Below, one piece after another: positions 1-64,000 of a stretch of DNA of 64,000 nt (positions are counted from its first letter, which is position 1; every line of letters begins with the position of its first letter). The DNA is taken from the sequence record OP744025. The stretch is one strand, 5' to 3'. This DNA comes from Escherichia phage A5-4. The notes beneath the pieces are model-generated. The model ran no database searches and was not told the origin of the DNA. It saw nothing but the letters and a program-made list of their open reading frames with translations. The translations under genes were made by a program, and so were the position numbers.

Positions 1-214
1 AAACCCACGTATTAAAATGGTCAGAATATACTATACCCTTTACACTATAAGTTTTATTTTCAAACTTAACTGTTGGGTTATTGACCCTCACCACAGTATC
101 ACTTGCAAACTTAGGCATACCGTGCTTTGAAATTGCTTCACGATCAACTTTGTAAACATCCCTCCCAAAGAACTTTTCTAGTGGACAAAGATTATTCTCA
201 AAATCAGTACCCAT
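1..214 (-). CDS. hypothetical protein, 5' portion only (gene runs off window start)
   Basis: minus-strand ATG at 214-212 overlapping stop of upstream gene; frame open to position 1. Confidence 0.35.
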   Translation of the reverse strand, partial: MGTDFENNLCPLEKFFGRDVYKVDREAISKHGMPKFASDTVVRVNNPTVKFENKTYSVKGIVYSDHFNTWV

Positions 215-470
215 AGTCAACATCTCCATTAATTACCGAGGTGCTTTTGTTTGTCTTACCATTTGAAGTCTTGATATGAGTATCTGCATGAGGACAATAC
301 ACCACATTCAGACTCATATCTCCTGGGTTAGCTTTGAGACGATAAATCTTACAACCTGCCTCTTTCATTTCTTGCGGTAAAATGTAATTAGTAGTCTTAT
401 CGACAACGCCCTTTTGATCACAACCGGAAATGAAACATACCATAAAAATCGCAGCAATAATCTTTTTCAT
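204..470 (-). CDS. putative lipoprotein
   Basis: 88 aa; N-terminal signal peptide ending in lipobox-like ISGC. Confidence 0.55.
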   Translation of the reverse strand: MKKIIAAIFMVCFISGCDQKGVVDKTTNYILPQEMKEAGCKIYRLKANPGDMSLNVVYCPHADTHIKTSNGKTNKSTSVINGDVDYGY

Positions 471-817
471 TTTACCTCCATCATAAATACTTTAACTTTT
501 CGTACCTCTAATCTTACTTTATTAGAGCCTTGAAGTCTATTTCTTTTTTCAATTGCGTCATTAATGTCGCCATAGAAGTAGTGATCCTTACCTATTGTTG
601 GTATTCCATTGCCGCCTTGCATAGCCAGTGTATACATTTCTTTTCCACCTTGCAACCCTTTTGATACTTTTTCTTCAAAATATTTATTGAATTGGGTTGG
701 TGAAGTGTCAATTTCTACATCATCTTCCCATCCCATAACTTTATCCCAAAAACGGTCAATCTTGTCAAGAACTTTGTTACTAATCTTTTTAATCTTCTTC
801 AACATAATCTTCCCCAT
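467..817 (-). CDS. hypothetical protein
   Basis: ORF track; 4-nt overlap with downstream gene. Confidence 0.5.
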   Translation of the reverse strand: MGKIMLKKIKKISNKVLDKIDRFWDKVMGWEDDVEIDTSPTQFNKYFEEKVSKGLQGGKEMYTLAMQGGNGIPTIGKDHYFYGDINDAIEKRNRLQGSNKVRLEVRKVKVFMMEVK

Positions 818-1277
818 TATTTATTTGGATACCGAAACGATTTTCGTTAGTGGAAAAGAAACCATTTTCCATGCGGCGAATCTCTTCTTTCATCACTTCC
901 TGCATCGTTAATTTAAGGATTTCTTTGTTTAATTTTGGCTTAACTTCACGGAGCTTGTCAAGAAGTTTTTCCATTTCTTCTTTTACTTTTTCTTCCTCAT
1001 TTTCTACCTCTAATTGGTCCATTGCATCTTTACAAACACAGCAATGGCCCACAACTCTTAAAATATGATTTTGTATAGGTAATGCTTTTCTTCCACAATA
1101 CCCACAAACAATAGACCCACCGGAGGACCGGGCATCTATCGTCAATGTAGGCTTGGCCCCTTCTGCTTGAGAATGCCAAGTCTTTTTACCCTGGTAATCA
1201 TACATAAAGAATTCGTAGGATCTTTCATCAACGTGGTCTTCGAGCATATGTAAAGTTCGTGTATTGAAATGTTTCAT
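789..1277 (-). CDS. hypothetical protein with cysteine cluster
   Basis: 162 aa; CGYCGRK and HCCVCKD motifs, charged C-terminal half; first gene after divergent promoter region. Confidence 0.5.
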   Translation of the reverse strand: MKHFNTRTLHMLEDHVDERSYEFFMYDYQGKKTWHSQAEGAKPTLTIDARSSGGSIVCGYCGRKALPIQNHILRVVGHCCVCKDAMDQLEVENEEEKVKEEMEKLLDKLREVKPKLNKEILKLTMQEVMKEEIRRMENGFFSTNENRFGIQINNGEDYVEED

Positions 1278-1338
1278 TTTTAACTCCTCGTCGTTTGTAT
1301 GTGCTAACTATACGAGAACTTGAGGGGAAGATCAATAC

Positions 1339-1366
1339 TTGATTTGCATTTTATTTTCATTATACT
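1339..1366 (+). promoter_or_regulatory. sigma70-like promoter for HD-domain gene
   Basis: TTGATT, 16-nt spacer, TATACT; in divergent intergenic region. Confidence 0.55.
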
Positions 1367-1397
1367 GTGCACATCTAAAACGAGAAGGAGATGACAA

Positions 1398-1961
1398 ATG
1401 AGTCAAGATAAAGAGTTAGCCATTGCGATATCCGTAGCTGCTTCTGCCCATGTTGACCAAGTAGATAAAGGGGGGAATATCTATATTCTTCATCCTTTGC
1501 AGGTGATGCAAACATTGCAGCAAAAGGGAAGGGAAGATTTAATGGCAGCAGGAGTTTTGCATGATGTGATTGAAGATACTGAAATCACTATGGAACACCT
1601 CTTTAAAAAGGGGATTTCAGAAAGAACCTTAGTGATTGTCGATGCAGTGACAAAGAAACGTAAGCAATCTTCATCTGATTACCTAGAGGGGATTTTAGAG
1701 AGTGAGGGTGCTTGTCATGTTAAGCTTGCGGATCTTAAACACAACTTAGATATTCTGCGAACTTGTAGCACCACAGAAAAAGACTTGCAACGGGTCAGGA
1801 AGTATGTAACAATGCACTTGTTGATTACGGAGATGGTTGATTGGTATGAAAGTATCGGAAGGTATCTCGATTATTGTGATTCTTTTGCCTATTCTAGCTA
1901 TCTCGACGAACGTAAAGAATTTGTTCAGAAACTTATTAAAAAATGGAAGGAGTTTAAATGA
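1398..1961 (+). CDS. HD-domain phosphohydrolase, RelA/SpoT-type (small alarmone hydrolase-like)
   Basis: HPLQVM, LHDVIEDT and KLADLKHNL motifs typical of (p)ppGpp-hydrolase HD domains; promoter and GGAG RBS upstream. Confidence 0.75.
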   Translation: MSQDKELAIAISVAASAHVDQVDKGGNIYILHPLQVMQTLQQKGREDLMAAGVLHDVIEDTEITMEHLFKKGISERTLVIVDAVTKKRKQSSSDYLEGILESEGACHVKLADLKHNLDILRTCSTTEKDLQRVRKYVTMHLLITEMVDWYESIGRYLDYCDSFAYSSYLDERKEFVQKLIKKWKEFK

Positions 1962-2491
1962 AAAAGGTATTGAGTATTGAGCCGTTCACAACAACATACT
2001 TTGACGATTTGGAACGTCATGGTGATTATGGGGTACAAGACGCTGATGGTTGGAAAGAATTCCCTGAAGAAACAAAAGGTGACATTACAAAGCTCGGTTG
2101 TAAGATCAATGGATCTGAACCAAAAGGTGTTTACACCATGTTTTCTTTCCTTGAAGCTATGAACCCAATGTACAAGGGAGATCGGCAATTTGGTTTTTCT
2201 TTTGCATCATTCCTTACTTGTAGCTGTGGTCATGGGGGTTGTGCAGGCTATCATGATAATGTGGTTATTCGACGTAAAAAGAATACCGTGATGGTCATGG
2301 GTAAAAAGGAAGATGGTTATGACGAAGGTGTTGTATTGACAGGTGAATCTGTTGTATACTTCGATAAAAAGCAGTGGGACGGTGTTCTAGAACACTACCT
2401 TAAACTCTTCAAAGAAAATCCTGATGGTGTTTTTGAAGATGCGGGTTTTATGTTTACTGGTCGTTGGGGGACTAAAAATTTTTCAAAATAA
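1958..2491 (+). CDS. hypothetical protein
   Basis: 177 aa; ATGA start/stop overlap with HD gene. Confidence 0.55.
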   Translation: MKKVLSIEPFTTTYFDDLERHGDYGVQDADGWKEFPEETKGDITKLGCKINGSEPKGVYTMFSFLEAMNPMYKGDRQFGFSFASFLTCSCGHGGCAGYHDNVVIRRKKNTVMVMGKKEDGYDEGVVLTGESVVYFDKKQWDGVLEHYLKLFKENPDGVFEDAGFMFTGRWGTKNFSK

Positions 2492-2503
2492 TTTAAAAAC
2501 TTG

Positions 2504-2531
2504 TTGACTTAAGAAATAGAAAAGATATACT
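2504..2531 (+). promoter_or_regulatory. sigma70-like promoter upstream of AAA+ ATPase gene
   Basis: TTGACT, 16-nt spacer, TATACT. Confidence 0.5.
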
Positions 2532-2561
2532 TATCACATCAAAAACAAGAGGAGATATAAA

Positions 2562-3791
2562 ATGCAAGCAACTTATCAACGTATGGACCAAACCATGTTC
2601 AAAAAACGTATCAGTGTTCGTGATATGGAATCACTGATTCGCCTAGGGGCTTCCATCGGAAAGACCGTATTCTTTTTTGGTGGTGCTGGTCTTGGTAAGT
2701 CTGAAAAAGTAAAACAGATCGCTGATTCCATGTTCCCACATCGTGTAGGTAATAACCTTTGTGATGTTCGTCTGTCGGATAAAGAGCCACAAGATATCGC
2801 AGGTATTCCGATTCCGATCTCTTATCCAGATCCGAAAACTGGTAAAGAAGTCACTCGTACCGTATATGCAGTTCCAAACTTTTGGCCTACTGATCCTGAT
2901 TGGGAAGGTATCGTGTTCTTGGATGAACTGCCAAATGCACCATTGGGCACTCAGCACTCTGCATATCAGGTTATTCTTGATCACGTTGCAGGTGAGCATA
3001 AGTTCCCGAAAGGTACTGTGTTTGTAGGTGCAGGTAACCGTGATACTGATGGAGCAGGGACTACTTCTATGCCTGGCCCATTGGTTAACCGTATGATCAT
3101 TGCAGAAGTTGATTATAATCTGGATGTGTGGATCGAAGACTATGCGATTCCGTTCCGTCTGCACCCGAACATTATTGGTTTCTTGAAGCAGTTTCCAGAG
3201 CATTTCTATACTGGTGACGTAGAAAACCGAAGTACTCCGGTTTATTCATCTCCTCGTCAATGGAAAACAGCATCTGACATTCTGTACAAGTATGATGCGG
3301 GTGAGATTAATGAATTTATCGCAGAGGTTGCTCTTGCAGGTACAGTTGGTGAAGGCCTGGAAGTACAGATCCTTGCTTATCATTTACGTGCTAAAGAACT
3401 TCCTCCGATTGAAGATATCTTTAGTGGTGCAGTTGAAGAACATAAACTTGATCGCAGTAAGAACGACCTTGTTTACGTCCTGGCACAAACTGGCCTTCGT
3501 CGCATGGAAGATGAGGTTATGGATAATGACATGACGGATGATAAGTTCCTTGAACGTGCAGGTAACTTCCTTACGTTCATGTACAATAACTATTATGCAA
3601 ACAACAAGGATACAATGATTGCTTTGATCTTGGGCGTGTTCCGTGGTCCAAACGATAAGCCATCTATCCTGACTGTTAACCCGAAACGTCAGAAAATGAT
3701 TCCGCTCATGCGTAAAAGTTGCCCGACTGTTTCTGCCGCAGTTATGGAATACATGACTCGCTATGGTCAACTGATTAAAGAATTCGAATAA
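2562..3791 (+). CDS. MoxR-type AAA+ ATPase (CobS-like)
   Basis: Walker A GGAGLGKS, Walker B VFLDELPNA; 409 aa; paired with VWA protein downstream. Confidence 0.8.
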   Translation: MQATYQRMDQTMFKKRISVRDMESLIRLGASIGKTVFFFGGAGLGKSEKVKQIADSMFPHRVGNNLCDVRLSDKEPQDIAGIPIPISYPDPKTGKEVTRTVYAVPNFWPTDPDWEGIVFLDELPNAPLGTQHSAYQVILDHVAGEHKFPKGTVFVGAGNRDTDGAGTTSMPGPLVNRMIIAEVDYNLDVWIEDYAIPFRLHPNIIGFLKQFPEHFYTGDVENRSTPVYSSPRQWKTASDILYKYDAGEINEFIAEVALAGTVGEGLEVQILAYHLRAKELPPIEDIFSGAVEEHKLDRSKNDLVYVLAQTGLRRMEDEVMDNDMTDDKFLERAGNFLTFMYNNYYANNKDTMIALILGVFRGPNDKPSILTVNPKRQKMIPLMRKSCPTVSAAVMEYMTRYGQLIKEFE

Positions 3792-3795
3792 TCTC

Positions 3796-3824
3796 TTGAC
3801 AACGAAAAACAGTTAACTTAATAT
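3796..3824 (+). promoter_or_regulatory. sigma70-like promoter upstream of HNH gene
   Basis: TTGACA, 17-nt spacer, TAATAT. Confidence 0.55.
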
Positions 3825-3827
3825 AAG

Positions 3828-3854
3828 GGCATCTCGAAAGAGGTGTCCTTTTTT
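3828..3854 (+). terminator. terminator-like hairpin with T6 between promoter and HNH start (possible attenuator)
   Basis: GGGCATCTC-GAAA-GAGGTGTCC stem-loop followed by TTTTTT. Confidence 0.45.
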
Positions 3855-3866
3855 AATTTGGAGAAA

Positions 3867-4361
3867 ATGATGGATTTCATAAAAGAAGGATTTTCTTTCG
3901 ACCCCCTTGCAAAGTTTCTACTAAGGAGAAATGGAAGAGAAGTAGGGAATGTAGTAAAGAATCATAAAGGTTATGATAAAGACTATGTACGTGTAACATG
4001 GTCAAGGGAAAGGAAAAGAAAATCTGCGTATGCTCACAGGATCATTTGGGAATTGCATTATGGCAAGATACCTGATGGTTATTGTATAGACCACATAAAT
4101 GGAGATGGTTTGGATAACAGGATTGAAAACTTAAGATTGGCAACTAAGAGTCAGAATGGTCAAAACAGGAAAAACAACAAGAATAAAAAGGATGGTCTTC
4201 CTAAAGGTGTAGTTATGAATCATGGAAAATACACAGGAAGGGTCTATGTAAATGGAAAAAGGTTACAGAAAATTAGTTCCGACCTTGACGAAATAGTCAA
4301 TTGGTTGGAGAATAAACGTAAAGAAAATCACGGTGTGTTCATGAACAATGGAGAACAATAA
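3867..4361 (+). CDS. HNH homing endonuclease
   Basis: H-x-IDHINGDGLDNRIENLRLAT-x-N HNH signature; sits between the AAA+ and VWA genes; track ORF starts at GTG 3843 inside a hairpin, ATG 3867 with GGAG RBS preferred. Confidence 0.8.
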   Translation: MMDFIKEGFSFDPLAKFLLRRNGREVGNVVKNHKGYDKDYVRVTWSRERKRKSAYAHRIIWELHYGKIPDGYCIDHINGDGLDNRIENLRLATKSQNGQNRKNNKNKKDGLPKGVVMNHGKYTGRVYVNGKRLQKISSDLDEIVNWLENKRKENHGVFMNNGEQ

Positions 4362-5899
4362 TGTCAAAAATTAGTCAAGAAGAAAAAGATATGATCGAAA
4401 TGCAAGTCTTCGAAGCTGAACGTATTATTGAAGCTGCAAGTCTTCAACTTATGCGCTTCAAAGCGTTCTACGGGGTGATGCTTTCGTCTATGCCTGTTAA
4501 AAAGGCGACGGAATGGTGTAGTACAATGGCGACTGATGGACGTAACCTGTATTACCATCCAGAGTTCGTTGCAGGTATGACAGAAGAACGTAAAAAATTG
4601 GTACTTGATCGACTTTCCAAATCTGAGAAAGATCCTAAAAAGCTGAAAGAGGGTATTGAGTTTATCAATGTCTTCTATCGTCGAAAGACTGCTCGTGAGC
4701 TTGCTCTTATTCTTGAGCATGAATGTGATCATGTGATCTCTGATCATGCTTCTCGTGGCAAGGGGTTTAATCACGAACTTTATAATATTGCTGCGGATCA
4801 TCGTATCAATACAACGGCGGTTCTTATTCACCAAAAGGGGGATGAGTTAGGTAAGGCATGGTTCCCTGCCGGAGAAAGAACAGTATTCGATAAGAATGCA
4901 GAATTTGGATTTATGGCCTGGTCTTACTGTGATTTCCGATTCAAAGATATGTATACTGAGCAGATCTATGAAATCCTGAATAAAGAGCAAGATGATAAAG
5001 AAAAATCCAAAGGGAAAGGTTCTGGTTCTGGAAGTGAAGAGGGTGATGGTGAAGAAGGTGGTCAAGGTCGTAAAGGTGTTGATCAGCACATGGATCAGAA
5101 TGGTGATCCAGAAGATTCAGAAGGTGATGGTATCGAAGATGCACTAGGAATCGACCGTAAAGCGAAGCCTAAGCAAACAGCAGAGGAACGCCAGTATAAC
5201 GATGGGGTTATGCGTCGAGCCATTGAGAATGCCGTACAGGCAGCAGGAAGCGGTGCACCGGAAGATGCTCGTCGTTTTGTAGAAGCGGCGGGTAAACCAA
5301 AGATTAATTATCTTCGTTTGTTGCGTAAAACTATTGAACGTCTGTTCAAAGATGATGTATCATATCGTCGTTTGTCACGCCGTAGTCACTCGTTAACTCG
5401 GACTCTTCGTGGCTCGGGTTACTTATCTGGACGACAGACGATTGGTTTACCCTCAAAGAATAAACAGAAGACTATTCGTGCAGGTGTCTTCTTCGACGTA
5501 TCTGGATCATTTAACGATGATCTGTTAAGACCAACAATGCGTGAGATTCGTGGATTGTGTAATCTTTACGATGAGTTTGAAGTTACAATGGCTTGCTGGT
5601 CAACAAAGGTTGGTAACATTGAAACGTATACGAAGAAGAATGTGAATGAGATTGCTAACTACAAGATCAAGACCACATTTGGTACGGATGTTTCTTGTGT
5701 GTTCGAGGCATTAGATGAAATGAAAGACCCTATGGATCAGATCATCATCTACACTGACGGTTACTTTGCTGATGTATCCCAAAAGAAAGATTGGGCCAAA
5801 AAGTATGGTAAGAATGTTCTTTGGATCATCCTGGGTCGTGGGTCTTCGTTCACCCCGCCTTTTGGCAAGGCAATTGATTTTGACAAGTATCTTAAATAA
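4361..5899 (+). CDS. VWA-domain protein with HExxH motif and acidic linker (CobT-like)
   Basis: ILEHECDH zinc-binding-like motif, Gly/Glu/Asp-rich central stretch, C-terminal MIDAS-like FFDVSGSF; TAATG stop/start overlap with HNH gene. Confidence 0.75.
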   Translation: MSKISQEEKDMIEMQVFEAERIIEAASLQLMRFKAFYGVMLSSMPVKKATEWCSTMATDGRNLYYHPEFVAGMTEERKKLVLDRLSKSEKDPKKLKEGIEFINVFYRRKTARELALILEHECDHVISDHASRGKGFNHELYNIAADHRINTTAVLIHQKGDELGKAWFPAGERTVFDKNAEFGFMAWSYCDFRFKDMYTEQIYEILNKEQDDKEKSKGKGSGSGSEEGDGEEGGQGRKGVDQHMDQNGDPEDSEGDGIEDALGIDRKAKPKQTAEERQYNDGVMRRAIENAVQAAGSGAPEDARRFVEAAGKPKINYLRLLRKTIERLFKDDVSYRRLSRRSHSLTRTLRGSGYLSGRQTIGLPSKNKQKTIRAGVFFDVSGSFNDDLLRPTMREIRGLCNLYDEFEVTMACWSTKVGNIETYTKKNVNEIANYKIKTTFGTDVSCVFEALDEMKDPMDQIIIYTDGYFADVSQKKDWAKKYGKNVLWIILGRGSSFTPPFGKAIDFDKYLK

Positions 5900-5908
5900 G
5901 GAGGATCT

Positions 5909-6280
5909 TTGAGCGAGTATACTTACAAGTTGTCAGTCGGTAGGCGTGGAGTGGTTATGACTATCAACATGATTAATGAAAGTGCGGAGGCTGTGAAATG
6001 GTGGGCCTCCACCTTTAACGGGAAAGGTTTTACTTTATCTCGTCATAAGGTTGGATCAGGAAAGCCAATAGATCTTGTCAAGGAGGACACTTTCTTGTAT
6101 CCTGATCGTATTGCTGATGAAGATATTGATTTCCTATCTGCTACGGTTGGTAGTTTGTTGGATGAGGAGCCAGACATTGTAAGGTTACTCTCTTTACTTA
6201 CAGCAATGTGGTCAGCAGGTCATGATGAGGAAAGTATGCATACGATGGTAAGGAATACGTTGAGACGTTGGTCTAAGTAA
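5909..6280 (+). CDS. hypothetical protein
   Basis: 123 aa; TTG start 4 nt after AAGGAGGA; start uncertain. Confidence 0.45.
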   Translation: MSEYTYKLSVGRRGVVMTINMINESAEAVKWWASTFNGKGFTLSRHKVGSGKPIDLVKEDTFLYPDRIADEDIDFLSATVGSLLDEEPDIVRLLSLLTAMWSAGHDEESMHTMVRNTLRRWSK

Positions 6281-6439
6281 CAACATTTCCTTTATGCCCA
6301 TTTAGGCATACAATACTATATTAGATGATAAACCCCTCAACCTGCTCGGTTGCTTCGACGGGGTTTATATATCTATTAAAAAATTAACCACACTCACATT
6401 CGTTCGGTACTTAATTTTTTAAGTCACCACAAAATTGTG

Positions 6440-6468
6440 TTGACACCACAATGAAACAGATGTAGAGT
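6440..6468 (+). promoter_or_regulatory. sigma70-like promoter
   Basis: TTGACA, 17 nt, TAGAGT. Confidence 0.45.
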
Positions 6469-6600
6469 TAACAAGAGAAGGAAAGTCAATTGGATAAGTT
6501 TTACATATACTGTCTAACATTGGGATTGATCTTCATGATTGTTGGATCAGTGGGTAAAGTTTTACTCAATAGTTTTGGAATTTATTAAGAGGAGATCGTA

Positions 6601-6843
6601 ATGAGAGTACGTCAACATCGTGGTACATTGATCGAAAGTTTGAAAACTGTTAAACAGATTGAAGGTACAAAACAAGCTCTTGTGGATCATATCAACAAAG
6701 AGTTAGGTAAACCGTTTAACTTCTCTGTTGATTCGATCAGTATTGTGGAAAAAGGAGTTGATGAGCGTATCAACTGGAACAACCATCTGATCCTGATTGA
6801 TGGATTTGGTGTATTTGGTTATTGTGATCAACATCCTGTTTAA
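6601..6843 (+). CDS. hypothetical protein
   Basis: 80 aa; AAGAGGAG RBS; promoter near 6440-6468. Confidence 0.55.
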   Translation: MRVRQHRGTLIESLKTVKQIEGTKQALVDHINKELGKPFNFSVDSISIVEKGVDERINWNNHLILIDGFGVFGYCDQHPV

Positions 6844-6852
6844 GAGGTGGTT

Positions 6853-6954
6853 ATGGGTATTAAATGGTGGTTGTTTGTAGTTCCTGCAAATGATAATGCA
6901 GGTGGTGATGGTAAACGTGCAGTCGCACAAACCTATGTCTATGGTCGTCATTAA
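6853..6954 (+). CDS. small hypothetical protein (33 aa)
   Basis: not in >=60 aa track; AAGAGGTGG RBS just upstream of ATG. Confidence 0.3.
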   Translation: MGIKWWLFVVPANDNAGGDGKRAVAQTYVYGRH

Positions 6955-6963
6955 GGGGTTATT

Positions 6964-7371
6964 ATGGATGCTTTTTTGAGTATGGTGTTTGCACTAACAG
7001 TGGTTGATTGGGTATTTATCGGTATCTATTTACTGTGTATTCCTTTTGTGATCTGGTTTTACATTGACCTTTTGGCAGGTACTGGCAAGGTAAGTGGGAT
7101 GGATTACTTCATGTTTATTGTTGTGATCCTGATGGGACCTTTAGCTTTGTTGTCTTTCCTTATTGCAAACATTGTGGTAAGAGGGGGCGCTATCAAACAA
7201 GCCATTCTTTTAAAGGTGAGTGGAACTGATATCGGTAAGAAGATCATTGTCTGGAACATTACACGTAAGCTTAAGAAGACTGATACCAAATGGGTTAATC
7301 CTTTAGAGCGAGCCGTTCAGAAACGTCACAAAGTCTTAATAGGGAGAAAACATGGGAAATGCAATCCGTAA
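6964..7371 (+). CDS. membrane protein
   Basis: 135 aa with hydrophobic helices (VFALTVVDWVFIGIYLL, FMFIVVILMGPLALLSFLIANIVV). Confidence 0.55.
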   Translation: MDAFLSMVFALTVVDWVFIGIYLLCIPFVIWFYIDLLAGTGKVSGMDYFMFIVVILMGPLALLSFLIANIVVRGGAIKQAILLKVSGTDIGKKIIVWNITRKLKKTDTKWVNPLERAVQKRHKVLIGRKHGKCNP

Positions 7372-7516
7372 AATCAAGTGGAAGTTTTGGGAATACGCGC
7401 TGGTTGTTGCTGGATATCTTTTCGGATACGGTCATGAAGTGTACTATGGTGTGAAGCATAATCGAAACATGGCGTACTTCGCGTGGAAGTTTCCAGAGCG
7501 TAAGGAAAAGAAATGA
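7352..7516 (+). CDS. small hypothetical protein (54 aa)
   Basis: GGGAGAA RBS; ATGA overlap with next gene; not in track. Confidence 0.35.
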   Translation: MGNAIRKIKWKFWEYALVVAGYLFGYGHEVYYGVKHNRNMAYFAWKFPERKEKK

Positions 7517-8034
7517 AAGTCACAGAAAGCTTAGTTAAAAAGCTTCGAATAGAAGAACTCCAGGAAGAAAGGCTCGATCCTATCGAGGTTATCATTGAGA
7601 ACTACGAGAATGGTAGAGGTAAGCTTATAGTCACCTCAAGTGGTAAGTCTTGGGTAGGCCAATGGAATGCAATGGGAGGTAGTGTAGAGTCCTTCATCCA
7701 ACGGGTAGATAATGACTACCTTATCGGATGTATGGGGCGAGCGCCTAAATTCATTGAAGACAAGGATGAAGATCCTGTCTTCATTAAGAAGATGATCTTG
7801 AAGCAACGCCGGACCGATTCAATAACTAAAGGGCAGGCGAGATGGGCTTGGGATTATACGGAGACGTTTGCCCCTGACCGTGATCACATCCTTCATGGGG
7901 TTCCTTTTGCGCTTCAACCCCTGAGGGAGTTAGAAGAACCTTGGTATCTGGACTGGCCCACAAAAATCAATACGGATTATGTACACCAAAGTAAGATCCT
8001 GGATGTTGTTCGTAAAGTCATAAAGCCAAATTAA
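7513..8034 (+). CDS. hypothetical protein
   Basis: ORF track, 173 aa. Confidence 0.55.
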   Translation: MKVTESLVKKLRIEELQEERLDPIEVIIENYENGRGKLIVTSSGKSWVGQWNAMGGSVESFIQRVDNDYLIGCMGRAPKFIEDKDEDPVFIKKMILKQRRTDSITKGQARWAWDYTETFAPDRDHILHGVPFALQPLRELEEPWYLDWPTKINTDYVHQSKILDVVRKVIKPN

Positions 8035-8108
8035 TCACAAAAAGGGGTTGACGGGAGTCGCCCCTTAAGTTAGACTTCAGTTATCGAAACAAAGAGGGGA
8101 AACACATA

Positions 8109-8324
8109 ATGACTAAGATTGTAACTTACGTGTTCGAAGGTGATTCTGTACCCAGTGAATTTTTTGAAGATGTTTACAGCAATGATCGTGGAGTGGAACC
8201 TTTAAAGGTTTTACTTGTTGATGTTACCAACTACGGTGATGATATCGAAGTCACAGTGCAAGGAACAACCCGAGAAGTCATTGATGAACGTATGAAGTAT
8301 TGGACACTGTTGCTGAAAAAATAA
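8109..8324 (+). CDS. hypothetical protein
   Basis: ORF track; GAGGGGAAA RBS. Confidence 0.5.
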   Translation: MTKIVTYVFEGDSVPSEFFEDVYSNDRGVEPLKVLLVDVTNYGDDIEVTVQGTTREVIDERMKYWTLLLKK

Positions 8325-8356
8325 AAAAGTTATTTTAAATTACATAGGAGAAAGAA

Positions 8357-8980
8357 ATGGCTATCTATGCAAAACTGAAAGAAAGTAAGAAAAGTTATTT
8401 TATTTCAATGGACCCATCTAACCGACGTATGATTGAAAATCATGGTGATCGATTCATTGTTCGACCTTCTGAGAATAACGATTCTTACTTACGTCCGGTG
8501 GGTCCACGTATTGAGGGTCAGTTCTTAACATCCCGAGATATCGAAGAGTATTTCACATTCTTCCCTAAATGGTCAGCAGAGTCAGCAGAATACATCGTTA
8601 ACCTAGCGGTTCCACGGGGTCAAGTGGCTATCGACAATCAGTATCTGTTAGGGGATGGAAGTGTTAGTGATTACAAAATTAAAACAAGTCATCCGAATAT
8701 GTGGCGACTGTATAACTCTGATAACCCTGACGATTACGTTATGCTCAACCAAAGTAATTTAGAGAAATACTTCACTTTACAGGAAGATAGCTTAAAGAAA
8801 GCATTGGCTAAGTTTGATAATTACACTCCTGCACCTGTAGAAAAAGAACAGGAAGTTGTAGATACGTATGTTTTTGAAGTGAACATTAAGCGCACAGTCA
8901 GAGTTAAGGATGCGGAAGTCACAGAGGACAATCTGGATCAATTCATTGCACAGCTTACTAAACTGGTTAAAGGAGAATAA
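8357..8980 (+). CDS. hypothetical protein
   Basis: ORF track, 207 aa; AGGAGAAAGAA RBS. Confidence 0.6.
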   Translation: MAIYAKLKESKKSYFISMDPSNRRMIENHGDRFIVRPSENNDSYLRPVGPRIEGQFLTSRDIEEYFTFFPKWSAESAEYIVNLAVPRGQVAIDNQYLLGDGSVSDYKIKTSHPNMWRLYNSDNPDDYVMLNQSNLEKYFTLQEDSLKKALAKFDNYTPAPVEKEQEVVDTYVFEVNIKRTVRVKDAEVTEDNLDQFIAQLTKLVKGE

Positions 8981-8983
8981 AAG

Positions 8984-9298
8984 ATGATTATCGATGAAAG
9001 AACGCAAGTAGTTATTGACAAGACTTTCAGTGTACGTAAAAGTATCATTGCAGACATTAGTCTTGAGCGTATCACCGAGGAGGGTATTGATACTTCTGTA
9101 AACTATCCCTTGGTGGAAGAAGACTTCCTACGTAAAATTATGAAGCAGGGTTTTACCGACTACGTTCGGGTAGAAACGAACAAAGACATGTGGTTAGTTT
9201 TTACATTAACTGCGGACACTGATCACGAACAAGAATTCAATGTGGCATTGGCCTGGATTCTTAAATACTGTGATGACAATGATCTGGAGGTGATGTAA
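8984..9298 (+). CDS. hypothetical protein
   Basis: ORF track; tight spacing after previous gene. Confidence 0.55.
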   Translation: MIIDERTQVVIDKTFSVRKSIIADISLERITEEGIDTSVNYPLVEEDFLRKIMKQGFTDYVRVETNKDMWLVFTLTADTDHEQEFNVALAWILKYCDDNDLEVM

Positions 9299-9525
9299 TG
9301 CACAAGCTTCCAAAGAACTTTCGATTCTATCGTGATCTGAAATTAAAGTCTGTACTGTTTGTCGAGAATTTAGAGTTAGAGGAGTTTTATGGTTTTGAAT
9401 GGTACAAAGGGGATATGGGAGAGATGAACTTAGAGAATGTTCTCAAATTTTGGGGAAATGATGATGGGGAAGGATACAGCCCCACACCAAAACACAAGCT
9501 TTCCCTTGTTGAGATTAGACAGTAA
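9298..9525 (+). CDS. hypothetical protein
   Basis: ORF track; start overlaps previous stop. Confidence 0.5.
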   Translation: MHKLPKNFRFYRDLKLKSVLFVENLELEEFYGFEWYKGDMGEMNLENVLKFWGNDDGEGYSPTPKHKLSLVEIRQ

Positions 9526-9630
9526 CAAAAGAAGGGGCCTAAACAGGCCCCTGTAAACATAAACAAGCACAAGACGATAAATAACCTTACCAAAGATAAA
9601 AGGTCCTCACAAACGCATACAGGAGCTTAC

Positions 9631-10449
9631 ATGGCCTACCGTAAATTTGACCCACTGATCATTTATGAAGTTGTCCCAATGAGCGTCACCAATCCTCATG
9701 GTTTGCAATCACCTACTCCACTTGACCATAAGACAATGATCAGGAATGCAGAGTACACCTTAAGAGATCTTGAGAACGAAGAGATTGAAAGTGCTGTGCA
9801 TGGATTGAAAGACCTGATCCGTGAACTTGATACGGATGATTCTGTTCAAGAATATATTGAAAAGTCAGAGGCGCTAATCACGAAGTTTCATGAGTACCGC
9901 ACTAAGGTATCGCGTATTCTTGATGAAGCTTTTGATCCTTCATCAAAAGACCCGATAAATGATGACAAGGCAATAGCCTTACTCAGCCAAATAGCTGACG
10001 CTACTGACAGCATGGACCCTGGTTTTGTAAGGGCTGATCATACCTGTGTAGATCAGTTTCCTTTAGCCTATCTTAAATCCAAAAAAGCATTCGGTAGTCT
10101 GGCTTTTGTCTGGGAGTATGAGAAAGATTCCCTTACTCGTTACATCAATCGGGTAGGTAAGAAAGATACTTCAGTTACGTTAAATATCTTTTGTGATGGT
10201 TCCTTGATGGTCCATAACAACTGGACAAAAGAGAGCATCCTCTTTGGTAAAGAAAGAGATCAGAAATTTAAACTGGTAAACTATATCCGTTTCGCAACAG
10301 AGGATAGTAAAATGGGTAAGTCATTTAAAGAGGAGGACTTTAAAACTTTCTTTGAGGATTGGCTTTCCCCAACAGAAGAAGAGATCCAACTCTTCAAGGC
10401 TGTAAATGGGGATGTTTCGTTCGACCTCTACACACTTTTTAATGAGTGA
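9631..10449 (+). CDS. hypothetical protein
   Basis: 272 aa; AGGAG RBS; last gene of rightward unit before repeat region. Confidence 0.6.
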   Translation: MAYRKFDPLIIYEVVPMSVTNPHGLQSPTPLDHKTMIRNAEYTLRDLENEEIESAVHGLKDLIRELDTDDSVQEYIEKSEALITKFHEYRTKVSRILDEAFDPSSKDPINDDKAIALLSQIADATDSMDPGFVRADHTCVDQFPLAYLKSKKAFGSLAFVWEYEKDSLTRYINRVGKKDTSVTLNIFCDGSLMVHNNWTKESILFGKERDQKFKLVNYIRFATEDSKMGKSFKEEDFKTFFEDWLSPTEEEIQLFKAVNGDVSFDLYTLFNE

Positions 10450-10469
10450 TATTTGTTCGCTGAAACAAA

Positions 10470-10566
10470 TTCAGATTTCAGATCCAAAATCTATTTGAGA
10501 TATTTCCCTGTGATATTTGTTTCATGGGGAATTTTCAGATTTCAATTTGAAATTCTATTTGAGATA
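10470..10566. repeat. imperfect 33-bp direct repeat x2 (TTCAGATTTCA-N9-TCTATTTGAGATA)
   Basis: copies at 10470-10502 and 10534-10566, 64-bp period. Confidence 0.6.
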
Positions 10567-10748
10567 AATTTAAGACTCCTGCCACCGTGCCCCATCCATA
10601 CTGTGTCATTCCTGCATACCTGCACCACTAGATCAACTTAGTTGATGCCCCTCTTACAGACTCACCCTCCAGATTCAATACGTTACTGCTCCACTATACA
10701 TACGATACAAAGCAAACATACGACACTCATGACCAGAATAATTTGAGA

Positions 10749-10912
10749 ACTTGAGAGGTTTTTCATTTTTGAGATCGTAACCTGAAAACTGTGCACGAGA
10801 ACTTGAGAGGTTTTTCGATACAGGGATTAGGAACTTGATAGCTTTTTCATTTTTGAGTTTGCATTTGAACTTGAGAACTTGAGCTACAGGCCAGATACTT
10901 GAGAGGTTTTTC
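10749..10912. repeat. iteron-like 16-bp direct repeats ACTTGAGAGGTTTTTC
   Basis: copies at 10749, 10801, 10897 plus variant ACTTGATAGCTTTTTC at 10834 and partial ACTTGAGA copies at 10868-10883. Confidence 0.7.
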
Positions 10913-11269
10913 AAATTTCAGTTTCATTTCAAAATTGAAAAATTTTTCATAAGCATAAAAGTATAGAGGTTGTCAAGGTCTTTGATAAGAAATTTTTCAG
11001 GGGGTGAGAATTATTCTCATTTGCAAAATAGCGGGCAGGGGTGGTGATTGCCTCGTGAAACCGTCCTCATCACCGTGAATATATAATAGCACCGTTTTTG
11101 ATTCGAAAGCAACAACATTTTAAAAATATTTTTCGGTAAATTTTAGGCGAGCTACCAGCGATTATAGCTATCGATGCCCTTCGGCTATCATCACCCAAGT
11201 TTAACGCCGTTGGTAGGCGATTGTTTTCCTATGTAGGCATTATGGCCCCTGGCGGGGCCGTTGTCAACA

Positions 11270-11551
11270 TTATTTTTTATCTTCTTGCCAGGTAAGAACG
11301 CCTAACCAAAAATACACGTCGCCCTTAGCGTTCGGCGGTATCTTGCTTTCTTTCCCGCCAGCACACGCCCAAAGGTAACCATCGGTAAACGTATCAAGGT
11401 AGTCCATATCTTCCACCTTTCGATCCGCCAGGTTAAGGATAGTATTAACGTCTAAGCCTGTTGCGCTTGCTACCTGGTAGACCGTGCCACCTTGCCAGCC
11501 TAACGAGTGCATAAGATGCAAAGTAGTAGTAGTAGTGGTGATGGTAGTCAT
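11270..11551 (-). CDS. hypothetical protein (orphan leftward ORF)
   Basis: 93 aa, Thr-run at N-terminus; isolated between repeat region and small-gene array; weak support. Confidence 0.3.
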   Translation of the reverse strand: MTTITTTTTTLHLMHSLGWQGGTVYQVASATGLDVNTILNLADRKVEDMDYLDTFTDGYLWACAGGKESKIPPNAKGDVYFWLGVLTWQEDKK

Positions 11552-11662
11552 AGTATCGCCCTTTCTTCTGTTGTGCGCCCTGGTTGGCGCGGTAAAAAGA
11601 CTATAAATGATCTTCCTTTATATGGCAAGGAAAAAGAAAATTAAAAAAGATTGAAAATAATG

Positions 11663-11691
11663 TTGACGTGGTGAATCTGGTAGCGTAGTAT
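11663..11691 (+). promoter_or_regulatory. sigma70-like early promoter (first of array)
   Basis: TTGACG, 17 nt, TAGTAT. Confidence 0.5.
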
Positions 11692-11748
11692 TCATCTCAT
11701 CGAACGGCGACATGCCAACAAGTAAACAAATAAAAGGGCAACAACAAA

Positions 11749-11934
11749 ATGAATAAAAGAATTACAAACGTAAATCCTGGCGAACGTTTCCAACATGAGG
11801 GGCATTTGCACACTGTAGTAAGCAACAAAGAGCATACTGTAAGAGTAAATAGAAATATCTTGCAACTTCGCGATCGTTTTGGTATCGTACAGACTTACAC
11901 TTTCGAAGCAAATAAAACAGTTAAAACTTTCTGA
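11749..11934 (+). CDS. hypothetical small early protein
   Basis: promoter approx 11663-11691 upstream; ORF track. Confidence 0.5.
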   Translation: MNKRITNVNPGERFQHEGHLHTVVSNKEHTVRVNRNILQLRDRFGIVQTYTFEANKTVKTF

Positions 11935-11945
11935 GGATTTTTAAA

Positions 11946-12281
11946 ATGGCACTAGTCACTAAGTATTTCATTGAAGGCCAGCAAGCGGCGCAACAAGGTT
12001 ACAGCCGTGTTACTCGTTACAAGAAAGAAGAAAACAAGATTGAATTTTTCAAGGGTTACGATAGTGTAAACCGTGATGCAATGGTCCTACGCTTCGAATC
12101 CGATCCAGTGGGCAAGCCTGTTACCTCTTACCAGGCATCACCGCAGATTGTTTATGTTGGTACTGTTAAAGAATGTAACGACAAGTTAATCACTTTGAAG
12201 CAGGCCGATCGTGCGGGTTACTTTGTTGTTTACACTGCTGACGGTAAGCCTTACCAGTACGAAAGCAAATATTTTAAATAA
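11946..12281 (+). CDS. hypothetical small early protein
   Basis: ORF track; GAGGA RBS. Confidence 0.55.
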   Translation: MALVTKYFIEGQQAAQQGYSRVTRYKKEENKIEFFKGYDSVNRDAMVLRFESDPVGKPVTSYQASPQIVYVGTVKECNDKLITLKQADRAGYFVVYTADGKPYQYESKYFK

Positions 12282-12287
12282 AAAGTA

Positions 12288-12344
12288 TTGACAGAAAGAA
12301 AGAAGTAAATTAAATTATACCACGTAACGCCGCAATCGTGCGGC
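12288..12344 (+). promoter_or_regulatory. promoter + 5' stem-loop cassette
   Basis: TTGACA ... TAAATT then hairpin GCCGCA-ATCG-TGCGGC. Confidence 0.5.
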
Positions 12345-12371
12345 AATAAAAACTGATAGGAATTGAACAAA

Positions 12372-12584
12372 ATGGCTAAAATCATCATTAAAAAATCCCG
12401 TGTATCTTCTGTTGCTCGCGTCGAAATGGTAAACACTATGCCAGGTTACCGGACTCGCGAGGAAGCCCGAAGCGTTGCAAAACAGATTAAAGCCCGTGGC
12501 TTAACTGTAAGTGCACCGACCAAAACACAAGAAGGATGGAAGGTATCTATTAAATCCGGTACACTGTCAATCAATAAACACTAA
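12372..12584 (+). CDS. hypothetical small early protein
   Basis: track ORF begins at TTG 12363; ATG 12372 preferred; promoter+hairpin cassette upstream. Confidence 0.5.
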   Translation: MAKIIIKKSRVSSVARVEMVNTMPGYRTREEARSVAKQIKARGLTVSAPTKTQEGWKVSIKSGTLSINKH

Positions 12585-12646
12585 TAGCCAAAACATTAAC
12601 GGGGCAACTTTGCCCTCATTAAATAACATTATCCAGGAGTATTAAC

Positions 12647-12805
12647 ATGACTAGCCAAAACACTAACATTGAAAAAATCAACATTACTAAAGAGCGTAAA
12701 GCATGGAATGAAACATTAAATCTCAAAGGTAAGAAGCTGAATAAAACTAAACGCGATCGCAGTACAAAGCGGGCCTTTTGTGAATTTACAGCGGATCAAG
12801 AGTGA
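12647..12805 (+). CDS. small hypothetical protein (52 aa)
   Basis: not in track; hairpin GGGCAACTTTGCCC and GGAG upstream. Confidence 0.35.
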   Translation: MTSQNTNIEKINITKERKAWNETLNLKGKKLNKTKRDRSTKRAFCEFTADQE

Positions 12806-13101
12806 TGATTAAAGTTATTGCACTTACTGCTTTATTGTGTATACCATTTTTGGCGCACGGTACTAAGTTTTACGGTGCTAACTTGATAGATTGTAAAGCT
12901 CATATGCTGGACCATGAAACAGGCAACAAATTTCTTAAGCCTTTCCAGATCAATCCGGCGGCATTTAGTGACGGTGTTTTGTATCAGGAAGGTAAAGCCA
13001 GTACGCTGATAATGCATTACGATCCGGCAACAAAGAAAGGTAGTCTATCAATCCAGGTTGGAGAGGTGGAAGAGTTTTCCGGTGAAATAGTCTGTAATTA
13101 A
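12805..13101 (+). CDS. secreted/periplasmic small protein
   Basis: N-terminal signal peptide MIKVIALTALLCIPFLAHG; track ORF starts at GTG 12802. Confidence 0.5.
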   Translation: MIKVIALTALLCIPFLAHGTKFYGANLIDCKAHMLDHETGNKFLKPFQINPAAFSDGVLYQEGKASTLIMHYDPATKKGSLSIQVGEVEEFSGEIVCN

Positions 13102-13163
13102 TATCTTGAGGCCCGTCATTGTACGGGCCTTTTTCTTTTATGAAAATAATTTTGAAAATGTTG

Positions 13164-13231
13164 TTGACAGTAAAATCGATTCTGTTAAGATGTATCACAT
13201 CAGGACGGGGAACGAAGTAAACACTCCCCGT
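13164..13231 (+). promoter_or_regulatory. promoter + 5' stem-loop cassette without downstream ORF
   Basis: TTGACA, 16 nt, TAAGAT, GTATCACAT, hairpin ACGGGGA-13nt-TCCCCGT; next promoter starts about 60 nt later. Confidence 0.5.
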
Positions 13232-13289
13232 TAAGTAGTCCAGGAGTAAGACATACGAAAAACTCCCCTGATAAAAAGATTTAAAAGTG

Positions 13290-13346
13290 GTTGACACAAA
13301 ATTAAAAACTGTTAAGATGTATCACATACGGCGGCAATAGTGCCGC
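13290..13346 (+). promoter_or_regulatory. promoter + 5' stem-loop cassette
   Basis: TTGACA, 16 nt, TAAGAT, GTATCACAT, hairpin GGCGGCA-ATAG-TGCCGCC. Confidence 0.6.
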
Positions 13347-13367
13347 CTCCAACAAAGAGAAATTATC

Positions 13368-13619
13368 ATGGCTAACAAAACTAAAACCACTAAAACTTAT
13401 AACGGTCACAAAAACAAAAATCATTGGAACGTTTCTCTATGGCTTAACAATGATTCATCACTTTACCAGCTGGCGAAAGAATTTATTAACGCTAACACTA
13501 ATCGTAATGATGCGGCGCGGGATATGATGATTTTTCTGGAACAAACTGGACAATATAAAACTCCAGACGGTTTCAAGTACAGCACTACGGCGATCCGTGC
13601 TGCAATGGTTGGAATGTAA
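13368..13619 (+). CDS. hypothetical small early protein, paralog family A
   Basis: paralog of 15186-15425 (shared HWNVSLW and C-terminal TPDGFKYSTTAIRAAMVGM); cassette upstream. Confidence 0.6.
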   Translation: MANKTKTTKTYNGHKNKNHWNVSLWLNNDSSLYQLAKEFINANTNRNDAARDMMIFLEQTGQYKTPDGFKYSTTAIRAAMVGM

Positions 13620-13675
13620 TATTCAATACTGTAACAATGGCGGGATTAGTTCCCGCCTTTGCGGAGAAATATCTA

Positions 13676-13963
13676 ATGAGCAAAGTAATTGACTGTAAAG
13701 TGTTAACCAAATCATTGTCAATCAGTGAGTGCACCAATGGTTATTGGCTTTATGATGAAACACGCGGCATGAATCTGGCTATGGAAGCTAAAACGGCTGA
13801 GGCGGCGTATGTGCAAGCCCTGGAATACTACCAGAGACGTTTAAAGGAAGTAGAAAACAATTATCAGAATCTCAAAGAGAAAGTAGATCATTTCGTTGGT
13901 CAATTCGTTGACGATGACGAGGAAGACGGGCACTACTGCAACCGCTGCGGATCTTACAGTTAA
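13676..13963 (+). CDS. hypothetical small early protein
   Basis: track ORF starts at 13637 inside hairpin; ATG 13676 after GGAG preferred. Confidence 0.5.
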   Translation: MSKVIDCKVLTKSLSISECTNGYWLYDETRGMNLAMEAKTAEAAYVQALEYYQRRLKEVENNYQNLKEKVDHFVGQFVDDDEEDGHYCNRCGSYS

Positions 13964-13967
13964 GTAC

Positions 13968-14026
13968 TTGCAATTAGTTTTAAGTACTGTATAATGTTTT
14001 ACATCGAGAGCGGGAATAGTTCCCGC
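13968..14026 (+). promoter_or_regulatory. promoter + 5' stem-loop cassette
   Basis: TTGCAA, 16 nt, TATAAT, hairpin GCGGGAA-TAG-TTCCCGC. Confidence 0.6.
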
Positions 14027-14049
14027 CTCACATCAAAGAGATTAAAATT

Positions 14050-14277
14050 ATGGCTATCCTTATTGTTCGTGTATCCGGTACAGTTGGTAACTCCCAGGTT
14101 GTAGCAGTTGTAACAAGCAAAAAGATTAATGAATCTTCTAAAATCTTGAACGAATGGGCCGTTGCTAACTTTGGTCAATGGTCGAGCGTCGAGTATCTCG
14201 AATCTTACCAGGTGCCAACTATTAGCCTAACCGATCTCAATGTTGATCGCCTGTTATGCCTGGATGAATTGATTTAA
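14050..14277 (+). CDS. hypothetical small early protein
   Basis: cassette 13968-14026 upstream; ORF track. Confidence 0.55.
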   Translation: MAILIVRVSGTVGNSQVVAVVTSKKINESSKILNEWAVANFGQWSSVEYLESYQVPTISLTDLNVDRLLCLDELI

Positions 14278-14284
14278 AAAGTAG

Positions 14285-14344
14285 TTGCAAAGTAAAACGA
14301 ATAAAGTATAATACATTACATCAGGGGGAGAAATGATTCTCCCC
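14285..14344 (+). promoter_or_regulatory. promoter + 5' stem-loop cassette
   Basis: TTGCAA, 16 nt, TATAAT, hairpin GGGGAGAA-ATGA-TTCTCCCC. Confidence 0.6.
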
Positions 14345-14361
14345 ACTAAAAGGAAACTAAA

Positions 14362-14505
14362 ATGAAAACTTGTCAGTGTGGTAAAAAGTCTATTGCTGGT
14401 CTGCGTCGCGGTGTTGCTTTATGCCAGTATCATTACAATAGTCAAGTATGGGGTAAAACGTGGGCTGACCAGGTTGAAGCAGCAAAGAAAGCAAAAAGTA
14501 ATTGA
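14362..14505 (+). CDS. small Cys-rich protein (47 aa)
   Basis: CQCGKK-x12-CQYHY; cassette upstream; not in track. Confidence 0.4.
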   Translation: MKTCQCGKKSIAGLRRGVALCQYHYNSQVWGKTWADQVEAAKKAKSN

Positions 14506-14558
14506 CAGCAAGAAGAAAAAGAGTAAACTGTATTACGTAGGGCGGCAATAGCGCCGCC
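14502..14558 (+). promoter_or_regulatory. promoter + 5' stem-loop cassette
   Basis: TTGACA overlapping stop codon of previous ORF; hairpin GGCGGC-AATAGC-GCCGCC. Confidence 0.5.
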
Positions 14559-14582
14559 ACATCAAAGATAGAGAGAATCAAA

Positions 14583-14801
14583 ATGGCCAATATCCGCACT
14601 GTACTGAAAAATGCAAAACAAGTTTTATTTTCTGACGATGAATATTTTAATCGCAATATCAAAGGCGTTCGGAACATTGAGGATGTAAAGGAATTATTTG
14701 GAATCAAAGGTAACGTATATCGTAAAGGATTGCACGGTAATAATTTTGAATATAAGTTGGCTGATAGTGATTATAATTTTACACTGACCACCATTAGTTG
14801 A
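14583..14801 (+). CDS. hypothetical small early protein
   Basis: cassette 14502-14558 upstream. Confidence 0.55.
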   Translation: MANIRTVLKNAKQVLFSDDEYFNRNIKGVRNIEDVKELFGIKGNVYRKGLHGNNFEYKLADSDYNFTLTTIS

Positions 14802-14820
14802 AAGTTTTAATCTAGCGCTA

Positions 14821-14849
14821 TTGACTTAAGCCGATAGTGCTGGCATAAT
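14821..14849 (+). promoter_or_regulatory. sigma70-like early promoter
   Basis: TTGACT, 17 nt, CATAAT; near-duplicate of 15114-15142. Confidence 0.55.
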
Positions 14850-14881
14850 AACTTTTATCAAGAACATCAAAGGAAAGTAAA

Positions 14882-15094
14882 ATGGCTATCATTACTAAAA
14901 TCAAAGTAAACAAAACACTGGTTAAGCTGGAAGAAGTGAAAGCAGGTTATAAAGTATCTTGGTGTGGCATGTATCGGATGTTCACAGATATAGACGATGC
15001 AATCAATTACTACACTAACACGATTAAAAACTTTGTTCGTGCTGATGTGATTATTGCAGTGGAAGCACATAAAGCATCGAAAGAAAGTAAGTAA
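14882..15094 (+). CDS. hypothetical small early protein
   Basis: promoter 14821-14849 upstream; AAGGAAAG RBS. Confidence 0.55.
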   Translation: MAIITKIKVNKTLVKLEEVKAGYKVSWCGMYRMFTDIDDAINYYTNTIKNFVRADVIIAVEAHKASKESK

Positions 15095-15113
15095 AATTAT
15101 TACCACAGTACTA

Positions 15114-15142
15114 TTGACAACTGCTGATAGTACTGACATAAT
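15114..15142 (+). promoter_or_regulatory. sigma70-like early promoter
   Basis: TTGACA, 17 nt, CATAAT, then AACTTTTATCAAG as in 14821 copy. Confidence 0.55.
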
Positions 15143-15185
15143 AACTTTTATCAAGTAGTACAAATCAAAAAGAGAGAATATCATC

Positions 15186-15425
15186 ATGGCTAAATCTAAA
15201 ACTTTCAACGATCACAAAAACAAAACTCATTGGAATGTTTCCTTGTGGATTAATAATGGTGAAGCACTGTATCGGCTTGCTCAAAATTGCATTGCACAAA
15301 GTAAAACTAAAGATATTGCTGCGGAATGTATGTACCGCAGATTAAAAGCGAACGGCACTACAACAACGCCGGACGGATTTAAGTATAGCACCACTGCGAT
15401 CCGTGCCGCGATGGTTGGAATGTAA
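15186..15425 (+). CDS. hypothetical small early protein, paralog family A
   Basis: paralog of 13368-13619; promoter 15114-15142. Confidence 0.6.
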   Translation: MAKSKTFNDHKNKTHWNVSLWINNGEALYRLAQNCIAQSKTKDIAAECMYRRLKANGTTTTPDGFKYSTTAIRAAMVGM

Positions 15426-15444
15426 AAAGAAAAAGTAAAAGTAG

Positions 15445-15501
15445 TTGACACAAAGAAACAAAACAAGTAAATTAATCACATCAGGCGGGGAATGGCCCCG
15501 C
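15445..15501 (+). promoter_or_regulatory. promoter + 5' stem-loop cassette
   Basis: TTGACA, 17 nt, TAAATT, AATCACATCAGG, hairpin GCGGGG-AATGG-CCCCGC; near-identical to 17565-17621. Confidence 0.6.
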
Positions 15502-15523
15502 TAAAAGAGAAGAGAGAAATCAA

Positions 15524-15856
15524 ATGAGCTTTTTATCTATCGTGCAGACTAACTTTGAAAATGATTTTATTGCTCAAGCTATCAACATTGACAAAGGTAT
15601 CCCAAATATCAATTTTGGTTTTAATAGTGGTGGTTATGAGAGATACCAGTATTTTGTAACTGACGATGGAAGTGTTTTAGGTATCAATACGGTGATGGCT
15701 AATATCCAAAACATTAATTTCAATGATCCCGATGAGCGCTCATTCTATATCGTCGGTGTCCAGGTGAACTACAATGATGACTCTTTAATCGATGATTACA
15801 CTGGCGAGACGTTAGAGAGTGCTTACGGTGACGAATCAGAAGAAGAAGAAGAATAA
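15524..15856 (+). CDS. hypothetical small early protein with acidic C-terminus
   Basis: ends DESEEEEE; cassette 15445-15501 upstream. Confidence 0.55.
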   Translation: MSFLSIVQTNFENDFIAQAINIDKGIPNINFGFNSGGYERYQYFVTDDGSVLGINTVMANIQNINFNDPDERSFYIVGVQVNYNDDSLIDDYTGETLESAYGDESEEEEE

Positions 15857-15870
15857 GATTAAAAAAGTAG

Positions 15871-15930
15871 TTGACTGAAAGACTACAAAGAAGTAAGATA
15901 ATTAACGAATAGGGGGAAACATCTTCCCCC
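15871..15930 (+). promoter_or_regulatory. promoter + 5' stem-loop cassette
   Basis: TTGACT, 17 nt, TAAGAT, hairpin GGGGGAA-ACATC-TTCCCCC. Confidence 0.6.
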
Positions 15931-15956
15931 ATAAACAAAAGAAAGAGAGATTAAAA

Positions 15957-16139
15957 ATGACAGAACTGATTGCAACTACAAAGATCGAAGGCGTTAACGA
16001 TGTTACTTTGTCCTATGATCCTTCTACTCTGGTTTATGTTGTGAAATATGGCAGAATGATCGCAGAACTTGATTGCATTGATGAGGCTTTCGAAAAATAT
16101 TTCGAACTTATCAATATTGCTTATGATGACTACCGTTAA
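15957..16139 (+). CDS. hypothetical small early protein
   Basis: cassette 15871-15930 upstream. Confidence 0.55.
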   Translation: MTELIATTKIEGVNDVTLSYDPSTLVYVVKYGRMIAELDCIDEAFEKYFELINIAYDDYR

Positions 16140-16169
16140 TATACAACGCAAAAATAGAAAGGTGATAAA

Positions 16170-16379
16170 ATGATCAATGAAAAAACAATCAATGACGTTC
16201 GAGAGGAAGTTTTAGCCGTTGCCGTAGAATCTGGCGCACGTCAGGCATTTTGGAAAGCTACTGATCTTTACCCTGAGCAAGCCGAAAATATTCTCAATCA
16301 GGTCAGCGTTAAACTTGAACAAATGGGAAAACTGAAAACAAGTGAGCGCCTCGACCAAATCATTAAAGAAAGTTTTTGA
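16170..16379 (+). CDS. hypothetical small early protein
   Basis: ORF track; AAAGGTGA RBS. Confidence 0.55.
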   Translation: MINEKTINDVREEVLAVAVESGARQAFWKATDLYPEQAENILNQVSVKLEQMGKLKTSERLDQIIKESF

Positions 16380-16416
16380 TTGACTTTTAACATTGCCCCT
16401 ATTAGTATTCAGGGGC
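16380..16416 (+). promoter_or_regulatory. promoter with hairpin overlapping -10
   Basis: TTGACT, 17 nt, TAGTAT inside GCCCCT...AGGGGC inverted repeat. Confidence 0.5.
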
Positions 16417-16443
16417 AAGATTAAAAGAAACAAGGACACGAAG

Positions 16444-16755
16444 ATGAATGATATTGTTAGCATCATAGGTTTACTCGGCATAGGTTACATCGCCACATCA
16501 ATTACAATGAGTTACTTCAATAAAAGGCGTGATAAAATGTTTTGTTACTTTGAGTATCGTTACCGTGGTAAGGTTGGATCATCCCGTGACTATGGTCCGA
16601 TGTTAGAGATTGATGCGGTTGGCGCTATGCAGTATCGCCAGTCACTAGGGGCTGAAATAATTTTTGAAGTGTACCGCAGTACAGAAGAAGAGATCCACGA
16701 CATTATTGATGAGCGTCAATATTATCACGAACAACAAACTAAACGCAGGGCTTAA
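16444..16755 (+). CDS. hypothetical small early protein with N-terminal TM helix
   Basis: track ORF starts 16393 inside promoter; ATG 16444 preferred. Confidence 0.5.
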   Translation: MNDIVSIIGLLGIGYIATSITMSYFNKRRDKMFCYFEYRYRGKVGSSRDYGPMLEIDAVGAMQYRQSLGAEIIFEVYRSTEEEIHDIIDERQYYHEQQTKRRA

Positions 16756-16758
16756 GAT

Positions 16759-16896
16759 ATGACTAATACAAACCGACAAAAAATCATCAAAACTAAAAAG
16801 CTTGATTTCAATACTTATCAAGAATGCAAGAAGAAAGTAAAAGATAAGCGAGAGAACAAGCGGCATGAATGGATCACTAATACAATCGATCTTTAA
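16759..16896 (+). CDS. small basic protein (45 aa)
   Basis: not in track; followed by terminator 16904-16930. Confidence 0.35.
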   Translation: MTNTNRQKIIKTKKLDFNTYQECKKKVKDKRENKRHEWITNTIDL

Positions 16897-16903
16897 CAAT
16901 CAA

Positions 16904-16930
16904 GGCCCGCTATGATGTGGGCCTTTCTTT
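16904..16930 (+). terminator. rho-independent terminator
   Basis: GGCCC-GCTATGATGT-GGGCC followed by TTTCTTT. Confidence 0.6.
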
Positions 16931-16943
16931 ATGGAGAACAGAC

Positions 16944-17171
16944 ATGATTAATATTCTTTCACTTACAGAAGTGATCCGCTTCCTCAAAAACAACGCCCTG
17001 GGAACGTCTATAGCGTATCTAATCCCTCAAGGTAAAGATTATGCCAGCGTTACACGTTCAATCACTGCTACGGCCTCCAGAGAAGAAATAAAGGTCAGTG
17101 TAAGCCAATTGCTCATCGTTGATCCTTCCTCCTGTGAAACAACCCAGGCTGTAAAGATAATTAGAAAATAA
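16944..17171 (+). CDS. hypothetical small early protein
   Basis: track ORF starts inside terminator; ATG 16944 after GGAG preferred. Confidence 0.5.
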   Translation: MINILSLTEVIRFLKNNALGTSIAYLIPQGKDYASVTRSITATASREEIKVSVSQLLIVDPSSCETTQAVKIIRK

Positions 17172-17256
17172 TTTAAAAAACTTCTTGCATCCATTATCGA
17201 GAAGATGTACATTAGTTTCATCAAGACGAGATGAAGATAACCCAAAGGTGATTACT

Positions 17257-17550
17257 ATGTTATACGAAGTTTTTGCAGGTTTCTGTTTTTATGGTGCTGC
17301 CGCCGTTCGCCAGTGTGATGACTATGTAGTTGAGTCATTCGATGATCCTTTGGCGTGTGAGATTGTTACTACAACTTATGAGCAAGATCGCCGTTGGATT
17401 AATCCGGCCTGTATTGCATCGCCTGAGGTTGAAGCTATGCCGGAAGGTGAGGAATTGACAGAAGAAGACTTGCAAGAAGTAAAAGAAGTTATGAGTTACA
17501 TGATTGATAATCTGGACGCTGAAAACTTGCAACGTGCCTTACAAAAATAA
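17257..17550 (+). CDS. hypothetical small early protein
   Basis: track start 17185; ATG 17257 after AAAGGTGA preferred. Confidence 0.5.
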   Translation: MLYEVFAGFCFYGAAAVRQCDDYVVESFDDPLACEIVTTTYEQDRRWINPACIASPEVEAMPEGEELTEEDLQEVKEVMSYMIDNLDAENLQRALQK

Positions 17551-17564
17551 TTTTAAAAAAGTAG

Positions 17565-17621
17565 TTGACTCGAAGAAACAAAACAAGTAAATTAATCACA
17601 TGAGGCGGGGAATGGCCCCGC
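17565..17621 (+). promoter_or_regulatory. promoter + 5' stem-loop cassette
   Basis: duplicate of 15445-15501 cassette. Confidence 0.6.
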
Positions 17622-17637
17622 TGAACAAAAAGAGATT

Positions 17638-18018
17638 ATGAAAATGGCTAAAAATACTAACGTTTGTGATTACGCTGATCTGGTTACTCTGAATGCAGAT
17701 TCTAAAATCAACCTGTCAAACGTGGAAGCGGTGCACGTCCTGGCCCGCCGCTGGTTCCAAAAGTTATATGGTAATACTTATTTCTCTTTAAGTGTGGATG
17801 TGGAGATCGCTGGTAAATTGGTAGAAGTAGTTAACGTCCCGTTTAAATATGGTTATGGTGATCATTTCGATACCGTGGCACTGGAAGAATTTAGCAAGGT
17901 TATCAACATGGAAGGAAAAGAGTTTTCAGAGTATAGTTACCTTTCCCGTTTTTGCCGTGACAATAACATCCCTGTTTATTCGAACGCTGTTGATGTTAAA
18001 CGCAAAAAAGATATGTAA
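17638..18018 (+). CDS. hypothetical small early protein
   Basis: cassette 17565-17621 upstream. Confidence 0.55.
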   Translation: MKMAKNTNVCDYADLVTLNADSKINLSNVEAVHVLARRWFQKLYGNTYFSLSVDVEIAGKLVEVVNVPFKYGYGDHFDTVALEEFSKVINMEGKEFSEYSYLSRFCRDNNIPVYSNAVDVKRKKDM

Positions 18019-18024
18019 TTATTA

Positions 18025-18084
18025 TTGACAGTACATAGAAAACAAGTAAACTGTATTACATAGAAAGCGGGAACACTTCCCGCT
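18025..18084 (+). promoter_or_regulatory. promoter + 5' stem-loop cassette
   Basis: TTGACA ... TAAACT, hairpin AGCGGGAA-CAC-TTCCCGCT. Confidence 0.5.
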
Positions 18085-18105
18085 TATATTTCAGGAATAA
18101 GAGAA

Positions 18106-18357
18106 ATGATCGAACAAATCAAAACTACGACGGCTAACGTAACGGGTACAATATCGCACTTTATTAGTGATGAATCGCGGGGCGTTCCTTATTGTGCAGT
18201 ACATGTAAACAAAAATGGCGACTACTGGTTAACGGCGTATGGATCTTATTCTTTCGGACGTAGTGCACACCAAAAGATCCTGGATAAAGTACAACCAACG
18301 GGTAAAAATATTACCGCTGAGATGTTTAATAAATCACTTGCAAAGTTAAAAGCGTAA
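18106..18357 (+). CDS. hypothetical small early protein
   Basis: cassette 18025-18084 upstream. Confidence 0.55.
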   Translation: MIEQIKTTTANVTGTISHFISDESRGVPYCAVHVNKNGDYWLTAYGSYSFGRSAHQKILDKVQPTGKNITAEMFNKSLAKLKA

Positions 18358-18397
18358 AGTATAATACATCACATCAGGCGGGGAGTGTTTCCCCGCC
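18338..18397 (+). promoter_or_regulatory. promoter + 5' stem-loop cassette
   Basis: TTGCAA, 16 nt, TATAAT, ACATCACATCAGG, hairpin GGCGGGGA-GTGT-TCCCCGCC. Confidence 0.6.
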
Positions 18398-18418
18398 ACA
18401 AAATGAAAGGCCAACAAA

Positions 18419-18598
18419 ATGAAATCAAGCATGATGGTAGCGACTGTAAACATTATCATTGGTAACGGAACTGGACACCACGAAATCATAAAAAACAAGG
18501 CTTACTCTATTAGCTCCCTCAAAAACGACATGCGTTTATCTTTGGGCCAAATCCGCGCTTACTTTCGTGAAGGCTATCAGAAAAAAGTAGCAAATTAA
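18419..18598 (+). CDS. small hypothetical protein (59 aa)
   Basis: cassette 18338-18397 upstream; not in track. Confidence 0.4.
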   Translation: MKSSMMVATVNIIIGNGTGHHEIIKNKAYSISSLKNDMRLSLGQIRAYFREGYQKKVAN

Positions 18599-18601
18599 TA
18601 G

Positions 18602-18630
18602 TTGACGCAAAGGTCATTTTAATTTAATCT
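18602..18630 (+). promoter_or_regulatory. sigma70-like early promoter
   Basis: TTGACG, 17 nt, TAATCT. Confidence 0.45.
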
Positions 18631-18658
18631 ATAACAAATCGACAAATGAGGCATAATC

Positions 18659-18961
18659 ATGTTTACCAAAGCAAATGAGTATTTCTTTTTAGATTTACTT
18701 GATGAAAGTATCTTTGTAGCTATGGGCAAAAAGTCAATGGTCTTTAAACGCAAAAAAGATAATGGTGACTTTGAAGATAGCGAAGCCGTGCTAACAGTCA
18801 AGGAAGGTAGAGATCCTGCTACGTCTGTTTTAATCTACACCTTGACCAACGGCGGTGAAGTTATCGCATCAGGTAGTAGCCATCCGATCCCAAAATCGGA
18901 AGTGAACACTGTAATTATTGGTTTTGTTGTAGCTTGTTTCTACGAGGAAAAAAGCAAATGA
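18659..18961 (+). CDS. hypothetical small early protein
   Basis: promoter 18602-18630; GAGG RBS. Confidence 0.55.
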   Translation: MFTKANEYFFLDLLDESIFVAMGKKSMVFKRKKDNGDFEDSEAVLTVKEGRDPATSVLIYTLTNGGEVIASGSSHPIPKSEVNTVIIGFVVACFYEEKSK

Positions 18962-19122
18962 ATCCGCAAAATTTATCTTATGTAAACTGGCCCAATAAGG
19001 CTGAGAAGAAAGAAAACTTGAAACGTCTGGTTAACTTTTATCGTGAAGCTGGTCATAGTAAAGTAACAGCGGTTAAAATGGCAAAGCGCCACCTTAACAA
19101 GCCAAGTACTAAACTAATTTAA
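18958..19122 (+). CDS. small basic protein
   Basis: ATGA overlap with upstream gene; track ORF start 18934. Confidence 0.45.
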   Translation: MNPQNLSYVNWPNKAEKKENLKRLVNFYREAGHSKVTAVKMAKRHLNKPSTKLI

Positions 19123-19129
19123 AAACTTG

Positions 19130-19165
19130 TTGACGTTGGCTTGTGCCGTACCTATAATGGACGGC
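19130..19165 (+). promoter_or_regulatory. promoter with hairpin overlapping -10
   Basis: TTGACG, 17 nt, TATAAT inside GCCGT...ACGGC inverted repeat. Confidence 0.55.
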
Positions 19166-19193
19166 ATAGGCAAACGAAATAGGATTTATAGAA

Positions 19194-19400
19194 ATGAAAA
19201 AGAAAATTGTATATAATATTATTAGCTTTATCGCAACTATCCTCCTGGCTATTGCTGGTCTATCTTTGATTGTTGCAGTAGGATCTCTGTTTCCTGGGGC
19301 AATAAGTATTAGCATAGCTTTCGCCGCATTGTCTGTTTTTACAGGGTATGCAGGGATTAAAGTTACTTATTGGTCAGAAGATTACAAATATTCAAACTGA
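19194..19400 (+). CDS. small membrane protein
   Basis: two hydrophobic helices; cassette 19130-19165 upstream. Confidence 0.55.
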   Translation: MKKKIVYNIISFIATILLAIAGLSLIVAVGSLFPGAISISIAFAALSVFTGYAGIKVTYWSEDYKYSN

Positions 19401-19413
19401 ATTGAGGTGTAAG

Positions 19414-19563
19414 ATGTACAAGCTATTAACCTGGGAAACAGAATCATCGTCACCGATCAGCCGGACCTTTTTTGATTTGTGCACGGCTTACAGGCTGGCA
19501 AAGGGAGGGTATCATAAGGCCCAAATCATTGATGAATTTAATGTTATCCTTTATGAATTTTAA
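19414..19563 (+). CDS. small hypothetical protein
   Basis: track start 19348; ATG 19414 after GAGGTG preferred. Confidence 0.4.
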   Translation: MYKLLTWETESSSPISRTFFDLCTAYRLAKGGYHKAQIIDEFNVILYEF

Positions 19564-19610
19564 TCAATTCATATACTTAAAAGAAAGTTAGAAAAAGTTT
19601 TAAAAAGTGG

Positions 19611-19639
19611 TTGCAACAGGTATTGGATAGTAGTATAGT
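19611..19639 (+). promoter_or_regulatory. sigma70-like early promoter
   Basis: TTGCAA, 17 nt, TATAGT. Confidence 0.5.
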
Positions 19640-19692
19640 ACTTTCAACGGGGCGAGATGGCCCAAAACGAAAAAACTTGAAAGGTGATTATC

Positions 19693-19785
19693 ATGATGGC
19701 AATTTTCTTAATTTCTCTTCTGGTCGCTGTATGTTCTGCCACTGCTGCCGCTGTACTTTATGACACCCGCTACAATGAGGAATAA
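19693..19785 (+). CDS. small hydrophobic peptide (30 aa)
   Basis: promoter 19611-19639; AAGGTGA RBS; not in track. Confidence 0.3.
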   Translation: MMAIFLISLLVAVCSATAAAVLYDTRYNEE

Positions 19786-19790
19786 TAAAA

Positions 19791-20009
19791 ATGAATATTG
19801 TCAACATTACAGGTAAGACCGAGATCCTTAAGAATCTTGCGCCAGGTGAGTCCACCGTATGGATCTGCAAAGATGGCGAAGTAGAAAAACAAATGAGATT
19901 GTTTACCGCTATTTGTTGTCGGTTAAATATGAAAGTTACACAAATCCGATCGATGATTGTTAGTGTGGGAAACATTCCGACTGAATGCATAATTCTTACA
20001 AAGATTTAA
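19791..20009 (+). CDS. hypothetical small early protein
   Basis: ORF track; GAGGAA RBS. Confidence 0.5.
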   Translation: MNIVNITGKTEILKNLAPGESTVWICKDGEVEKQMRLFTAICCRLNMKVTQIRSMIVSVGNIPTECIILTKI

Positions 20010-20085
20010 AAATAGCTTTACAACAACGATAAAATCAGTACAATACAAATCAGGCAATAAAGCCAACTAAAGAAAGGTAAAGACC

Positions 20086-20325
20086 ATGCAAACTATTATC
20101 ACTAAATTTCTTCCTCCTACGAATACCCGTGGCGCTCGCATCAAAGCAAAATGTTGGTTGACAGATATCACTATCGCCTATCCGGTAGCCGAGATCAACG
20201 AAGCCCATAAACTGGCGGCAGAAGTGTTAATTACAAAATTGAAGATGACAACAGATATTGATTGGAAAATTGTTGCAAGTGGTGAAACACCGGACGGATC
20301 AGGTTATGCATTTATCATCAAATAA
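20086..20325 (+). CDS. hypothetical small early protein
   Basis: ORF track; AAAGGTAAAG RBS. Confidence 0.55.
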   Translation: MQTIITKFLPPTNTRGARIKAKCWLTDITIAYPVAEINEAHKLAAEVLITKLKMTTDIDWKIVASGETPDGSGYAFIIK

Positions 20326-20328
20326 TTG

Positions 20329-20384
20329 TTGACAACAGCAAAGTAAGCGCGTAGTATTCATTTTACAGGGGCGACAAGCGCCCC
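20329..20384 (+). promoter_or_regulatory. promoter + 5' stem-loop cassette
   Basis: TTGACA, 17 nt, TAGTAT, hairpin GGGGCG-ACAAG-CGCCCC. Confidence 0.6.
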
Positions 20385-20393
20385 GCTTATCAG

Positions 20394-20675
20394 ATGAGAC
20401 AAATCATGAAAATATCATTGGACGTTGCAATCAAGGCCATCGAATCCGGTTACACTCTGGTTAAGGACGATAAGGCTAAAATCGTGCATCACGTTAACAA
20501 GGAAACAGGCGAAAGCATGATCACATATAAAGCCGCCTACTTTCTCCAATCAGTAGCAGATCCGCGCCTGCAACGCCAGGTTACGGCGGCTATCGCTAAA
20601 AAATTATGTGCTTTACAGGGTACAAGTTTTAACGAGATCGCCCCGTGTTTTGATTGGTCAAGCTTGAAAAAATAG
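20394..20675 (+). CDS. hypothetical small early protein
   Basis: cassette 20329-20384 upstream; start 20394 or 20406 uncertain. Confidence 0.5.
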   Translation: MRQIMKISLDVAIKAIESGYTLVKDDKAKIVHHVNKETGESMITYKAAYFLQSVADPRLQRQVTAAIAKKLCALQGTSFNEIAPCFDWSSLKK

Positions 20676-20676
20676 T

Positions 20677-20733
20677 TTGACAATACGCAGTTATCTGGTA
20701 AAGTGTACTACATAGCGCGGAAATACTTCCCGC
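20677..20733 (+). promoter_or_regulatory. promoter + 5' stem-loop cassette
   Basis: TTGACA then imperfect hairpin GCGGAAATACTTCCCGC. Confidence 0.45.
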
Positions 20734-20752
20734 CATTAATGAGGATAATTTA

Positions 20753-20890
20753 ATGAAAACTTTCAACGCAACAGCCTCGACAATTGGTTATATTATTACA
20801 GTGCAAGCCGTAGATCTGGTAGCAGCAGCAAACAAGATTAAAAGAATGATCCCGCTAGGTAGTGAATTTTCCGTTTGGGAAGTAAAATAA
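20753..20890 (+). CDS. small hypothetical protein (45 aa)
   Basis: cassette 20677-20733 upstream; GAGGA RBS; not in track. Confidence 0.4.
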   Translation: MKTFNATASTIGYIITVQAVDLVAAANKIKRMIPLGSEFSVWEVK

Positions 20891-20893
20891 TTC

Positions 20894-20955
20894 TTGACAA
20901 TAGTTTGTTACTTGATAGAATGTATTTCGTAGGGCGGGGCAATGGAGCAACGCCC
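20894..20955 (+). promoter_or_regulatory. promoter + 5' stem-loop cassette
   Basis: TTGACA, 16 nt, TAGAAT, GTATTTCGTAGGGCGGGG...CGCCC. Confidence 0.55.
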
Positions 20956-20973
20956 ATTAATGAGGCTAGCATC

Positions 20974-21078
20974 ATGTTAGAGAAAATTTTCACGGTTGCA
21001 GTGGTTGGCCTGGCGTTATCGGTTGGAGTGGTTGCAACTATGGCTAATATGATCCTATCTTCCCACGGTATCGGTTAA
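20974..21078 (+). CDS. small membrane peptide (34 aa)
   Basis: track start 20875 inside promoter; ATG 20974 preferred. Confidence 0.35.
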   Translation: MLEKIFTVAVVGLALSVGVVATMANMILSSHGIG

Positions 21079-21090
21079 GAGAGACACATC

Positions 21091-21477
21091 ATGAAAACAG
21101 AAATCATTATTGAAATCATCAACGGTTACAAAGAGGCTTTTATCTTTGCTGAATCAGCCAGGAATCACGAAGGTGATTTTATAGATGACATGACTGATTA
21201 TGATTTTTCAGATCAAGCCCAGCAACGGATCATTCGTGACGTGGCGGCTTTTTGTGACGCCAATGATGCCGCTATCTCTGAGGCAATGAGCGACGGCGCA
21301 ACAGCCAACCAGATCGGGAATGATTTACATTTTACCCGTAACGGTCACAGCGTAGGCTTTTGGGATCGCCCTGAGATATACACTACTAACACGGCTAACC
21401 GTTTGACCAATGCCGCTAAATTTATGCCAAACGTGTCAGCCTACATTGGGAAAGATAATCTGATTTATATTGAATAA
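21091..21477 (+). CDS. hypothetical early protein
   Basis: 128 aa; AAGAGAGA RBS. Confidence 0.55.
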   Translation: MKTEIIIEIINGYKEAFIFAESARNHEGDFIDDMTDYDFSDQAQQRIIRDVAAFCDANDAAISEAMSDGATANQIGNDLHFTRNGHSVGFWDRPEIYTTNTANRLTNAAKFMPNVSAYIGKDNLIYIE

Positions 21478-21483
21478 AAAGTA

Positions 21484-21538
21484 TTGACAAGCTGAATCAA
21501 CCTGACAAGATGTATCACATAGGGGCGATAAACGCCCC
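21484..21538 (+). promoter_or_regulatory. promoter + 5' stem-loop cassette
   Basis: TTGACA ... CAAGAT GTATCACAT, hairpin GGGGCG-ATAAA-CGCCCC. Confidence 0.55.
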
Positions 21539-21558
21539 ATAACAGAAAGGGTAATCTT

Positions 21559-21753
21559 ATGACGTTAGCAACATGTACCGGATCAAAAATTGCTTGCTTT
21601 GAGTTTATGGAAGACTACCACACGACCGCAATCACTGACCAATATATTACAGTGATCACGCGTGACGGTATCGCCTGGCATGTTCCGGTTTATGATGGGG
21701 ATACCTATGAAGTCACCGACAGCGACGGCAATACAGCTATCTTTGTTGTCTAA
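21559..21753 (+). CDS. hypothetical small early protein
   Basis: cassette 21484-21538 upstream. Confidence 0.55.
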   Translation: MTLATCTGSKIACFEFMEDYHTTAITDQYITVITRDGIAWHVPVYDGDTYEVTDSDGNTAIFVV

Positions 21754-21765
21754 GGGGGAAACACT

Positions 21766-21993
21766 ATGCACAATAACATCATTACCGATCGTGCCGCCAC
21801 TATGCGCCCTGGCGATCGGGCACGTTTACAGGTTGGCGCTTATCCGTTCCCTACTTATGACTTTTGCAAGGTGACGGCAGTCGAAAACAATCCCTTTGAT
21901 CCTGATACCGTGATCATCTGGTACGAAGGAAGGGGAAATAAGTATGAAGATGTTTTATGGCGGGATGAGCATATCAACATTATTCGTTACTAA
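21766..21993 (+). CDS. hypothetical small early protein
   Basis: GGGGGAA RBS; ORF track. Confidence 0.55.
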   Translation: MHNNIITDRAATMRPGDRARLQVGAYPFPTYDFCKVTAVENNPFDPDTVIIWYEGRGNKYEDVLWRDEHINIIRY

Positions 21994-22111
21994 TCGCCAC
22001 CTAACAGCCTAAATAGTAGGAGGTAATGCAATCCCCTACTCAATGAGAATGGAGCGCCCTGGCTTATGCTGGGGCGTTTTATGTTGTATGGAAATAATTT
22101 AGAAAATAAGC

Positions 22112-22168
22112 TTGACGCCGGGAATGTTAGCGCGTATAGTTTATCACATAGGGCGGCAATAGTGCCGC
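22112..22168 (+). promoter_or_regulatory. promoter + 5' stem-loop cassette
   Basis: TTGACG, 17 nt, TATAGT, TTATCACAT, hairpin GCGGCA-ATAG-TGCCGC. Confidence 0.6.
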
Positions 22169-22188
22169 TCATAATTGGAGTAGAGATC

Positions 22189-22362
22189 ATGGCAATTCTG
22201 GCGAAAGATGTAAAAGTAGGTATGACCTTTAATGATTGTGAAGTTGTCTATGTTGCCGCGCACGGCGACGGTATCATTACCATTGAAACAGAACACTTTG
22301 ATCGAGATTGTGGCGAGATGGAATATTTTTCTTGCGAGTATCATGAAAACGATGAGTTTTAA
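22189..22362 (+). CDS. small acidic protein (57 aa)
   Basis: track start 22066 spans promoter; ATG 22189 after GGAG preferred. Confidence 0.45.
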   Translation: MAILAKDVKVGMTFNDCEVVYVAAHGDGIITIETEHFDRDCGEMEYFSCEYHENDEF

Positions 22363-22366
22363 ACTA

Positions 22367-22421
22367 TTGACACTGTAAGTAATTGTGTTAATATTTTTGT
22401 GTAGGGCGGCAATGTTGCCGC
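22367..22421 (+). promoter_or_regulatory. promoter + 5' stem-loop cassette
   Basis: TTGACA, 16 nt, TAATAT, hairpin GCGGCAA-TG-TTGCCGC. Confidence 0.6.
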
Positions 22422-22442
22422 TCACTGACTGGAGCTATCACC

Positions 22443-22844
22443 ATGACCTTTACAATCACCTCTTACACTGACGTTGCCAGCATTGCTAAAACTTTCGGCC
22501 CTGAAGCCCTTAAATATGCGGTATCCAATGGTAATCTGACAAAAGAGGAATGTTATCTGATTGGAAGCTGTAAACGTTGGGCGGTATCTCGTAACATCGA
22601 GATTGAAAACGTAAATGATGGCAACATCGAATATAGCGTTGATGCAGTATTCCAAGTTGTTGATTTAGGTGGTATCTATAATACCAATCTTAATGATGTG
22701 CGTATCGTTCGCACTGGCTTTGGGGCTTATGATGTTCCAGTTCGTGAAGCTATGGAAAAAGGTTATATTAATCCAGCCATTTTAAGCATGATCATGACTG
22801 AGGCCAAACAACGTAACGAGATACGGGCTATCCTGGGCCTGTAA
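22443..22844 (+). CDS. hypothetical early protein
   Basis: cassette 22367-22421 upstream; GGAG RBS. Confidence 0.6.
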   Translation: MTFTITSYTDVASIAKTFGPEALKYAVSNGNLTKEECYLIGSCKRWAVSRNIEIENVNDGNIEYSVDAVFQVVDLGGIYNTNLNDVRIVRTGFGAYDVPVREAMEKGYINPAILSMIMTEAKQRNEIRAILGL

Positions 22845-22865
22845 TGAAATATTAATGGAAAACTA

Positions 22866-22917
22866 TTGACACGGATCGTCAATATGCTAATATTTATCAC
22901 GTAGGGCGGCAACGCCC
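22866..22917 (+). promoter_or_regulatory. promoter + 5' stem-loop cassette
   Basis: TTGACA, 16 nt, TAATAT, TTATCACGTAGGGCGGCAACGCCC. Confidence 0.55.
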
Positions 22918-22943
22918 CAGATTAATAAAAATAGGAAATAAAT

Positions 22944-23150
22944 ATGACTACTTCAATGATCAGATCTTCCGACATTAAAAAGGCTTTATCTGCATTGCGT
23001 TATCATCATAGAATGAAAGTAATCAACGATGAGAGCTATCTAGATTCATCGTTAGAAAGCGATACGTTGGAAGCCATTTCAAAATTATCTGATTTGCATA
23101 AACGCATGACCGAAAGCAACCGATCCGACTTCATAGGGGGCGAAATATGA
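22944..23150 (+). CDS. hypothetical small early protein
   Basis: cassette 22866-22917 upstream. Confidence 0.55.
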   Translation: MTTSMIRSSDIKKALSALRYHHRMKVINDESYLDSSLESDTLEAISKLSDLHKRMTESNRSDFIGGEI

Positions 23151-23407
23151 GCATTGCAATGTTAATCAATACCGTAGAAGAGGCGAAAGCATTAAAGTTA
23201 CGTGTTGAACTGATTGATCAGCCAGGTGGAGATCTCCTTGTACAAATCTATCCCCCAAAGGATGATTCTGGCGCTTATGATTGGTGCTACTCTGACACGT
23301 TCGAACAAGTAGACATTAAAGCAATAACATCATTTATCAATAGGGCTATACTTGAGCAAACGATAGAACTTAACGGGATGTTAAAAACACCCTGGCACAT
23401 TTACTGA
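23147..23407 (+). CDS. hypothetical small early protein
   Basis: ATGA overlap; followed by terminator 23419-23444. Confidence 0.55.
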   Translation: MSIAMLINTVEEAKALKLRVELIDQPGGDLLVQIYPPKDDSGAYDWCYSDTFEQVDIKAITSFINRAILEQTIELNGMLKTPWHIY

Positions 23408-23418
23408 GTTCGACAAAA

Positions 23419-23444
23419 GGGCTTGACTTGTTCAGCCCTTTTTT
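23419..23444 (+). terminator. rho-independent terminator
   Basis: GGGCTTGACTTGTTCAGCCC followed by TTTTTT. Confidence 0.7.
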
Positions 23445-23584
23445 GCTATTCTTATCAAACGGGCGGCACCTGGGAACAGGGGGGAGGTAATCACTGGACG
23501 ACTCCGCTATATAGTGATAGTAAATAGCTATCAATAATCTCCAAAAATAAAATAAAACCTATCGAGTCTTTACAATTCTTTCTA

Positions 23585-23613
23585 TTGACACAACAACCGC
23601 ATTACAGTATTAT
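23585..23613 (+). promoter_or_regulatory. strong sigma70-like promoter with no ORF downstream
   Basis: TTGACA, 17 nt, TATTAT, then ATCTCGTAGGGCAGCG start region; no ORF of 60 aa or more for about 350 nt. Confidence 0.55.
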
Positions 23614-23886
23614 TTATCTCGTAGGGCAGCGAAGCAGTGATGTAAAGTAGTTACTCTATGATGTAAGTTCTGAGAAGTCGAATCCGATAAAGTATCAGAA
23701 AGTTTCTAAGTTTTCGAATCGTCCAGATGAAAAAGGCTGGCAAGTGTTGAGAAAGGGCACGTTGAGTAAGTCCTGAACAGGGGCGCTCCTAGACACCTTC
23801 TACTGAGATTGCGATCGAAGTGTTAAACTGTGAGAAACGATAAAGAGTACCAGGAAAGAAAGAAGTAAAAGAAGTGAAAAAGATTG
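23614..23886 (+). ncRNA. candidate non-coding transcript (promoter-driven, ORF-free)
   Basis: lies between terminator 23419-23444/promoter 23585 and next promoter 23887; only stop-rich frames; no structure or homology evidence. Confidence 0.25.
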
Positions 23887-23916
23887 TTGACACGAAGGTA
23901 AGTTTTGTACTATTAT
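23887..23916 (+). promoter_or_regulatory. sigma70-like early promoter
   Basis: TTGACA, 18 nt, TATTAT, ATCTTGTAGGGCA. Confidence 0.5.
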
Positions 23917-23960
23917 CTATCTTGTAGGGCAAACTTCAAGAACATTAAAAAGGGTACAAA

Positions 23961-24236
23961 ATGTTACAGCTTAACGCCAAATTAGACAAAGAAATCACTG
24001 AGTTTTGGGATATGGTAGTGGCTACAGATGTTGACGGTGTAGCAAGTCCTTACCTCAATAACATTGAGTATCATAATGTTGCAGCTATGAATGCAGAATA
24101 CGCAGAAGAAGGCGGCGCGGATAAGTTTGCTAAAAGCAACGGTTTCACTGATGCTAACGACATGATGCAATCAGTTTTGTGGCAAGCCCAGGAAGATTTT
24201 GAAGAAAAAACTCTTGAATTCGCCAGACGTTCATAA
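23961..24236 (+). CDS. hypothetical small early protein
   Basis: promoter 23887-23916 upstream. Confidence 0.55.
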   Translation: MLQLNAKLDKEITEFWDMVVATDVDGVASPYLNNIEYHNVAAMNAEYAEEGGADKFAKSNGFTDANDMMQSVLWQAQEDFEEKTLEFARRS

Positions 24237-24291
24237 TAGAATAATCAAACGGGCCGAAAGGCCCACTAATTGACCTAACAGGATTAACATC

Positions 24292-24561
24292 ATGAATCGC
24301 ATCGACCAGCTTAAAGTAGTTCAGCATATGGCTTACCGTATCCTTGAAGTTCAGAAAGGGAGCAAAAAAGAAGTATGTGAGAAGGCTTATAAGGTATTCA
24401 GCCACAAAGCTGATGATTGGAAGTTGCAGAAAGTAAAAAAGGCCGATATCCTGGGATACCTTGAAGAAGAGATCCGCATTGCAGACCAAAAACAGATTCG
24501 TCGTGATGAAGCAGAACATAACCAGGCCTGGCAAGAATGGTTTAAAGGCTACACTAAGTAA
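24292..24561 (+). CDS. hypothetical small early protein
   Basis: ORF track; hairpin 24251-24264 upstream. Confidence 0.5.
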   Translation: MNRIDQLKVVQHMAYRILEVQKGSKKEVCEKAYKVFSHKADDWKLQKVKKADILGYLEEEIRIADQKQIRRDEAEHNQAWQEWFKGYTK

Positions 24562-24624
24562 AATTGAAAACGGGGGGCCATATGGTCCCTTTGTAAATAT
24601 TCCATTAATTTACAATTCTCCCTA

Positions 24625-24654
24625 TTGACAAGAAAGTCAATTTTGCAGTATAGT
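24625..24654 (+). promoter_or_regulatory. sigma70-like early promoter
   Basis: TTGACA, 18 nt, TATAGT. Confidence 0.5.
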
Positions 24655-24694
24655 TATATCTCTAGCAGCAAACAACAAAACAAAGGACAACGAC

Positions 24695-25114
24695 ATGAAC
24701 ATCAAATCAACTAATCCGGCTTACTCTTTCGATAACGCTTTTTGTCACGGTAGCGCCGCCAAAGGTTTTGAAATTGATGGTAAACTGGTTATCGTCAATG
24801 TTGATGGGGAAGAGGTTGCAGTTTATCCAGTGGCAGACGTTAAAAGCCGTTTACAATGTCGCATGGACGTTAATGAATACCGCCTTGATCCGGTTCGTGT
24901 CGTTGCCCTGGTCCTGGAAGAAGAAATTAAAGCAATGCAGCACGGTAATAAGTTTATTGGTGATGCACAGGACAACATGAAAGTAAGCCGCCACAAAGTT
25001 AATGAAGCACTGAAAGATTTTGGCTTTAAAGACCTGATTATCAAACGTGATGAAAAATTCCGCTTTCGTAATGATCTGGCAAATCGCTACTATGAAATCT
25101 ATGAAGCACTTTAA
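24695..25114 (+). CDS. hypothetical early protein
   Basis: 139 aa; promoter 24625-24654; followed by terminator. Confidence 0.6.
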   Translation: MNIKSTNPAYSFDNAFCHGSAAKGFEIDGKLVIVNVDGEEVAVYPVADVKSRLQCRMDVNEYRLDPVRVVALVLEEEIKAMQHGNKFIGDAQDNMKVSRHKVNEALKDFGFKDLIIKRDEKFRFRNDLANRYYEIYEAL

Positions 25115-25131
25115 GAGGTAAGACAACAAGG

Positions 25132-25153
25132 GGCCGCAATAGCGGCCTTTTCT
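25132..25153 (+). terminator. rho-independent terminator
   Basis: GGCCGC-AATA-GCGGCC followed by TTTTCT. Confidence 0.7.
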
Positions 25154-25154
25154 A

Positions 25155-25183
25155 TTGACACCTGCTAACCATTCCTTTAATAT
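25155..25183 (+). promoter_or_regulatory. sigma70-like early promoter
   Basis: TTGACA, 17 nt, TAATAT, GCATCTTGTAGGGCA. Confidence 0.55.
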
Positions 25184-25234
25184 GCATCTTGTAGGGCAAG
25201 CAATAACGCAAGCCCACAAATAGGACAAACCATC

Positions 25235-25432
25235 ATGACCATCGCTAATCAACTGATCGCCGTATTGAATGAAGCCAAATCTAATGAAATCGATGTACAG
25301 ATCAAAGAATTGCCCAATGGCCTGATCGGTTGCACTTGCACCTGCTTCGGAAGTGACTACACAGAGGTAAGCTCTCTAGAATCTCTCATTCGTCACTTGA
25401 AATCAATAGTTGAAGATTGGAGAATCATCTAA
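25235..25432 (+). CDS. hypothetical small early protein
   Basis: promoter 25155-25183; last rightward gene before repeat region. Confidence 0.55.
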   Translation: MTIANQLIAVLNEAKSNEIDVQIKELPNGLIGCTCTCFGSDYTEVSSLESLIRHLKSIVEDWRII

Positions 25433-25442
25433 TCAACCAGGG

Positions 25443-25460
25443 GCCGCAATAGTGGCCCTT
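25443..25460 (+). terminator. terminator-like hairpin ending rightward small-gene array
   Basis: GGGCC-GCAATAGT-GGCCC then TTGTC; weak U-tract. Confidence 0.4.
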
Positions 25461-25664
25461 GTCATGTCCATCGGTGCGACTCTCCCAACTCTATTAATCC
25501 CTTCCCCATTTGGATCATCATAACTTATCTCATCTAATCATTAATCTAATCCCCTTTGGAATCTCTCCCCCACAAATCTAAACTAATCTGATAGCTTACC
25601 ATAACATAATCCACAAAGAAAGAACTATTTTGCCCACAAAGAAAGGCAGTTTTAAAGAGATACC

Positions 25665-26085
25665 ATTGCCAGAGTATGGAGGTGGCGCGACCGTAGGGAG
25701 CGACACTATAAAACGAGTATACCCCTCCTACCGCCCTGCGGTCATCGGTGATAACCGATAACATACTGTTATCTGTTCTCTTCGTTTCCTCGTTTTATAG
25801 TGTCTATATGTAGTAATCTTTTATTCTTTGTCAACAGATTAATTGGCTTATAGACAATTATTTATAGTGATTTATTATGCATAGTTATTGATTATGTATG
25901 CAATAAGGATACAATAAGGATACAGTAGCGGTAGTGTAGCGACGCTGTAAATATCAACAAAGAGAGGCCGTATTTGCCCACAGAATGAACAAGTAAGCAG
26001 GGCGGTACGCCCTTTTGCTAGGTAAAACTCTCTTCTCTCTTCTTTCCCAAATAAATTTTTTCTTGCTTTTATTGCCAGAGTATGG
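25665..26085. repeat. dispersed direct repeats ATTGCCAGAGTATGG (x2) and TTTGCCCACA(A/G)A (x2)
   Basis: copies at 25665 and 26071; TTTGCCCACA motif near 25630 and 25973. Confidence 0.55.
26000..26016 (+). terminator. terminator-like hairpin inside non-coding region
   Basis: GGGCG-GTA-CGCCC followed by TTTT. Confidence 0.45.
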
Positions 26086-26447
26086 CGGGCGCTCAGGCTA
26101 TTGATGGCCCTGATGGAGTCGCTCCTGCACAGTTGGGATAGTTCATCGTTGGATAGTCACAAGTTGGTATTATTCTTCCCACTAGTTGGAACAGGCCAGG
26201 CCTGGCAAGGCTTAGAGTCGCCTCACTTGTTGGACGGAAGGAGGGCGCTTGCGGTGCGTATAAGTTGTATTATGTTAAATGCAGATCGAAATTGGTATTC
26301 TAAACCAGATTCAGAAGTCAAGGGAAATCTTTAACTTTATTGTTGGAGTAGCACAACATTTTTCTTGACAAGTCGAATCAAAGATGTATTGTGGATTGAA
26401 AATAAATGAAGATAATGCTTGACTTCTTGGATATTTTGAAAACATCG

Positions 26448-35396: not shown

Positions 35397-35636
35397 TCAA
35401 TCCTTAATCACGTAGAATCCTGATTCGTTCATCAGGACAAAGGACTTGCCGAAGAAATCCTTACGATTATCCAAAACAAGGTAGAATCTTCGCTCAGACG
35501 AGAGGTGATGTGGGTCAGCCATATAGCTTACCCTCGCCGTCATGCCCTTATTCTTGCCCCTCGTGATCCTTACCCTTGTACCATTCTCATATTTAATAGA
35601 CACCGAACCTCCCTTGCAACTCTTTATGAACCGCAT
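35397..35636 (-). CDS. hypothetical protein
   Basis: ORF track. Confidence 0.5.
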   Translation of the reverse strand: MRFIKSCKGGSVSIKYENGTRVRITRGKNKGMTARVSYMADPHHLSSERRFYLVLDNRKDFFGKSFVLMNESGFYVIKD

Positions 35637-36096
35637 CTAATCCTGGCTTCAGTTTTGGAAGATCTCTTATAAACTCAGGGTATAGGATATTAACGAACTC
35701 AATCTCATCATCAGTAGGCTTTTGGGTATCTTCAAAATACTCGTCAAGATTGAATATCTGCCAATCCTTATGCCTTGCCTTTCGTATAGCTATGAAGATT
35801 TCATTGTTGCAGGTAGCCATCCAGGAAATCCTAGAACCTTCACCTTTACCACTTGGTAGTGTGGAAACACAGAAGCGTGGTACTTCCCGAACCTTAAAAC
35901 CCTCGTCATAGTATCCACGACCACGTTGAAATTTAAACTTGGTCTTCCCCACTCTCTGACTAATCTTCATGTCACGACGAAAGCTGTGGTCAGAAGTATA
36001 AATAAGTGGCCTAATGTATCCCGTATGACGGATCTTTTTCCAATTCCAATCTCGAATCAGTATCTCATAAACTTCCTTAAATGCTTCATACGCCAT
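35593..36096 (-). CDS. hypothetical protein
   Basis: 167 aa ORF track. Confidence 0.55.
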   Translation of the reverse strand: MAYEAFKEVYEILIRDWNWKKIRHTGYIRPLIYTSDHSFRRDMKISQRVGKTKFKFQRGRGYYDEGFKVREVPRFCVSTLPSGKGEGSRISWMATCNNEIFIAIRKARHKDWQIFNLDEYFEDTQKPTDDEIEFVNILYPEFIRDLPKLKPGLDAVHKELQGRFGVY

Positions 36097-36325
36097 CGAA
36101 CGATTCCTTATCTAGAGCACCAACAATCTCGAACTTTGCTACGCCTAAAACAACCACATGACCCAAGGATTGTACACCTGTCCACGGAGTACCATTCCTC
36201 TTAGGTCGCTTACCAGTTACATCGCAGAAATCATTCCGCATTTCTGTTGCATCAAACAACTCGCCTTTCGGAAAAACATCTTTGAAGTCAGCGATCACGT
36301 TAAGACATTTCAGTTTCATATTCAA
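36086..36325 (-). CDS. hypothetical protein
   Basis: ORF track. Confidence 0.5.
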   Translation of the reverse strand: MNMKLKCLNVIADFKDVFPKGELFDATEMRNDFCDVTGKRPKRNGTPWTGVQSLGHVVVLGVAKFEIVGALDKESFDGV

Positions 36326-36644
36326 ACACTCCTCTCTCTAATCTTTGTTTGGCAAGTAACTCCCTTTGTGCTCTAAGTGGCATCCTGAAAAATATCACAA
36401 CATTCTCCAAATCTGCCGCCCGTTTTTTAAGCTCTTTGGTGAATTTACCTTCCCGCTTAATTGCATCGTATATCTCTCTATACTCATATTCGATAGAGTT
36501 GTCTTCAAATATCCGGTTGGCGACCATATTATCAATCTCCATACCGATAGCTTCAAAGCTATACCAGTCTACATGTTCTTCTGTAACAGGACCTCTTTCT
36601 TTGTACACTTGTCCAGTTATTTCATTAACTACGATCGTTGTCAT
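36300..36644 (-). CDS. hypothetical protein, paralog family C
   Basis: start moved to ATG 36644 with AAGGAG RBS; shares FFRMP motif with 36625-36933. Confidence 0.5.
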   Translation of the reverse strand: MTTIVVNEITGQVYKERGPVTEEHVDWYSFEAIGMEIDNMVANRIFEDNSIEYEYREIYDAIKREGKFTKELKKRAADLENVVIFFRMPLRAQRELLAKQRLERGVFEYETEMS

Positions 36645-36933
36645 TGGAGTATCTCCTTGCATTATACGGCATCCTGAAAAAGTTTAAAAGGTTGTAGATA
36701 GCAGCAACCCTCTCTCTTACCTTTTCGTCAGAGAAACAATCAGGACCTTCGCTGCAAAGTTTAAAATCTATATCTTCCCACTCAGCGACCACAGATTCGT
36801 CTTCGAAAACTCCCTTTTCAAACATCATTCGAATCTCCATCTCCATACCCTTGAAGATTGTAAAAGTAACATCTTCAGGATCAAGGTATGATACATTGTC
36901 TATAAAGAGGCCCCTTTCGGGATAAATGACCAT
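36625..36933 (-). CDS. hypothetical protein, paralog family C
   Basis: track start is GTG 36969; ATG 36933 after AGGAGG preferred. Confidence 0.5.
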   Translation of the reverse strand: MVIYPERGLFIDNVSYLDPEDVTFTIFKGMEMEIRMMFEKGVFEDESVVAEWEDIDFKLCSEGPDCFSDEKVRERVAAIYNLLNFFRMPYNARRYSNDNDRS

Positions 36934-37057
36934 ATGCAAAATAATCCTCCTGTGTCCAATATAATCCACCCAGAAGCGATTTTGACGAGGTTTTCTTAAG
37001 ATAATGATAAATCACCTTACCTCGTCGTAGACCTCGTTAGAATCGTTCTGAGAGCGT

Positions 37058-37309
37058 TTAAGCCATACCGAGCAAATTCATCTCTTTTAACAGGCCTTCC
37101 AAGGTAGCATTAAACAACACTGGCTTGCCTTCCTCCAGCTTATTGAAGAAGATTTCATGAGTTTCATTATCTATCTTCTCCATCTCTTTTACCACTTCCT
37201 CTGACAAAAAGATATCACTACCTTTTAAACCAGGAAACATCAAGAGAATTGCAGTTTTTGCATTTGTTGCCCAACCCTGACCACCATTCAGACTGAATAT
37301 CTTAATCAT
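37058..37309 (-). CDS. hypothetical protein
   Basis: start moved to ATG after GGAGG (track start 37390 overlaps upstream gene by 89 nt). Confidence 0.45.
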   Translation of the reverse strand: MIKIFSLNGGQGWATNAKTAILLMFPGLKGSDIFLSEEVVKEMEKIDNETHEIFFNKLEEGKPVLFNATLEGLLKEMNLLGMA

Positions 37310-37610
37310 CATTTTCCTCCAAATTAACCAGTGCAGTTCGGACTTCAAGAAGAGTTGCTGCCCTTGCCTCGTTTCTCTCTGAGAAATCACGAATCATCAT
37401 CTTGTACTTCATTTCTTCTTCAGTACGAAGAATTTTCTGTTCGATCAGTTTGTAAACTTGGCCTGCTCTTTCTGGAAACAACGCTGCAAAGAGATTCCAA
37501 TCTTCCAATCTACCTTCGTAAGACTCTCCAGAAGTAAAGTACCGATCTCTTTCGATACTGTCAACAAAATAGTAGCCGAATTCACCATAACGCCAAGTTT
37601 CATTTTTCAT
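37302..37610 (-). CDS. hypothetical protein, paralog family D
   Basis: paralog of 37772-38011 (YFTS-x-EGR-EDW motif). Confidence 0.55.
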   Translation of the reverse strand: MKNETWRYGEFGYYFVDSIERDRYFTSGESYEGRLEDWNLFAALFPERAGQVYKLIEQKILRTEEEMKYKMMIRDFSERNEARAATLLEVRTALVNLEENDD

Positions 37611-37768
37611 TTGATGTACCGAGCAGCAGCCGTACCGATAAGGAAGCCAGCAGGAACTGCGACAATGATAGCTTCAATCATTTTAAGATCTGCTGCAACA
37701 CATGCTGCACCAACAACAACAGAACCAGCCCAGATAGCAATTACACGTTTCAAAAATTTAGTATTCAT
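37607..37768 (-). CDS. small membrane protein (53 aa)
   Basis: not in track; hydrophobic (AIWAGSVVVGAACVAA, IVAVPAGFLIGTAAA); ATGA overlap with next gene. Confidence 0.4.
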   Translation of the reverse strand: MNTKFLKRVIAIWAGSVVVGAACVAADLKMIEAIIVAVPAGFLIGTAAARYIK

Positions 37769-37771
37769 TCG

Positions 37772-38011
37772 TTAGTCTCCTGATTTTGTTAAGTTTTCTT
37801 TTATTTTTACGTACTCGATTAAAGATTTTGCGAGATCACCATCGATTTTCTCACAAACCATGAGTATCTCTCTTACCTTTTCGGGATGAACAGATTCATA
37901 AAATTTCCAATCCTCTGTTCTCCCCTCTGTGGTTTGGGAAGTGAAGTATTCTTCTCTGTCTCGCTCCGGTAAGAGATAATATACAAGACTTAGCTTCCTC
38001 TCGTCAAGCAT
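37772..38011 (-). CDS. hypothetical protein, paralog family D
   Basis: ORF track. Confidence 0.55.
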   Translation of the reverse strand: MLDERKLSLVYYLLPERDREEYFTSQTTEGRTEDWKFYESVHPEKVREILMVCEKIDGDLAKSLIEYVKIKENLTKSGD

Positions 38012-38020
38012 TTTATCACC

Positions 38021-38392
38021 TTATTCGTAAAAAACCTTATCCGCTTGTTCTTTTAACCAACCCCGTCGGAAAGCACTCTTAAGTATTTCTGCCCACTTCG
38101 GATTTGCTGCCTCTAAGAGAAGTACCTCTTCTTTCTCTATGTTCATAGGATCAGCAAAGAAATCCAAAATCTCCTCATTGAAGACACCCTCTATCAAGAT
38201 CCCTTTATATTTCAACGTCAAAAGTTTTGCCATAAAACCTTGAGATATTGCTCCCTCTCTATCAATTGTCGTAGTTGGGGGATTTGGAAAAGGGAAACCC
38301 TGCATCGGTGTTGGTGATGCACCTGTCTTCACAAAAGTGTTCCCGCCAGTGTTATTGAAGAAACCTTTCATATTTTTATCGTACAATGACAT
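38021..38392 (-). CDS. hypothetical protein
   Basis: ORF track. Confidence 0.5.
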   Translation of the reverse strand: MSLYDKNMKGFFNNTGGNTFVKTGASPTPMQGFPFPNPPTTTIDREGAISQGFMAKLLTLKYKGILIEGVFNEEILDFFADPMNIEKEEVLLLEAANPKWAEILKSAFRRGWLKEQADKVFYE

Positions 38393-38831
38393 TTTCTACC
38401 CTCTCTTGAATTTTTATCTCTGCCTCATCTAAAGCTTCCCCCATTGCAAGGATATACCTTGAAATTTCAGGGAACAACGCTTCAAACATCTCTATCTCCT
38501 CTTCAAGTATATCTGTTGGATCGAAGAAATACTCTTCAAGGACTATTCGCTTTGTCACGATCTTGTTGCCGTAAGTAACAAAAACGAAACGATCAGGTTT
38601 CCCAATAGAATCTTTGGAGGTTCTCCATTGGAAAAGATGCCTGTTTGAACTTATGTTTATCCTTTTGTCAGCCTTGTCCAGCGGGATTCTAAAACTTACG
38701 GATGCTGACATTCCTTCGGATTGAGTCCATTTTTCACTCTTCTTAAAAATATTGTTCCGGTATCTGTTTTTACCTAAGGCATTAAAAGTCCACTGCCTGC
38801 TCAATCTCTCGATTATCTCTTTAGTTTTCAA
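38376..38831 (-). CDS. hypothetical protein
   Basis: ORF track. Confidence 0.5.
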   Translation of the reverse strand: MKTKEIIERLSRQWTFNALGKNRYRNNIFKKSEKWTQSEGMSASVSFRIPLDKADKRINISSNRHLFQWRTSKDSIGKPDRFVFVTYGNKIVTKRIVLEEYFFDPTDILEEEIEMFEALFPEISRYILAMGEALDEAEIKIQERVENVIVR

Positions 38832-39379
38832 AACGGTATGTCCTCGTCAACAATAAATTTTATAGCATTCTTTACAGCCGCTTTATTCAGATGTTGAACA
38901 CGCTGGAAGAACATTAGGTTCAAGTCAAGAAGAATATCATCATCTCCGTACAACGCCGTGAAAAGATCAAGCTCTTCATCTGTCGGATGCGTGGGATTCT
39001 CAAATAAGCCCTCAAACACCACCTGGGCCTCATTTCTTTTAGCCAGCGTGGTTGAGTCTCGATAGATATTTAATACCGTGTGTACATCATCTACGCTTAG
39101 GATTTTGACACATTCCAGATCTCCTGTGTCACCATCGAGATAAAGAGTGATCGCAGGAGTTGACCAATTTGATTCACTTATTGCATAAACGTAGATGCTT
39201 TTGCGATTACCAACTGCAATAGACTCTTCAATTTTCTTTTCTGCCGCCTTAAAGAAAGGTTGGTGTTTGATCCAATGCTCCCAACCAATCCAACGAGCAC
39301 CCTTACCATACGCATTCAGCACATGATTCTCAATGTTACGTTTACTCTTTAAAACCTCCATAAAAGAAAAGCCAGCCAC
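38828..39379 (-). CDS. hypothetical protein
   Basis: 183 aa; 4-nt overlap. Confidence 0.55.
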   Translation of the reverse strand: MAGFSFMEVLKSKRNIENHVLNAYGKGARWIGWEHWIKHQPFFKAAEKKIEESIAVGNRKSIYVYAISESNWSTPAITLYLDGDTGDLECVKILSVDDVHTVLNIYRDSTTLAKRNEAQVVFEGLFENPTHPTDEELDLFTALYGDDDILLDLNLMFFQRVQHLNKAAVKNAIKFIVDEDIPF

Positions 39380-39400
39380 CTTTCGGTGACTGGCCTAGAG

Positions 39401-39868
39401 TTAGCTACTAATCACCACGAATGCAGTAACTATAGCATACAGAAATCCAATTGCAACAAAAATTATCATAATGGGGTCAGAGGTTACTCGCTTAAGTTTT
39501 CCTAAGAAAGTTGATCGGTATTTGTGTTCCTTCTCCATTTTGTTTATCAAAATGATGAAAGAGTTGATATGAATATCTTCAGCACTCTCTGCAAAAGGTG
39601 TGTACTTGAACGTACCTTCTGTATTTGCAACAAAGCTGCGATGATACTTTTTACCGTCATAACTTTCTATAAGAAGACCATCCTTTGTCACCCGATAACT
39701 AACTGAACGGAACTTGTCATAAAAAACGTATGCCCTGAATCCATCTTGATCGGGAACAGCCTTTCTGACGTAGCCGTCAAAAAACTCCAATCTCTTTCCA
39801 GAATTCAGTTCCAAGTTGTCAGCTAACATAGGGAGTTGACTTACGTATGTAAAGTACATAATGATCAT
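39401..39868 (-). CDS. hypothetical protein with C-terminal TM helix
   Basis: ends IMIIFVAIGFLYAIVTAFVVISS; first gene after intergenic hairpin 40014-40039. Confidence 0.55.
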   Translation of the reverse strand: MIIMYFTYVSQLPMLADNLELNSGKRLEFFDGYVRKAVPDQDGFRAYVFYDKFRSVSYRVTKDGLLIESYDGKKYHRSFVANTEGTFKYTPFAESAEDIHINSFIILINKMEKEHKYRSTFLGKLKRVTSDPIMIIFVAIGFLYAIVTAFVVISS

Positions 39869-40013
39869 CCTTCCACTAAGCTGAAATCATTTTATCATAT
39901 TATGAAAAAATACAACAGCGAAGATCGGTCATGAACACTATGTTGTTAATTTTTACAACAGGACTCCAAAAAAGTATTTAAATCACTTAAATCGATTTTA
40001 ATACATAGAAAAT

Positions 40014-40039
40014 ACCTATGGACCAGATCTGACCCATAG
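40014..40039 (-). terminator. terminator-like hairpin
   Basis: CCTATGG-12nt-CCATAGG inverted repeat just downstream of gene ending at 40061; moderate T-richness. Confidence 0.35.
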
Positions 40040-40060
40040 GCTATACCTTAATGTGAAATT

Positions 40061-40639
40061 TTATTCATTTCCCCGATATTTTTGAATTGCGATCGAAGTC
40101 CTTGGTTCAGCCAGTCCAGTTCCATATGCATACCATTTGCCAGTGAGTGTTTTTCGAGCACCGTAGGACCCAATCTCCATGTCGTCACAATAAACATCGT
40201 AACCGATCGGGGTCTTAACTAAAAAGAGTACATTACGAGGAATCCCTAAGAGGGTAAACATCGATATGGCATCTTTTGCGATCTCGTGAGAAATCTTCTC
40301 TGCATTCTTTTTACTGGTTGCACTTCTAAACAGTTCCATCTTTAAGAAGATATTGAAATGAATATCATCAAGAACCATCTCATCACGGAAGCATGGGGTC
40401 ACAGCCATCCAACTGCCATCTTCCAACTTCCCTTCTTTGTCGAGTTGGAGGAATGATTGCTCTGCGGAAGCCACTGCATATTTCCCGTTCTGGACAATTC
40501 GAAGATCAGTAACATCTTCGGGGCATGTATGATCCATAGCATCATCATCCACATAGCTTGGGACAACCTTATCATTGAAACCTTTACATTTCCACCAACT
40601 GTGGGCATCAATAAACAATGTGAAGTCGATGTTTGACAT
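40061..40639 (-). CDS. class-II aminoacyl-tRNA-synthetase-like (AsnA/AspRS motif-2-like) protein
   Basis: TPCFRDE resembles the GPCFRNE motif of class IIb aaRS/AsnA catalytic core; only about 190 aa; start moved to ATG 40639 (GAGG RBS). Confidence 0.35.
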   Translation of the reverse strand: MSNIDFTLFIDAHSWWKCKGFNDKVVPSYVDDDAMDHTCPEDVTDLRIVQNGKYAVASAEQSFLQLDKEGKLEDGSWMAVTPCFRDEMVLDDIHFNIFLKMELFRSATSKKNAEKISHEIAKDAISMFTLLGIPRNVLFLVKTPIGYDVYCDDMEIGSYGARKTLTGKWYAYGTGLAEPRTSIAIQKYRGNE

Positions 40640-40640
40640 T

Positions 40641-41144
40641 TTAGCCTCGCTTACCATTCTGGAATGCACGTTTAGTAATTTTTGACATAACCATCAGGTC
40701 TTCTATTGAAGTGCTTGGATGATACTTATTCAGGTAGGCTTCCATAGCGCCGACCAGATCAGAAAGCTCTACCAACTCCATGATCTTACATTTTTGTTTA
40801 GCTGCATCCTTGAGTTCATCAAGTTCTTCTTGAATCTTAGTGATCTCTCCAAGCTCTCCGCGAGGGAAAGTATCCAGATGATAACCAGGTTTTTGTTCTT
40901 CAATGCCCTCATGTCCGACAACACGAAATTTTCCGGCAGCGAAACGCCAAACACCTTCAAAATACACAATGTAATGTTCCGACTCTGCAATGAAGATAGT
41001 GTCGAAATTTTTAAATTTAAAAAATCCTTCGATAAGATTATCTTCTGTACTGAAACTTCCTAAGAAGTTGAGTTCTTGCTCCGTATGAAATTCCATAACC
41101 ATATTTTCGTTCTGGAGTTTCGTCAGCAATTTTAAAATTTTCAT
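40641..41144 (-). CDS. hypothetical protein, possible MazG-like all-alpha NTP pyrophosphohydrolase
   Basis: EELDELKDA ... ELVELSDLVGAMEAYL pattern; start moved to ATG 41144 with AAGAGGAGAG RBS. Confidence 0.3.
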   Translation of the reverse strand: MKILKLLTKLQNENMVMEFHTEQELNFLGSFSTEDNLIEGFFKFKNFDTIFIAESEHYIVYFEGVWRFAAGKFRVVGHEGIEEQKPGYHLDTFPRGELGEITKIQEELDELKDAAKQKCKIMELVELSDLVGAMEAYLNKYHPSTSIEDLMVMSKITKRAFQNGKRG

Positions 41145-41155
41145 TTTCTCTCCTC

Positions 41156-41644
41156 TTATGGGCAACACCGTGGAGATCTTCCACAGAAGAATTGCCAATT
41201 GGTTTCTGAGTCTTTGTAATTTACAAACCCTATCCTTCCGCACCCTTTCCCACTACAAACCGCTTCACGAGGATGATAGTCTATACTGCAAGAGTGGGGA
41301 TGATCAAACGCTTCTCGTATTTCAACACAGAGTCTACTTAACCAAGCGAACATTTTTGGCATAGAAGCTTCAAGGAGTTTAAGTTCATCGACCGTAGGTT
41401 TGTCTTTCTCCATGAAGAAGTCATTTATCTCGGAAAACAAAATCACGTTTTGAACTATACCGCTGCTTACCTTGTAAGAGAACTCCTCAGTAAGTCTCAC
41501 AGTAACTTCCTCTATCAATTCTTTTTCATTATCTTGATCTTTTGCTAATCTTTCTTCAATCCATCGGATAACGAAGAATCTTTCTCTCTGAACATCCATG
41601 TTCAAAGTATTGATTATTTTTTCATAGATTAGGTTTCCTTCCAT
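41156..41644 (-). CDS. hypothetical protein with C-terminal Cys/His cluster
   Basis: HPHSCS...CSGKGCGRIG...CGRSPRCC. Confidence 0.5.
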   Translation of the reverse strand: MEGNLIYEKIINTLNMDVQRERFFVIRWIEERLAKDQDNEKELIEEVTVRLTEEFSYKVSSGIVQNVILFSEINDFFMEKDKPTVDELKLLEASMPKMFAWLSRLCVEIREAFDHPHSCSIDYHPREAVCSGKGCGRIGFVNYKDSETNWQFFCGRSPRCCP

Positions 41645-42756
41645 ACCTTGTCTTGTGCCTCCAGGATAAGTTTTTCAACAATCTTCAGATCTGTTTTCTT
41701 TGGTAAGCTCGATTGCTTATAAAGAACATCTGTGATCATTTTATCTTTTTCTTCAGCCCAGTCAACAATTTCTTCATAGCGGTATTCACCATTTCGGATT
41801 GCGAGGAGTTCTTCAGCGTCTGGTCGATTAACTAAAACTTTACCTTCTGTGAGGATTTCTTCACCCATCCGAAGAAGCCGGACCAAATGCATAGCATGTT
41901 TAGTGTCGTAACCGAACTTCTCTTCCAGTTCATGACGCTTCTCGTTACGATTCTTAACCCATTCCCAATAGTTGTGGTGTTTCTCCTTGGCCCATTTATG
42001 ATCGTCAGCACAATACTTAACAATCATCAGTGTCTTACCTCTTTTAACTTCATCTGGGATTTCTTCATAGTCCAGCTTACGGATAGAACCATCTTTGTTA
42101 AACATAGGTTCAACATTTTCACGACGATCCTCTACAACGCCGTAAATGTTACTGCCGTAATGAACCAAAGTACAGAAGCCTTCCATGTTTTTAAATTTAC
42201 GAACAAAGTCTTCGTACTTCAACTCACCTTCTCCGAGATAGCTCTGCACCAGACGGAAATAGTCAAATTGAGTTGGTGGCTCTTTTGGTTGCGGATTATT
42301 AATGTGTTTGTTGTGACCCTTGATCCGCTTTAACTGAGACATTGCATAACCACTGAAGCGAAATGCAACTTCACGAGACAGTAAGGAGTAGAAATGTTCT
42401 TTCATCTCTTTCCAAGCTTCGTGCTCGTACAATGTGGCTTTCGGATCAGTAAAACCCAGTTCAATGATATTTGGGTTCATCTTCGAAAACAGTTGAAGGA
42501 AAGTTCCCAATTCGTAGATCTTGGCATCCTCTTCACCAGGGATGTTTAATTCAGTAACCTCTTTGAATGGGGTACGAACCACATTTGGGGTTGCAACAAA
42601 AACCCCACGGATATCAATATCACTACCTTCGTTATTCGTACCATACGCATGAGATCCTGCCAGACTCAACATCAGTACCTTCGCCACGTCTGGATGATTT
42701 TCCATCTTCTCTACGATACTTTTTACCTTTCCAGCACTCACAACTGAATTTTCCAT
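41629..42756 (-). CDS. Pol-beta superfamily nucleotidyltransferase
   Basis: LAGSHAYGTNNEGSDIDIRGV = G-S-x10-D-x-D NTase signature; 375 aa. Confidence 0.65.
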   Translation of the reverse strand: MENSVVSAGKVKSIVEKMENHPDVAKVLMLSLAGSHAYGTNNEGSDIDIRGVFVATPNVVRTPFKEVTELNIPGEEDAKIYELGTFLQLFSKMNPNIIELGFTDPKATLYEHEAWKEMKEHFYSLLSREVAFRFSGYAMSQLKRIKGHNKHINNPQPKEPPTQFDYFRLVQSYLGEGELKYEDFVRKFKNMEGFCTLVHYGSNIYGVVEDRRENVEPMFNKDGSIRKLDYEEIPDEVKRGKTLMIVKYCADDHKWAKEKHHNYWEWVKNRNEKRHELEEKFGYDTKHAMHLVRLLRMGEEILTEGKVLVNRPDAEELLAIRNGEYRYEEIVDWAEEKDKMITDVLYKQSSLPKKTDLKIVEKLILEAQDKVWKET

Positions 42757-42846
42757 TTATCCTCCAATCATGTAAGTCACACAAGCCAACCCAGTTGGCC
42801 TGTTTAATCTTTATAAAGTTTACGCAGCTTGTGCAGTCTTTTTTAT

Positions 42847-43242
42847 TTATAGGCATTTCACACCATAAATGATCATCAATACAACAAGTGTCAGTGTATA
42901 GATCAAACTCCCATAAAGTCCATGACTGGTGATTTTAAGCTTTTTCTTAAAGCACATCATTGTACTATAAATTACACCAGTCCAGTGAATCACTAAAATC
43001 GCGGTGGCAATATCTGAAACATTACCCGCCCAAAGCATCAAAGAGTATGAGAGGTACATTGCAAAACCTGATAGTAGGAATGTAAACAAATAACCAATTA
43101 CACTTTTCTTTTTCTGATCTACGATTTTATTTTTCATGGTATCGATGTTCAGATTGTAATAGGCAACTGCCACTATCTGGATAATCAGCCCCAAAATAAA
43201 GAAAGAGATCAGTGTAACGTATTCAAAAATTGGTGCAGTCAT
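42847..43242 (-). CDS. membrane protein (about 4 TM helices)
   Basis: 131 aa with four hydrophobic segments. Confidence 0.55.
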   Translation of the reverse strand: MTAPIFEYVTLISFFILGLIIQIVAVAYYNLNIDTMKNKIVDQKKKSVIGYLFTFLLSGFAMYLSYSLMLWAGNVSDIATAILVIHWTGVIYSTMMCFKKKLKITSHGLYGSLIYTLTLVVLMIIYGVKCL

Positions 43243-43640
43243 TATAATTTCTCCTCAATAATTTCAGAAATGAGATTCGAGATCTCGAAAGTTTCTAACT
43301 CTTCGACGTGTGACAAGCGCTGGAGGCGCTCGATAACAAAGTCTTTCTTCACAAACACATCCGACAGATGCTCAATGTCCTGCTTACCACGCATTCCGCT
43401 AACCAACTGCTTGTATCGGATGAGTTCAATATACTCCTCTTTAGACATTACTGTCAAGCGTTCATCTGCACAAATATGCAAAAATACTTGCTTGCTGTCC
43501 CAGTCAAATCCTCTGTACACTGCCTCTACTTCACGGCGTGGTGTCCCGCCCAGTGTTACATGACCAACCTCAACAGGGATAGATACCTGATCATCAGGTC
43601 GGCACTGCTGCAACTCCTCAATCAATTCAGATACTTTCAT
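43242..43640 (-). CDS. hypothetical protein
   Basis: ORF track. Confidence 0.5.
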   Translation of the reverse strand: MKVSELIEELQQCRPDDQVSIPVEVGHVTLGGTPRREVEAVYRGFDWDSKQVFLHICADERLTVMSKEEYIELIRYKQLVSGMRGKQDIEHLSDVFVKKDFVIERLQRLSHVEELETFEISNLISEIIEEKL

Positions 43641-43642
43641 AG

Positions 43643-44098
43643 TTACCCCTGTTTAAGCTTAAAAGATTTAAAGGCTTCGATAAAGTCCATTTCTTTTTGC
43701 GTGTATTTGTGGTCAATTGTATCAGAGAAAAGAGGGCAACGACCATCAACCAACTTCACATCCCACAGATGTTGAGGGAGAATAAATGCAATGGCTGTAA
43801 GTGCACCATTCAAAGAATCATTCTCCTCGCAGAAAAATGCGTAAGGAATCTTCTCTATGTTTGGAGCTAAAAATCCTTCTGCAAAATTAAGCATCTTCGA
43901 TTGATAGCCTCCGTTCAACAAGATCATTGTTTGGTCTTTGCTTTGCCACTGATCTACAAGGTTGTATCTGTCATCATATCGATCGGCATAGGCAAATCCA
44001 TAATGACCTACAAGGTTTGCTGCTGCATGTGCTGCTTGGATACCTGCTTGGATTCCCATCATGTAGCTGTTTACCAATACGTACATCCGAGTTTTCAA
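43643..44098 (-). CDS. peptidyl-tRNA hydrolase PTH2-like protein
   Basis: VLVNSYMMGIQAGIQAAHAAANL and NGALTAIAFILP resemble PTH2 core motifs; motif-level only. Confidence 0.45.
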   Translation of the reverse strand: MKTRMYVLVNSYMMGIQAGIQAAHAAANLVGHYGFAYADRYDDRYNLVDQWQSKDQTMILLNGGYQSKMLNFAEGFLAPNIEKIPYAFFCEENDSLNGALTAIAFILPQHLWDVKLVDGRCPLFSDTIDHKYTQKEMDFIEAFKSFKLKQG

Positions 44099-44415
44099 TT
44101 CTTACCTCCAAAAATTCGTTTTGCAAACTTTTCATTACCAATCGTTAGATTATAAACAACCATAGTTGAATAAACAATCCACGCAAGAGCATAAAACAAA
44201 ATCAAGAAAGGCCACCCTACAAACCAGAATACAGTCATTATTAACCAACCTAGCATCAGGAGTTTATAATTAACATTTCCGTGATTTAAAGGGTCGAGTA
44301 AGTTACTGTTTTCTGGCAAAGGGATACGAAACCCGCCCTGGCGAAGCTTGATTAACAAGAACCAAGCGGCAGAACTTATAATGCAACATAAAATATACGT
44401 TAATAAACTTGTCAT
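44095..44415 (-). CDS. membrane protein, paralog family E
   Basis: tandem paralog of 44412-44741 (WFLLIKLRQ-GF-IP-P, TIGN-K). Confidence 0.55.
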   Translation of the reverse strand: MTSLLTYILCCIISSAAWFLLIKLRQGGFRIPLPENSNLLDPLNHGNVNYKLLMLGWLIMTVFWFVGWPFLILFYALAWIVYSTMVVYNLTIGNEKFAKRIFGGKN

Positions 44416-44741
44416 TTTTTAACCCCAAAGATCTTAGTTAGTAATTTATCATTCCCTATAGTAAGGCCACATAAACTTTTTATACCGAACACCAAGTACG
44501 ACCCAATTGTAACACAGATAATAATTGGGTAAACAAGATACCAGAAGAATGTTGCACATAGCCAACCAACCATGACCATACGTAAATTTACATTTTCATT
44601 GTTCAGGGGTTCTAGGATATACAGGTCTTCACTATCCTTGGGGAAGGGGATGTTGAACCCCTTCTGCCGTAATTTGATCAATAAGAACCAAAGTGGACAA
44701 CTGATCAAACAACCTATTAAATAACCTTCAACCATTTTCAC
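44412..44741 (-). CDS. membrane protein, paralog family E
   Basis: ORF track; 4-nt overlap. Confidence 0.55.
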   Translation of the reverse strand: MKMVEGYLIGCLISCPLWFLLIKLRQKGFNIPFPKDSEDLYILEPLNNENVNLRMVMVGWLCATFFWYLVYPIIICVTIGSYLVFGIKSLCGLTIGNDKLLTKIFGVKK

Positions 44742-45978
44742 TCTCCTTCAACTTGTCAAGGTATTGTGTAACGTATCTTACTTTTACATTTCGGATTCTG
44801 CTCTTGATCTCATTTGGACGTCCCGCGAATTTTTCAGAAATCTCTTTACTTTCTTTTGAGATTGCAACACTGTTCTGGATAATCCCTGCCAGTGCTGAGA
44901 ATAATACCAAAGGCTGAGTGTAACTGTCAAACATTTTTTCAGGACCACGACCACGAGAATCACAGATGCAAGCATCAATGAATTCAGAAAGGAATGCTTG
45001 GTCCTTTTCACCACGTAAGGCTACTAACAAGTCATAAACTTTCTTCGGCTTCATTTCTTTGATACGGTGGAGTCGCGTATGATGCTCAGTCACAGCTAAA
45101 GCCAACTTCTTCCAACTATTGGGGACACCAAAGCGATCACAAACTTGTTCAGTTAACTTGATACCGTGCTCTTCGTGACCGTGCAGTTTACCCGTTACCC
45201 AGTAAATACATTTACCTAAGTCGTGACACAGAACTGCCCACTTCACAGCTTCACTTGCACGAGTCGCCTGGGCATAATCCATGCAAAGTAAAGTGTGAAC
45301 AAATGCATCACCTTCAGGATGGTGCTCCTTGGGTTGAACAACATCGTATAAATCCACAAGCTCAGGAAATTCTCCCAGTTGAGTCAACATACGGATCATT
45401 ACCGAAGGTTTATTCATTTCTGACTGATCACTAAAGCATTTCTTAATCTCTGCAAATTTACGCTCTTTTGGAAGTGCACTTAAGTCTACATTTTGGCACA
45501 TTCCCCAAGTGTCATGATCAATTGTAAACTCACCGCCGTATCGGGCGTGTAGTCTGGCTAATCGGTATACACGTAAAGGGTCTTCGATAAATGCTTTAGT
45601 GGATACACAACGTAACCGACTATTTTCAATATCAAGTACACCACCACAAGGGTCAATAATTTCACCCGTGGAAAGATCCTTGGCAATAGCATTAATGGTC
45701 AAATCTCTTCGCATCAGATCTTGTTCGATTGTAACGTCTGGAGAGAACACAACCTCGAAGTCGTGATAACCAGGGCCTGTTGATCTTTCTGTCCGAGCAA
45801 GAGCGTACTCTTCTTTGGTGTCTGGTTCAAGGTACACAGGGAAAGCTGCACCAACCTTAGTGAATCCTTTTTCAATCATCTCTTCGTGGGTCGCACCAAC
45901 AACCACGTAGTCTCGATCCTTACTTTCAACGCCCATTAGTTCATCACGAACTGCTCCACCTACCAAGTAAACTTTCAT
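44728..45978 (-). CDS. cca: tRNA nucleotidyltransferase (CCA-adding enzyme) with C-terminal HD domain
   Basis: MKVYLVGGAVRDELMG N-terminal head motif, later HDLGK; start moved to ATG 45978 with AAGAGGAGAAAG RBS. Confidence 0.8.
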   Translation of the reverse strand: MKVYLVGGAVRDELMGVESKDRDYVVVGATHEEMIEKGFTKVGAAFPVYLEPDTKEEYALARTERSTGPGYHDFEVVFSPDVTIEQDLMRRDLTINAIAKDLSTGEIIDPCGGVLDIENSRLRCVSTKAFIEDPLRVYRLARLHARYGGEFTIDHDTWGMCQNVDLSALPKERKFAEIKKCFSDQSEMNKPSVMIRMLTQLGEFPELVDLYDVVQPKEHHPEGDAFVHTLLCMDYAQATRASEAVKWAVLCHDLGKCIYWVTGKLHGHEEHGIKLTEQVCDRFGVPNSWKKLALAVTEHHTRLHRIKEMKPKKVYDLLVALRGEKDQAFLSEFIDACICDSRGRGPEKMFDSYTQPLVLFSALAGIIQNSVAISKESKEISEKFAGRPNEIKSRIRNVKVRYVTQYLDKLKESENG

Positions 45979-46238
45979 ACTCTTTCTCCTCTTAAGTTTA
46001 AAGACCAATCTTTTATTTCTTCTTTCCAGTTTGTATTTCTCTCAATGTCTTGCTTTTGACCACGAAGATAGTTGATGATCTCAAGCGGGTCTTGCTTAAC
46101 AAAAGAAATATTATCGATCGGACACTCAACTAACTTAAGCATCCTTTCAAAACGATTATACTCATCTTCTGACTTTGATGCAACAGGAATAACATCGTAA
46201 TCTTCAAGATTATTGAGAGTTTCAAGAGTGACCTTCAT
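45975..46238 (-). CDS. hypothetical protein
   Basis: start moved to ATG 46238 (GAAGG RBS); ATGA overlap with cca. Confidence 0.45.
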   Translation of the reverse strand: MKVTLETLNNLEDYDVIPVASKSEDEYNRFERMLKLVECPIDNISFVKQDPLEIINYLRGQKQDIERNTNWKEEIKDWSLNLRGERV

Positions 46239-46357
46239 CTCGTAACCTTCTAATTTCTTTGTCTTGATACCAAACACTCTTCGAAAGTAAATGTAATATT
46301 TCATTATGTTCTCCTAGTTGATGACTATCATTATACACATCTATGAATTCAAGTCAA

Positions 46358-46393
46358 TAAAAAAAAAAAAAAAAAGGCCACCCGAAGGTGACC
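46358..46393 (-). terminator. strong rho-independent terminator after methyltransferase gene
   Basis: minus strand hairpin GGTCACCTTCGGGTGGCC followed by T18. Confidence 0.75.
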
Positions 46394-46400
46394 TTTAAAT

Positions 46401-46910
46401 TTAAGGGTGAATCCAGTAAAAAGGTTTTGTTAAACCAAGTTTACCTTTTTTATCCCAAATAAAATAACCATATGCTGCACCATCTGTTTTACCATCGTCA
46501 GTAAAAGAAGGTCGCTTAGATAAAGTAACTAAGTGATCAACAGGGTATTGCTTCCAGAACTCAACACGTTTGGTACTCTCAAGGAAACCTAAACGAAGAA
46601 GCATGATCACTACATCAGCATCCTTGTGCGCTTTTTCTACAAACTCTTGAGCTAAATTGTAAGGTGGATTAGTTAACACACAATCTACCTTATTGTATTT
46701 AGTTGCAAGATAATCAACACCTTCTTGAATCTCTCCCCAGGCTGAACCAATTGGCATTTCATTATAAAAACTTCCAGAGGCTCTGCAAGGTTCCAGATAA
46801 GTCCAATCCTGACGGATTGGAACTAAATTCAAGAAAGCATCTACTGCCCATTTCGGAGTTTCATAGCGATCATTTTCACGGCGCTCTGCTTTAGGTTTCA
46901 ATGCTGCCAC
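46401..46910 (-). CDS. phage-type DNA N6-adenine methyltransferase
   Basis: EPCRASGSF (motif I-like) and TNPPY (motif IV); 169 aa. Confidence 0.7.
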   Translation of the reverse strand: MAALKPKAERRENDRYETPKWAVDAFLNLVPIRQDWTYLEPCRASGSFYNEMPIGSAWGEIQEGVDYLATKYNKVDCVLTNPPYNLAQEFVEKAHKDADVVIMLLRLGFLESTKRVEFWKQYPVDHLVTLSKRPSFTDDGKTDGAAYGYFIWDKKGKLGLTKPFYWIHP

Positions 46911-46912
46911 TC

Positions 46913-47758
46913 TTATTTGCCCCCTTCTTTCGCCGCAGTGATGATCTGTTCAATTAACTCGTCACGATAATAAACGTACTGTTCAACACCGAAACATTCC
47001 GCAATCTCGTCTAGTTCGTCGAGGTTGTACTCGTCAAAGTCTCGTGGGTTAAGAGTAAAGATGTTGAATTTTTTGGCGTAGCCTTCGTCGAGGACGATTT
47101 CAAATTCTCCCTCTCCGATTTCCTTCGCATCATCAACATCACTCGATTCGATTGACCCTTCAACCTTAATCCCCCCTGTATTTTGTTGATCGGCTTCCAT
47201 TTGCTTTTTAATTGCTTCATCTTCAGCGGTCAAACGGGCTTGCATCTGAGAGGAAGTGAAGTAAATTTCGCCAGCACGATCAAACAGTTCAACGAGTTCA
47301 TCTTCTGTCATAACACCCTTGTACAGATCGTAGTATTTCTCTTTGAACAGGTCTTTGTAGAAATCGCTACGTTTAAATACCAGCGCCGAGTCACCACCCA
47401 TACTCATCTGAACGTTGTGGAACATATAATGAGAACCTGGACGACAAATTCGAACATGACCAGATAAGAAGATCATTGTTGCAGCACTTGCCACTTCACC
47501 AATGCCGTGTGTCACAACAGTCGCCTTAGCTTCAGAGATCGCTGTCATGTACATATCTGCGATATCACAATAACCACCGCAAGAAGTAATGTATAGATTT
47601 ACAATATCACCTTCTGGTGCTGAACGAATCAGATCAACAGCCTCAATATGTGCTTCAGGTGAGTTGTGCAGATCGGTAACATAGATACGCCAATCGTTAG
47701 AAGTTACTGGAGATACCCAAATGTTTTTTGCTGGACCATTCATTACGATTTCTTCCAT
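46913..47758 (-). CDS. ClpP-family serine peptidase with C-terminal extension
   Basis: ITSCGG, GEVASAAT and MFHNV align with ClpP catalytic regions; 281 aa. Confidence 0.65.
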   Translation of the reverse strand: MEEIVMNGPAKNIWVSPVTSNDWRIYVTDLHNSPEAHIEAVDLIRSAPEGDIVNLYITSCGGYCDIADMYMTAISEAKATVVTHGIGEVASAATMIFLSGHVRICRPGSHYMFHNVQMSMGGDSALVFKRSDFYKDLFKEKYYDLYKGVMTEDELVELFDRAGEIYFTSSQMQARLTAEDEAIKKQMEADQQNTGGIKVEGSIESSDVDDAKEIGEGEFEIVLDEGYAKKFNIFTLNPRDFDEYNLDELDEIAECFGVEQYVYYRDELIEQIITAAKEGGK

Positions 47759-47770
47759 ATTAATTCCCCC

Positions 47771-48241
47771 TTAGCTGATTAAAGTACGGATGCGGGTAGC
47801 GTTTTGCAGAACCCAGTCTACTACGATAGAATGGTCAGAGTCAACAATTACTTCATGATGACGTTTGAACATATCAAGAATCTTTGCTGCTTCGGCAGTA
47901 TAAAGTGCCGCACGATCTAAAAAGATAATCTGCTCTTTAAGTTCTTCTGTAATCGGACATAACTTACTTGGGACCTTGATGGCTGACAAATGTTCTACCA
48001 ACTCTTTTCGAGTAGAGAACATAATATCAACCTCCTGATCGATACTAAGAGAGCCTAAGAATAAGCGAGAAAACCATCCACGATACTCATCGTTGTTTTT
48101 ACGCAAAGTCTTAATTCCAAATATTAACTCTTCGAACAGGGCTGTTGCAATTTCTTCAATACGATCAGGAACAATAGCCCCACAATTTTTCAATTCCATC
48201 AGTTTACGATGATCAACTGTTGCGTACATACCCTTATCCAT
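47771..48241 (-). CDS. hypothetical protein
   Basis: ORF track. Confidence 0.5.
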   Translation of the reverse strand: MDKGMYATVDHRKLMELKNCGAIVPDRIEEIATALFEELIFGIKTLRKNNDEYRGWFSRLFLGSLSIDQEVDIMFSTRKELVEHLSAIKVPSKLCPITEELKEQIIFLDRAALYTAEAAKILDMFKRHHEVIVDSDHSIVVDWVLQNATRIRTLIS

Positions 48242-48249
48242 ATCACCCC

Positions 48250-48567
48250 TTAAATTCCGATTAAATATTTAAACTTCCCGTCGTTCTCTGCGATCTTGTG
48301 GATTACATAGAACCAATTTTCAATTCCGTCTTCATCTTCCTCTTTCACACGATCACCAGTTTTCAACTCAACCTCGGAAACGTACTCCTTACTTTCAAGA
48401 AAATACTTCCACTGAACCATGTCTTTAAAATTACAGATTAGTTTATTTTTGCCATCTGTCGTCCAAAGGTCCTGATTGACCCACATACCAACAACGAAAT
48501 TCTTTTCTTTTTTAGGACGACCAAGTGCATAAGTGTTGTTTAACATCTTTGCTTTATCTAAGACCAC
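48250..48567 (-). CDS. hypothetical protein
   Basis: ORF track. Confidence 0.5.
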   Translation of the reverse strand: MVLDKAKMLNNTYALGRPKKEKNFVVGMWVNQDLWTTDGKNKLICNFKDMVQWKYFLESKEYVSEVELKTGDRVKEEDEDGIENWFYVIHKIAENDGKFKYLIGI

Positions 48568-49171
48568 GTTTTGACTCCAAGTTAACTAAGAAATTCTCAA
48601 GCACTGTGATGTTGTCTTCTTTCCAAAGATTAAGTGTTCTTACTCCACTCTTCTTTGCAAGATTGACTGCTGTAGCAGTGCCGCCCTTGGGATTGCCCGT
48701 TCTTGTTTCCTTTGCGTAGTATATCACAAACTTACTTTGCATCAAGTATGCATTTGAAAGATTTTTACCAAAAATCTGGTGTACGTTTCTTTCGTGCAAC
48801 TTCCTTGCCCCCTGACTCAACTTATCCCAACCACCATGAACTTCCTTTATCCATTCCCACCTCATTTCCTTATGTTCTGGAAATTCTATATCAATCGCGT
48901 TTAGTGAGATATTATACAGATCTTTAAGTCCCTGTCCACCTTTAAAGTTGTCCCAAGGAACATATACCTCTGCAAGTTTGCTCGGCGATTGAGCCATATT
49001 ACAATCTTCATGAAACCTCTGCATACCCCTTTGGAAGGCTGCATCTGCACCACCTGCACCACCAGATCGTAATGTGTACCCAACCCTTGCTAATCTCCAA
49101 CCTGCATCTTCCATAATTTTTAATATTTCTTCAGGAGTCTCCCTTGAACCTATTCCTGTATAAGCTGGCAC
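48554..49171 (-). CDS. DprA/Smf-like Rossmann-fold (SLOG) protein
   Basis: GIGSRETP and SGGAGGADAAFQRG match DprA core motifs; start moved to GTG 49171 with AAGGAGG RBS (track start overlaps nrdG by 100 nt). Confidence 0.55.
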   Translation of the reverse strand: MPAYTGIGSRETPEEILKIMEDAGWRLARVGYTLRSGGAGGADAAFQRGMQRFHEDCNMAQSPSKLAEVYVPWDNFKGGQGLKDLYNISLNAIDIEFPEHKEMRWEWIKEVHGGWDKLSQGARKLHERNVHQIFGKNLSNAYLMQSKFVIYYAKETRTGNPKGGTATAVNLAKKSGVRTLNLWKEDNITVLENFLVNLESKRGLR

Positions 49172-49172
49172 T

Positions 49173-49655
49173 TTAACCTCCTTCATCTTCAGTTGACCAG
49201 TACCCATTAACTTTTTTCCAAAGCCTTTGGTTATCTGATCCCCTGAATCTTTTAGTTGTAGGTTTGTTTTCATTATACTTACCGTCCATGATTAAGTCAA
49301 CGTGTTTCTTTATTTCCTCATCCAAGTCTTCAAAAAGATACCCTGTCCACACCATGATATCTTTACTCTCACCAAAGCACAACTTTACTTCCTTGATGAT
49401 TCTTTTTACAATATCAATATTCTCAGGGTCAAGAGGTTCTCCACCCATAATTGACAATCCACTGATAAAGTTTCGAGAAAGATCTTTTTTCAATCTCTCC
49501 ATATCTTCATCTGTGAATTCTTTTCCATACCTGTATGACCAAGCCTTTTGGTTAAAACAGCCTTTGCACTTATGGCTGCATCCACTAACCCACAGGGAGG
49601 TTCTTACACCCTCCCCGTTGATGAAGTCTGTGCTTTCATACCCGCAGATGTTCAA
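49173..49655 (-). CDS. nrdG: anaerobic ribonucleotide reductase activating protein
   Basis: radical-SAM CSHKCKGC near N-terminus; directly downstream of nrdD with 4-nt overlap. Confidence 0.85.
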   Translation of the reverse strand: MNICGYESTDFINGEGVRTSLWVSGCSHKCKGCFNQKAWSYRYGKEFTDEDMERLKKDLSRNFISGLSIMGGEPLDPENIDIVKRIIKEVKLCFGESKDIMVWTGYLFEDLDEEIKKHVDLIMDGKYNENKPTTKRFRGSDNQRLWKKVNGYWSTEDEGG

Positions 49656-51730
49656 ACGTGTTTTTCCCTTTGTAAGACCTCCTGCATCTTACCCTTATTA
49701 TAAGGTCTTGCATTCGGAGCCGATAAATAACCAGAAACCCGTCGGATTACTGAAATTGTTCCTTCTTCTTTATTCCCGCAACAAGGGCATTCAAAACCTT
49801 TTGCTGTTGCATGGAATTCACCACTAAAGTTACACTTAAAGCACTGGTCCACAGGTTGATTGACACCAAAGTAAGGTATCATTTTATAACCGTAATCGAT
49901 CAATGTTTCAAGTGCCTTCATATTATTTTTCAAGTTTGGCGTTTCAACATAACCAATATTACCGCCTGAACTTATTGTTGCGAAACCGGATTCATACTTC
50001 CACTTAGCGAAAGGATCTGAATGTTCCCAAACAGGTACATGAAAAGAGTTTGTAAGGTAGTCTCGCTTAATGGCTTCTGGATATTTTTCCTTCAGCTTTG
50101 TGGCGAAACGATAGCACAGACTCTCCGCAGGTGTTCCATAAAGACTGAAAGAAAGGTGTGAACGATCTCTGAACTCGTCACACTTAAGTTTCATATGATT
50201 AAGGATCATTATCGCTAAACCCTTATGCTTTTGCCCCAAGATAATATCAACTGCTTCCGATAAGCCTACATATCCAATACTGATCGATGCGTACCCGTCA
50301 TAGAATAACTTACTAATCTTTTCATCAGCGCCCAACCTTGCTAAAGCACCCTCCATAAACAGGGTTGGGTTTTGAGATGCTTTCACATTCTTGAGTCTAT
50401 TGACACGAACCATGTGAGATTCGTATGCCTTTTCCATATGCTCGTCAAGGAAAGCGTAAAAATCACCACCTTTTGCTTTGTACTCTGCTGCAATCAGCGG
50501 TAAATTTATAGAGACAACACCTAAATTGAATCTACCATCATACTTCTCTCCATGTTCTGTCGTAAATTTGGAAAGGAAGCTCCTACAACCCATACTTGTA
50601 ACTTTCCCATCTGAAGATCCAGTAACCTCTTTATTTAATGGCACAGAGATGAAGTCAGGATAGATCCTTTCAACACAGCACTGCATTGCCATTTGTTTAA
50701 GGTCATAATTAACATCACCAGGTTTCAGGTTTACACCATCTTGCAAAAAGAAGACAACCTTCGGAAAAACTGGAGTTACCTTATCCTTGCCAAGCCCCTC
50801 AGTATGGACCTTTAGATAGTTTTTGGTAATCATTCTACCAAACTCTGAAGTTTCAAGACCCATACTGATCGTAATGAAAGGCGATTGACCGTTAACACTC
50901 ATTAAAGTATTAACCTGATAAACCAGAGTCTGCATTGCATCATACACATCTCGGTCTGTCATTTCCATTGCTAAAGATTCATTAGGTTTTCCGATCTTTT
51001 CTAAAAACTCGATATTCTTTTTGTGACTCATCTCAACATATGTTTTCAAACCCTCATCGATATGAGCACATGTTTGTCCTCCGTATTGACTGGATGCTAC
51101 AGCCTGAATGATTTGAGTCAGAACTGTTGTTGCAACACCAATCGACTTAGGTTTTTCGATCTTTGCATTTCCAATCTTAAAACCATTTTCAAGCATGTCC
51201 CGATAGTTAACAAGACAACAGTTAGTTAATGGACTAACCAAATAATCCAAGTCGTGAATGTGACCATAACCTTCATTGTGCCAAGCAGCGAGGTCTTTTG
51301 GCAAGATCTGATTAATACTGACATGCTTGCTTAAAATACCTGCCAGCAAGTCCCGATGAGTATTTACCAAATTGCTAGGTTTGTTTGCATTCTCACGAGT
51401 AAATTCTTCAGCCGTTTGATCCAAAAATCCGCTAATATCTGAATAAAGTTTACCTTTGCCTTCACGAACTGAATCCCGATCATGACGGTATTCAATATAG
51501 CATCTGGCAGCATCTTGAAGATTTTTCTGACTCATTAAGGTATTCTCAACAACCTTATGAATCTCTTCTACAGATATACGATCTTTATCTTCAATCTGAC
51601 TAACGACTTCAGTAATGAGTTTATCAACATCGGCTTTAGTGCCTGCGGATAAAAGAGCGCCCCGAAGGGCTGCTCCGATCTTATCCGTGCACAAGGTTTC
51701 TTCACGCCCGTCACGTTTTGCAATAATCAA
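49652..51730 (-). CDS. nrdD: anaerobic ribonucleoside-triphosphate reductase
   Basis: 692 aa; C-terminal Zn ribbon CFKCNFSG...CPCCGN and glycyl-radical motif RRVSGY. Confidence 0.9.
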   Translation of the reverse strand: MIIAKRDGREETLCTDKIGAALRGALLSAGTKADVDKLITEVVSQIEDKDRISVEEIHKVVENTLMSQKNLQDAARCYIEYRHDRDSVREGKGKLYSDISGFLDQTAEEFTRENANKPSNLVNTHRDLLAGILSKHVSINQILPKDLAAWHNEGYGHIHDLDYLVSPLTNCCLVNYRDMLENGFKIGNAKIEKPKSIGVATTVLTQIIQAVASSQYGGQTCAHIDEGLKTYVEMSHKKNIEFLEKIGKPNESLAMEMTDRDVYDAMQTLVYQVNTLMSVNGQSPFITISMGLETSEFGRMITKNYLKVHTEGLGKDKVTPVFPKVVFFLQDGVNLKPGDVNYDLKQMAMQCCVERIYPDFISVPLNKEVTGSSDGKVTSMGCRSFLSKFTTEHGEKYDGRFNLGVVSINLPLIAAEYKAKGGDFYAFLDEHMEKAYESHMVRVNRLKNVKASQNPTLFMEGALARLGADEKISKLFYDGYASISIGYVGLSEAVDIILGQKHKGLAIMILNHMKLKCDEFRDRSHLSFSLYGTPAESLCYRFATKLKEKYPEAIKRDYLTNSFHVPVWEHSDPFAKWKYESGFATISSGGNIGYVETPNLKNNMKALETLIDYGYKMIPYFGVNQPVDQCFKCNFSGEFHATAKGFECPCCGNKEEGTISVIRRVSGYLSAPNARPYNKGKMQEVLQREKHV

Positions 51731-51732
51731 CC

Positions 51733-52479
51733 TTAATTACCTCCTTTAAGATCCTTTTCACGAGCCTTGACAACTGCCTTACAGAATGGACTACGAACGA
51801 TTTCTTCACTAGTCGCTTCAACATAATCGGCAAAGTCGTAAAGTTCATGACGATCAATGAATTCGATTGCCCATTCTAATCCAGTTTCACGATTACGCAT
51901 ATCGTTCTGTGTGATATCGCCTAAGCAGAACAGCTTAGAACTTTCACCTTTACGAGTCATGATCGTGTAAGCCGTATCTTCATCTGTGTTCTGAAACTCA
52001 TCGACAATAACAACCGCATTATCGAAAGAACGCCCACGGATATATTCCAGAGGAACAAATTCAATGTTACCACAACCCAACTGAGTTTCAAAGAAACCGT
52101 GACCGTAGCGTTGCTGAATAACCTGAATAAGTGCCTGAAGGAAAGGCTCGAATTTCTCACGGATAGTCCCAGGTAGTAACCCGAGGCTGTTCCCCATTCC
52201 CAATGTTGGTCGAGTAAGGACGATCTTTTCAATCTTACCTTGCTTCAGCCAATCAATAACGGTACTCATAATGACAAATGTCTTACCTGTACCCGCCGGA
52301 GCGTTAACGAAAACAACTTCCTTCTCGTTAACCAGAGATAACAATTCCTTTTGGAATCGGTTCTTTGGAGTAATAGGTTTTTTCAACTCTTCATAGGCTT
52401 TAGGTGTTACCTGACGGCCTTTTGAACGCTTCTCTTCACGACGATCCTGACGAGATTTACGATTAGTATGACGTTGCAT
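51733..52479 (-). CDS. phoH: PhoH-like ATPase
   Basis: P-loop APAGTGKTF, 248 aa. Confidence 0.8.
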   Translation of the reverse strand: MQRHTNRKSRQDRREEKRSKGRQVTPKAYEELKKPITPKNRFQKELLSLVNEKEVVFVNAPAGTGKTFVIMSTVIDWLKQGKIEKIVLTRPTLGMGNSLGLLPGTIREKFEPFLQALIQVIQQRYGHGFFETQLGCGNIEFVPLEYIRGRSFDNAVVIVDEFQNTDEDTAYTIMTRKGESSKLFCLGDITQNDMRNRETGLEWAIEFIDRHELYDFADYVEATSEEIVRSPFCKAVVKAREKDLKGGN

Positions 52480-52494
52480 AGAGTACCTCGCTTC

Positions 52495-52878
52495 TTAAGG
52501 GTAGAGTTTATGAGGGAGTTGGAAATGAGGACCATCTTTAAATGAAGTCCAATCACCGCCCCACTCAATCGGGATGTTTAATTCTTTTGCTGCATCCTTA
52601 ACAGCTTCTGCCATCGGGTAATAATATTTCCAGTCCCAAGTAACCGATCCGTTAACCAAAGGCCACAAATCTACAGCATGTCCGGTCAGATGACGACTGT
52701 TCATCGTCTTACTCTTACCTTCTGCAACATACTTACGTTGGGTTTCTATTGTACGTAGACCTTCACCAACAGTAAAGTCAATCGTACTCTTTTTGATTGC
52801 CAGTTTCACAACTTCAACCAAGTCGGGATGAACGCCCTTAAGACGTTCAATACTCCGTTTACCTAATACAAATCCCAT
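52495..52878 (-). CDS. M15-family peptidase (L-alanyl-D-glutamate peptidase-like, probable endolysin)
   Basis: HLTGHAVDL and GGDW motifs of VanY/M15 zinc peptidases; 127 aa. Confidence 0.7.
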   Translation of the reverse strand: MGFVLGKRSIERLKGVHPDLVEVVKLAIKKSTIDFTVGEGLRTIETQRKYVAEGKSKTMNSRHLTGHAVDLWPLVNGSVTWDWKYYYPMAEAVKDAAKELNIPIEWGGDWTSFKDGPHFQLPHKLYP

Positions 52879-52886
52879 TAAGTCTC

Positions 52887-53297
52887 CTAGTGAGTAACTT
52901 CAGTTTTTACATACCCCAAGATCAAATCATCTTGGATCTCTTTCATCGCCACAGACATTTTCAACTGAACTTCAGCGATAGCTTCTGAATATTCAATTTC
53001 GTCTACAAAGCGTTGAAGATGTTCAGTGGATAACGAATCCATATTTTCCACGATCGCATTCTGCATTACCTTTTCGTAATTTTCAGAAGTCATCGCTTCA
53101 ACGATCTTCTGTTGATTTCGGACCTTAATGATATCTTCTTCTGTCTTATCTTCAATACCTTTCAGGAAGTCCAGCGTCATCACTGCCACTTCAAGGTTTG
53201 CGTCAATTGCCTTACCAACAACGTACTTTGCAATTTTATGAAGCAGACGCTCACGATCAGTCAGTTCTTTTTCAATTTTATCAACGGTATTAGTCAT
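52887..53297 (-). CDS. hypothetical protein
   Basis: ORF track. Confidence 0.5.
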   Translation of the reverse strand: MTNTVDKIEKELTDRERLLHKIAKYVVGKAIDANLEVAVMTLDFLKGIEDKTEEDIIKVRNQQKIVEAMTSENYEKVMQNAIVENMDSLSTEHLQRFVDEIEYSEAIAEVQLKMSVAMKEIQDDLILGYVKTEVTH

Positions 53298-53590
53298 TAC
53301 AGATCTCCCAGGTCATCGTTATTGAAGTCAAGTTCTACTTTGCTCGGCAAATTCTTTGCTACCAGTTCAGTGTAGCCTCCAACGTACTCGCTGTCAATAA
53401 AAATCTGAGGAACTGTACGTGGAACATAACCAACAGCATCGCTTACCTTTTTAACCATCTCTTGCAGATTGCCAGAGTTTGCACCCACGTCAATATACTC
53501 ATACTCATAACCTTTCTGATCAAGGAGGGTTTTTGCATTGTCACAGAATGGGCAGTTTACTTTACCATAAATCACATTACTCATTATCAA
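53297..53590 (-). CDS. glutaredoxin-like protein (NrdH/Grx family)
   Basis: CPFC active-site motif near N-terminus; located in nrd cluster. Confidence 0.75.
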   Translation of the reverse strand: MIMSNVIYGKVNCPFCDNAKTLLDQKGYEYEYIDVGANSGNLQEMVKKVSDAVGYVPRTVPQIFIDSEYVGGYTELVAKNLPSKVELDFNNDDLGDL

Positions 53591-53621
53591 TCTCCTTTAT
53601 CCAGAAAACAAAACTATTTAA

Positions 53622-53885
53622 TCACACTTCTTTGAACGTTGCAAGCACTGTTGATTCAATTTCGTAATAATTTTCACGAACTTTGATATCTTCATTCAAT
53701 GCCCAAGGTACACCAAGGTCAGTGCTTACATATTGGAGATCATCTGATCCATCATAAACAGAATTCTGTTCAAACACAAAACCTTCCACTGCAAAAGTAC
53801 AAATAAGTTTTTTCACTTTTAGAATCTCCAGGTTAAGGGCCTTTCGGCCCAGCTTATTAAAGTTCGAAATCGAAGTCAGATGCAC
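53622..53885 (-). CDS. hypothetical protein
   Basis: ORF track. Confidence 0.5.
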
Positions 53886-54954
53886 TTACTGAAGAGTCAA
53901 CCTGACCAGACAGATATTGACCATTTTCTAGTTCCTGTGGAGTCACCTGGACGTTTTTAGTATTCAGGTGGCTATTGATCCAAGGGATCGGGTTCTTCAG
54001 TGGCTTACCGATGAAACTATCTAAACCAACTGCTCGCATACGTTGGTCAGCCATATAATCTACGTATTGCCACAGGATCTCTTTATTCAGTCCAACCATC
54101 GAACCATCTTTGAACAGGTATTCTGCCCAATCACGTTCTTGCTGTCGTGCCTGTAAGAACAACTCACGGGCTTCATCTTTACAATCTTCTGCGACTCGTG
54201 CAATAAGGTCACCTTCACGACCACTCTGCATTTCGTTCAGAATATACTGAGTACCCGACAAATGCAATGCTTCATCACGAGCGATCAGTTCGATAATGTT
54301 GGTGTTGCCAGTCATGATACTACGCTCACCAAATGCAAACGAACATGCAAAACTCACATAGAAGCGGATTGCTTCCAAAGCATTAATACTGTGCATACAC
54401 AGATACAGTGCTCGTGCATGTGCATAACGATCGACTGGCAAGTTCAAAGCGTAACGACTGTTCAACTGGAATAAATCGTCATACAGCTTCGTAACTGCAT
54501 CTGCACGTTCCAGAATTTCTGGAGTTTTCATGATCTCATCAAGAATTGCAGAAGGATCACTAAATACATTTCGAATAATGTGTGTATATGAACGGCTGTG
54601 GATTGTTTCACTGAAACCCCAAGTCTCAATCCAAGTTTCCAAAGCTGGGTCAGAAACAATTGGAAGTAATACTGCATTCGGGCCACGCCCTTGAACTGAA
54701 TCAAGCAATGTTTGATACTTAAGGTTACTAATGAAAATATGTTTTTCATGATCAGGTAATCCCATAAAGTCAATTCGGTCACGGGTCACATCGATTTCTT
54801 CCGGTCGCCAGAAGAATGCCAACTGCTTTTCTGTCAGCTTTTCAAATTTGTTGTGTTTTTGCTTGTCGTAACGAGAAACGTTAACAGACTCACCAAAGAA
54901 CATCGGTTGTTCCATGAAATCAAACTGGTTTTTATTAAAAGTCGTGTAGCTCAC
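53857..54954 (-). CDS. nrdB: ribonucleotide reductase class Ia beta subunit
   Basis: [31 protein letters not shown] closely resemble E. coli NrdB. Confidence 0.9.
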
Positions 54955-55009
54955 TTATTATCTCCTCTTCGTTAATCTGAAAACCATTATACCTGAACTT
55001 ACCAAGAAA

Positions 55010-55351
55010 TCAATAGTTATTTCTTAAAATTTCAATTCCGTATCGCTTAAAAACTTCCTTCGCTGCCATAAACTTCTGTGCTGCACTTGGATTTGAAGTA
55101 TGAACAAACAGAACAGCAGGATACAGGATCGGCTTCCCAAATACAAGCTTTTCTTCTAACATTTCTAAACAACGGTAGCCTTCTTTTGAATCTTCACCAA
55201 GGTCATTGTCGAAGTGCCATTCTGTTACCCGACGATACATTTTATTGGGGTCATCAAGGAACTCGATAAACTGGTCAGAATTTTTAAACCAGATGGCATC
55301 ATCATGCCCGTAATCTTTTGGATCTCTCAAATCATCAAGCCAAATCTTCAT
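55010..55351 (-). CDS. hypothetical protein (inserted between nrdA and nrdB)
   Basis: own promoter at 55381-55408 and AGGAGG RBS. Confidence 0.55.
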   Translation of the reverse strand: MKIWLDDLRDPKDYGHDDAIWFKNSDQFIEFLDDPNKMYRRVTEWHFDNDLGEDSKEGYRCLEMLEEKLVFGKPILYPAVLFVHTSNPSAAQKFMAAKEVFKRYGIEILRNNY

Positions 55352-55380
55352 CTTTTCCTCCTGTCTCGTTTATGTGGTTT

Positions 55381-55408
55381 ATTATACGGATTACCTTACC
55401 GAAGTCAA
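55381..55408 (-). promoter_or_regulatory. sigma70-like promoter inside nrdA-nrdB insert
   Basis: minus strand TTGACT, 16 nt, TATAAT, then AGGAGG RBS and ATG at 55351. Confidence 0.55.
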
Positions 55409-55413
55409 TAAAA

Positions 55414-55433
55414 AACCGCCCCGAAGGGCGGTT
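55414..55433 (-). terminator. terminator hairpin AACCGCCCCGAAGGGCGGTT (copy 1)
   Basis: perfect 8-bp stem, CGAA loop, T-run on minus strand; identical copies at 55639 and 61459. Confidence 0.65.
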
Positions 55434-55437
55434 AATT

Positions 55438-55626
55438 TTAATTGTACTTGTTGAGAATGTTAAACATATCTTTTGCAATATATTTATTGTCTCGACAACC
55501 AGCAAGGTTGTTACGAAGTGCAGCCATATAGATCTCTGTGCCGCAACCTGGGTAGGATGTGCCGAATCTTTTTGCCTGTCGTTTAAATGTCCAACGATCA
55601 ATAAAGAACCACGAGATAAATTTCAT
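55438..55626 (-). CDS. hypothetical small protein (inserted between nrdA and nrdB)
   Basis: 62 aa; flanked by identical hairpins AACCGCCCCGAAGGGCGGTT; GAGGAGG RBS. Confidence 0.5.
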   Translation of the reverse strand: MKFISWFFIDRWTFKRQAKRFGTSYPGCGTEIYMAALRNNLAGCRDNKYIAKDMFNILNKYN

Positions 55627-55638
55627 ATTCCTCCTCAG

Positions 55639-55658
55639 AACCGCCCCGAAGGGCGGTT
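55639..55658 (-). promoter_or_regulatory. hairpin AACCGCCCCGAAGGGCGGTT (copy 2) in 5' leader of small ORF
   Basis: identical hairpin directly upstream of GAGGAGG RBS; no T-run on minus strand. Confidence 0.5.
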
Positions 55659-55666
55659 ATTTATTG

Positions 55667-57925
55667 TCACAGTTTACAAGCACCTGATTCGCAGCCTTCA
55701 TCCTCTTCATCTTCACCATCACGAGTTTCTTGATAGTAAACAGTCTTCAGGCCAATCTTGTAAGCATACATCAGGTCACGCAGTACAATCTTAATCGGCA
55801 GTTTGCCACCTGGATAATCCCAAGGTTTGTAGAAGGTATTGGTCGAGATCGACTGGTCAATAAACTTCTGGATGATAGCCATCAGGTTAAGATAAGCTGT
55901 CGGTCCGTTCATATCCCATTTGTACTCGTATACCACACCTTCCTCACCAACACCAGGAACCAGCGTCGGAAGCATACCCGCAGGTGACTTCTTAAACGTC
56001 ACTGGACCACGAGGAGGTTCAATGCCGTTGGTAGAGTTAGTGATCTGGCTCGATGTTTCACAAGGCATCATTGTGGACAACGTTGAGTTACGTAATCCGT
56101 GCAATGCGATATCCAGACGCAAACTTTCCCAATCTTGTTGCAATTCTGCGGTATGCAACTGATCAACTTCTTTCTTGTAGCGATCGATAGGTAAGATGCC
56201 ACGAGAATAAGATGTTTGATCGTACCACTCACAAGCACCACGCTCTTTCGCCAACTGAACAGAAGCTTTCAGCAGGTAGAACTGGAATGCTTCCGCGAGT
56301 TTATGAACTTCATTGGCAGCTTCCGGCGAACTATATTTAAGTCCACGTTTAGCCAAGTAATACGCCAAGTTAGTCCAGCCAATACCTAAAGTACGACGCA
56401 GTAACGTTTTCTCTGCTGCAAGAACAGGGTAGTTCTGATAATCAAGCAGGTTATCAAGAGCACGTACCGTGATCATAACAGGTTCTTCTAAATCTTCAAG
56501 CTTCTCGATCTTTCCGAGGTTGATTGCTGATAAAGTACACAGTGCAACTTCACCAGAATCTTTCGGGTCCTTAATGTTATTGATCGGAGCCGTAGGTAAT
56601 GCAATTTCCATACACAGGTTAGACTGCTTAATCGGAGCCACTTCAGGAAGGAACGGACTGTTGCTATTGCAATGGTCAACGTTCTGAATATAAATACGAC
56701 CCGTCTGGCTACGTTCTTGAGCTAAACGAGTGAAAGCATCAGTCGCTTCAAGCTCTTTGCGAGGAATGGAAGGATCTGCTTCCAATTTCTCATACAGTTC
56801 TGCAAATGCTTCTTGATCCGAGAAGAAGTATTTATACAGATCACCGTTTGCTACGTTTGGATGGAAGAAACTGATCTTGCCACCTTTCTGTAAGCGAGTA
56901 TAGAAGAACTTGTTGATCTGAACACCATAATCAACATGTCGTGCACGGGTGCTTTCAGTACCACGGTTGTTCTTCATTACGATCAGGTTTTCAAAGTCCC
57001 AGTGCCAAATCGGGTAGAAGTAGTTAGCTGAAGCTTTACGCAGACCACCTTGAGATGCCCAACCTAAAGATTCTTGATACATTCGAACAATGCCAACCGT
57101 ACCTGCATGTTTAACTTCCCCGCCGCGAATAGGAGCGTCCTGTCCACGAATAGCACCAAAGTTCAAACCGATACCTGCTCGCTGTGCTGCATACTTACCT
57201 TGTGCTTCAACTGCTGCAAAGATCTGGTTAATATCATCACCGGACTCAATCAGTACACAAGAACTGAATTGTCGAGTCGGGGTTCGTACCCCACCCATAA
57301 TCGGAGTAGGCAGAGAAACCTTCATGGTAGAAACCATATTGTACAGATCAATCACTTTTTGTAAACGCTTCTTAGGATCTTCTTTACTCATCAAACACAT
57401 TGCGATCAGCATCAGTGCTGTCTGAGGGGATTCAAAGATTTCACCTGTTACACGATCCTTGACCAAATACTTATCTTCATACTGACGCATAGCTGCGTAA
57501 GTGTAATCAAAATCACGGTCATGATCGATAACTGTATCTAAGAATTCAATCTCTTCCTTCGTATAATCTGAAATCAGATGTTCATCGTATTTACCGCGAG
57601 CCACAGTCATAAGAATGTGAGCATACAGTGGACGAGGTTCAAAACCACCATAAGCCTGCTTACGCAGTTTAAACAGAAGCAGACGTGCTGCTGGATACTG
57701 ATAGTTTGGACTTTCTACACTAATTAGGTCCGCTGCGGACTTGATCAGGGTATCGTGGATCGCGTCTGTTTCTACACCATCATACATCTGAATCTGAGAT
57801 TTCATCAGGATATCAGAAGGACTTACATCATTAACCCCTTCACAAGACCAAACTACAACACGGTTTATTTTCTCAGCTTCGAATTTCTCTACAGAACCAT
57901 TACGCTTACGAACAGTAATACCCAA
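55667..57925 (-). CDS. nrdA: ribonucleotide reductase class Ia alpha subunit
   Basis: 752 aa; N-terminal ATP-cone-like region, C-terminal CESGACKL tail; strong resemblance to E. coli NrdA. Confidence 0.9.
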   Translation of the reverse strand: MGITVRKRNGSVEKFEAEKINRVVVWSCEGVNDVSPSDILMKSQIQMYDGVETDAIHDTLIKSAADLISVESPNYQYPAARLLLFKLRKQAYGGFEPRPLYAHILMTVARGKYDEHLISDYTKEEIEFLDTVIDHDRDFDYTYAAMRQYEDKYLVKDRVTGEIFESPQTALMLIAMCLMSKEDPKKRLQKVIDLYNMVSTMKVSLPTPIMGGVRTPTRQFSSCVLIESGDDINQIFAAVEAQGKYAAQRAGIGLNFGAIRGQDAPIRGGEVKHAGTVGIVRMYQESLGWASQGGLRKASANYFYPIWHWDFENLIVMKNNRGTESTRARHVDYGVQINKFFYTRLQKGGKISFFHPNVANGDLYKYFFSDQEAFAELYEKLEADPSIPRKELEATDAFTRLAQERSQTGRIYIQNVDHCNSNSPFLPEVAPIKQSNLCMEIALPTAPINNIKDPKDSGEVALCTLSAINLGKIEKLEDLEEPVMITVRALDNLLDYQNYPVLAAEKTLLRRTLGIGWTNLAYYLAKRGLKYSSPEAANEVHKLAEAFQFYLLKASVQLAKERGACEWYDQTSYSRGILPIDRYKKEVDQLHTAELQQDWESLRLDIALHGLRNSTLSTMMPCETSSQITNSTNGIEPPRGPVTFKKSPAGMLPTLVPGVGEEGVVYEYKWDMNGPTAYLNLMAIIQKFIDQSISTNTFYKPWDYPGGKLPIKIVLRDLMYAYKIGLKTVYYQETRDGEDEEDEGCESGACKL

Positions 57926-57936
57926 TTTATTTCTCC

Positions 57937-58185
57937 TTATTTAGTTTCAGTTTTAGTTGCAGACTTGTTGATCAGGGTATCATATTTATCGACATTTTCA
58001 AGTGTCGGTTCACCTAATCGAACAGTTAATCCAGAATATTGATCGTGGTAAGTGTCGTCATAACCAAACGAGTCATCAACCAGATCATTAAACTGCAACC
58101 AACCTAAGTATTCATGCTTACTTGCAAAACCACGCTGGAACCATTTAGTTTGTTCAACCGGAACTGTTAATTTAGATTTACCCAT
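57937..58185 (-). CDS. hypothetical protein
   Basis: ORF track. Confidence 0.5.
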   Translation of the reverse strand: MGKSKLTVPVEQTKWFQRGFASKHEYLGWLQFNDLVDDSFGYDDTYHDQYSGLTVRLGEPTLENVDKYDTLINKSATKTETK

Positions 58186-58199
58186 AATATCTCTCCTTA

Positions 58200-58673
58200 T
58201 TATTTAATCAGTGTTTCAGAAAACTCAGGAAGATCCATAACGATTGTTTCGGAACGATCTTCTTTTCGTGTGTACTTACGGGTATTCACCTTTTCAACAA
58301 CCGGAATATCAAAATCTAAAGAGTTAACAAAAGCTGTTGCTTTTGAACTTCTAACATCCAGAATGTCCATCTTTTCATAGATATCTACCAGCGGGAATTC
58401 TGATTTGTCACGTAGACGTCCAGAAAACACTGTTGTTTCACGGCAAAGGTACGGCTTGTCGATACAACGCACATTCACTCGGTTAATTCGGTCAATCTGG
58501 CAAGGTTTATATTCACCAGTCTCTTCATTCAGAATTGAAACTTGGAAACCGATCAGGTGAAGGACTTTACGAAGAGTTTTGTCATCCTTCGGGTCGAAGT
58601 TCATGATTTTTGCACATTCCAAAATGAAATCCAGAGTTACTGCACCGTATTTAACTTCTTTCTTAAAACCCAT
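58200..58673 (-). CDS. hypothetical protein
   Basis: start moved to ATG 58673 with GAGGAG RBS. Confidence 0.5.
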   Translation of the reverse strand: MGFKKEVKYGAVTLDFILECAKIMNFDPKDDKTLRKVLHLIGFQVSILNEETGEYKPCQIDRINRVNVRCIDKPYLCRETTVFSGRLRDKSEFPLVDIYEKMDILDVRSSKATAFVNSLDFDIPVVEKVNTRKYTRKEDRSETIVMDLPEFSETLIK

Positions 58674-58760
58674 TTTAATCTCCTCGTACAACATTTTAAA
58701 AGTGGGGCAACATGCCCCAGCGCCGATAATGATATAAAATTAACTAACCAATGTCAATAA

Positions 58761-59783
58761 TTATTTTGCAACATGTCCAGGAATTAACTGACGATGTTGA
58801 ACAAACCCTTTCAGGTTACCACTCCAGAAGTTACCGTCGCGATCTACGTGAGTAATGCCTTCTTCCCAAGATTCTGGACACCACGGCACGTTCACCATGC
58901 TCTGCCCTTCTTCAACATCCTCACACGTTTCCTGGATCTCCTTCGCCTGATGCTCGAATGGAGAAGCGTGAACCTTTTTACCCGATACAAGCTTGGCATA
59001 AATATCCAGAGCCTTATCTTTCGTATTGTTAAGACGACGATAACTTACCTGCCCACAACAAGAGGAAGAGATAGACAAAGCTTCTTCTTCAGACAGCATA
59101 ATATGATTACCATCTTCATCCTGTACACAATACCCTGCGAAAATATGTCCATCGCCCAAAGGTCCAGAGTCGAAGCAATGATCTACGTAAGGAGTATGCC
59201 ACACCCCAGGCTGTAACCATTCTGGAGTAGAAGCTTTATAAGCTTCGTGCATTTTCTTAGCCAATACTTCGATCGTTGGATCTGCATCTGCATCAACACG
59301 TAGCCAGAAGAAGTTTTCAAATTCCGTTGCTGTAACGATAGTCTTCATCATCTGGAACGGTTCGATCAATCGGTTAGCAATCTGCTTATGGAACCCTGCC
59401 GTCTCGAAACGTTCTGCCCATTCACAGGCATTTTCCGCAGCCTTGGCCCAAGCTTCTCGTCCGGTACAGTACAGTTCATGACACACGCCACTTGTATCTT
59501 CCACCCAATCATACCATACTTTACCATCATGTTCTGTTCCTTTATCCTGCATACCAGGTTGGTTAGCACCAAATCGAACAGGCATTGCCATATTTTCACG
59601 GATCAGTTTAACCATTGTCTTGATCGGCACTGCACGAGAAGACATTGCATTTCGGCTAAACAGTCGGTGCGTCATAAGTTCTGAGTGAATGAATCGAGGA
59701 TAGGTCAATTCAAACGTGGTGATACGAGCTTTACTACGATAGCCAACAGAATCTGCAATAATACGGGCTTCAATCATGGACAT
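58761..59783 (-). CDS. thyX: ThyX-family (flavin-dependent thymidylate synthase-like) protein, atypical
   Basis: THRLFSRNAMSSR matches ThyX signature RHR-x7-S except first Arg is Thr; FFW motif; 340 aa, longer than canonical ThyX. Confidence 0.55.
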   Translation of the reverse strand: MSMIEARIIADSVGYRSKARITTFELTYPRFIHSELMTHRLFSRNAMSSRAVPIKTMVKLIRENMAMPVRFGANQPGMQDKGTEHDGKVWYDWVEDTSGVCHELYCTGREAWAKAAENACEWAERFETAGFHKQIANRLIEPFQMMKTIVTATEFENFFWLRVDADADPTIEVLAKKMHEAYKASTPEWLQPGVWHTPYVDHCFDSGPLGDGHIFAGYCVQDEDGNHIMLSEEEALSISSSCCGQVSYRRLNNTKDKALDIYAKLVSGKKVHASPFEHQAKEIQETCEDVEEGQSMVNVPWCPESWEEGITHVDRDGNFWSGNLKGFVQHRQLIPGHVAK

Positions 59784-59799
59784 TCAAATCTCCTCTCTA

Positions 59800-60006
59800 T
59801 TAATTTAAATCTTCAACAAATTGTGGCAAGTAATCTTCAATTGGGCTACTCAAATCATTTTCTCTTACAATTTCCAAGTTAGCAAGTCTTTTCTTTGCCA
59901 AGTAAGAAATAAATTCCTTAGTATCTACCCTGTGTCCTTCTAGTGCCAACTTACCGTCAATATAAACACCTTCCCAATCTTCACCTTCGAAAAATACTAT
60001 TTTCAT
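59800..60006 (-). CDS. hypothetical protein
   Basis: ORF track. Confidence 0.5.
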   Translation of the reverse strand: MKIVFFEGEDWEGVYIDGKLALEGHRVDTKEFISYLAKKRLANLEIVRENDLSSPIEDYLPQFVEDLN

Positions 60007-60188
60007 TTTATTTTCCTGATTTTGTAATCAACACGAACATCATACATAACGTGAAGATACATGTCAAACATTTCTTTGCACATATCGCTTTTTACTTTGA
60101 AGGAAGCCAAAAGGCTTCCATTTTCTTTAGAAAGGATCTCTACATAATCCCCTTCCCTAACTACCCACCTTCCTTTACCACATCTCAA
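60003..60188 (-). CDS. hypothetical protein
   Basis: ORF track; 4-nt overlaps both sides. Confidence 0.5.
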   Translation of the reverse strand: MRCGKGRWVVREGDYVEILSKENGSLLASFKVKSDMCKEMFDMYLHVMYDVRVDYKIRKIK

Positions 60189-60790
60189 GATTCTCTCTCC
60201 AAAATAAATTCAGCAATCGATGCCCAATCGCTAGTTACCAAGTCGTAACATCCGATCTCTTCTTCATCTTGACTGAAGGGTGTATCATACTTGATTTTTA
60301 CTACCTTGTCACTAAATTGATTCAAAAATTTATTACGATCATCAATGATGTAATCACCCGAAACTCCAGCCTTGTACTTTGTAGCATAAAAACCACACCC
60401 GTCTGTTCCATTTTCAAGGTCCAGGTTAGGGAAGTGTCGCTTCAAGAAACGAACCTTACTGCTAAAATGACCTTTCTTGCAATAAGAAACAAACCGAATA
60501 GGGAATCCTGCGGCATGTAACTTGTTGATTGCATCTACCGCTCCCGCAATAGGGAACATCTTATCATACAAGAAAGGATCTTCCCAATAATCATACGGAG
60601 GGATAGCCTTCTTACAGCGATCAGGGAAGTACCGAGAAAGATTGTAATCAAAATACCCATTCTCGCTAATGTCCTTTTCCATAAGGTCAGAATCAGCCTC
60701 CATATTATAGATGCTTTCCATCCAGTGCAACCAAGGCCATCCAGAATCAACGATAGTTAAGTCAACATCCACAATGATCGCTTTTTTCAT
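60185..60790 (-). CDS. HAD-superfamily phosphatase (5'-nucleotidase-like)
   Basis: N-terminal DVDLT (DxDxT) motif; adjacent to dNMP kinase. Confidence 0.6.
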   Translation of the reverse strand: MKKAIIVDVDLTIVDSGWPWLHWMESIYNMEADSDLMEKDISENGYFDYNLSRYFPDRCKKAIPPYDYWEDPFLYDKMFPIAGAVDAINKLHAAGFPIRFVSYCKKGHFSSKVRFLKRHFPNLDLENGTDGCGFYATKYKAGVSGDYIIDDRNKFLNQFSDKVVKIKYDTPFSQDEEEIGCYDLVTSDWASIAEFILERES

Positions 60791-61429
60791 TTACTCTTTC
60801 CCCTCTGAGAGTTTGATAATTAATTTTGCAGTTTCAGTTAGCTTACCATTAACGTTTTCAACGTCGAAATCTCTAGGTCGTGCACTTTCAGGGAAATTCT
60901 CAGAGTAAATATAATTACGAGAATCACCTTCAAAAGTTAATTTATTACCTGTTCGTGGATCAGTACGATGTAAACGGATCAGGGTGTAATCACCATTTAC
61001 CGCTTTAACTACCGGAACACTTTCATGAATAAATCCACCATCAGAGCTAATAAATGTACAAGTATAACCATCCATTTCCATACTTTTCGCAATATCTTTA
61101 ACACGCTTGGCAAGAGCAACACCGAAGTATTCTTCCCCGAAGAGAGGCTTCGCAACATTCTCCGAGATGTGGATCAGCCAGTTACGTGGGGACACTTGTT
61201 TACCTGCAACATTAAAATATGGTTGAGGTACTTCTTTATAATCACGGTGGTAAAGTGCATCCCACAGTTCACGATTAATACCTGCAATACGAATAGCTAG
61301 ATCGATAAGGGAACCTTTAAACTCCACATGAATACCCACGTTGTTGCCTACGGTAACTAACTGAGCGATCTCACCAGCAAGAGCATCTTTACCAGAAAAA
61401 GCAGGACCATTCAAATTGATAAATTTCAT
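60791..61429 (-). CDS. deoxynucleoside monophosphate kinase-like P-loop kinase
   Basis: NGPAFSGKD P-loop at N-terminus; 212 aa. Confidence 0.6.
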   Translation of the reverse strand: MKFINLNGPAFSGKDALAGEIAQLVTVGNNVGIHVEFKGSLIDLAIRIAGINRELWDALYHRDYKEVPQPYFNVAGKQVSPRNWLIHISENVAKPLFGEEYFGVALAKRVKDIAKSMEMDGYTCTFISSDGGFIHESVPVVKAVNGDYTLIRLHRTDPRTGNKLTFEGDSRNYIYSENFPESARPRDFDVENVNGKLTETAKLIIKLSEGKE

Positions 61430-61458
61430 ATTAATCTCCTCTCAGTTTCACAATAAAA

Positions 61459-61478
61459 AACCGCCCCGAAGGGCGGTT
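61459..61478 (-). terminator. terminator hairpin AACCGCCCCGAAGGGCGGTT (copy 3)
   Basis: followed by T6 on minus strand, 30 nt upstream of dNMP kinase start. Confidence 0.65.
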
Positions 61479-61487
61479 AAATCAAAA

Positions 61488-62582
61488 TTACAGAATGTTT
61501 GCCAGCGTTTTCTTCATCGCTGCCTTCTCGCGAACATTCTGACGATCTCGTGCACAAGAACCACATTCTTGACAACGATAAATCTTGAACTTAGACAAGA
61601 ACGTTACTGCTGACTTACCTTCCTCAATAACCAAGTCGTCACTACCACAACGAACACAACGCATTGCCGTCTGATCTTTGTGGAACAATGCAATGTTCGG
61701 ATGTTTACGCATGAAAGGTCGTACAGTCAGATACAGTTCTTCCAGCGTTGGAATATCACCAATGTTATATTCTTCCATCTCTTCAAATGCGGTTGGGTCA
61801 CCTTCAACACAACGTCGCCACAGACTGAAACCTTCGTGCGACAGCTTACGACTATCAAGTTCAAAATAGTTACATGCTGCTTCAAGTGCATTTGAAGGAA
61901 GAGAGAAAGCTTCTTTCAGTGCAGCCAATGTATCGATCGTAATGTAAGGACTTGGTGGTTGCATACCGTAATATGCGAAACGCTGATTTGCCCAACCACG
62001 GTCAAAGCGAGCATTATGTGCGATGAAGATATCACATTCATCCAGAACTTTCCACAGGTCTTCGATCAACTTACGATCTGACTGGTGATCTCGTGCAAAC
62101 TCTTCTGGATAATCCGTCAGCTTACGGCTGAAGATCGACGGGTTGTGCAACCACTTACCAGCAAATGTCAGCATGTACGGTTCCATAATTACCTGCTTCG
62201 GTGCAATGAACTGTTTAAATCGTCCAAACGAATATGCAACAGAAGGAGATGTTTCAACGTCACCAAGGAAAACTTTAGCACCTGGGTTCTGCTCTTTGAT
62301 CTTTTCAATGAAATCTTTTTGAATCTTAGCAACAGGTTCACCACCCGACTCTTTCTGCTGCATATATTCTGCATAGTTTTCGTAATCTTCATACGCCGGA
62401 GTGATTTCAAGGAGTTCTTTAACGCTTGAAACATCATTCTTTTCAATTTCACGACGGATCATATTACGAACCGTGGATTCCTGAGACTCTTTACCCAATT
62501 GGCGAGCTACTTCGCGCTGAGACAGACCGTGTTTCATCAGTTGCAGAACTTGTTCAACAGTAAAAGTTACTTTATTAGTCAC
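61488..62582 (-). CDS. DEDD-type 3'-5' exonuclease (RNase H-like fold) with N-terminal HTH
   Basis: GDVETS (Exo I-like) and FIAHNARFD (Exo II-like); N-terminal LSQREVARQLG helix-turn-helix. Confidence 0.6.
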   Translation of the reverse strand: MTNKVTFTVEQVLQLMKHGLSQREVARQLGKESQESTVRNMIRREIEKNDVSSVKELLEITPAYEDYENYAEYMQQKESGGEPVAKIQKDFIEKIKEQNPGAKVFLGDVETSPSVAYSFGRFKQFIAPKQVIMEPYMLTFAGKWLHNPSIFSRKLTDYPEEFARDHQSDRKLIEDLWKVLDECDIFIAHNARFDRGWANQRFAYYGMQPPSPYITIDTLAALKEAFSLPSNALEAACNYFELDSRKLSHEGFSLWRRCVEGDPTAFEEMEEYNIGDIPTLEELYLTVRPFMRKHPNIALFHKDQTAMRCVRCGSDDLVIEEGKSAVTFLSKFKIYRCQECGSCARDRQNVREKAAMKKTLANIL

Positions 62583-62592
62583 TAAAAACTCC

Positions 62593-62838
62593 TTATTTAA
62601 AAAATTCGATTACATCGGCAACAGCAAAGTCACGGATATCTTGTTTATCTACATCATACGCTTTCATAAACCACTGTTCGCCACGATGATACGGCGATTC
62701 ACCATACCACATCACTGGCGTTCCAGTTACAGTACGATAACCACACTCACCTTTCCAATTGCGGTAATAAAACCGCAAGGTTGGTAAACCGTAGGTGTTA
62801 TGGTCAACTTCTTGACTCATACAAATAACCCTCCTCAA
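62593..62838 (-). CDS. hypothetical protein
   Basis: ORF track. Confidence 0.5.
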   Translation of the reverse strand: MRRVICMSQEVDHNTYGLPTLRFYYRNWKGECGYRTVTGTPVMWYGESPYHRGEQWFMKAYDVDKQDIRDFAVADVIEFFK

Positions 62839-63382
62839 GTTTATCGATAAACGCTTTCACATAAAGAGTTATCATCTCTCCTTTATCCAAACCCTCATCG
62901 ATAACTACATTGTACCTCAATAAAGCGTTCGTTGCAATTGTTTCTTTCTTTAATCTCTTCAAATATTTTTTCAGGTCAGCAACAATCTCACCATGAAACT
63001 TTCTTGAAGAGTAATCCCTTTCGAGATAGTCAGCCATTCTACGCAGAACTTCACTCATTGTCAAGTCTGTTTTATCTTCCATGTGCTTAGACCAAAGTTT
63101 TTGTACACCACCTTCGAAAAGGTTCAGTGTGCTTCCAATAACACCTCTGACCTTTCCGTCAAAGTGATCATGGTCTAAACAAGGCTTCTCCATAACTTCA
63201 CCCAGTATAGCACAAACTCCTTGTTGGTCAAGCAATATTTCATCACGATATTTTGCTATTTCTTTTGACCCACTTACCCAAAGATCCTTATTTAGTTTCA
63301 CACGGATAGGTGTAGTCGCCTTATCCTTTGCTGTGAATAGAGGCTTCTTTGACCGCCGCTTCCTCACTCTCGGTACTCGCAT
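62804..63382 (-). CDS. recombination endonuclease VII-like Holliday junction resolvase
   Basis: CLDHDHFDGKVRGVIGSTLNLFEGG closely resembles the T4 gp49 active-site region; GGAGGGAG RBS. Confidence 0.75.
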   Translation of the reverse strand: MRVPRVRKRRSKKPLFTAKDKATTPIRVKLNKDLWVSGSKEIAKYRDEILLDQQGVCAILGEVMEKPCLDHDHFDGKVRGVIGSTLNLFEGGVQKLWSKHMEDKTDLTMSEVLRRMADYLERDYSSRKFHGEIVADLKKYLKRLKKETIATNALLRYNVVIDEGLDKGEMITLYVKAFIDKLEEGYLYESRS

Positions 63383-63989
63383 GTACTCCCTCCAAGGCTA
63401 AAGCCATTAAGAACTCACCATGTGTTGGTTCAAGAGGGTTTTCAAAATACTCTTCCATTCCGAAACGATAAAGTGACATTGGGAAGTTTATACTACTAAA
63501 CAAGCTGTTGTCAACATTATTTTTAAATTCCGGTGGGACGTTCGTATCAAATTCCCTAAAGAATTCAGATCGACTAGAGTTTATAAAAACCCTTAGAGCA
63601 TTATCAAAAATTGGATTACCTTTTTGCTTAGTCAGATAAAGCAATTCTTTTAGCGAAGCCTTATCAGAAACAGACTTAAAAGAATATCCACTAATAATGA
63701 TCTCGTCAAAACACATACCTCTAACTTTTTGCCAAAAAGACCACTGTGCAGAACTGATCGTCTGAATGTGCATGTTCAGCTTAGACCGTTCATTAAACAG
63801 GTTTATATCGTAACCACTACGATCTTTCTGATAAGAACCAAACCCCAAGCTATTTGCAGTGTGCTTCAGTTTAGCAATGAAATCCCCCCTTTCGAGGGTA
63901 TTCCAACAGATCACTAATTTCTTACTTTGGTAAAACTCTTCCGATTCGTATCGTTCAATAACCGTTTCGTTCAAGGTAGCATCTCCCAA
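63321..63989 (-). CDS. hypothetical protein
   Basis: 222 aa; track start is TTG next to window end, true start uncertain. Confidence 0.45.
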   Translation of the reverse strand: MGDATLNETVIERYESEEFYQSKKLVICWNTLERGDFIAKLKHTANSLGFGSYQKDRSGYDINLFNERSKLNMHIQTISSAQWSFWQKVRGMCFDEIIISGYSFKSVSDKASLKELLYLTKQKGNPIFDNALRVFINSSRSEFFREFDTNVPPEFKNNVDNSLFSSINFPMSLYRFGMEEYFENPLEPTHGEFLMALALEGVHASTESEEAAVKEASIHSKG

Positions 63990-64000
63990 TTAAGTAGGCA

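Follow-up and report, generated by a model that had tools for sequence, protein, structure and literature searches.

How did two small genes come to lie between nrdA and nrdB in Escherichia phage A5-4, and did they arrive as one unit? The locus was examined within a stretch of 64,000 nucleotides of this phage (OP744025; hereafter the window). The initial annotation had proposed that a 62-aa ORF and a 113-aa ORF form a mobile or recombination-acquired cassette with its own promoter, bounded by two identical hairpins. The source phage belongs to the Vequintavirinae, and its nearest relative is Escherichia phage A7_1; together with UPEC06, LTH01, A73 and W70 these two make up a clade of six genomes, and the nrdA–nrdB spacer was compared across approximately 45 related loci. 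We consider it probable that genes entered this spacer stepwise and that re-used regulatory modules subdivide it, and that it is not a single mobile cassette.

Organization of the nrdA–nrdB spacer

All elements of the locus lie on the minus strand. The upstream boundary gene is nrdA (55667..57925), encoding the 752-aa alpha subunit of class Ia ribonucleotide reductase (RNR) and identified from the ORF and the A7_1 annotation; the downstream boundary gene is nrdB (53857..54954), encoding the 365-aa beta subunit from a GTG start, identified from the ORF and annotation. Both small genes are present between them as described: ORF62, a 62-aa small protein gene taken from the ORF list (55438..55626), and the 113-aa ORF (55010..55351), which encodes a cyclic-phosphate-processing receiver-domain protein, cREC. 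An 8-bp C(UUCG)G stem-loop, hp2, recognized from sequence and fold energy, follows directly 3' of the nrdA stop (55639..55658), and a terminator scan placed hp1, a terminator-like stem-loop (55414–55433) with its T-run, at 55410..55433. The TTGACT-N16-TATAAT promoter reported previously was located at 55381..55408 with an 11/12 consensus match; this sigma70-like element, P1, is the predicted driver of cREC. A second sigma70-like promoter that had been missed, P2 (TTGATT-N16-TATAAT, 54986..55013, 10/12 match), sits between the 113-aa ORF and nrdB, directly upstream of the latter, and its -35 element overlaps the cREC stop codon. Rfam gave no match anywhere in the window; terminator and promoter function, like read-through of hp2, is read throughout from consensus features only.

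The two hairpins share the 20-mer AACCGCCCCGAAGGGCGGTT at 55414–55433 and 55639–55658, 225 nt apart, where no match is expected by chance. On the gene strand this sequence folds as AACCGCCC-UUCG-GGGCGGUU, with a fold energy of -15.1 kcal/mol. The pair of identical hairpins is therefore real, but it does not bound the insert: hp1 and hp2 flank ORF62 alone, with the 113-aa ORF beyond the pair, downstream of the hairpin at 55414. A third identical copy, hp3, is located 5.8 kb away at 61459–61478. The copies repeat one palindrome in direct orientation, and their flanks are unrelated (AAAT-hairpin-CTGA versus AATT-hairpin-TTTT). A genome-wide terminator family was considered and rejected, as the whole 145-kb A7_1 genome contains exactly three copies of the 20-mer.

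A GC-rich stem-loop followed by a U-tract, the hallmark of an intrinsic terminator, is found at hp1 and hp3, with the stem-terminal UU continuing as UUUUUU-A-UUG; the run of six T at hp1 spans 55415–55410, counting the last two bases of the stem. At hp2 the tail is instead CUGAGGAG, the tail TTTTATTG is absent with the loss of the T-tract, and the Shine-Dalgarno sequence of ORF62, GAGGAGG (55630–55636), begins after 2 nt. Since within this pair the T-run accompanies only the copy at 55414, only hp1 has the appearance of an intrinsic terminator, and it would close an nrdA–ORF62 transcript. Without a U-run and adjoining the Shine-Dalgarno sequence, hp2 is more likely to be a structural or stabilizing element that is read through. 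Hairpin loops of the C(UUCG)G type, as Tuerk and co-workers reportedly described in 1988, are exceptionally stable. Hairpins and intrinsic terminators of this type between phage cistrons are matched here in the GC-rich stem of 8 bp with its closing C(UUCG)G and, at hp1 and hp3, in the U-run that follows; hp2 departs from them in having no U-run, and the loop is not conserved in the clade.

Across the six clade genomes, the hp1 stem is invariant and its loop variable, and loop variants within the clade comprise UUCG, UUUG and UUCU. The sequences of hp1 and hp2 are identical in the window and A7_1 only: in UPEC06, LTH01, A73 and W70 a G-C pair of the copy next to nrdA has been replaced by A-U in a compensatory change, and hp2 in relatives also shows one A-U to G.U change, which is paired on minus-strand RNA only. 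Since the clade accommodates A-U in place of G-C in the stem and UUUG or UUCU in the loop, selection appears to act on structure and not on exact sequence. The compensatory pair and the G.U change indicate that this holds for hp2 in particular.

Variation of the spacer among relatives

In relatives with approximately 75–80% identical NrdA and NrdB, the spacer is empty at three loci (97–121 nt, with one hairpin and a promoter); at others it holds an ORF62 homolog alone, or a hairpin, an HNH-endonuclease-like ORF, an ORF62 homolog and a hairpin in succession. The HNH-family ORF (phrog_953) occurs at the spacer in P7_Pc and phiTE only. Some relatives have an extra 51-aa ORF, and in more distant ones nrdA and nrdB are 0–46 nt apart. 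An apparent extra 53-aa ORF at a further locus, L067, proved to be a frameshifted nrdB. Both ORFs are present with no indel in the five close relatives and in a sister lineage; the uniformity that would speak against plasticity thus prevails at that range, and the spacer varies only at genus depth. The nrdA–nrdB spacer is a true plasticity hotspot, as had been supposed, and at least one gene was acquired in it by recombination.

Homologs of ORF62 are found at the corresponding position in CR3, P7_Pc, phiTE, L017, L018 and further contigs. A tblastn search against phages had returned the five closest relatives only, giving the impression of an orphan; the CR3 and P7_Pc junctions revealed the homologs there (blastp E=3e-8). 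The CR3 homolog, ORF56, is missing from the database annotation. Among 5.8 billion proteins the family forms only 8 clusters, all of them between nrdA and nrdB. Pfam returned only sub-threshold noise for ORF62 (Herpes_TK_C and a zinc finger), PHROG one weak match to a family of unknown function, and a sequence search of solved structures no match to ORF62 or cREC; an AF2 model of ORF62 gave a low-confidence three-helix structure (pLDDT 66), too weak for a fold search. Synonymous and nonsynonymous codon changes in ORF62 number 7–8 and 2, respectively, and ORF62 and cREC are both under purifying selection. By parsimony, ORF62 would be ancestral in the spacer, with three later losses.

The presence of ORF56 in CR3 and its absence from L014 meet at a 2–3-nt microhomology (TAAG/ATAG) beside the stop codons, not at hairpins, so not every event at the locus used regulatory modules. 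Deletion between hairpins of a P7_Pc-like state was also considered as the source of the L014-type empty site, and was rejected because the left flank of L014 matches the flank of the downstream hairpin and because the CR3/L014 junction is this microhomology.

The 113-aa ORF encodes a cREC-family protein

The 113-aa protein matches the Pfam family cREC_REC (PF20274) at 66 bits (gathering score 27; E=5e-18) over profile positions 1–84 of 88, and the same domain is present in 54/54 database homologs. The receiver (CheY-like) fold was found together with its conserved acidic residues, namely DD following strand 1 and D-x-D following strand 3, and with the H-T/S-x-N-P motif; the fold and the invariant residues are intact. 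Its predicted activity is that of a phosphoesterase that needs no metal and opens linkages of the 2',3'-cyclic-phosphate or cyclic ADP-ribose-phosphate kind. For the family, cyclic-phosphate phosphoesterase activity is a prediction from the literature, in which its members 'remain experimentally uncharacterized' (PMC9503650); when the literature was searched for experiments on cREC, only two comparative-genomics papers came up (PMC9503650, PMC7824862), and no solved cREC structure was found. Several records mislabel cREC as 'RNA ligase 1 and tail attachment protein'.

The window protein belongs to the same PF20274 family as the cREC proteins of rV5, 4MG and PVP-SE1, with 62–74% identity, all invariant residues and the receiver fold in common. 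The surroundings are different. Iyer, Burroughs, Aravind and co-workers (PMC7824862, PMC9503650) have described rV5-type RNA-repair and NAD-ADPr neighborhoods in which cREC shows translational coupling to a T4-like RNA ligase 1 and lies near Sir2, kinase, MazG and phosphoesterase genes; in 4MG, rV5_ev168 and SEW_6S it directly follows Rnl1. In the window it stands alone inside the RNR operon with its own predicted promoter, between nrdA/ORF62 and nrdB, and no histidine kinase lies alongside it. Homologs of Rnl1, Pnkp, phosphoesterase and Sir2 were found neither in the complete A7_1 genome nor in the window. Genes of the family usually keep company with RNA ligase, sirtuin, Nudix or other RNA-repair/ADPr genes and never with a histidine kinase; this company, which is lacking here, is a contextual and not a defining feature of the family.

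ORF62 and cREC probably have separate histories

The reading of ORF62 and the 113-aa ORF as one mobile or recombination-acquired two-gene cassette ending at the two identical hairpins is hardly credible in the light of these distributions. It would account for two identical 20-mers at a spacing where none is expected, for the variability of the locus among relatives, and for the hairpin pair that flanks the inserted HNH-like ORF and ORF62 homolog in P7_Pc and phiTE. Its geometry is already contradicted by the position of the 113-aa ORF outside the pair, where it is flanked by what appears to be a duplicated promoter. Moreover, Certrevirus has ORF62 homologs without cREC; the cREC homologs in 347 phage records never occur with ORF62 elsewhere, ORF62 being confined to the lineage of the window; and the sister lineage has both genes with a different upstream hairpin. 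Genes for a transposase, an integrase or a homing endonuclease are absent, as is any target-site duplication, and with neither ORF carrying a mobility domain the locus does not qualify as a transposon, IS, MITE or homing cassette.

We infer that cREC was acquired at the spacer after ORF62. No cREC was present in the spacer of any Certrevirus-type locus examined, and the whole CR3 genome contains neither cREC nor any component of the RNA-repair cluster. The sister lineage, represented in Logan by SRR19226112 and ERR2241701, has the same layout as the window, with 75% identity in cREC and 90.7% in NrdA/B; for comparison, NrdA of the window is 76% identical to that of CR3. An IMG/VR search with cREC returned Seunavirus-type contexts only, the sister lineage having come from the protein database. 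A horizontal origin of cREC is favored on the basis of identity comparisons and of parsimony from two complete genomes: cREC is 69–74% identical to each Seunavirus subgroup, about as near as the subgroups are to one another (70–75%), and the backbones are far more distant, with DNA polymerase 63% identical to Seunavirus and 87% to CR3.

Alternatively, cREC might have been relocated within the lineage from an ancestral Rnl1–cREC–Sir2 cluster that was later lost from the clade and from Certrevirus. The RNA-repair cluster is widespread in the same subfamily (Vequintavirus, Seunavirus), and for a well-conserved small enzyme the identity of cREC to Seunavirus is not far above that of DNA polymerase. 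Relocation would nevertheless need, on top of a translocation, two or more separate losses of a multi-gene cluster, every component of which is absent from CR3 and A7_1, and it does not sit well with a cREC whose closeness to each Seunavirus subgroup is comparable to that among the subgroups, the genome backbones being far more distant; we regard it as unlikely. Acquisition from outside the lineage is the reading retained below.

A probable promoter duplication flanks cREC

P1 shares ATCCG-TATAAT-nn-ACCACA with the promoter of CR3 and L014, and the alignment score of 23 was reached by 0/2000 shuffles, which suggests that P1 is the ortholog of the one promoter that serves nrdB in Certrevirus. 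P2 is conserved in the sister lineage; in the shuffle test its similarity was reached in 0/2000 cases for the CR3 promoter and 2/2000 for P1, a modest likeness, part of which may reflect shared sigma70/SD constraint, the control promoters being without the SD/ATG segment. Both P1 and P2 resemble the single ancestral promoter, and the arrangement P1-cREC-P2 in the window corresponds to one promoter in L014, L016 and CR3. P2 is thus a probable paralog of P1, and cREC would be flanked by a duplicated promoter-leader. The two copies have already diverged, and the repeats at the locus are short (20–60 nt).

The hairpin after nrdA resembles a distant gene start

The two hairpins of the spacer appear to differ in age. 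The same 20-mer occurs at the site orthologous to hp1 in CR3, P7_Pc, phiTE, L014, L016, L017 and the sister lineage; hp1 therefore appears to be orthologous across genera and to match the Certrevirus terminator. After nrdA, the sister lineage has a hairpin other than hp2. The arrangements hairpin-ORF62-hairpin in the window and hairpin-ORF218-ORF56-hairpin in P7_Pc stand against a single hairpin in L014, L016 and SSBI34.

The counterpart of hp2 is the hp3 module (61418..61478, minus strand), in which the third 20-mer is followed by a T-run, a Shine-Dalgarno sequence and ATGAAATTTATC, the start of a dNMP-kinase-like gene (phrog_139). Common to hp2 and hp3 are the 20-mer, CTGAG and a unique 15-mer spanning the start codon, AATATGAAATTTATC, which occurs in the 64 kb at 55615 and 61418 only (0.01 expected). 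The first four codons of ORF62 (MKFI) are those of the gene downstream of hp3. That gene starts MK(F/V)INLNGPA in both lineages (MKVINLNGPA in the sister lineage), whereas ORF62 orthologs start MILTIKWF or MTVLWWF, so that the N-terminus of ORF62 departs from every ortholog precisely across the codons common to the hp3 module. These observations point to hp2 as a copy, confined to the clade, of the module formed by the hp3 hairpin, the RBS and the first four codons, without its T-tract.

Convergence would offer a different account, in which selection for an optimal C(UUCG)G terminator produced identical hairpins, and the likeness of the hp2 and hp3 flanks is a coincidence of a strong RBS and the common ATGAAA start. 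The 20-mer or its 16-mer core does recur at orthologous and non-orthologous sites with diverged flanks (CR3, P7_Pc, sister lineage), and loops of this type are exceptionally stable. Identity that extends through CTGAG and the 15-mer from RBS to codon 4, and an N-terminus that is unlike all orthologs over exactly those codons, are poorly explained in this way, as is the tolerance of stem and loop variants in the clade, which argues that structure and not exact sequence is selected. We therefore give convergence little credence and retain the module copy.

Discussion

Taken together, the comparisons suggest a history in three steps. An ORF62-family gene, the C(UUCG)G terminator hp1 and the sigma70 nrdB promoter would already have been in place in the ancestor common with Certrevirus, the small gene being lost afterwards in some relatives. 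Next, cREC would have been inserted between the P1-type promoter and nrdB in the ancestor of the clade and its metagenomic sister lineage, most likely from a Seunavirus/rV5-type RNA-repair cluster, with duplication of approximately 60 nt of promoter-leader to give P1-cREC-P2. In the clade only, the original terminator after nrdA would then have been overwritten by approximately 45 nt copied from the hp3 module (hairpin, RBS and ATGAAATTTATC, without the T-tract); two identical hairpins would flank ORF62 because of this replacement. In the resulting operon, nrdA transcripts would read through hp2, a stable stem with no U-tract, into ORF62 and end at hp1, whereupon P1 would re-initiate transcription for cREC and P2 for nrdB. 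The cREC protein would act without its usual RNA ligase, kinase-phosphatase and sirtuin partners.

The spacer appears to behave like the regulatory-cassette shuffling of T4-type phages, in which promoter-early stem-loop (PeSL) cassettes are exchanged (Arbiol et al. 2010, PMC2839356; Comeau et al. 2014, PMC4122927). The common ground comprises composites of a stem-loop terminator, a sigma70-like promoter and an SD sequence between small accessory genes; genes with repeated parts of a module on either side, where relatives show one module, the CR3/L014 ORF56 junction being an exception; and the copying of modules between loci, with GC-rich GGGG/CCCC-type stems typical. The composite layout is seen at hp1 and P1 (TAA-AATT-hairpin-TTTT-A-TTGACT-N16-TATAAT-...AGGAGG-ATG), and a stem-loop upstream of the -35 element is one of five described PeSL subclasses. 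In the plus-strand array of the window at 12.2–25.2 kb, 12/29 intergenic regions have a promoter and a GC stem-loop, in the order promoter then stem-loop and with hairpins that differ in sequence. The differences are that these phages are Vequintavirinae and not T4-like, that the nrd-locus hairpin has 3 copies per genome, that the hp3-to-hp2 copy carries an RBS and four codons, with its T-tract lost and no promoter, that one indel at the nrd locus proceeded via plain microhomology, and that PeSL mini-circles are known from T4-type work that used inverse PCR (PMC2839356), the locus described here being known from sequence alone.

It is possible, though we doubt it, that the PeSL mechanism itself operated here, with small circles of one gene and one terminator/promoter cassette entering or leaving a resident cassette by homologous recombination and duplicating that part of the cassette in which the crossover fell. 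Such recombination has been demonstrated experimentally for RB49 and phi1 (PMC2839356), and it would explain why promoter-leader repeats flank cREC where relatives have a single copy; the promoter and stem-loop regions of the small-ORF array may count in its favor. Against it stand the few hairpin copies, with just 4 stem-loop-then-promoter composites in 64 kb, the cassette-free microhomology at the ORF56 junction, the short repeats with P1 and P2 already diverged, and the phages themselves, which are not T4-type.

The closest parallel for the position is the T4 nrdA–nrdB region, where Wilson and Edgell reportedly described in 2009 the free-standing homing endonuclease gene mobE. In both cases the inter-subunit spacer of a class Ia RNR serves as a landing site, and the HNH-family ORF of P7_Pc and phiTE lies there. 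The spacer studied here differs in having no endonuclease or visible homing signature; the genes it carries encode a small orphan protein and cREC.

A broader interpretation would see cREC not as an RNA-repair accessory but as an enzyme in its own right, degrading a small molecule with a cyclic phosphate (2',3'-cyclic nucleotides, or an immune signal of the cyclic ADP-ribose or oligonucleotide type) in counter-defense or nucleotide salvage, analogous to the 2H-family Acb1. At the same time it would have the Vequintavirinae, outside the T4 superfamily, employ PeSL-like cassettes, modules of an RBS plus start codon among them, as portable sites of recombination. As a joint proposition this seems to us rather improbable. 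The observations cited for the independent enzyme are its own promoter, its place in the RNR operon, the lack of RNA ligase, Pnkp and sirtuin, and strong purifying selection.

The locus is an ordinary but clear case of phage gene addition that does not overturn current understanding. It offers a datable series of states, from the empty spacer to a small gene, an added enzyme gene and a replaced terminator, with side branches that carry a homing-endonuclease-like gene or the 51-aa ORF. The series shows short terminator, promoter and RBS modules being re-used as junctions when accessory genes join, a process for which experimental documentation comes from T4-type phages only. The locus also corrects database annotations, namely the omission of CR3 ORF56 and the misnaming of cREC. 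Finally, the clade is a natural background in which cREC would work without RNA ligase, Pnkp and sirtuin; because cREC proteins are widespread among phages and their activity is so far only predicted, these phages are convenient for testing the role of the enzyme.

Organization of the nrdA–nrdB region

All genes in the nrdA–nrdB part of the window lie on the minus strand. nrdA (57925..55667, minus, ending ...CKL-TGA) is followed, 8 nt past its stop, by the hairpin hp2 (55658..55639, minus; AACCGCCC-TTCG-GGGCGGTT), and directly after it comes the start region CT-GAGGAGG-AAT-ATG of a 62-aa ORF (ORF62; 55626..55438, minus). The same 20-mer recurs as hp1 (55433..55414, minus), preceded by TAA-AATT and followed by TTTT-A. 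The promoter P1 (55408..55381, minus; TTGACT-N16-TATAAT, promoter scan 11/12) precedes a 113-aa ORF, cREC (55351..55010, minus), whose start region is AGGAGG-N5-ATG; the TGA stop of cREC lies within the -35 box of the promoter-like P2 (55013..54986, minus; TTGATT-N16-TATAAT, 10/12), and nrdB (54954..53857, minus) begins at a GTG after GAGGAG. The initial annotation had treated ORF62 and the 113-aa ORF as one hairpin-bounded cassette of two genes. All of its elements are present at the positions it gave, but the hairpin pair flanks ORF62 alone; cREC lies outside it, bracketed by promoters, not hairpins, so the hairpins do not mark cassette ends.

ORF62 is a real gene: it has a strong SD, changes within the clade mainly at synonymous positions (7–8 synonymous versus 2 nonsynonymous) and has homologues. 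These include a 56-aa ORF of CR3, orf242 of P7_Pc and others (33% identity, E=3e-8 pairwise). The CR3 ORF (L007:4233-4403; NC_017974 about 118640-118807) is unannotated in RefSeq, which shows a 276-nt nrdA–nrdB gap. Among 5.8 billion proteins, a profile search recovered eight clusters only, every placeable one between nrdA and nrdB. A family search with the 62-aa protein gave no informative match, and its structure model is of low confidence, with three helices.

The nrdA–nrdB spacer varies among relatives

This region of the window shares 97.5% identity with Escherichia phage A7_1 and ~95% with UPEC06, A73, W70 and vB_EcoM-LTH01, all five being unclassified Vequintavirinae of 137–145 kb. The six genomes are colinear over 1,901 nt with zero indels, and both ORFs are present in 6/6. 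Between 54400 and 56300, the window differs from UPEC06/LTH01 at 0–2 positions per 100 nt in nrdB (54400-54900), 3–10 across 54900-55800 and 0–3 in nrdA (>55800); in the comparison with A7_1 it is nrdB that diverges. These mosaic differences indicate that recombination breakpoints flank the inter-nrd segment. Core proteins of A7_1 are 70–91% identical to those of Cronobacter phage CR3 (genus Certrevirus), and DNA polymerase identity is 87% to CR3, 82% to SSBI34, 63% to Seunavirus and 53% to rV5-like phages. Rfam returned no family at gathering score in the whole 64-kb window, which therefore contains no tRNA genes; CR3 has 18 tRNAs in other parts of its genome.

We compared the spacer across GenBank records, 31 IMG/VR loci and contigs reached via the protein database. 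In relatives with NrdB of at most 60% identity, nrdA and nrdB are 0–46 nt apart. A hairpin alone, without promoter, occupies 41 nt in FBKp34; a hairpin and promoter without ORF occupy 97–121 nt in L014, L016 and SSBI34; and ORF56/58 precedes hairpin and promoter in CR3, L017 and L018. P7_Pc has the order nrdA-hairpin-ORF218-ORF56-hairpin-promoter-nrdB, as does phiTE with a decayed ORF218. A metagenomic sister lineage carries a different hairpin (GCTCCC-TTTTA-GGGAGC-TTTT) followed by ORF63, hp1, P1, cREC, P2 and nrdB, and the window arrangement is that of the present clade. Between sister lineage and window, NrdA and NrdB are 90.7% identical, cREC 75% and ORF63 61%.

ORF218 is a member of phrog_953 (E=1e-66), a roaming family annotated as HNH endonucleases, with 2,217 occurrences across 1,234 phage records. 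In P7_Pc it is the 217-aa orf243 (L008:3583-4236), with nrdA on one side and the ORF62 homologue on the other; the phiTE remnant (L030) is a 75-aa fragment. T4 mobE provides a precedent for this spacer as a landing site, which the HNH-family ORF of P7_Pc and phiTE echoes. Two contigs of sister-lineage layout, L072 (5847-5999) and L075, additionally carry a 51-aa hydrophobic ORF (MQDVEKELLEMKKKMRNKTIVALSLSLSFMAITLVLLTAKVTSLLTTGVW) that separates P1 from cREC and stops 1 nt before the cREC start codon, another independent insertion at this junction. The junction of ORF56 absence and presence in L014 and CR3 (CTGTAAG|... versus ...AAATAG|TAAACC) shows 2–3-nt microhomology beside stop codons; not all events at the locus used the hairpin/promoter modules.

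Elsewhere in the sister lineage, nrdD, which encodes the anaerobic RNR, is broken into two ORFs (L074:12638-14980, L075:12638-15488), with a 169-aa ORF of weak HNH_3 similarity (E=0.0075) between the halves in L075, a probable intron or homing-endonuclease insertion; nrdD of the window (49652-51730) is intact.

hp2 as a probable copy of a distant module

The exact 20-mer occurs three times in the window versus 0 expected by chance, the third copy, hp3, lying at 61459-61478; each copy has a fold energy of -15.1 kcal/mol. An independent promoter/terminator scan reported hp1 as terminator-like and did not report hp2 as a terminator on the gene strand, because hp2 has no T-run. Past hp2 the sequence runs on as CTGAGGAGGAATATGAAATTTATC and past hp3 as TTTTATTGTGAAA-CTGAGAGGAGATTAATATGAAATTTATC; the 15-mer AATATGAAATTTATC is common to both flanks and found nowhere else in the 64 kb (0.01 expected). 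The gene after hp3, a dNMP-kinase homologue (phrog_139), begins MKFINLNGPA in the window and MKVINLNGPA in the sister lineage, and ATGAAATTTATC is therefore native to that gene. ORF62 orthologues begin MILTIKWF or MTVLWWF, and the hairpin after nrdA in the sister lineage is unrelated. Taken together, the flanks, N-termini and sister lineage suggest that hp2 is a recent copy of the hp3 module, which would have overwritten the nrdA terminator and the ORF62 5' end. This replacement, by ~45 nt comprising hairpin, RBS and four codons minus the 13–17 nt holding the T-tract, would date to the common ancestor of all six genomes.

In UPEC06, LTH01, A73 and W70, hp2 reads AACCACCC-TTTG-GGGTGGTT, a compensatory G-C to A-U change; a further A-U to G.U change in A73 and W70 pairs in minus-strand RNA alone. 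This is modest evidence that the hp2 structure is maintained, since there is one independent compensatory event.

Two related structures were observed elsewhere. The hairpin core GCCCTTCGGGGC lies within the nrdD coding sequence (51659-51670; N-terminal ...GAALRGAL...), is followed by CTCTTTT and is kept in A7_1; chance occurrence and an internal attenuator are both possible. A relative one pair shorter, AAACCGCC-TTCG-GGCGGTTT (30176-30195), has T8 after it on the minus strand and GTGTTTAT (5 T in 8) after it on the plus strand, and is a possible bidirectional terminator.

Probable acquisition of cREC and duplication of the promoter

The 113-aa protein belongs to cREC_REC (Pfam PF20274, 66 bits versus a cut-off of 27; also phrog_1479), retains all family-invariant residues (WLDDxR, DxDLG, H-T/S-x-NP) and shows 14–18 synonymous versus 0–2 nonsynonymous codon changes within the clade. 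The family is known through comparative genomics only, as a predicted metal-independent enzyme opening 2',3'-cyclic phosphates on RNA or ADP-ribose derivatives, typically linked to RNA ligases, sirtuins, Nudix enzymes and kinases, the rV5-type neighbourhood included (PMC7824862, PMC9503650). A search for a solved structure of the family found none.

In 4MG, rV5_ev168 and Salmonella phage SEW_6S, cREC directly follows or overlaps RNA ligase 1 (Rnl1) and adjoins phosphoesterase, Pnkp, Sir2 and DNA ligase genes; its position in Phapecoctavirus and Justusliebigvirus is ~1 kb upstream of a phosphatase and Rnl1. No Rnl1, Pnkp, phosphoesterase or Sir2 homologue was detectable in the window or the complete A7_1 genome. 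The records of UPEC06 (MW250786), JLBYU08, APECc02, ESCO37 and others, several of them rV5-like, label cREC (55010-55351 in A5-4) 'RNA ligase 1 and tail attachment protein', a name apparently carried over from the adjoining Rnl1 gene of other phages.

Among the loci compared, cREC occupies the nrdA–nrdB spacer in this clade and the sister lineage only, and the complete CR3 genome has no cREC. The window protein is 73–74% identical to the 4MG type, 69–72% to the PVP-SE1 type and 64% to rV5, and the two Seunavirus subgroups are 70–75% identical to each other; the backbone is far nearer Certrevirus than Seunavirus, and Certrevirus has neither cREC nor any of the cluster. This combination favours horizontal transfer of cREC by itself, out of a gene pool of Seunavirus/rV5-like type, and makes it unlikely that the gene was relocated within the lineage and the ancestral cluster then lost.

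In Certrevirus genomes and the sister lineage, the 20-mer and T-run stand directly before the nrdB promoter, in orthologous position. Window P1 and the Certrevirus nrdB promoter share the non-consensus context ATCCG-TATAAT-nn-ACCACA, with an alignment score of 23 matched by 0/2,000 constrained shuffles. On this evidence hp1 and P1 are old. The single Certrevirus promoter-leader is also resembled by window P2 (0/2000 shuffles) and sister-lineage P2 (2/2000), and P1 and P2 resemble each other (2/2000); unrelated strong promoters of the window, used as controls, scored about zero. The simplest reading is that insertion of cREC duplicated a ~60-nt promoter-leader before the clade and sister lineage split. 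The initial proposal of a recombination-acquired cassette at a plasticity hotspot thus holds for the hotspot, given the varying spacer states, and for cREC as an acquired gene, but not for a single two-gene unit.

Relation to known cassettes and proposed operation

PeSL cassettes of T4-type phages are composite modules of stem-loop, sigma70 promoter and SD on either side of accessory ORFs; they recombine among themselves and give rise to mini-circles (PMC2839356, PMC4122927). They are the closest mechanistic precedent: hp1 and P1 have the PeSL layout, of the subclass with the stem-loop upstream of the -35, and the signature 'two copies here, one in relative' is seen at the nrd locus. Two points speak against full membership: the nrd-locus hairpin has three copies per genome only, and the window phage and its relatives are not T4-like. 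A promoter with a GC stem-loop also occurs in 12/29 intergenic regions of the small-ORF array of the window (14/29 in A7_1). In this array (12282-25234, plus strand) the order is sigma70-like promoter, GC-rich stem-loop (for example GCGGGGAATGGCCCCGC and GGGGCGAnAAnCGCCCC, each twice) and SD; it is a candidate multi-copy family of PeSL-like cassettes in a phage of the Vequintavirinae.

In operation, nrdA transcripts would run through hp2, ORF62 would be translated from its strong, unoccluded SD, and hp1 would terminate; from the near-consensus sigma70 promoters P1 and P2, cREC and nrdB would be expressed early and independently. For hp2, protection of the 3' side of processed nrdA mRNA is one possibility and a neutral leftover of module copying another; the compensatory change argues for some function. 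The cREC active site is intact and its usual partners are absent; possible roles of the enzyme are resolution of cyclic-phosphate ends on behalf of host enzymes, or breakdown of a small molecule containing a cyclic phosphate. A cREC gene without RNA-repair partners is a by-product of mild interest, and the locus itself adds a well-resolved case to a kind of phage genome plasticity that is already known.

Follow-up and report, generated by a model that had tools for sequence, protein, structure and literature searches.

An identical 20-nt hairpin that occurs three times in one phage genome could be a sequence that has spread by recombination, as the initial annotation proposed, or a signal that has been kept separately at each of its sites. 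We asked which of these applies in a 64,000-nucleotide stretch of Escherichia phage A5-4 (the window), a Vequintavirinae coliphage that is about 98% identical to W70 and A73. The 20-mer AACCGCCCCGAAGGGCGGTT is present exactly three times in the window, at 55414-55433 (copy 1), 55639-55658 (copy 2) and 61459-61478 (copy 3), just as first noted, and a wider search also recovered it from viral contigs and from relatives. Within the window there are no further matches at up to three mismatches, and 100 dinucleotide-preserving shuffles gave no matches at all. We conclude that the repeat is not a mobile element but a transcription-stop signal, ordinary and ancient in this family of E. coli phages. 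The best explanation as a whole, to which we give a probability of roughly 80%, is that minus-strand transcripts of early and middle (DNA-metabolism) genes form terminator hairpins, which have been kept by common descent and structural selection. The sole unusual point is that two of the stop signals have poly-T tails (12 and 17 T) that are found in no sequenced relative.

Hairpins at the ends of minus-strand genes

The genes of this region are on the minus strand, and all five hairpin sites (the three copies, plus two related hairpins that we refer to as the T12 and T17 sites) are co-oriented with them. Read on the minus strand, the 20-mer is AACCGCCC-UUCG-GGGCGGUU, a C(UUCG)G tetraloop hairpin, and by sequence reading all five sites have, on the RNA strand, a UUCG loop closed by a C-G pair. 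The hairpins lie 4-9 nt past the stop codons of the exonuclease, nrdA, ORF62, methyltransferase and RCC1-like genes, all on the minus strand, and fold into 8-10 bp stems of -12.2 to -14.6 kcal/mol. In a terminator scan, these sites were the top-ranked terminator-like sites on the minus (gene) strand.

The hairpins had been described as terminators, and for four of the five sites the sequence agrees. U-tracts are present at copies 1 and 3 and at the T12 and T17 sites (6-8 U among the first 8 nt, in a U6-A-UUG pattern, with tail scores of 3.9-6.9), so these four fit intrinsic terminators, and we predict that they act as Rho-independent terminators or attenuators; copy 2 lacks such a tract (tail score 0.55 versus 3.9), and for it the description does not hold. 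What the sites share with intrinsic terminators of E. coli and of E. coli phages is the G/C-rich stem-loop, the immediate U-tract, the position past a stop codon and the orientation with the gene. Besides copy 2, the differences are that copy 3 is inside an operon without a downstream promoter and that the T12 and T17 tracts are unusually long. The phage presumably depends on the host RNA polymerase, like the related phage CB7. For CB7, reliance on the host enzyme has been reported (PMC7344957). A search of the whole window against Rfam at gathering thresholds matched zero families, and ARAGORN found zero tRNAs in it.

Copy 3 (61459..61478, minus strand) lies 9 nt past the stop of the exonuclease gene (61488-62582, minus strand), folds at -14.6 kcal/mol, and is followed by the U-rich tail UUUUAUUG (61451..61458, minus strand; tail score 3.95). 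The hairpin is unchanged in 5/5 close relatives, and the Pectobacterium phage P7_Pc has an orthologous CCGCCC-UUCG-GGGCGG hairpin that is annotated as a terminator. Our scan found no promoter-like site between 61430 and 61560, and the next ORF is at 60791-61429, so the downstream genes need read-through and copy 3 cannot be a full stop; it is a putative attenuator inside the operon, one that must leak.

Copy 1 (55414..55433, minus strand) lies 4 nt past the ORF62 stop and has the tail UUUUAUUGAC (score 3.89). Its U-tract abuts a sigma-70-type promoter, TTGACT-16 nt-TATAAT (55381..55408, minus strand; 11/12 consensus positions), which is predicted to drive a 113-codon ORF and nrdB. This promoter has a homologue in Certrevirus phages, the TTGACA...TCCGTATAAT promoter that precedes nrdB, and the hairpin, U-tract and promoter together align with CR9, CR3, phiTE and SSBI34. 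Copy 1 is the terminator half of a putative terminator-promoter module, and two of the five hairpin sites, copy 1 and T17, have this arrangement, a compact one in which the U-tract is followed directly by the -35 box of a putative strong sigma-70 promoter.

At the T17 site, the hairpin AAAGGUCACC-UUCG-GGUGGCCUUU (46373..46396, minus strand; AAAGGTCACC-TTCG-GGTGGCCTTT as minus-strand DNA) is just past the stop codon that ends the DNA adenine methyltransferase gene (46401-46910, minus strand). It has one U.G pair, which on the other strand is a C-A mismatch, so full pairing occurs on the gene strand only (sense fold -14.6 versus antisense -9.2 kcal/mol). The same hairpin is at the orthologous site of CR3-like phages and at a second site in W70. 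The T17 tract (46359..46375, A17 on the plus strand) is the terminator U-tract on the minus strand and is T6 in every relative. After it comes a TTGACT-16 nt-TATAAT promoter (46330..46357, minus strand; 11/12 match), relative to which the tract is at about -37 to -53, the position of an UP element. The promoter, predicted to drive a 109-codon ORF (45975-46304), is kept in relatives, and CR3-like phages share GTGTATAAT.

The T12 hairpin, AAACCGCC-UUCG-GGCGGUUU (30176..30195, minus strand; AAACCGCC-TTCG-GGCGGTTT as minus-strand DNA), is the 20-mer stem minus one C-G pair, folds at -12.2 kcal/mol, and closes a cluster of RCC1/WD40-like genes. It is kept in five relatives, with a UUUG loop in LTH01. 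Its U-tract, T12 (30167..30178, minus strand; A12 on the plus strand), is T6 in the five relatives.

Copy 2 and the nrdA-nrdB junction

Copy 2 (55639..55658, minus strand) lies 8 nt past the nrdA stop, and its tail, CUGAGGAGGAAUAUG, has a single U in 8 nt and runs directly into the ribosome-binding site of ORF62. Without a U-tract, copy 2 does not qualify as a canonical terminator. Probably it remains between nrdA and ORF62 as an RNA 3'-end or processing barrier, a structural hairpin that could mark or protect the nrdA 3' end and insulate the ORF62 ribosome-binding site. ORF62 has 62 codons (55438-55626, minus strand) and, with its Shine-Dalgarno sequence GAGGAGG (55630-55636, minus strand), makes up a unit at 55438..55636 that is flanked on each side by the identical 20-mer.

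In W70, A73, LTH01 and UPEC06, copy 2 has two stem differences, a compensatory double change from G-C to A-U and a change from A-U to G.U, and in the loop C is replaced by U. Both stem changes keep the pairing, this compensatory evidence amounting to one or two substitution events. As a separate matter, we considered whether gene conversion had made copy 2 match copy 1 in the window and in A7_1, and rejected it since outgroups show that this state, CCGCCC/UUCG, is ancestral; conversion is not needed in the lineage of the window.

A tblastn search of ORF62 against 50,697 phage genomes (E<=1e-3) found five close relatives only. There is a distant homologue in phiTE, phiTE_153 (BLASTP E=1e-7), and an unannotated one in CR3, both located by sequence reading. 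In CR3-like phages nrdA is followed directly by the ORF62 homologue, and in CR3 and L034 the hairpin is absent at the position of copy 2. Across the subfamily we observed four architectures of the nrdA-nrdB junction, each with a hairpin (HP) at a boundary: nrdA-HP-P-nrdB in CR9, L029 and SSBI34, where ORF62 is absent; nrdA-ORF62h-HP-P in CR3 and L034; nrdA-HP'-ORFs-ORF62h-HP-P in phiTE; and nrdA-HP-ORF62-HP-P in this clade. Judging from these architectures, copy 2 is an extra, clade-specific copy bordering ORF62 at a junction that varies within the subfamily. It probably arose as an additional copy in the ancestor of the clade, at a place where small ORFs come and go beside the hairpin. The junction is a small comparative case of small-ORF gain and loss beside regulatory hairpins outside the T4-like phages.

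Distribution and origin of the copies

All of the sites are orthologous in W70, A73, A7_1, LTH01 and UPEC06. The nrdA/ORF62-end and exonuclease-end hairpins are also found in other genera, at about 70-75% identity, and orthologous hairpins carry terminator annotation in the phiTE, P7_Pc and rV5 records. Orthology across genera indicates that copies 1 and 3 are old. Among viral contigs, 89 stretches contain the exact 20-mer, with mostly unrelated flanks; some of these stretches are from the same contig, and several are related Vequintavirinae. Two arbitrary control 20-mers of the same design occur in 63 and >120 stretches. Copies 1 and 3 share a 28-mer, and this is found exactly in 40 bacterial species. 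Because the 20-mer is widespread and control hairpins occur at similar frequency, there is no support for recent spread. In the case of copies 1 and 3, recent spread by recombination is likewise left without support by the orthology, the unrelated flanks and the equally common controls.

A broader version of that proposal is that a terminator cassette has spread, or been converted, within the genome, with crossover or insertion of small-gene cassettes taking place at the hairpins. Several observations are in its favor. ORF62 is exactly bounded by two identical 20-mers, and in all four junction architectures the hairpin is at the boundary. In W70, stems of the CCGCC(C) type or the CCACCC variant occur at 7 sites that have the stem-loop alone in common, and an imperfect hairpin, GGUCACC/GGUGGCC, is found at 2 sites together with its wobble pair. 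There is also a precedent in the promoter-early stem-loops (PeSLs) of T4-type phages (PMC2839356, PMC4122927). Nevertheless, we consider it unlikely. The copies share 20-28 nt, versus about 100 bp in PeSLs, with identity ending at the hairpin plus TTTTATTG, and their flanks are unrelated. Copies 1 and 3 are conserved across genera, the sites mutate independently in relatives with no homogenisation seen, and mostly unrelated phages, as well as bacteria, also contain the 20-mer and the 28-mer. Furthermore, in the one large indel that we examined, the 6.6-kb difference from W70 at 18354-24993, the junction is a short repeat at paralogous ORF ends and not a hairpin.

The reading that we prefer, terminator hairpins retained by descent and structure, would explain the identical copies chiefly by common descent at orthologous sites, together with strong selection, very few designs being optimal and this being one of them: an all-G/C stem with an A/U extension, capped by a C(UUCG)G tetraloop of extra stability. 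Apart from copy 2, there would be no need for recent copying; some copying, with copy 2 as the extra copy, is plausible. Conservation of the same stem across sites and genera is not fully explained by structural selection alone, and gene conversion or a sequence-specific factor could contribute to it.

That same conservation, without compensatory drift at several sites across genera, would also be expected if the palindrome acted as DNA, for example as a protein-binding site, a cruciform, or a replication or packaging signal. We regard this as highly improbable. In 82 of 90 tabulated occurrences of the 20-mer (the 89 viral stretches and the W70 locus), there is at least one T directly past the stem on the UUCG strand, and a T-rich tail is on that strand in nearly all of them. 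The hairpins always have the orientation of the genes and are always just past stop codons, the U.G pair of the T17 hairpin is valid in gene-strand RNA only, and the compensatory changes in copy 2 keep the pairing and not the sequence.

Comparison with hairpins of T4 and T4-type phages

The exceptionally stable C(UUCG)G hairpin was originally discovered in phage T4 mRNA (PMC4371310). The hairpins described here resemble those of T4 in having a C-G-closed UUCG loop and in lying between the cistrons of a large virulent coliphage, and in the 40 kb of T4 that we scanned, UUCG hairpins with U-rich tails are present. They differ in that the phage family and the stems are not the same, and in that the relatives here tolerate UUUG and UUCU loops.

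In T4-type phages, modules are shuffled by way of PeSLs (PMC2839356, PMC4122927). Like PeSLs, copy 1 and the T17 site combine a stem-loop terminator, a strong sigma-70 promoter and an AT-rich upstream stretch, and the small, clade-restricted ORF between two hairpin copies, where relatives have one, is a further likeness. Unlike PeSLs, the composite is found in 2/5 UUCG-loop sites and not at copies 2 and 3, and the shared repeat falls short of the roughly 100 bp conserved in PeSLs. These are also phages of a different subfamily, Vequintavirinae, and the likeness here is one of sequence. PeSLs flank ORFans that differ in presence between related phages; the possible counterpart here is a single locus, ORF62, and the breakpoints there do not require hairpin-hairpin exchange.

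Overall the repeat matters little, and the worth of this analysis is in closing the lead on it. It does help to define transcription units in a poorly annotated group of phages that is present in phage-therapy collections.

Length of the T tracts

The initial annotation gave the two long tails as T12 and T18. The first is correct (A12, 30167-30178), while the second was miscounted and is A17 (46359-46375). No other A/T run in the 64-kb window is longer than 6, while 67 runs are of exactly that length. Both are private to this genome, since the tracts are T6 in W70, A73, A7_1, LTH01, UPEC06 and CR3-like phages. An exact-protein look-up of the methyltransferase in public assemblies led to LTH01 and two Logan contigs, which are T6 and both end right after T6-A. 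For the RCC1-like protein the look-up gave A73 alone, and for ORF62 and the 109-codon ORF there was no match.

These tracts had also been proposed as sites prone to slippage or recombination. This is borne out as far as lengths differ between genomes (T12 and T17 versus T6, and at copy 3 T8 in LTH01 versus T6 elsewhere), and not beyond that. Most likely, T12 and T17 arose from T6 tracts of the ancestor by slippage expansions of +6 and +11, which non-coding sequence would tolerate. A serious though less favored possibility is that they are sequencing or assembly artefacts, and that the true genome has T6. This would fit their being the sole runs of such length in 64 kb, in a lineage otherwise nearly without runs of at least 7, and the T6 found in five relatives, in CR3-like phages and in two independent Logan assemblies. 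On the other side, among the approximately 10 indels relative to W70 across 29-64 kb, 0 are +/-1 changes in other A/T runs of five or six, which argues against general homopolymer miscalling; copies 1 and 3, whose hairpins are equally strong, read T6; and the T8 of LTH01 at copy 3, an independent case, indicates that terminator tracts do vary. Both homopolymers should be checked in reads before the sequence is trusted or engineered.

A more speculative idea, which we think improbable, has two parts taken jointly: in Vequintavirinae the 20-bp UUCG terminator hairpin, in the role of the 100-bp PeSL, may be a landing or exchange point for small-gene cassettes such as ORF62, and the poly-T tails may sit at a stability threshold, with a non-coding tract longer than 6 expanding quickly (T8, T12, T17). 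If the threshold is real, the terminator tails would be the hypervariable sites of the genome.

Separately, a ceiling of 6 on A/T runs holds in the scanned stretches of W70, Certrevirus-like loci and rV5. We considered this as a peculiarity of the Vequintavirinae, which is weakened by T4, where the numbers drop nearly alike, with 44 A/T runs of 6, 2 of 7 and 1 of 8 in 40 kb.

Hairpin sites and predicted terminators

In the Escherichia phage A5-4 genome, conserved hairpins with a C(UUCG)G loop are predicted to act as intrinsic terminators, and some of them are fused to promoters. This is ordinary biology, and existing records of the Vequintavirinae subfamily already label orthologous hairpins as terminators. 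The window comes from a Vequintavirinae E. coli phage whose nearest records are W70 and A73 (~98.5% identity across 55-62 kb), followed by UPEC06, LTH01 and A7_1, and its genes from ~29 kb to 64 kb, on the minus strand, include nrdA, nrdB, thymidylate synthase, an exonuclease, an adenine methyltransferase and a CCA-adding enzyme. The initial annotation described three identical 20-nt hairpins and two long homopolymers, and as a whole the observation was accurate. Searching the whole window, we found AACCGCCCCGAAGGGCGGTT exactly at 55414-55433 (copy 1), 55639-55658 (copy 2) and 61459-61478 (copy 3), with no other copy at up to three mismatches, and it was absent from 100 of 100 dinucleotide-preserving shuffles.

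On the minus strand, where all the hairpin sites are read, the 20-mer is AACCGCCC-UUCG-GGGCGGUU. Copy 3 has the exonuclease stop 9 nt before it and is followed by UUUUAUUG; the next ORF starts 29 nt past that tail with no promoter between copy 3 and the ORF, and because the downstream genes have no preceding promoter, copy 3 must permit read-through. Copy 2 has the nrdA stop 8 nt before it and is followed by CUGAGGAGGAAUAUG, where ORF62 (62 codons, 55438-55626) has its ribosome-binding site and start; the ORF62 stop lies 4 nt before copy 1. Copy 1 is followed by UUUUAUUGACU, which includes the -35 box (TTGACT) of a TTGACT-16-TATAAT promoter. Two related hairpins complete the set: the T12 site (30176-30195), 3' of the RCC1/WD40-like gene cluster, with the 20-mer stem less one C-G pair and then T12, and the T17 site (46373-46396), just past the methyltransferase stop, with a different stem that includes one U.G pair, then T17 and a TTGACT-16-TATAAT promoter.

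Predicted RNA folds for the sites range from -12.2 to -14.6 kcal/mol; the T17 hairpin on the opposite strand reaches only -9.2 kcal/mol because the U.G pair turns into a C-A mismatch there. The U-tail score is 3.9-6.9 at four sites versus 0.55 at copy 2. Judged by folds, U-tails and positions, copies 1 and 3 and the T12 and T17 sites fit predicted intrinsic terminators, so the proposed terminator role holds for these four and fails for copy 2, a hairpin that lacks a terminator tail. Two of the four (copy 1 and the T17 site) are putative terminator-promoter modules.

Occurrence of the 20-mer elsewhere

The 20-mer is present in 89 stretches of IMG/VR contigs, some from the same contig and several from related Vequintavirinae, with mostly unrelated flanks. 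At least one T directly follows the stem on the UUCG strand in 82 of the 90 occurrences tabulated (the 89 viral stretches and the W70 locus), and the remainder are mostly still T-rich. Two arbitrary control 20-mers built on this design (AA, five G/C pairs, C(UUCG)G, UU) occur in 63 and >120 stretches, and the 28-mer common to copies 1 and 3 (the 20-mer plus TTTTATTG) is found exactly in 40 bacterial species, mainly Pseudomonas. By these counts the 20-mer is not special; optimal designs are few, so identical hairpins can arise or persist without transfer. Hairpins of the C(UUCG)G type are exceptionally stable and were originally recognised in T4 mRNA (PMC4371310). In the 40 kb of T4 that we scanned they likewise occur with U-rich tails.

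Conservation of the hairpins

All five sites are found at orthologous positions in all five close relatives (W70, A73, A7_1, LTH01 and UPEC06), and each varies independently. The copy 1 loop is UUUG in W70 and A73 and UUCU in LTH01. Copy 2 is CCACCC-UUUG-GGGUGG in W70, A73, LTH01 and UPEC06, a pair-keeping double change from G-C to A-U, with an additional A-U to G.U change in W70 and A73 only, while copy 3 is unchanged apart from a T8 tract in LTH01. Within just these five relatives, four of the five sites (orthologues of 55414, 55639, 30176 and 46373) show a loop change from UUCG to UUUG, possibly by deamination of the unpaired loop C; the change persists even though it weakens the special tetraloop.

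In other genera, AAAGCCGCCCUUCGGGGCGGUUUUCUUUUU lies 3' of the exonuclease gene of Pectobacterium phage P7_Pc, where it is annotated as a terminator, and CR9 has the exact 20-mer 3' of nrdA, followed by a U-rich tail, TTGACA-17-TATAAT and nrdB; SSBI34 is similar. A module of hairpin, U-tract, TATTGAC, TCCGTATAAT and CCACA can be aligned from the window clade to CR9, CR3 and phiTE. Since distant genera share the same core, the hairpins at the nrdA/ORF62 and exonuclease ends are old. The CCGCCC/UUCG state of the window is ancestral, so the identity of its copies 1 and 2 can be explained without gene conversion. The suggestion that the 20-mer spread by recombination is thus unsupported as far as recent spread is concerned, the hairpins being old and orthologous and the 20-mer and its same-design controls common in viral contigs. 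In W70 (133 of 137 kb scanned), a CCGCC(C)-type stem or its CCACCC variant occurs at seven sites and an imperfect GGUCACC/GGUGGCC hairpin at two, and this stem reuse exceeds what is expected from random choice among G/C stems.

The nrdA-nrdB junction

Four architectures occur at this junction within the subfamily (HP, hairpin; P, promoter): nrdA-HP-P-nrdB in CR9, SSBI34 and locus L029; nrdA-ORF62 homologue-HP-P-nrdB in CR3 and locus L034, where the nrdA end has no hairpin; nrdA-HP'-two ORFs-ORF62 homologue-HP-P-nrdB in phiTE; and nrdA-HP-ORF62-HP-P-ORF113-nrdB in the window clade, ORF113 being a 113-codon ORF. This makes copy 2 an additional hairpin specific to the window clade, possibly from an old duplication. 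The ORF62 homologue in phiTE is phiTE_153 (BLASTP E=1e-7). In CR3 (JQ691612.1; locus L313, 1330-1506) a small ORF that carries no annotation, MTVLWWFIYRRWRMISW..., lies between nrdA and the terminator; it is a homologue of phiTE_153 and of ORF62, and the family is probably under-annotated across Certrevirus.

One boundary of the variable segment is always occupied by a hairpin. In the promoter-early stem-loop (PeSL) cassettes of T4-type phages, ORFans lie between two stem-loop/promoter cassettes where a relative has a single cassette (PMC2839356, PMC4122927). The window clade, with ORF62 between two hairpins, partly resembles this, but the repeat common to the window copies is 20-28 nt versus ~100 bp in PeSL, and the pattern is confined to one locus. 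A PeSL-like role of the hairpin at this one variable junction is possible. At the one large indel relative to W70 that we examined (18354-24993), there was no hairpin at the ends, and the joins fall at a short repeat in paralogous ORF ends. This 6.6-kb block of small early ORFs is missing from W70, where a short repeat (AAGTTAA..AAGC / ACTGAAAGATTTTGGC) marks the in-frame fusion of the two flanking ORFs, indicating deletion or insertion between paralogous gene ends.

Long T tracts

Both reported homopolymers are present in the sequence, the second having been miscounted (A17, not 18); the plus strand reads A12 over 30167-30178 and A17 over 46359-46375. No other A/T run in the window exceeds six. 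At both sites the tract is T6 in five of five close relatives; at the T17 site it is also T6 in CR3-like phages and in two Logan assemblies with an identical methyltransferase gene, and unrelated contigs with this hairpin have tails of T4-T8, mainly T6. T12 and T17 are thus private to the window genome and are the sole unusual feature of the hairpin sites. Together with T8 in LTH01 they make three expansions, all at terminator tails, where a length change causes no frameshift.

Only ~10 indels separate the window from W70 between 29 and 64 kb, two being the +6 and +11 tract expansions, and none is a +/-1 indel in the other A/T runs of five or six, which argues against general homopolymer miscalling; a local assembly error at T12 and T17 is still a realistic alternative. 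The idea that the homopolymers are slippage sites is borne out only in that their length differs between genomes; for the expansions themselves we lean towards real slippage, and would otherwise regard them as artefacts. Relative to the next promoter, the T17 tract spans ~-37 to -53, the position of an UP element, and it might affect promoter strength. The two Logan contigs (SRR13235684, L309; SRR29026051, L310), from independent short-read assemblies, both stop exactly after GGTGGCCTTTTTTA, the terminator tail of the T17 site, which suggests an assembly-graph branch caused by another copy of the hairpin in the genome or by strain variation just downstream.

The whole window has 67 A/T runs of six and none of 7-11. 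Runs of six, seven and at least eight number 104, 2 and 0 in W70 (133 kb; L314, L105, L106), 41, 0 and 0 in Certrevirus-like loci (128 kb), 21, 1 and 0 in rV5 (50 kb; L355) and 44, 2 and 1 in T4 (40 kb; L356), and composition-matched unrelated viral loci have a 6-to-7 ratio of 0.34. The window lineage is strongly depleted in long A/T runs, with a sharp cut-off in length. The nearly equal drop in T4 argues against a ceiling peculiar to Vequintavirinae. Terminator U-tracts are subject to the same limit. In bacteria, homopolymer avoidance usually begins only at ~nine bases (PMC1088944).

Other repeats in the window

Tandem RCC1/WD40-like repeat protein paralogues (380 and 414 codons) occupy 30211-32607, with more upstream, and in LTH01 (L098) one further paralogue of 1.15 kb is inserted immediately ahead of the T12-site terminator. 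On the plus strand, one module is repeated ~14 times between 12300 and 22450, with hairpins at 12329, 13330, 14010, 14325, 14541, 15485, 15912, 17605, 18065, 18377, 20368, 21522, 22153 and 22406. Each consists of an A-rich stretch, (G)TTGAC(A), ~17 nt, a TAnAAT-like -10 box, ~8 nt (often CACATCAG), a G/C hairpin of 6-9 bp, and an A-rich spacer with a Shine-Dalgarno sequence leading to the ATG of a small ORF. The promoters resemble the Certrevirus consensus AAAA(N3)TGTTGAC...TATAAT (PMC7344957). The PeSL class with the stem-loop downstream of the -10 box looks closer to these modules than to the UUCG terminator hairpins, and the module hairpin would form the extreme 5' end of each early transcript.

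Follow-up and report, generated by a model that had tools for sequence, protein, structure and literature searches.

Enzymes of the ThyA type, such as T4 Td and the dCMP and dUMP hydroxymethylases, transfer a one-carbon unit to C5 of a pyrimidine dNMP, and in phages their genes adjoin those for ribonucleotide reductase (RNR) and dNMP kinase. ThyA yields H2folate and requires DHFR. ThyX chemistry is independent of FolA (PMC9931769), and phages usually have one of the two, ThyA or ThyX (PMC7824862). The known phage base-modifying one-carbon transferases, hydroxymethylases included, are all of the ThyA type and none of the ThyX type (PMC8989533).

Canonical ThyX is represented by T. maritima TM0449 (1O26, 5CHP) and PBCV-1 A674R (4FZB) and carries the signature RHR-x7-S-x-R. 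A motif extending beyond this signature was reportedly described by Ulmer et al. in 2008. Direct dUMP ligands named in PMC3498832 include R80, S88 and R90; R78 is likewise among the four listed there and is conserved across the ThyX family. The ThyX family also includes PolB of Streptomyces cacaoi (4P5A), a UMP/dUMP C5-methylase of polyoxin biosynthesis with a canonical, collinear segment order. The phage protein described here, gp203, is probably a phage-type flavin-dependent thymidylate synthase with the ThyX fold and a permuted polypeptide order. It shares with canonical ThyX the Pfam domain, 14 kept positions and a typical phage nucleotide-metabolism context without DHFR. Unlike canonical ThyX, it has the equivalent of residues ~20-59 after the core, a Thr in place of the first Arg, about 120 additional aa, a conserved tail with R331, and a score below the TIGR02170 cutoff. 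The same role is expected of the ThyA-type enzymes, whose fold is unrelated to that of gp203.

Results

The window analysed is a 64,000-nucleotide stretch of Escherichia phage A5-4 DNA (OP744025), in which the ThyX-like coding sequence lies at 58761..59783 on the minus strand and encodes 340 aa plus stop from an ATG start. A Shine-Dalgarno GAGGAG could be read from the sequence 6 nt upstream of this ATG (59790..59795, minus strand). The product is gp203 (A73_203, WBF77751.1) of Escherichia phage A73/W70, Septuagintavirus, and already carries the database label "putative thymidylate synthase". It matched Pfam Thy1 (PF02511) above the gathering score (42.1 bits, cutoff 24.8, E 1.1e-10) and PHROG_85 'thymidylate synthase' at E 2.6e-103, and 5,405 homologues were found in the database at E <= 1e-5; therefore the homology between gp203 and ThyX is beyond chance. 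Foldseek searches against PDB and BFVD returned solely ThyX or thymidylate synthases, and the AF2 model used for gp203 is a ligand-free monomer. No match to the ThyA domain (Thymidylat_synt) was found in the Pfam search of gp203. The score against the NCBIfam thyX equivalog TIGR02170 stayed below its cutoff of 87.9, which stands for functional equivalence as curated by NCBI, and a search of PDB sequences with native gp203 and with the family profile recovered no ThyX and no solved relative. As the sequence-only reading had claimed, gp203 is longer than typical ThyX, exceeding T. maritima ThyX by ~120 aa; solved ThyX chains have 188-258 aa, and the length of the TIGR02170 model is 211 positions.

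The family comprises ~4,900 clusters at 50% identity and is present in >1,000 phage records, with PB1-like, PAK_P1-like, ICP1, N4-like and phiCbK-like phages among the groups. Orthologues from rV5, UPEC06 (QUL77209), ICP1 and PHROG_85 have the same permuted architecture and are 44-94% identical to gp203 over the full length; that of rV5 is labelled 'FAD-dependent thymidylate synthase' and that of ICP1 'putative thymidylate synthase'. The BASEL Vequintavirus phages AlexBoehm, EmilHeitz, MaxTheCat and WalterGehring also have orthologues. The Septuagintavirus/Certrevirus branch that includes gp203 differs from the family consensus L-R-x-H-x-D-A-Q-P in having L-R-V-D-A-D-A-D-P. Among representatives of 39-61% identity, 48 positions are at least 88% conserved, and these positions cluster in three active-site motifs. 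Inteins were present in 18 of 150 representatives at no fewer than five sites, all within active-site motifs and including H272|S273. Inteins typically sit at essential sites.

Alignment of the family profile with the canonical profile by hhalign gave two local matches in swapped order. Family positions 13-214 matched T. maritima 48-214 (E 3e-6), and positions 209-338 matched T. maritima 6-141 (E 1.5e-6), with 233-282 against 20-69 as the confident part of the latter. When the columns were re-ordered, hhalign produced a single alignment over T. maritima 20-200 at E 5.7e-13, compared with E 1.6e-6 for a reversed-segment control. Re-ordering gp203 likewise raised the Pfam Thy1 score from 42.1 to 57.5 bits (control 39.0) and extended the covered profile from 60-191 to 17-191; the gain with Pfam was repeated in three other family members. 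The TIGR02170 score rose from 43.2 to ~59 bits. Searched against PDB sequences, re-ordered gp203 retrieved T. maritima ThyX (E 0.016), the aligned stretch crossing the junction, and PolB also aligned across the junction, being no nearer to gp203 than ordinary ThyX. A collinear chain would place the N-terminal helices and the H53 motif before the RHR loop; gp203 does not have this order, and profile alignment places its canonical N-terminal flavin-binding segment after the catalytic core, a structural peculiarity that the sequence-only reading had overlooked. This permuted order explains why the family escapes curated equivalog models and sequence searches of the PDB.

The signature loop (see below) is followed by variable insert 1 (aa 64-107; 59463..59594, minus strand), which includes a beta hairpin in the model and is 24-70 aa long across the family. 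The helical catalytic core (aa 108-184; 59232..59462, minus strand), delimited by hhalign to T. maritima ThyX, contains R138 (codon 59370-59372), equivalent to R147, N157, equivalent to N169, and L161-R162 (R162 codon 59298-59300), equivalent to L173-R174. R138 and N157 are each conserved in 127 of 128 aligned sequences and R162 in all 128. A beta-rich linker with a W195-H-T-P-Y motif (aa 185-230; 59094..59231, minus strand), assigned from the secondary structure of the model, connects the end of the canonical domain with the relocated segment. The canonical beta1-beta2 hairpin corresponds either to aa 1-19 or to ~209-230, two re-ordering variants that tie with TIGR02170 in a region where hhalign confidence is near zero; very tentatively, aa 209-230 may be its equivalent.

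The relocated flavin-binding segment (aa 231-279; 58947..59093, minus strand) is homologous to T. maritima ~20-59. Its S247, H272, S274, E277 and H278 are equivalent to S30, H53, T55, E58 and H59, and positions 58950-58970 code for its H-A-S-P-F-E-H motif. S247 and H272 are invariant (128/128) and H278 is kept in 127/128. The chain ends in a 61-aa C-terminal extension (aa 280-340; 58764..58946, minus strand) without counterpart in canonical ThyX; in this extension, variable insert 2 (aa 280-308) precedes a conserved tail, G309-x-T-H...W-S-G-N-x-x-G-[WF]-x-Q-x-R. In this tail R331 (codon 58791-58793) is invariant in the 128 sequences, Q329 is present in 123 and N323 in 119. No similarity of the extension to the rest of gp203 or to canonical ThyX was detectable by hhalign. 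The relocated segment and the conserved extension thus account for most of the 'extra' residues.

Two candidate internal repeats were considered and rejected. One took the tail (aa 279-340) for a decayed repeat of beta3/alpha3/RHR ('VQHRQ' vs 'FRHRI'), the other paired the linker with the N-terminal strand as a duplicated hairpin; each had an hhalign probability below 1%. Since duplicate copies lack hhalign support, a permutation through tandem duplication is a conjecture. In the library of papers searched, nothing relevant turned up on a phage ThyX of permuted or otherwise atypical form, nor on an assay of any family member.

At the site of the ThyX RHR-x7-S-x-R signature, gp203 has THRLFSRNAMSSR. 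This loop (aa 38-50, T-H-R-x7-S-x-R; 59634..59672, minus strand), placed by alignment to T. maritima ThyX, reads T-H-R-L-F-S-R-N-A-M-S-S-R. In the HMMER alignment T38 is equivalent to R78, H39 to H79, R40 to R80, S48 to S88 and R50 to R90, so that the replacement of the first Arg by Thr noted in the sequence-only reading was confirmed and the other motif residues H79, R80, S88 and R90 are all present. In the 128 aligned family sequences, H39 is conserved in 126, R40 in 101, S48 in 125 and R50 in 126. Position 38 is T in 121, R in 2 and K in 3, two sequences having no position-38 region, whereas R78 was found in 120 of 120 canonical comparison sequences. A one-off mutation or sequencing error could be ruled out since T38 occurs in 121 of the 126 informative representatives. 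Thr and extra length were therefore mistaken for peculiarities of gp203: both are family-wide, the median length of family representatives being 322 aa. R40 is replaced in some lineages, giving THG, THQ, THS or THK. A few members keep RHR or KHR at positions 38-40, indicating that Thr can be exchanged for Arg/Lys inside a single family. At aa 39-44 the AF2 model has pLDDT values under 50, the behaviour expected of a flexible substrate loop.

The loss of R78 is possibly compensated by another conserved basic residue, for which R331, R30, R44/K44, K133 and R249 are candidates. In a comparison of R38/K38 members with the rest, R249 was absent in one RHR member and kept in the other, the cases being too few. 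The FFW of gp203, read earlier as a shared ThyX motif, turned out to be something else. It comprises aa 158-160 within NFFWLR, whose counterpart in T. maritima is N-F-L-N-L-R (169-174) rather than R-F-F-W-T-V (157-162), and therefore is not a shared ThyX motif; the conserved element at this site is L161-R162.

Beyond the signature, 14 canonical positions are kept at 79-100% in the family: S30, H53, T55, E58, H59, H79, R80, S83, N85, S88, R90, R147, N169 and R174. Among their gp203 counterparts, S247, H272, E277, R138 and R162 are 95-100% conserved. Nine canonical positions are systematically replaced. Besides R78 these are R74, Q75, E86, Y91, E144, N163, R165 and H178, positions that show no variation in the canonical comparison set and that hold other conserved residues in the family; the equivalent of Y91, for example, is A51 in 126 of 128 family sequences. 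Several of the replaced positions, including the equivalents of R78, E86, N163, R165 and H178, presumably contact FAD in T. maritima structures, so that cofactor binding may differ in the family.

The genes around gp203 agree with the neighbours named in the sequence-only reading. Upstream on the minus strand are an NT5C/HAD-type 5'(3')-deoxyribonucleotidase (60185..60790; Pfam NT5C, E 2.3e-8), whose UPEC06 homologue is likewise annotated, and a deoxynucleoside monophosphate kinase (60791..61429; phrog_139, E 1.3e-32). The class Ia ribonucleotide reductase subunits NrdA (alpha, 55667..57925) and NrdB (beta, 53857..54954) are encoded on the same strand, a glutaredoxin lies at 53297-53590 (Pfam, E 1.7e-16), and nrdDG also belongs to this nucleotide-metabolism context. 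BLAST across the whole 142-kb phage genome detected no ThyA, canonical ThyX or DHFR. The combination of nrdAB, nrdDG, glutaredoxin, dNMP kinase and nucleotidase without ThyA or DHFR supports a role of gp203 in dTMP synthesis.

Discussion

Since thousands of phage relatives share the altered segment order and the Thr, we propose that gp203 most probably makes thymidylate as other enzymes of its kind do, but in an unusual and so far undescribed architecture. The earlier suggestion of a divergent flavin-dependent thymidylate synthase is upheld as far as fold, domain and kept catalytic residues are concerned; as for the function itself, the enzyme would bind flavin, form a tetramer and release dTMP. 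In canonical ThyX the homotetramer has active sites to which three subunits contribute. The chain would start with a short strand, continue through canonical beta3/alpha3 into the T-H-R-x7-S-x-R loop, and then enter the helical core carrying the presumed dUMP-binding arginines R138 (R147) and R162 (R174). Past the beta-rich linker, the canonical N-terminal segment with its two helices and H-x-S-P-F-E-H would supply the flavin/folate-site residues equivalent to S30, H53, T55 and E58, and the family-specific 61-aa tail with invariant R331 would close the chain. Catalysis would proceed as in ThyX: NAD(P)H would reduce the bound flavin, N5 of the reduced flavin would accept the methylene from CH2-H4folate, and the methylene would then pass to C5 of the flavin-stacked dUMP and be reduced, giving dTMP and H4folate. 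Because H4folate would be the folate product, DHFR would be unnecessary. During infection gp203 would act within an early/middle nucleotide-metabolism block, converting RNR-derived deoxyuridylate to dTMP, which the adjoining dNMP kinase would phosphorylate. Counted against this explanation were the TIGR02170 score below the cutoff, the change of R78 to Thr, the eight further replacements and the retention of R40 in only 101 of 128 sequences.

A thymidylate synthase on the ThyX scaffold may also have a changed cofactor arrangement, with FMN or a differently bound FAD, another reductant or another oligomer. This would be a sub-variant of the explanation above with the same function. The replaced positions that contact FAD in T. 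maritima ThyX (the equivalents of R78, E86, N163, R165 and H178) and the new conserved C-terminal tail with its invariant R331 are consistent with such a change, but the equivalents of S30, H53, T55, E58, H79, R80, N169 and R174 on the isoalloxazine side are kept, and we consider it unlikely.

It is quite improbable that gp203 is a ThyX-fold enzyme with another product or substrate, releasing 5-hydroxymethyl-dUMP or methylating dCMP or UMP, and that a modified pyrimidine enters phage DNA or RNA. Nine canonical active-site positions are replaced, including three arginines (R74, R78, R165) and Y91, and the gene adjoins those for the dNMP kinase and the deoxynucleotidase. In phages of the T4 and SPO1 types, base replacement goes along with enzymes of these two kinds. 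The chemistry would be accessible to ThyX, as 5-hmdUMP is an acid-trapped intermediate that accumulates in ThyX catalysis (PMC3498832), and PolB exemplifies a ThyX fold with changed sugar specificity. PolB works in antibiotic biosynthesis and not in phage DNA replication. Against another product or substrate, the uracil- and phosphate-contacting R40, S48, R50, R138 and R162 of gp203 are kept. The family occurs in very different phage groups, and for the PB1-like, PAK_P1-like, ICP1, N4-like and phiCbK-like groups modified thymidine is not known to have been reported. The annotation of A73 lists neither a 5-hmdU kinase nor hypermodification genes of the transferase type, and every phage hydroxymethylase known so far is of the ThyA type (PMC8989533). 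In addition, BASEL Vequintavirinae are 'exceptionally susceptible' to restriction-modification systems (PMC8594841), which indicates that the DNA of the Vequintavirus phages carrying orthologues is not hypermodified; this sensitivity was shown in Vequintavirus relatives at 51% identity, not in Septuagintavirus itself. The KEC4 and Septuagintavirus papers contain no DNA-composition or restriction-digest data for the genus. The idea of a pyrimidine-modifying paralogue, raised from the letters of the sequence, thus found no support, given the kept uracil and phosphate residues, the hypermodification genes not seen and the restriction sensitivity of Vequintavirinae.

Since nine active-site positions, among them three arginines and Y91, are replaced family-wide, we leave a small chance that the whole family derives from ThyX but has a chemistry of its own, whether it makes 5-hydroxymethyl-dUMP, makes some other pyrimidine nucleotide modified at C5, or relies on another flavin or reductant. 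Such a family would be the first base-diversifying enzyme of the ThyX type, not the ThyA type, in phages. A catalytically dead ThyX-like protein with a structural or regulatory role, for example in a dNTP-synthesising complex, is highly improbable: the signature lacks its hallmark first Arg, gp203 scores under the threshold of the NCBI equivalog and R40 varies in some lineages, but the strongly conserved positions cluster in three active-site motifs despite 39-61% identity, inteins target those same motifs, and no second thymidylate synthase is detectable in the phage.

Relatives of gp203 are routinely labelled 'thymidylate synthase' or 'ThyX', including those in E. coli, Pseudomonas, Klebsiella and Vibrio phages that are candidates for therapy. 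The family is a distinct architectural class, marked by the relocated flavin segment, the THR motif, three lost arginines and the extra tail. If its members are not dTMP synthases, the annotation is wrong in >1,000 deposited phage records. If, as we favour, the family does synthesise dTMP, the enzyme can do without R78 given a suitable setting, and the ThyX active site has been solved in a second way, which would bear on the ThyX mechanism and on ThyX-targeted inhibitors.

The ThyX-like gene belongs to a large phage family

The ThyX-like ORF (58761-59783, (-) strand) begins with an ATG that has the ribosome-binding site GAGGAG 6 nt upstream, and encodes a protein of 340 aa, which served as the query. 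Pfam Thy1 matched it at 42.1 bits (cutoff 24.8), limited to profile positions 60-191, PHROG_85 'thymidylate synthase' matched at E 2.6e-103, and the TIGR02170 (NCBI thyX equivalog) score of 43.2 bits was under the 87.9 cutoff. PDB sequence searches with the native query or the family profile returned no ThyX. Database homologues numbered 5,405 proteins at E <= 1e-5, and the family comprises 4,892 clusters (50% identity) at E <= 1e-3. Copies of the gene occur in 1,034 phage records, including rV5-like, phAPEC8-like, CR3-like, ICP1, PB1-like, PAK_P1-like, N4-like and phiCbK-like phages. Escherichia phages A73 and W70 (genus Septuagintavirus, Vequintavirinae) are 99.7% identical to the window across 58000-61500, and A73 gp203, annotated 'putative thymidylate synthase', is 100% identical to the query; the publication on A73 and W70 also names it a thymidylate synthase, from an InterPro ThyX-superfamily match and not from experiment (PMC11370258). 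The sequence-only reading had proposed a divergent flavin-dependent thymidylate synthase. That reading is supported in part: membership in a ThyX-like family holds, but the query is no isolated oddity, as it falls within a huge phage family and already carries an annotation.

Two observations concern the database records. The gene is present in 19-24 unannotated 'Campylobacter phage' records MG0656xx (e.g. C14, B15, C9, D1) with 97-99% nt identity to E. coli rV5-like phages, which suggests mislabelled or contaminating Vequintavirus sequences. One chance BLAST hit was offset by 192 nt (window about 41700-41900 vs A73 about 41500-41700), therefore an indel separates the window and A73 somewhere upstream of about 41.7 kb, and the window is more than a copy of the A73 record.

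Thr is the normal state at motif position 38

Query residues 38-50 read THRLFSRNAMSSR, and the Thr said to replace the first Arg of RHR-x7-S is indeed at residue 38. It is not a peculiarity of this protein, since in an alignment of the query and 127 representatives 39-61% identical to it, position 38 is Thr in 121 of the 128 sequences (Arg in 2, Lys in 3, absent in 2). Thr is thus the normal state of the query's clade, and the occasional RHR or KHR members show that position 38 truly corresponds to the first Arg of the canonical motif. In the lineages of the representatives P0135, P0141, P0218 and P0210, the third motif residue is also lost (THG/THQ/THS/THK for THR), H-A-S-P-F-E-H becomes H-A-S-A-M-Q-H or H-G-S-A-F-A-H, and Pfam gives 14-34 bits or no hit, under or near threshold. 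The family is therefore heterogeneous, and the function of some branches may have drifted further.

The family has a permuted segment order

The first ~59 profile positions are absent from the Pfam and TIGR matches to the native query, and its C-terminal half ('...VSYRR...KVHASPFEHQ') resembles the N-terminal '...VSF...GHETPFEH' of canonical ThyX. When aa 231-278 were placed between aa 15 and aa 19, the Pfam score rose from 42.1 to 57.5 bits with coverage of profile positions 17-191; with the same segment reversed as a control, it was 39.0 bits with coverage as in the native protein. The same gain was seen for P0135 (native 14.2, re-ordered 19.5, reversed 11.8 bits), P0141 (no hit, 19.4, no hit) and P0210 (33.9, 46.0, 32.0). 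With TIGR02170, re-ordering lifted the query from 43.2 to ~59 bits, P0210 from 32.7 to ~45 and the representative P0123 from 42.5 to ~56. Against PDB sequences, the re-ordered query found T. maritima ThyX at E 0.016, in an alignment that crosses the artificial junction unbroken.

The canonical profile was built from 120 canonical ThyX sequences gathered with the T. maritima sequence (100% match to its database entry). In profile-profile comparison, the native family alignment matched this profile twice, in distinct local alignments whose order is swapped: family 209-338 to T. maritima 6-141 (E 1.5e-6 at 90% probability, with the confident part at 233-282 vs 20-69) and family 13-214 to T. maritima 48-214 (E 3e-6 at 88%). 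Re-ordered columns gave a single alignment over T. maritima 20-200 (E 5.7e-13 at 97.9%, score 89.5), compared with E 1.6e-6 and score 48.5 for the reversed-segment control. The N-terminal strand and aa 209-230 are both candidate counterparts of the canonical beta1-beta2 hairpin, and no trace of internal duplication was found within the protein. No description of the permuted order was found in the searchable literature. By these alignments, the whole family is a permuted and partly re-wired ThyX variant, which is the new finding here.

The extra length noted earlier is also real (340 aa vs 220 aa for T. maritima ThyX). Four regions account for it: the strand at the N-terminus (aa 1-19), a variable insert that is expanded (aa 64-107), a linker rich in beta structure (aa 185-230) and, at the C-terminus, an extension of 61 aa (aa 280-340). 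The final 32 residues of this extension are conserved, with R331 invariant (128/128), Q329 present in 123/128 and N323 in 119/128.

Much of the active site is retained

T. maritima residues were mapped to the query through sequence and profile-profile alignments; in the canonical set the mapped positions are invariant (120/120) except S30 (110), T55 (83) and R143 (102). Retained positions, with family counts out of 128, are S30 (S247, 128), H53 (H272, 128), T55 (S274, 124), E58 (E277, 122), H59 (H278, 127), H79 (H39, 126), R80 (R40, 101), S83 (S43, 113), N85 (N45, 119), S88 (S48, 125), R90 (R50, 126), R147 (R138, 127), N169 (N157, 127) and R174 (R162, 128); R143 is conservatively changed to K133 (127). 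The query keeps three of the four conserved direct dUMP ligands of ThyX, R78, R80, S88 and R90 (PMC3498832). Nine canonical positions are systematically exchanged for other conserved residues: R74 to S/A34, Q75 to E35, R78 to T38, E86 to A/S46, Y91 to A51, E144 to Q134, N163 to T/S151, R165 to T153 and H178 to D/A166. Several of these contact FAD in T. maritima structures, so the mode of cofactor binding may not match that of canonical ThyX. The structure model is least confident in three stretches (aa 39-44, 246-252 and 273-275), and these fall on the three motifs, as would be expected of ligand-dependent loops.

Inteins containing an HNH or LAGLIDADG endonuclease domain are present in 18 of 150 family representatives (524-683 aa; P0132, P0133, P0137, P0153, P0160, P0188, P0193, P0205, P0207-P0209, P0223, P0234, P0245, P0252, P0255, P0257 and P0262). 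They occupy at least five independent sites, all inside catalytic motifs (H33|C34, R40|C41, x42|S43, S48|S49, H164|C165, H272|S273), which independently supports these motifs as the functional heart of the protein.

The protein is predicted to make dTMP

The gene lies within a phage nucleotide-metabolism block. The neighbours named earlier (dNMP kinase, NT5C/HAD deoxyribonucleotidase, NrdA and NrdB) are present, together with glutaredoxin and, further along, NrdD and NrdG. BLAST found no ThyA, canonical ThyX, DHFR, dUTPase or dCMP deaminase in the entire 142-kb A73 genome; FolA is not absolutely required in thyX-containing organisms (PMC9931769). Both the block and these absences support a dTMP synthase using the ThyX route, and synthesis of dTMP is the most likely predicted function. 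The flavin would take up the methylene of CH2-H4folate, hand it on to C5 of dUMP and then reduce it to yield dTMP, as summarised for ThyX (PMC8989533). No enzyme assay of any family member is reported in the searchable literature.

Other features were noted in this region. Immediately past the ThyX-like stop codon is a near-consensus sigma-70-type promoter, TTGACA-17-TATCAT (11/12; 58729-58757, (-)), followed downstream, just before the next ORF (58200-58694, phrog_5557, function unknown), by a hairpin of high GC content, TGGGGCA-tgt-TGCCCCA, that has a short run of T (about 58700-58723, (-)); the hairpin was spotted by eye, and the terminator scan did not call it. Between nrdA and nrdB, a 113-aa protein (55010-55351, (-)) matches Pfam cREC_REC 'cyclic-phosphate processing receiver domain' (PF20274, E 5e-18) and phrog_1479, of unknown function; its UPEC06 homologue is oddly labelled 'RNA ligase 1 and tail attachment protein'.

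A chemistry changed relative to ThyX, such as the pyrimidine modification raised by the sequence-only reading, is improbable. The BASEL Vequintavirus isolates AlexBoehm, EmilHeitz, MaxTheCat and WalterGehring carry orthologues (92.6-98.2% nt identity to the gene of phage navn, whose protein shares 51.5% identity with the query across its whole length). In the BASEL study, Vequintavirinae and relatives were 'exceptionally susceptible' to the type I-III restriction-modification systems used there, including EcoRI and EcoRV, and were concluded to be without any effective protection from them (PMC8594841); as this comes from a sister genus, it counts only indirectly against base modification by the query. 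The dTMP-forming reading is preferred, and because the family falls under curated equivalog thresholds and is permuted and partly re-wired, it is a moderately interesting target.
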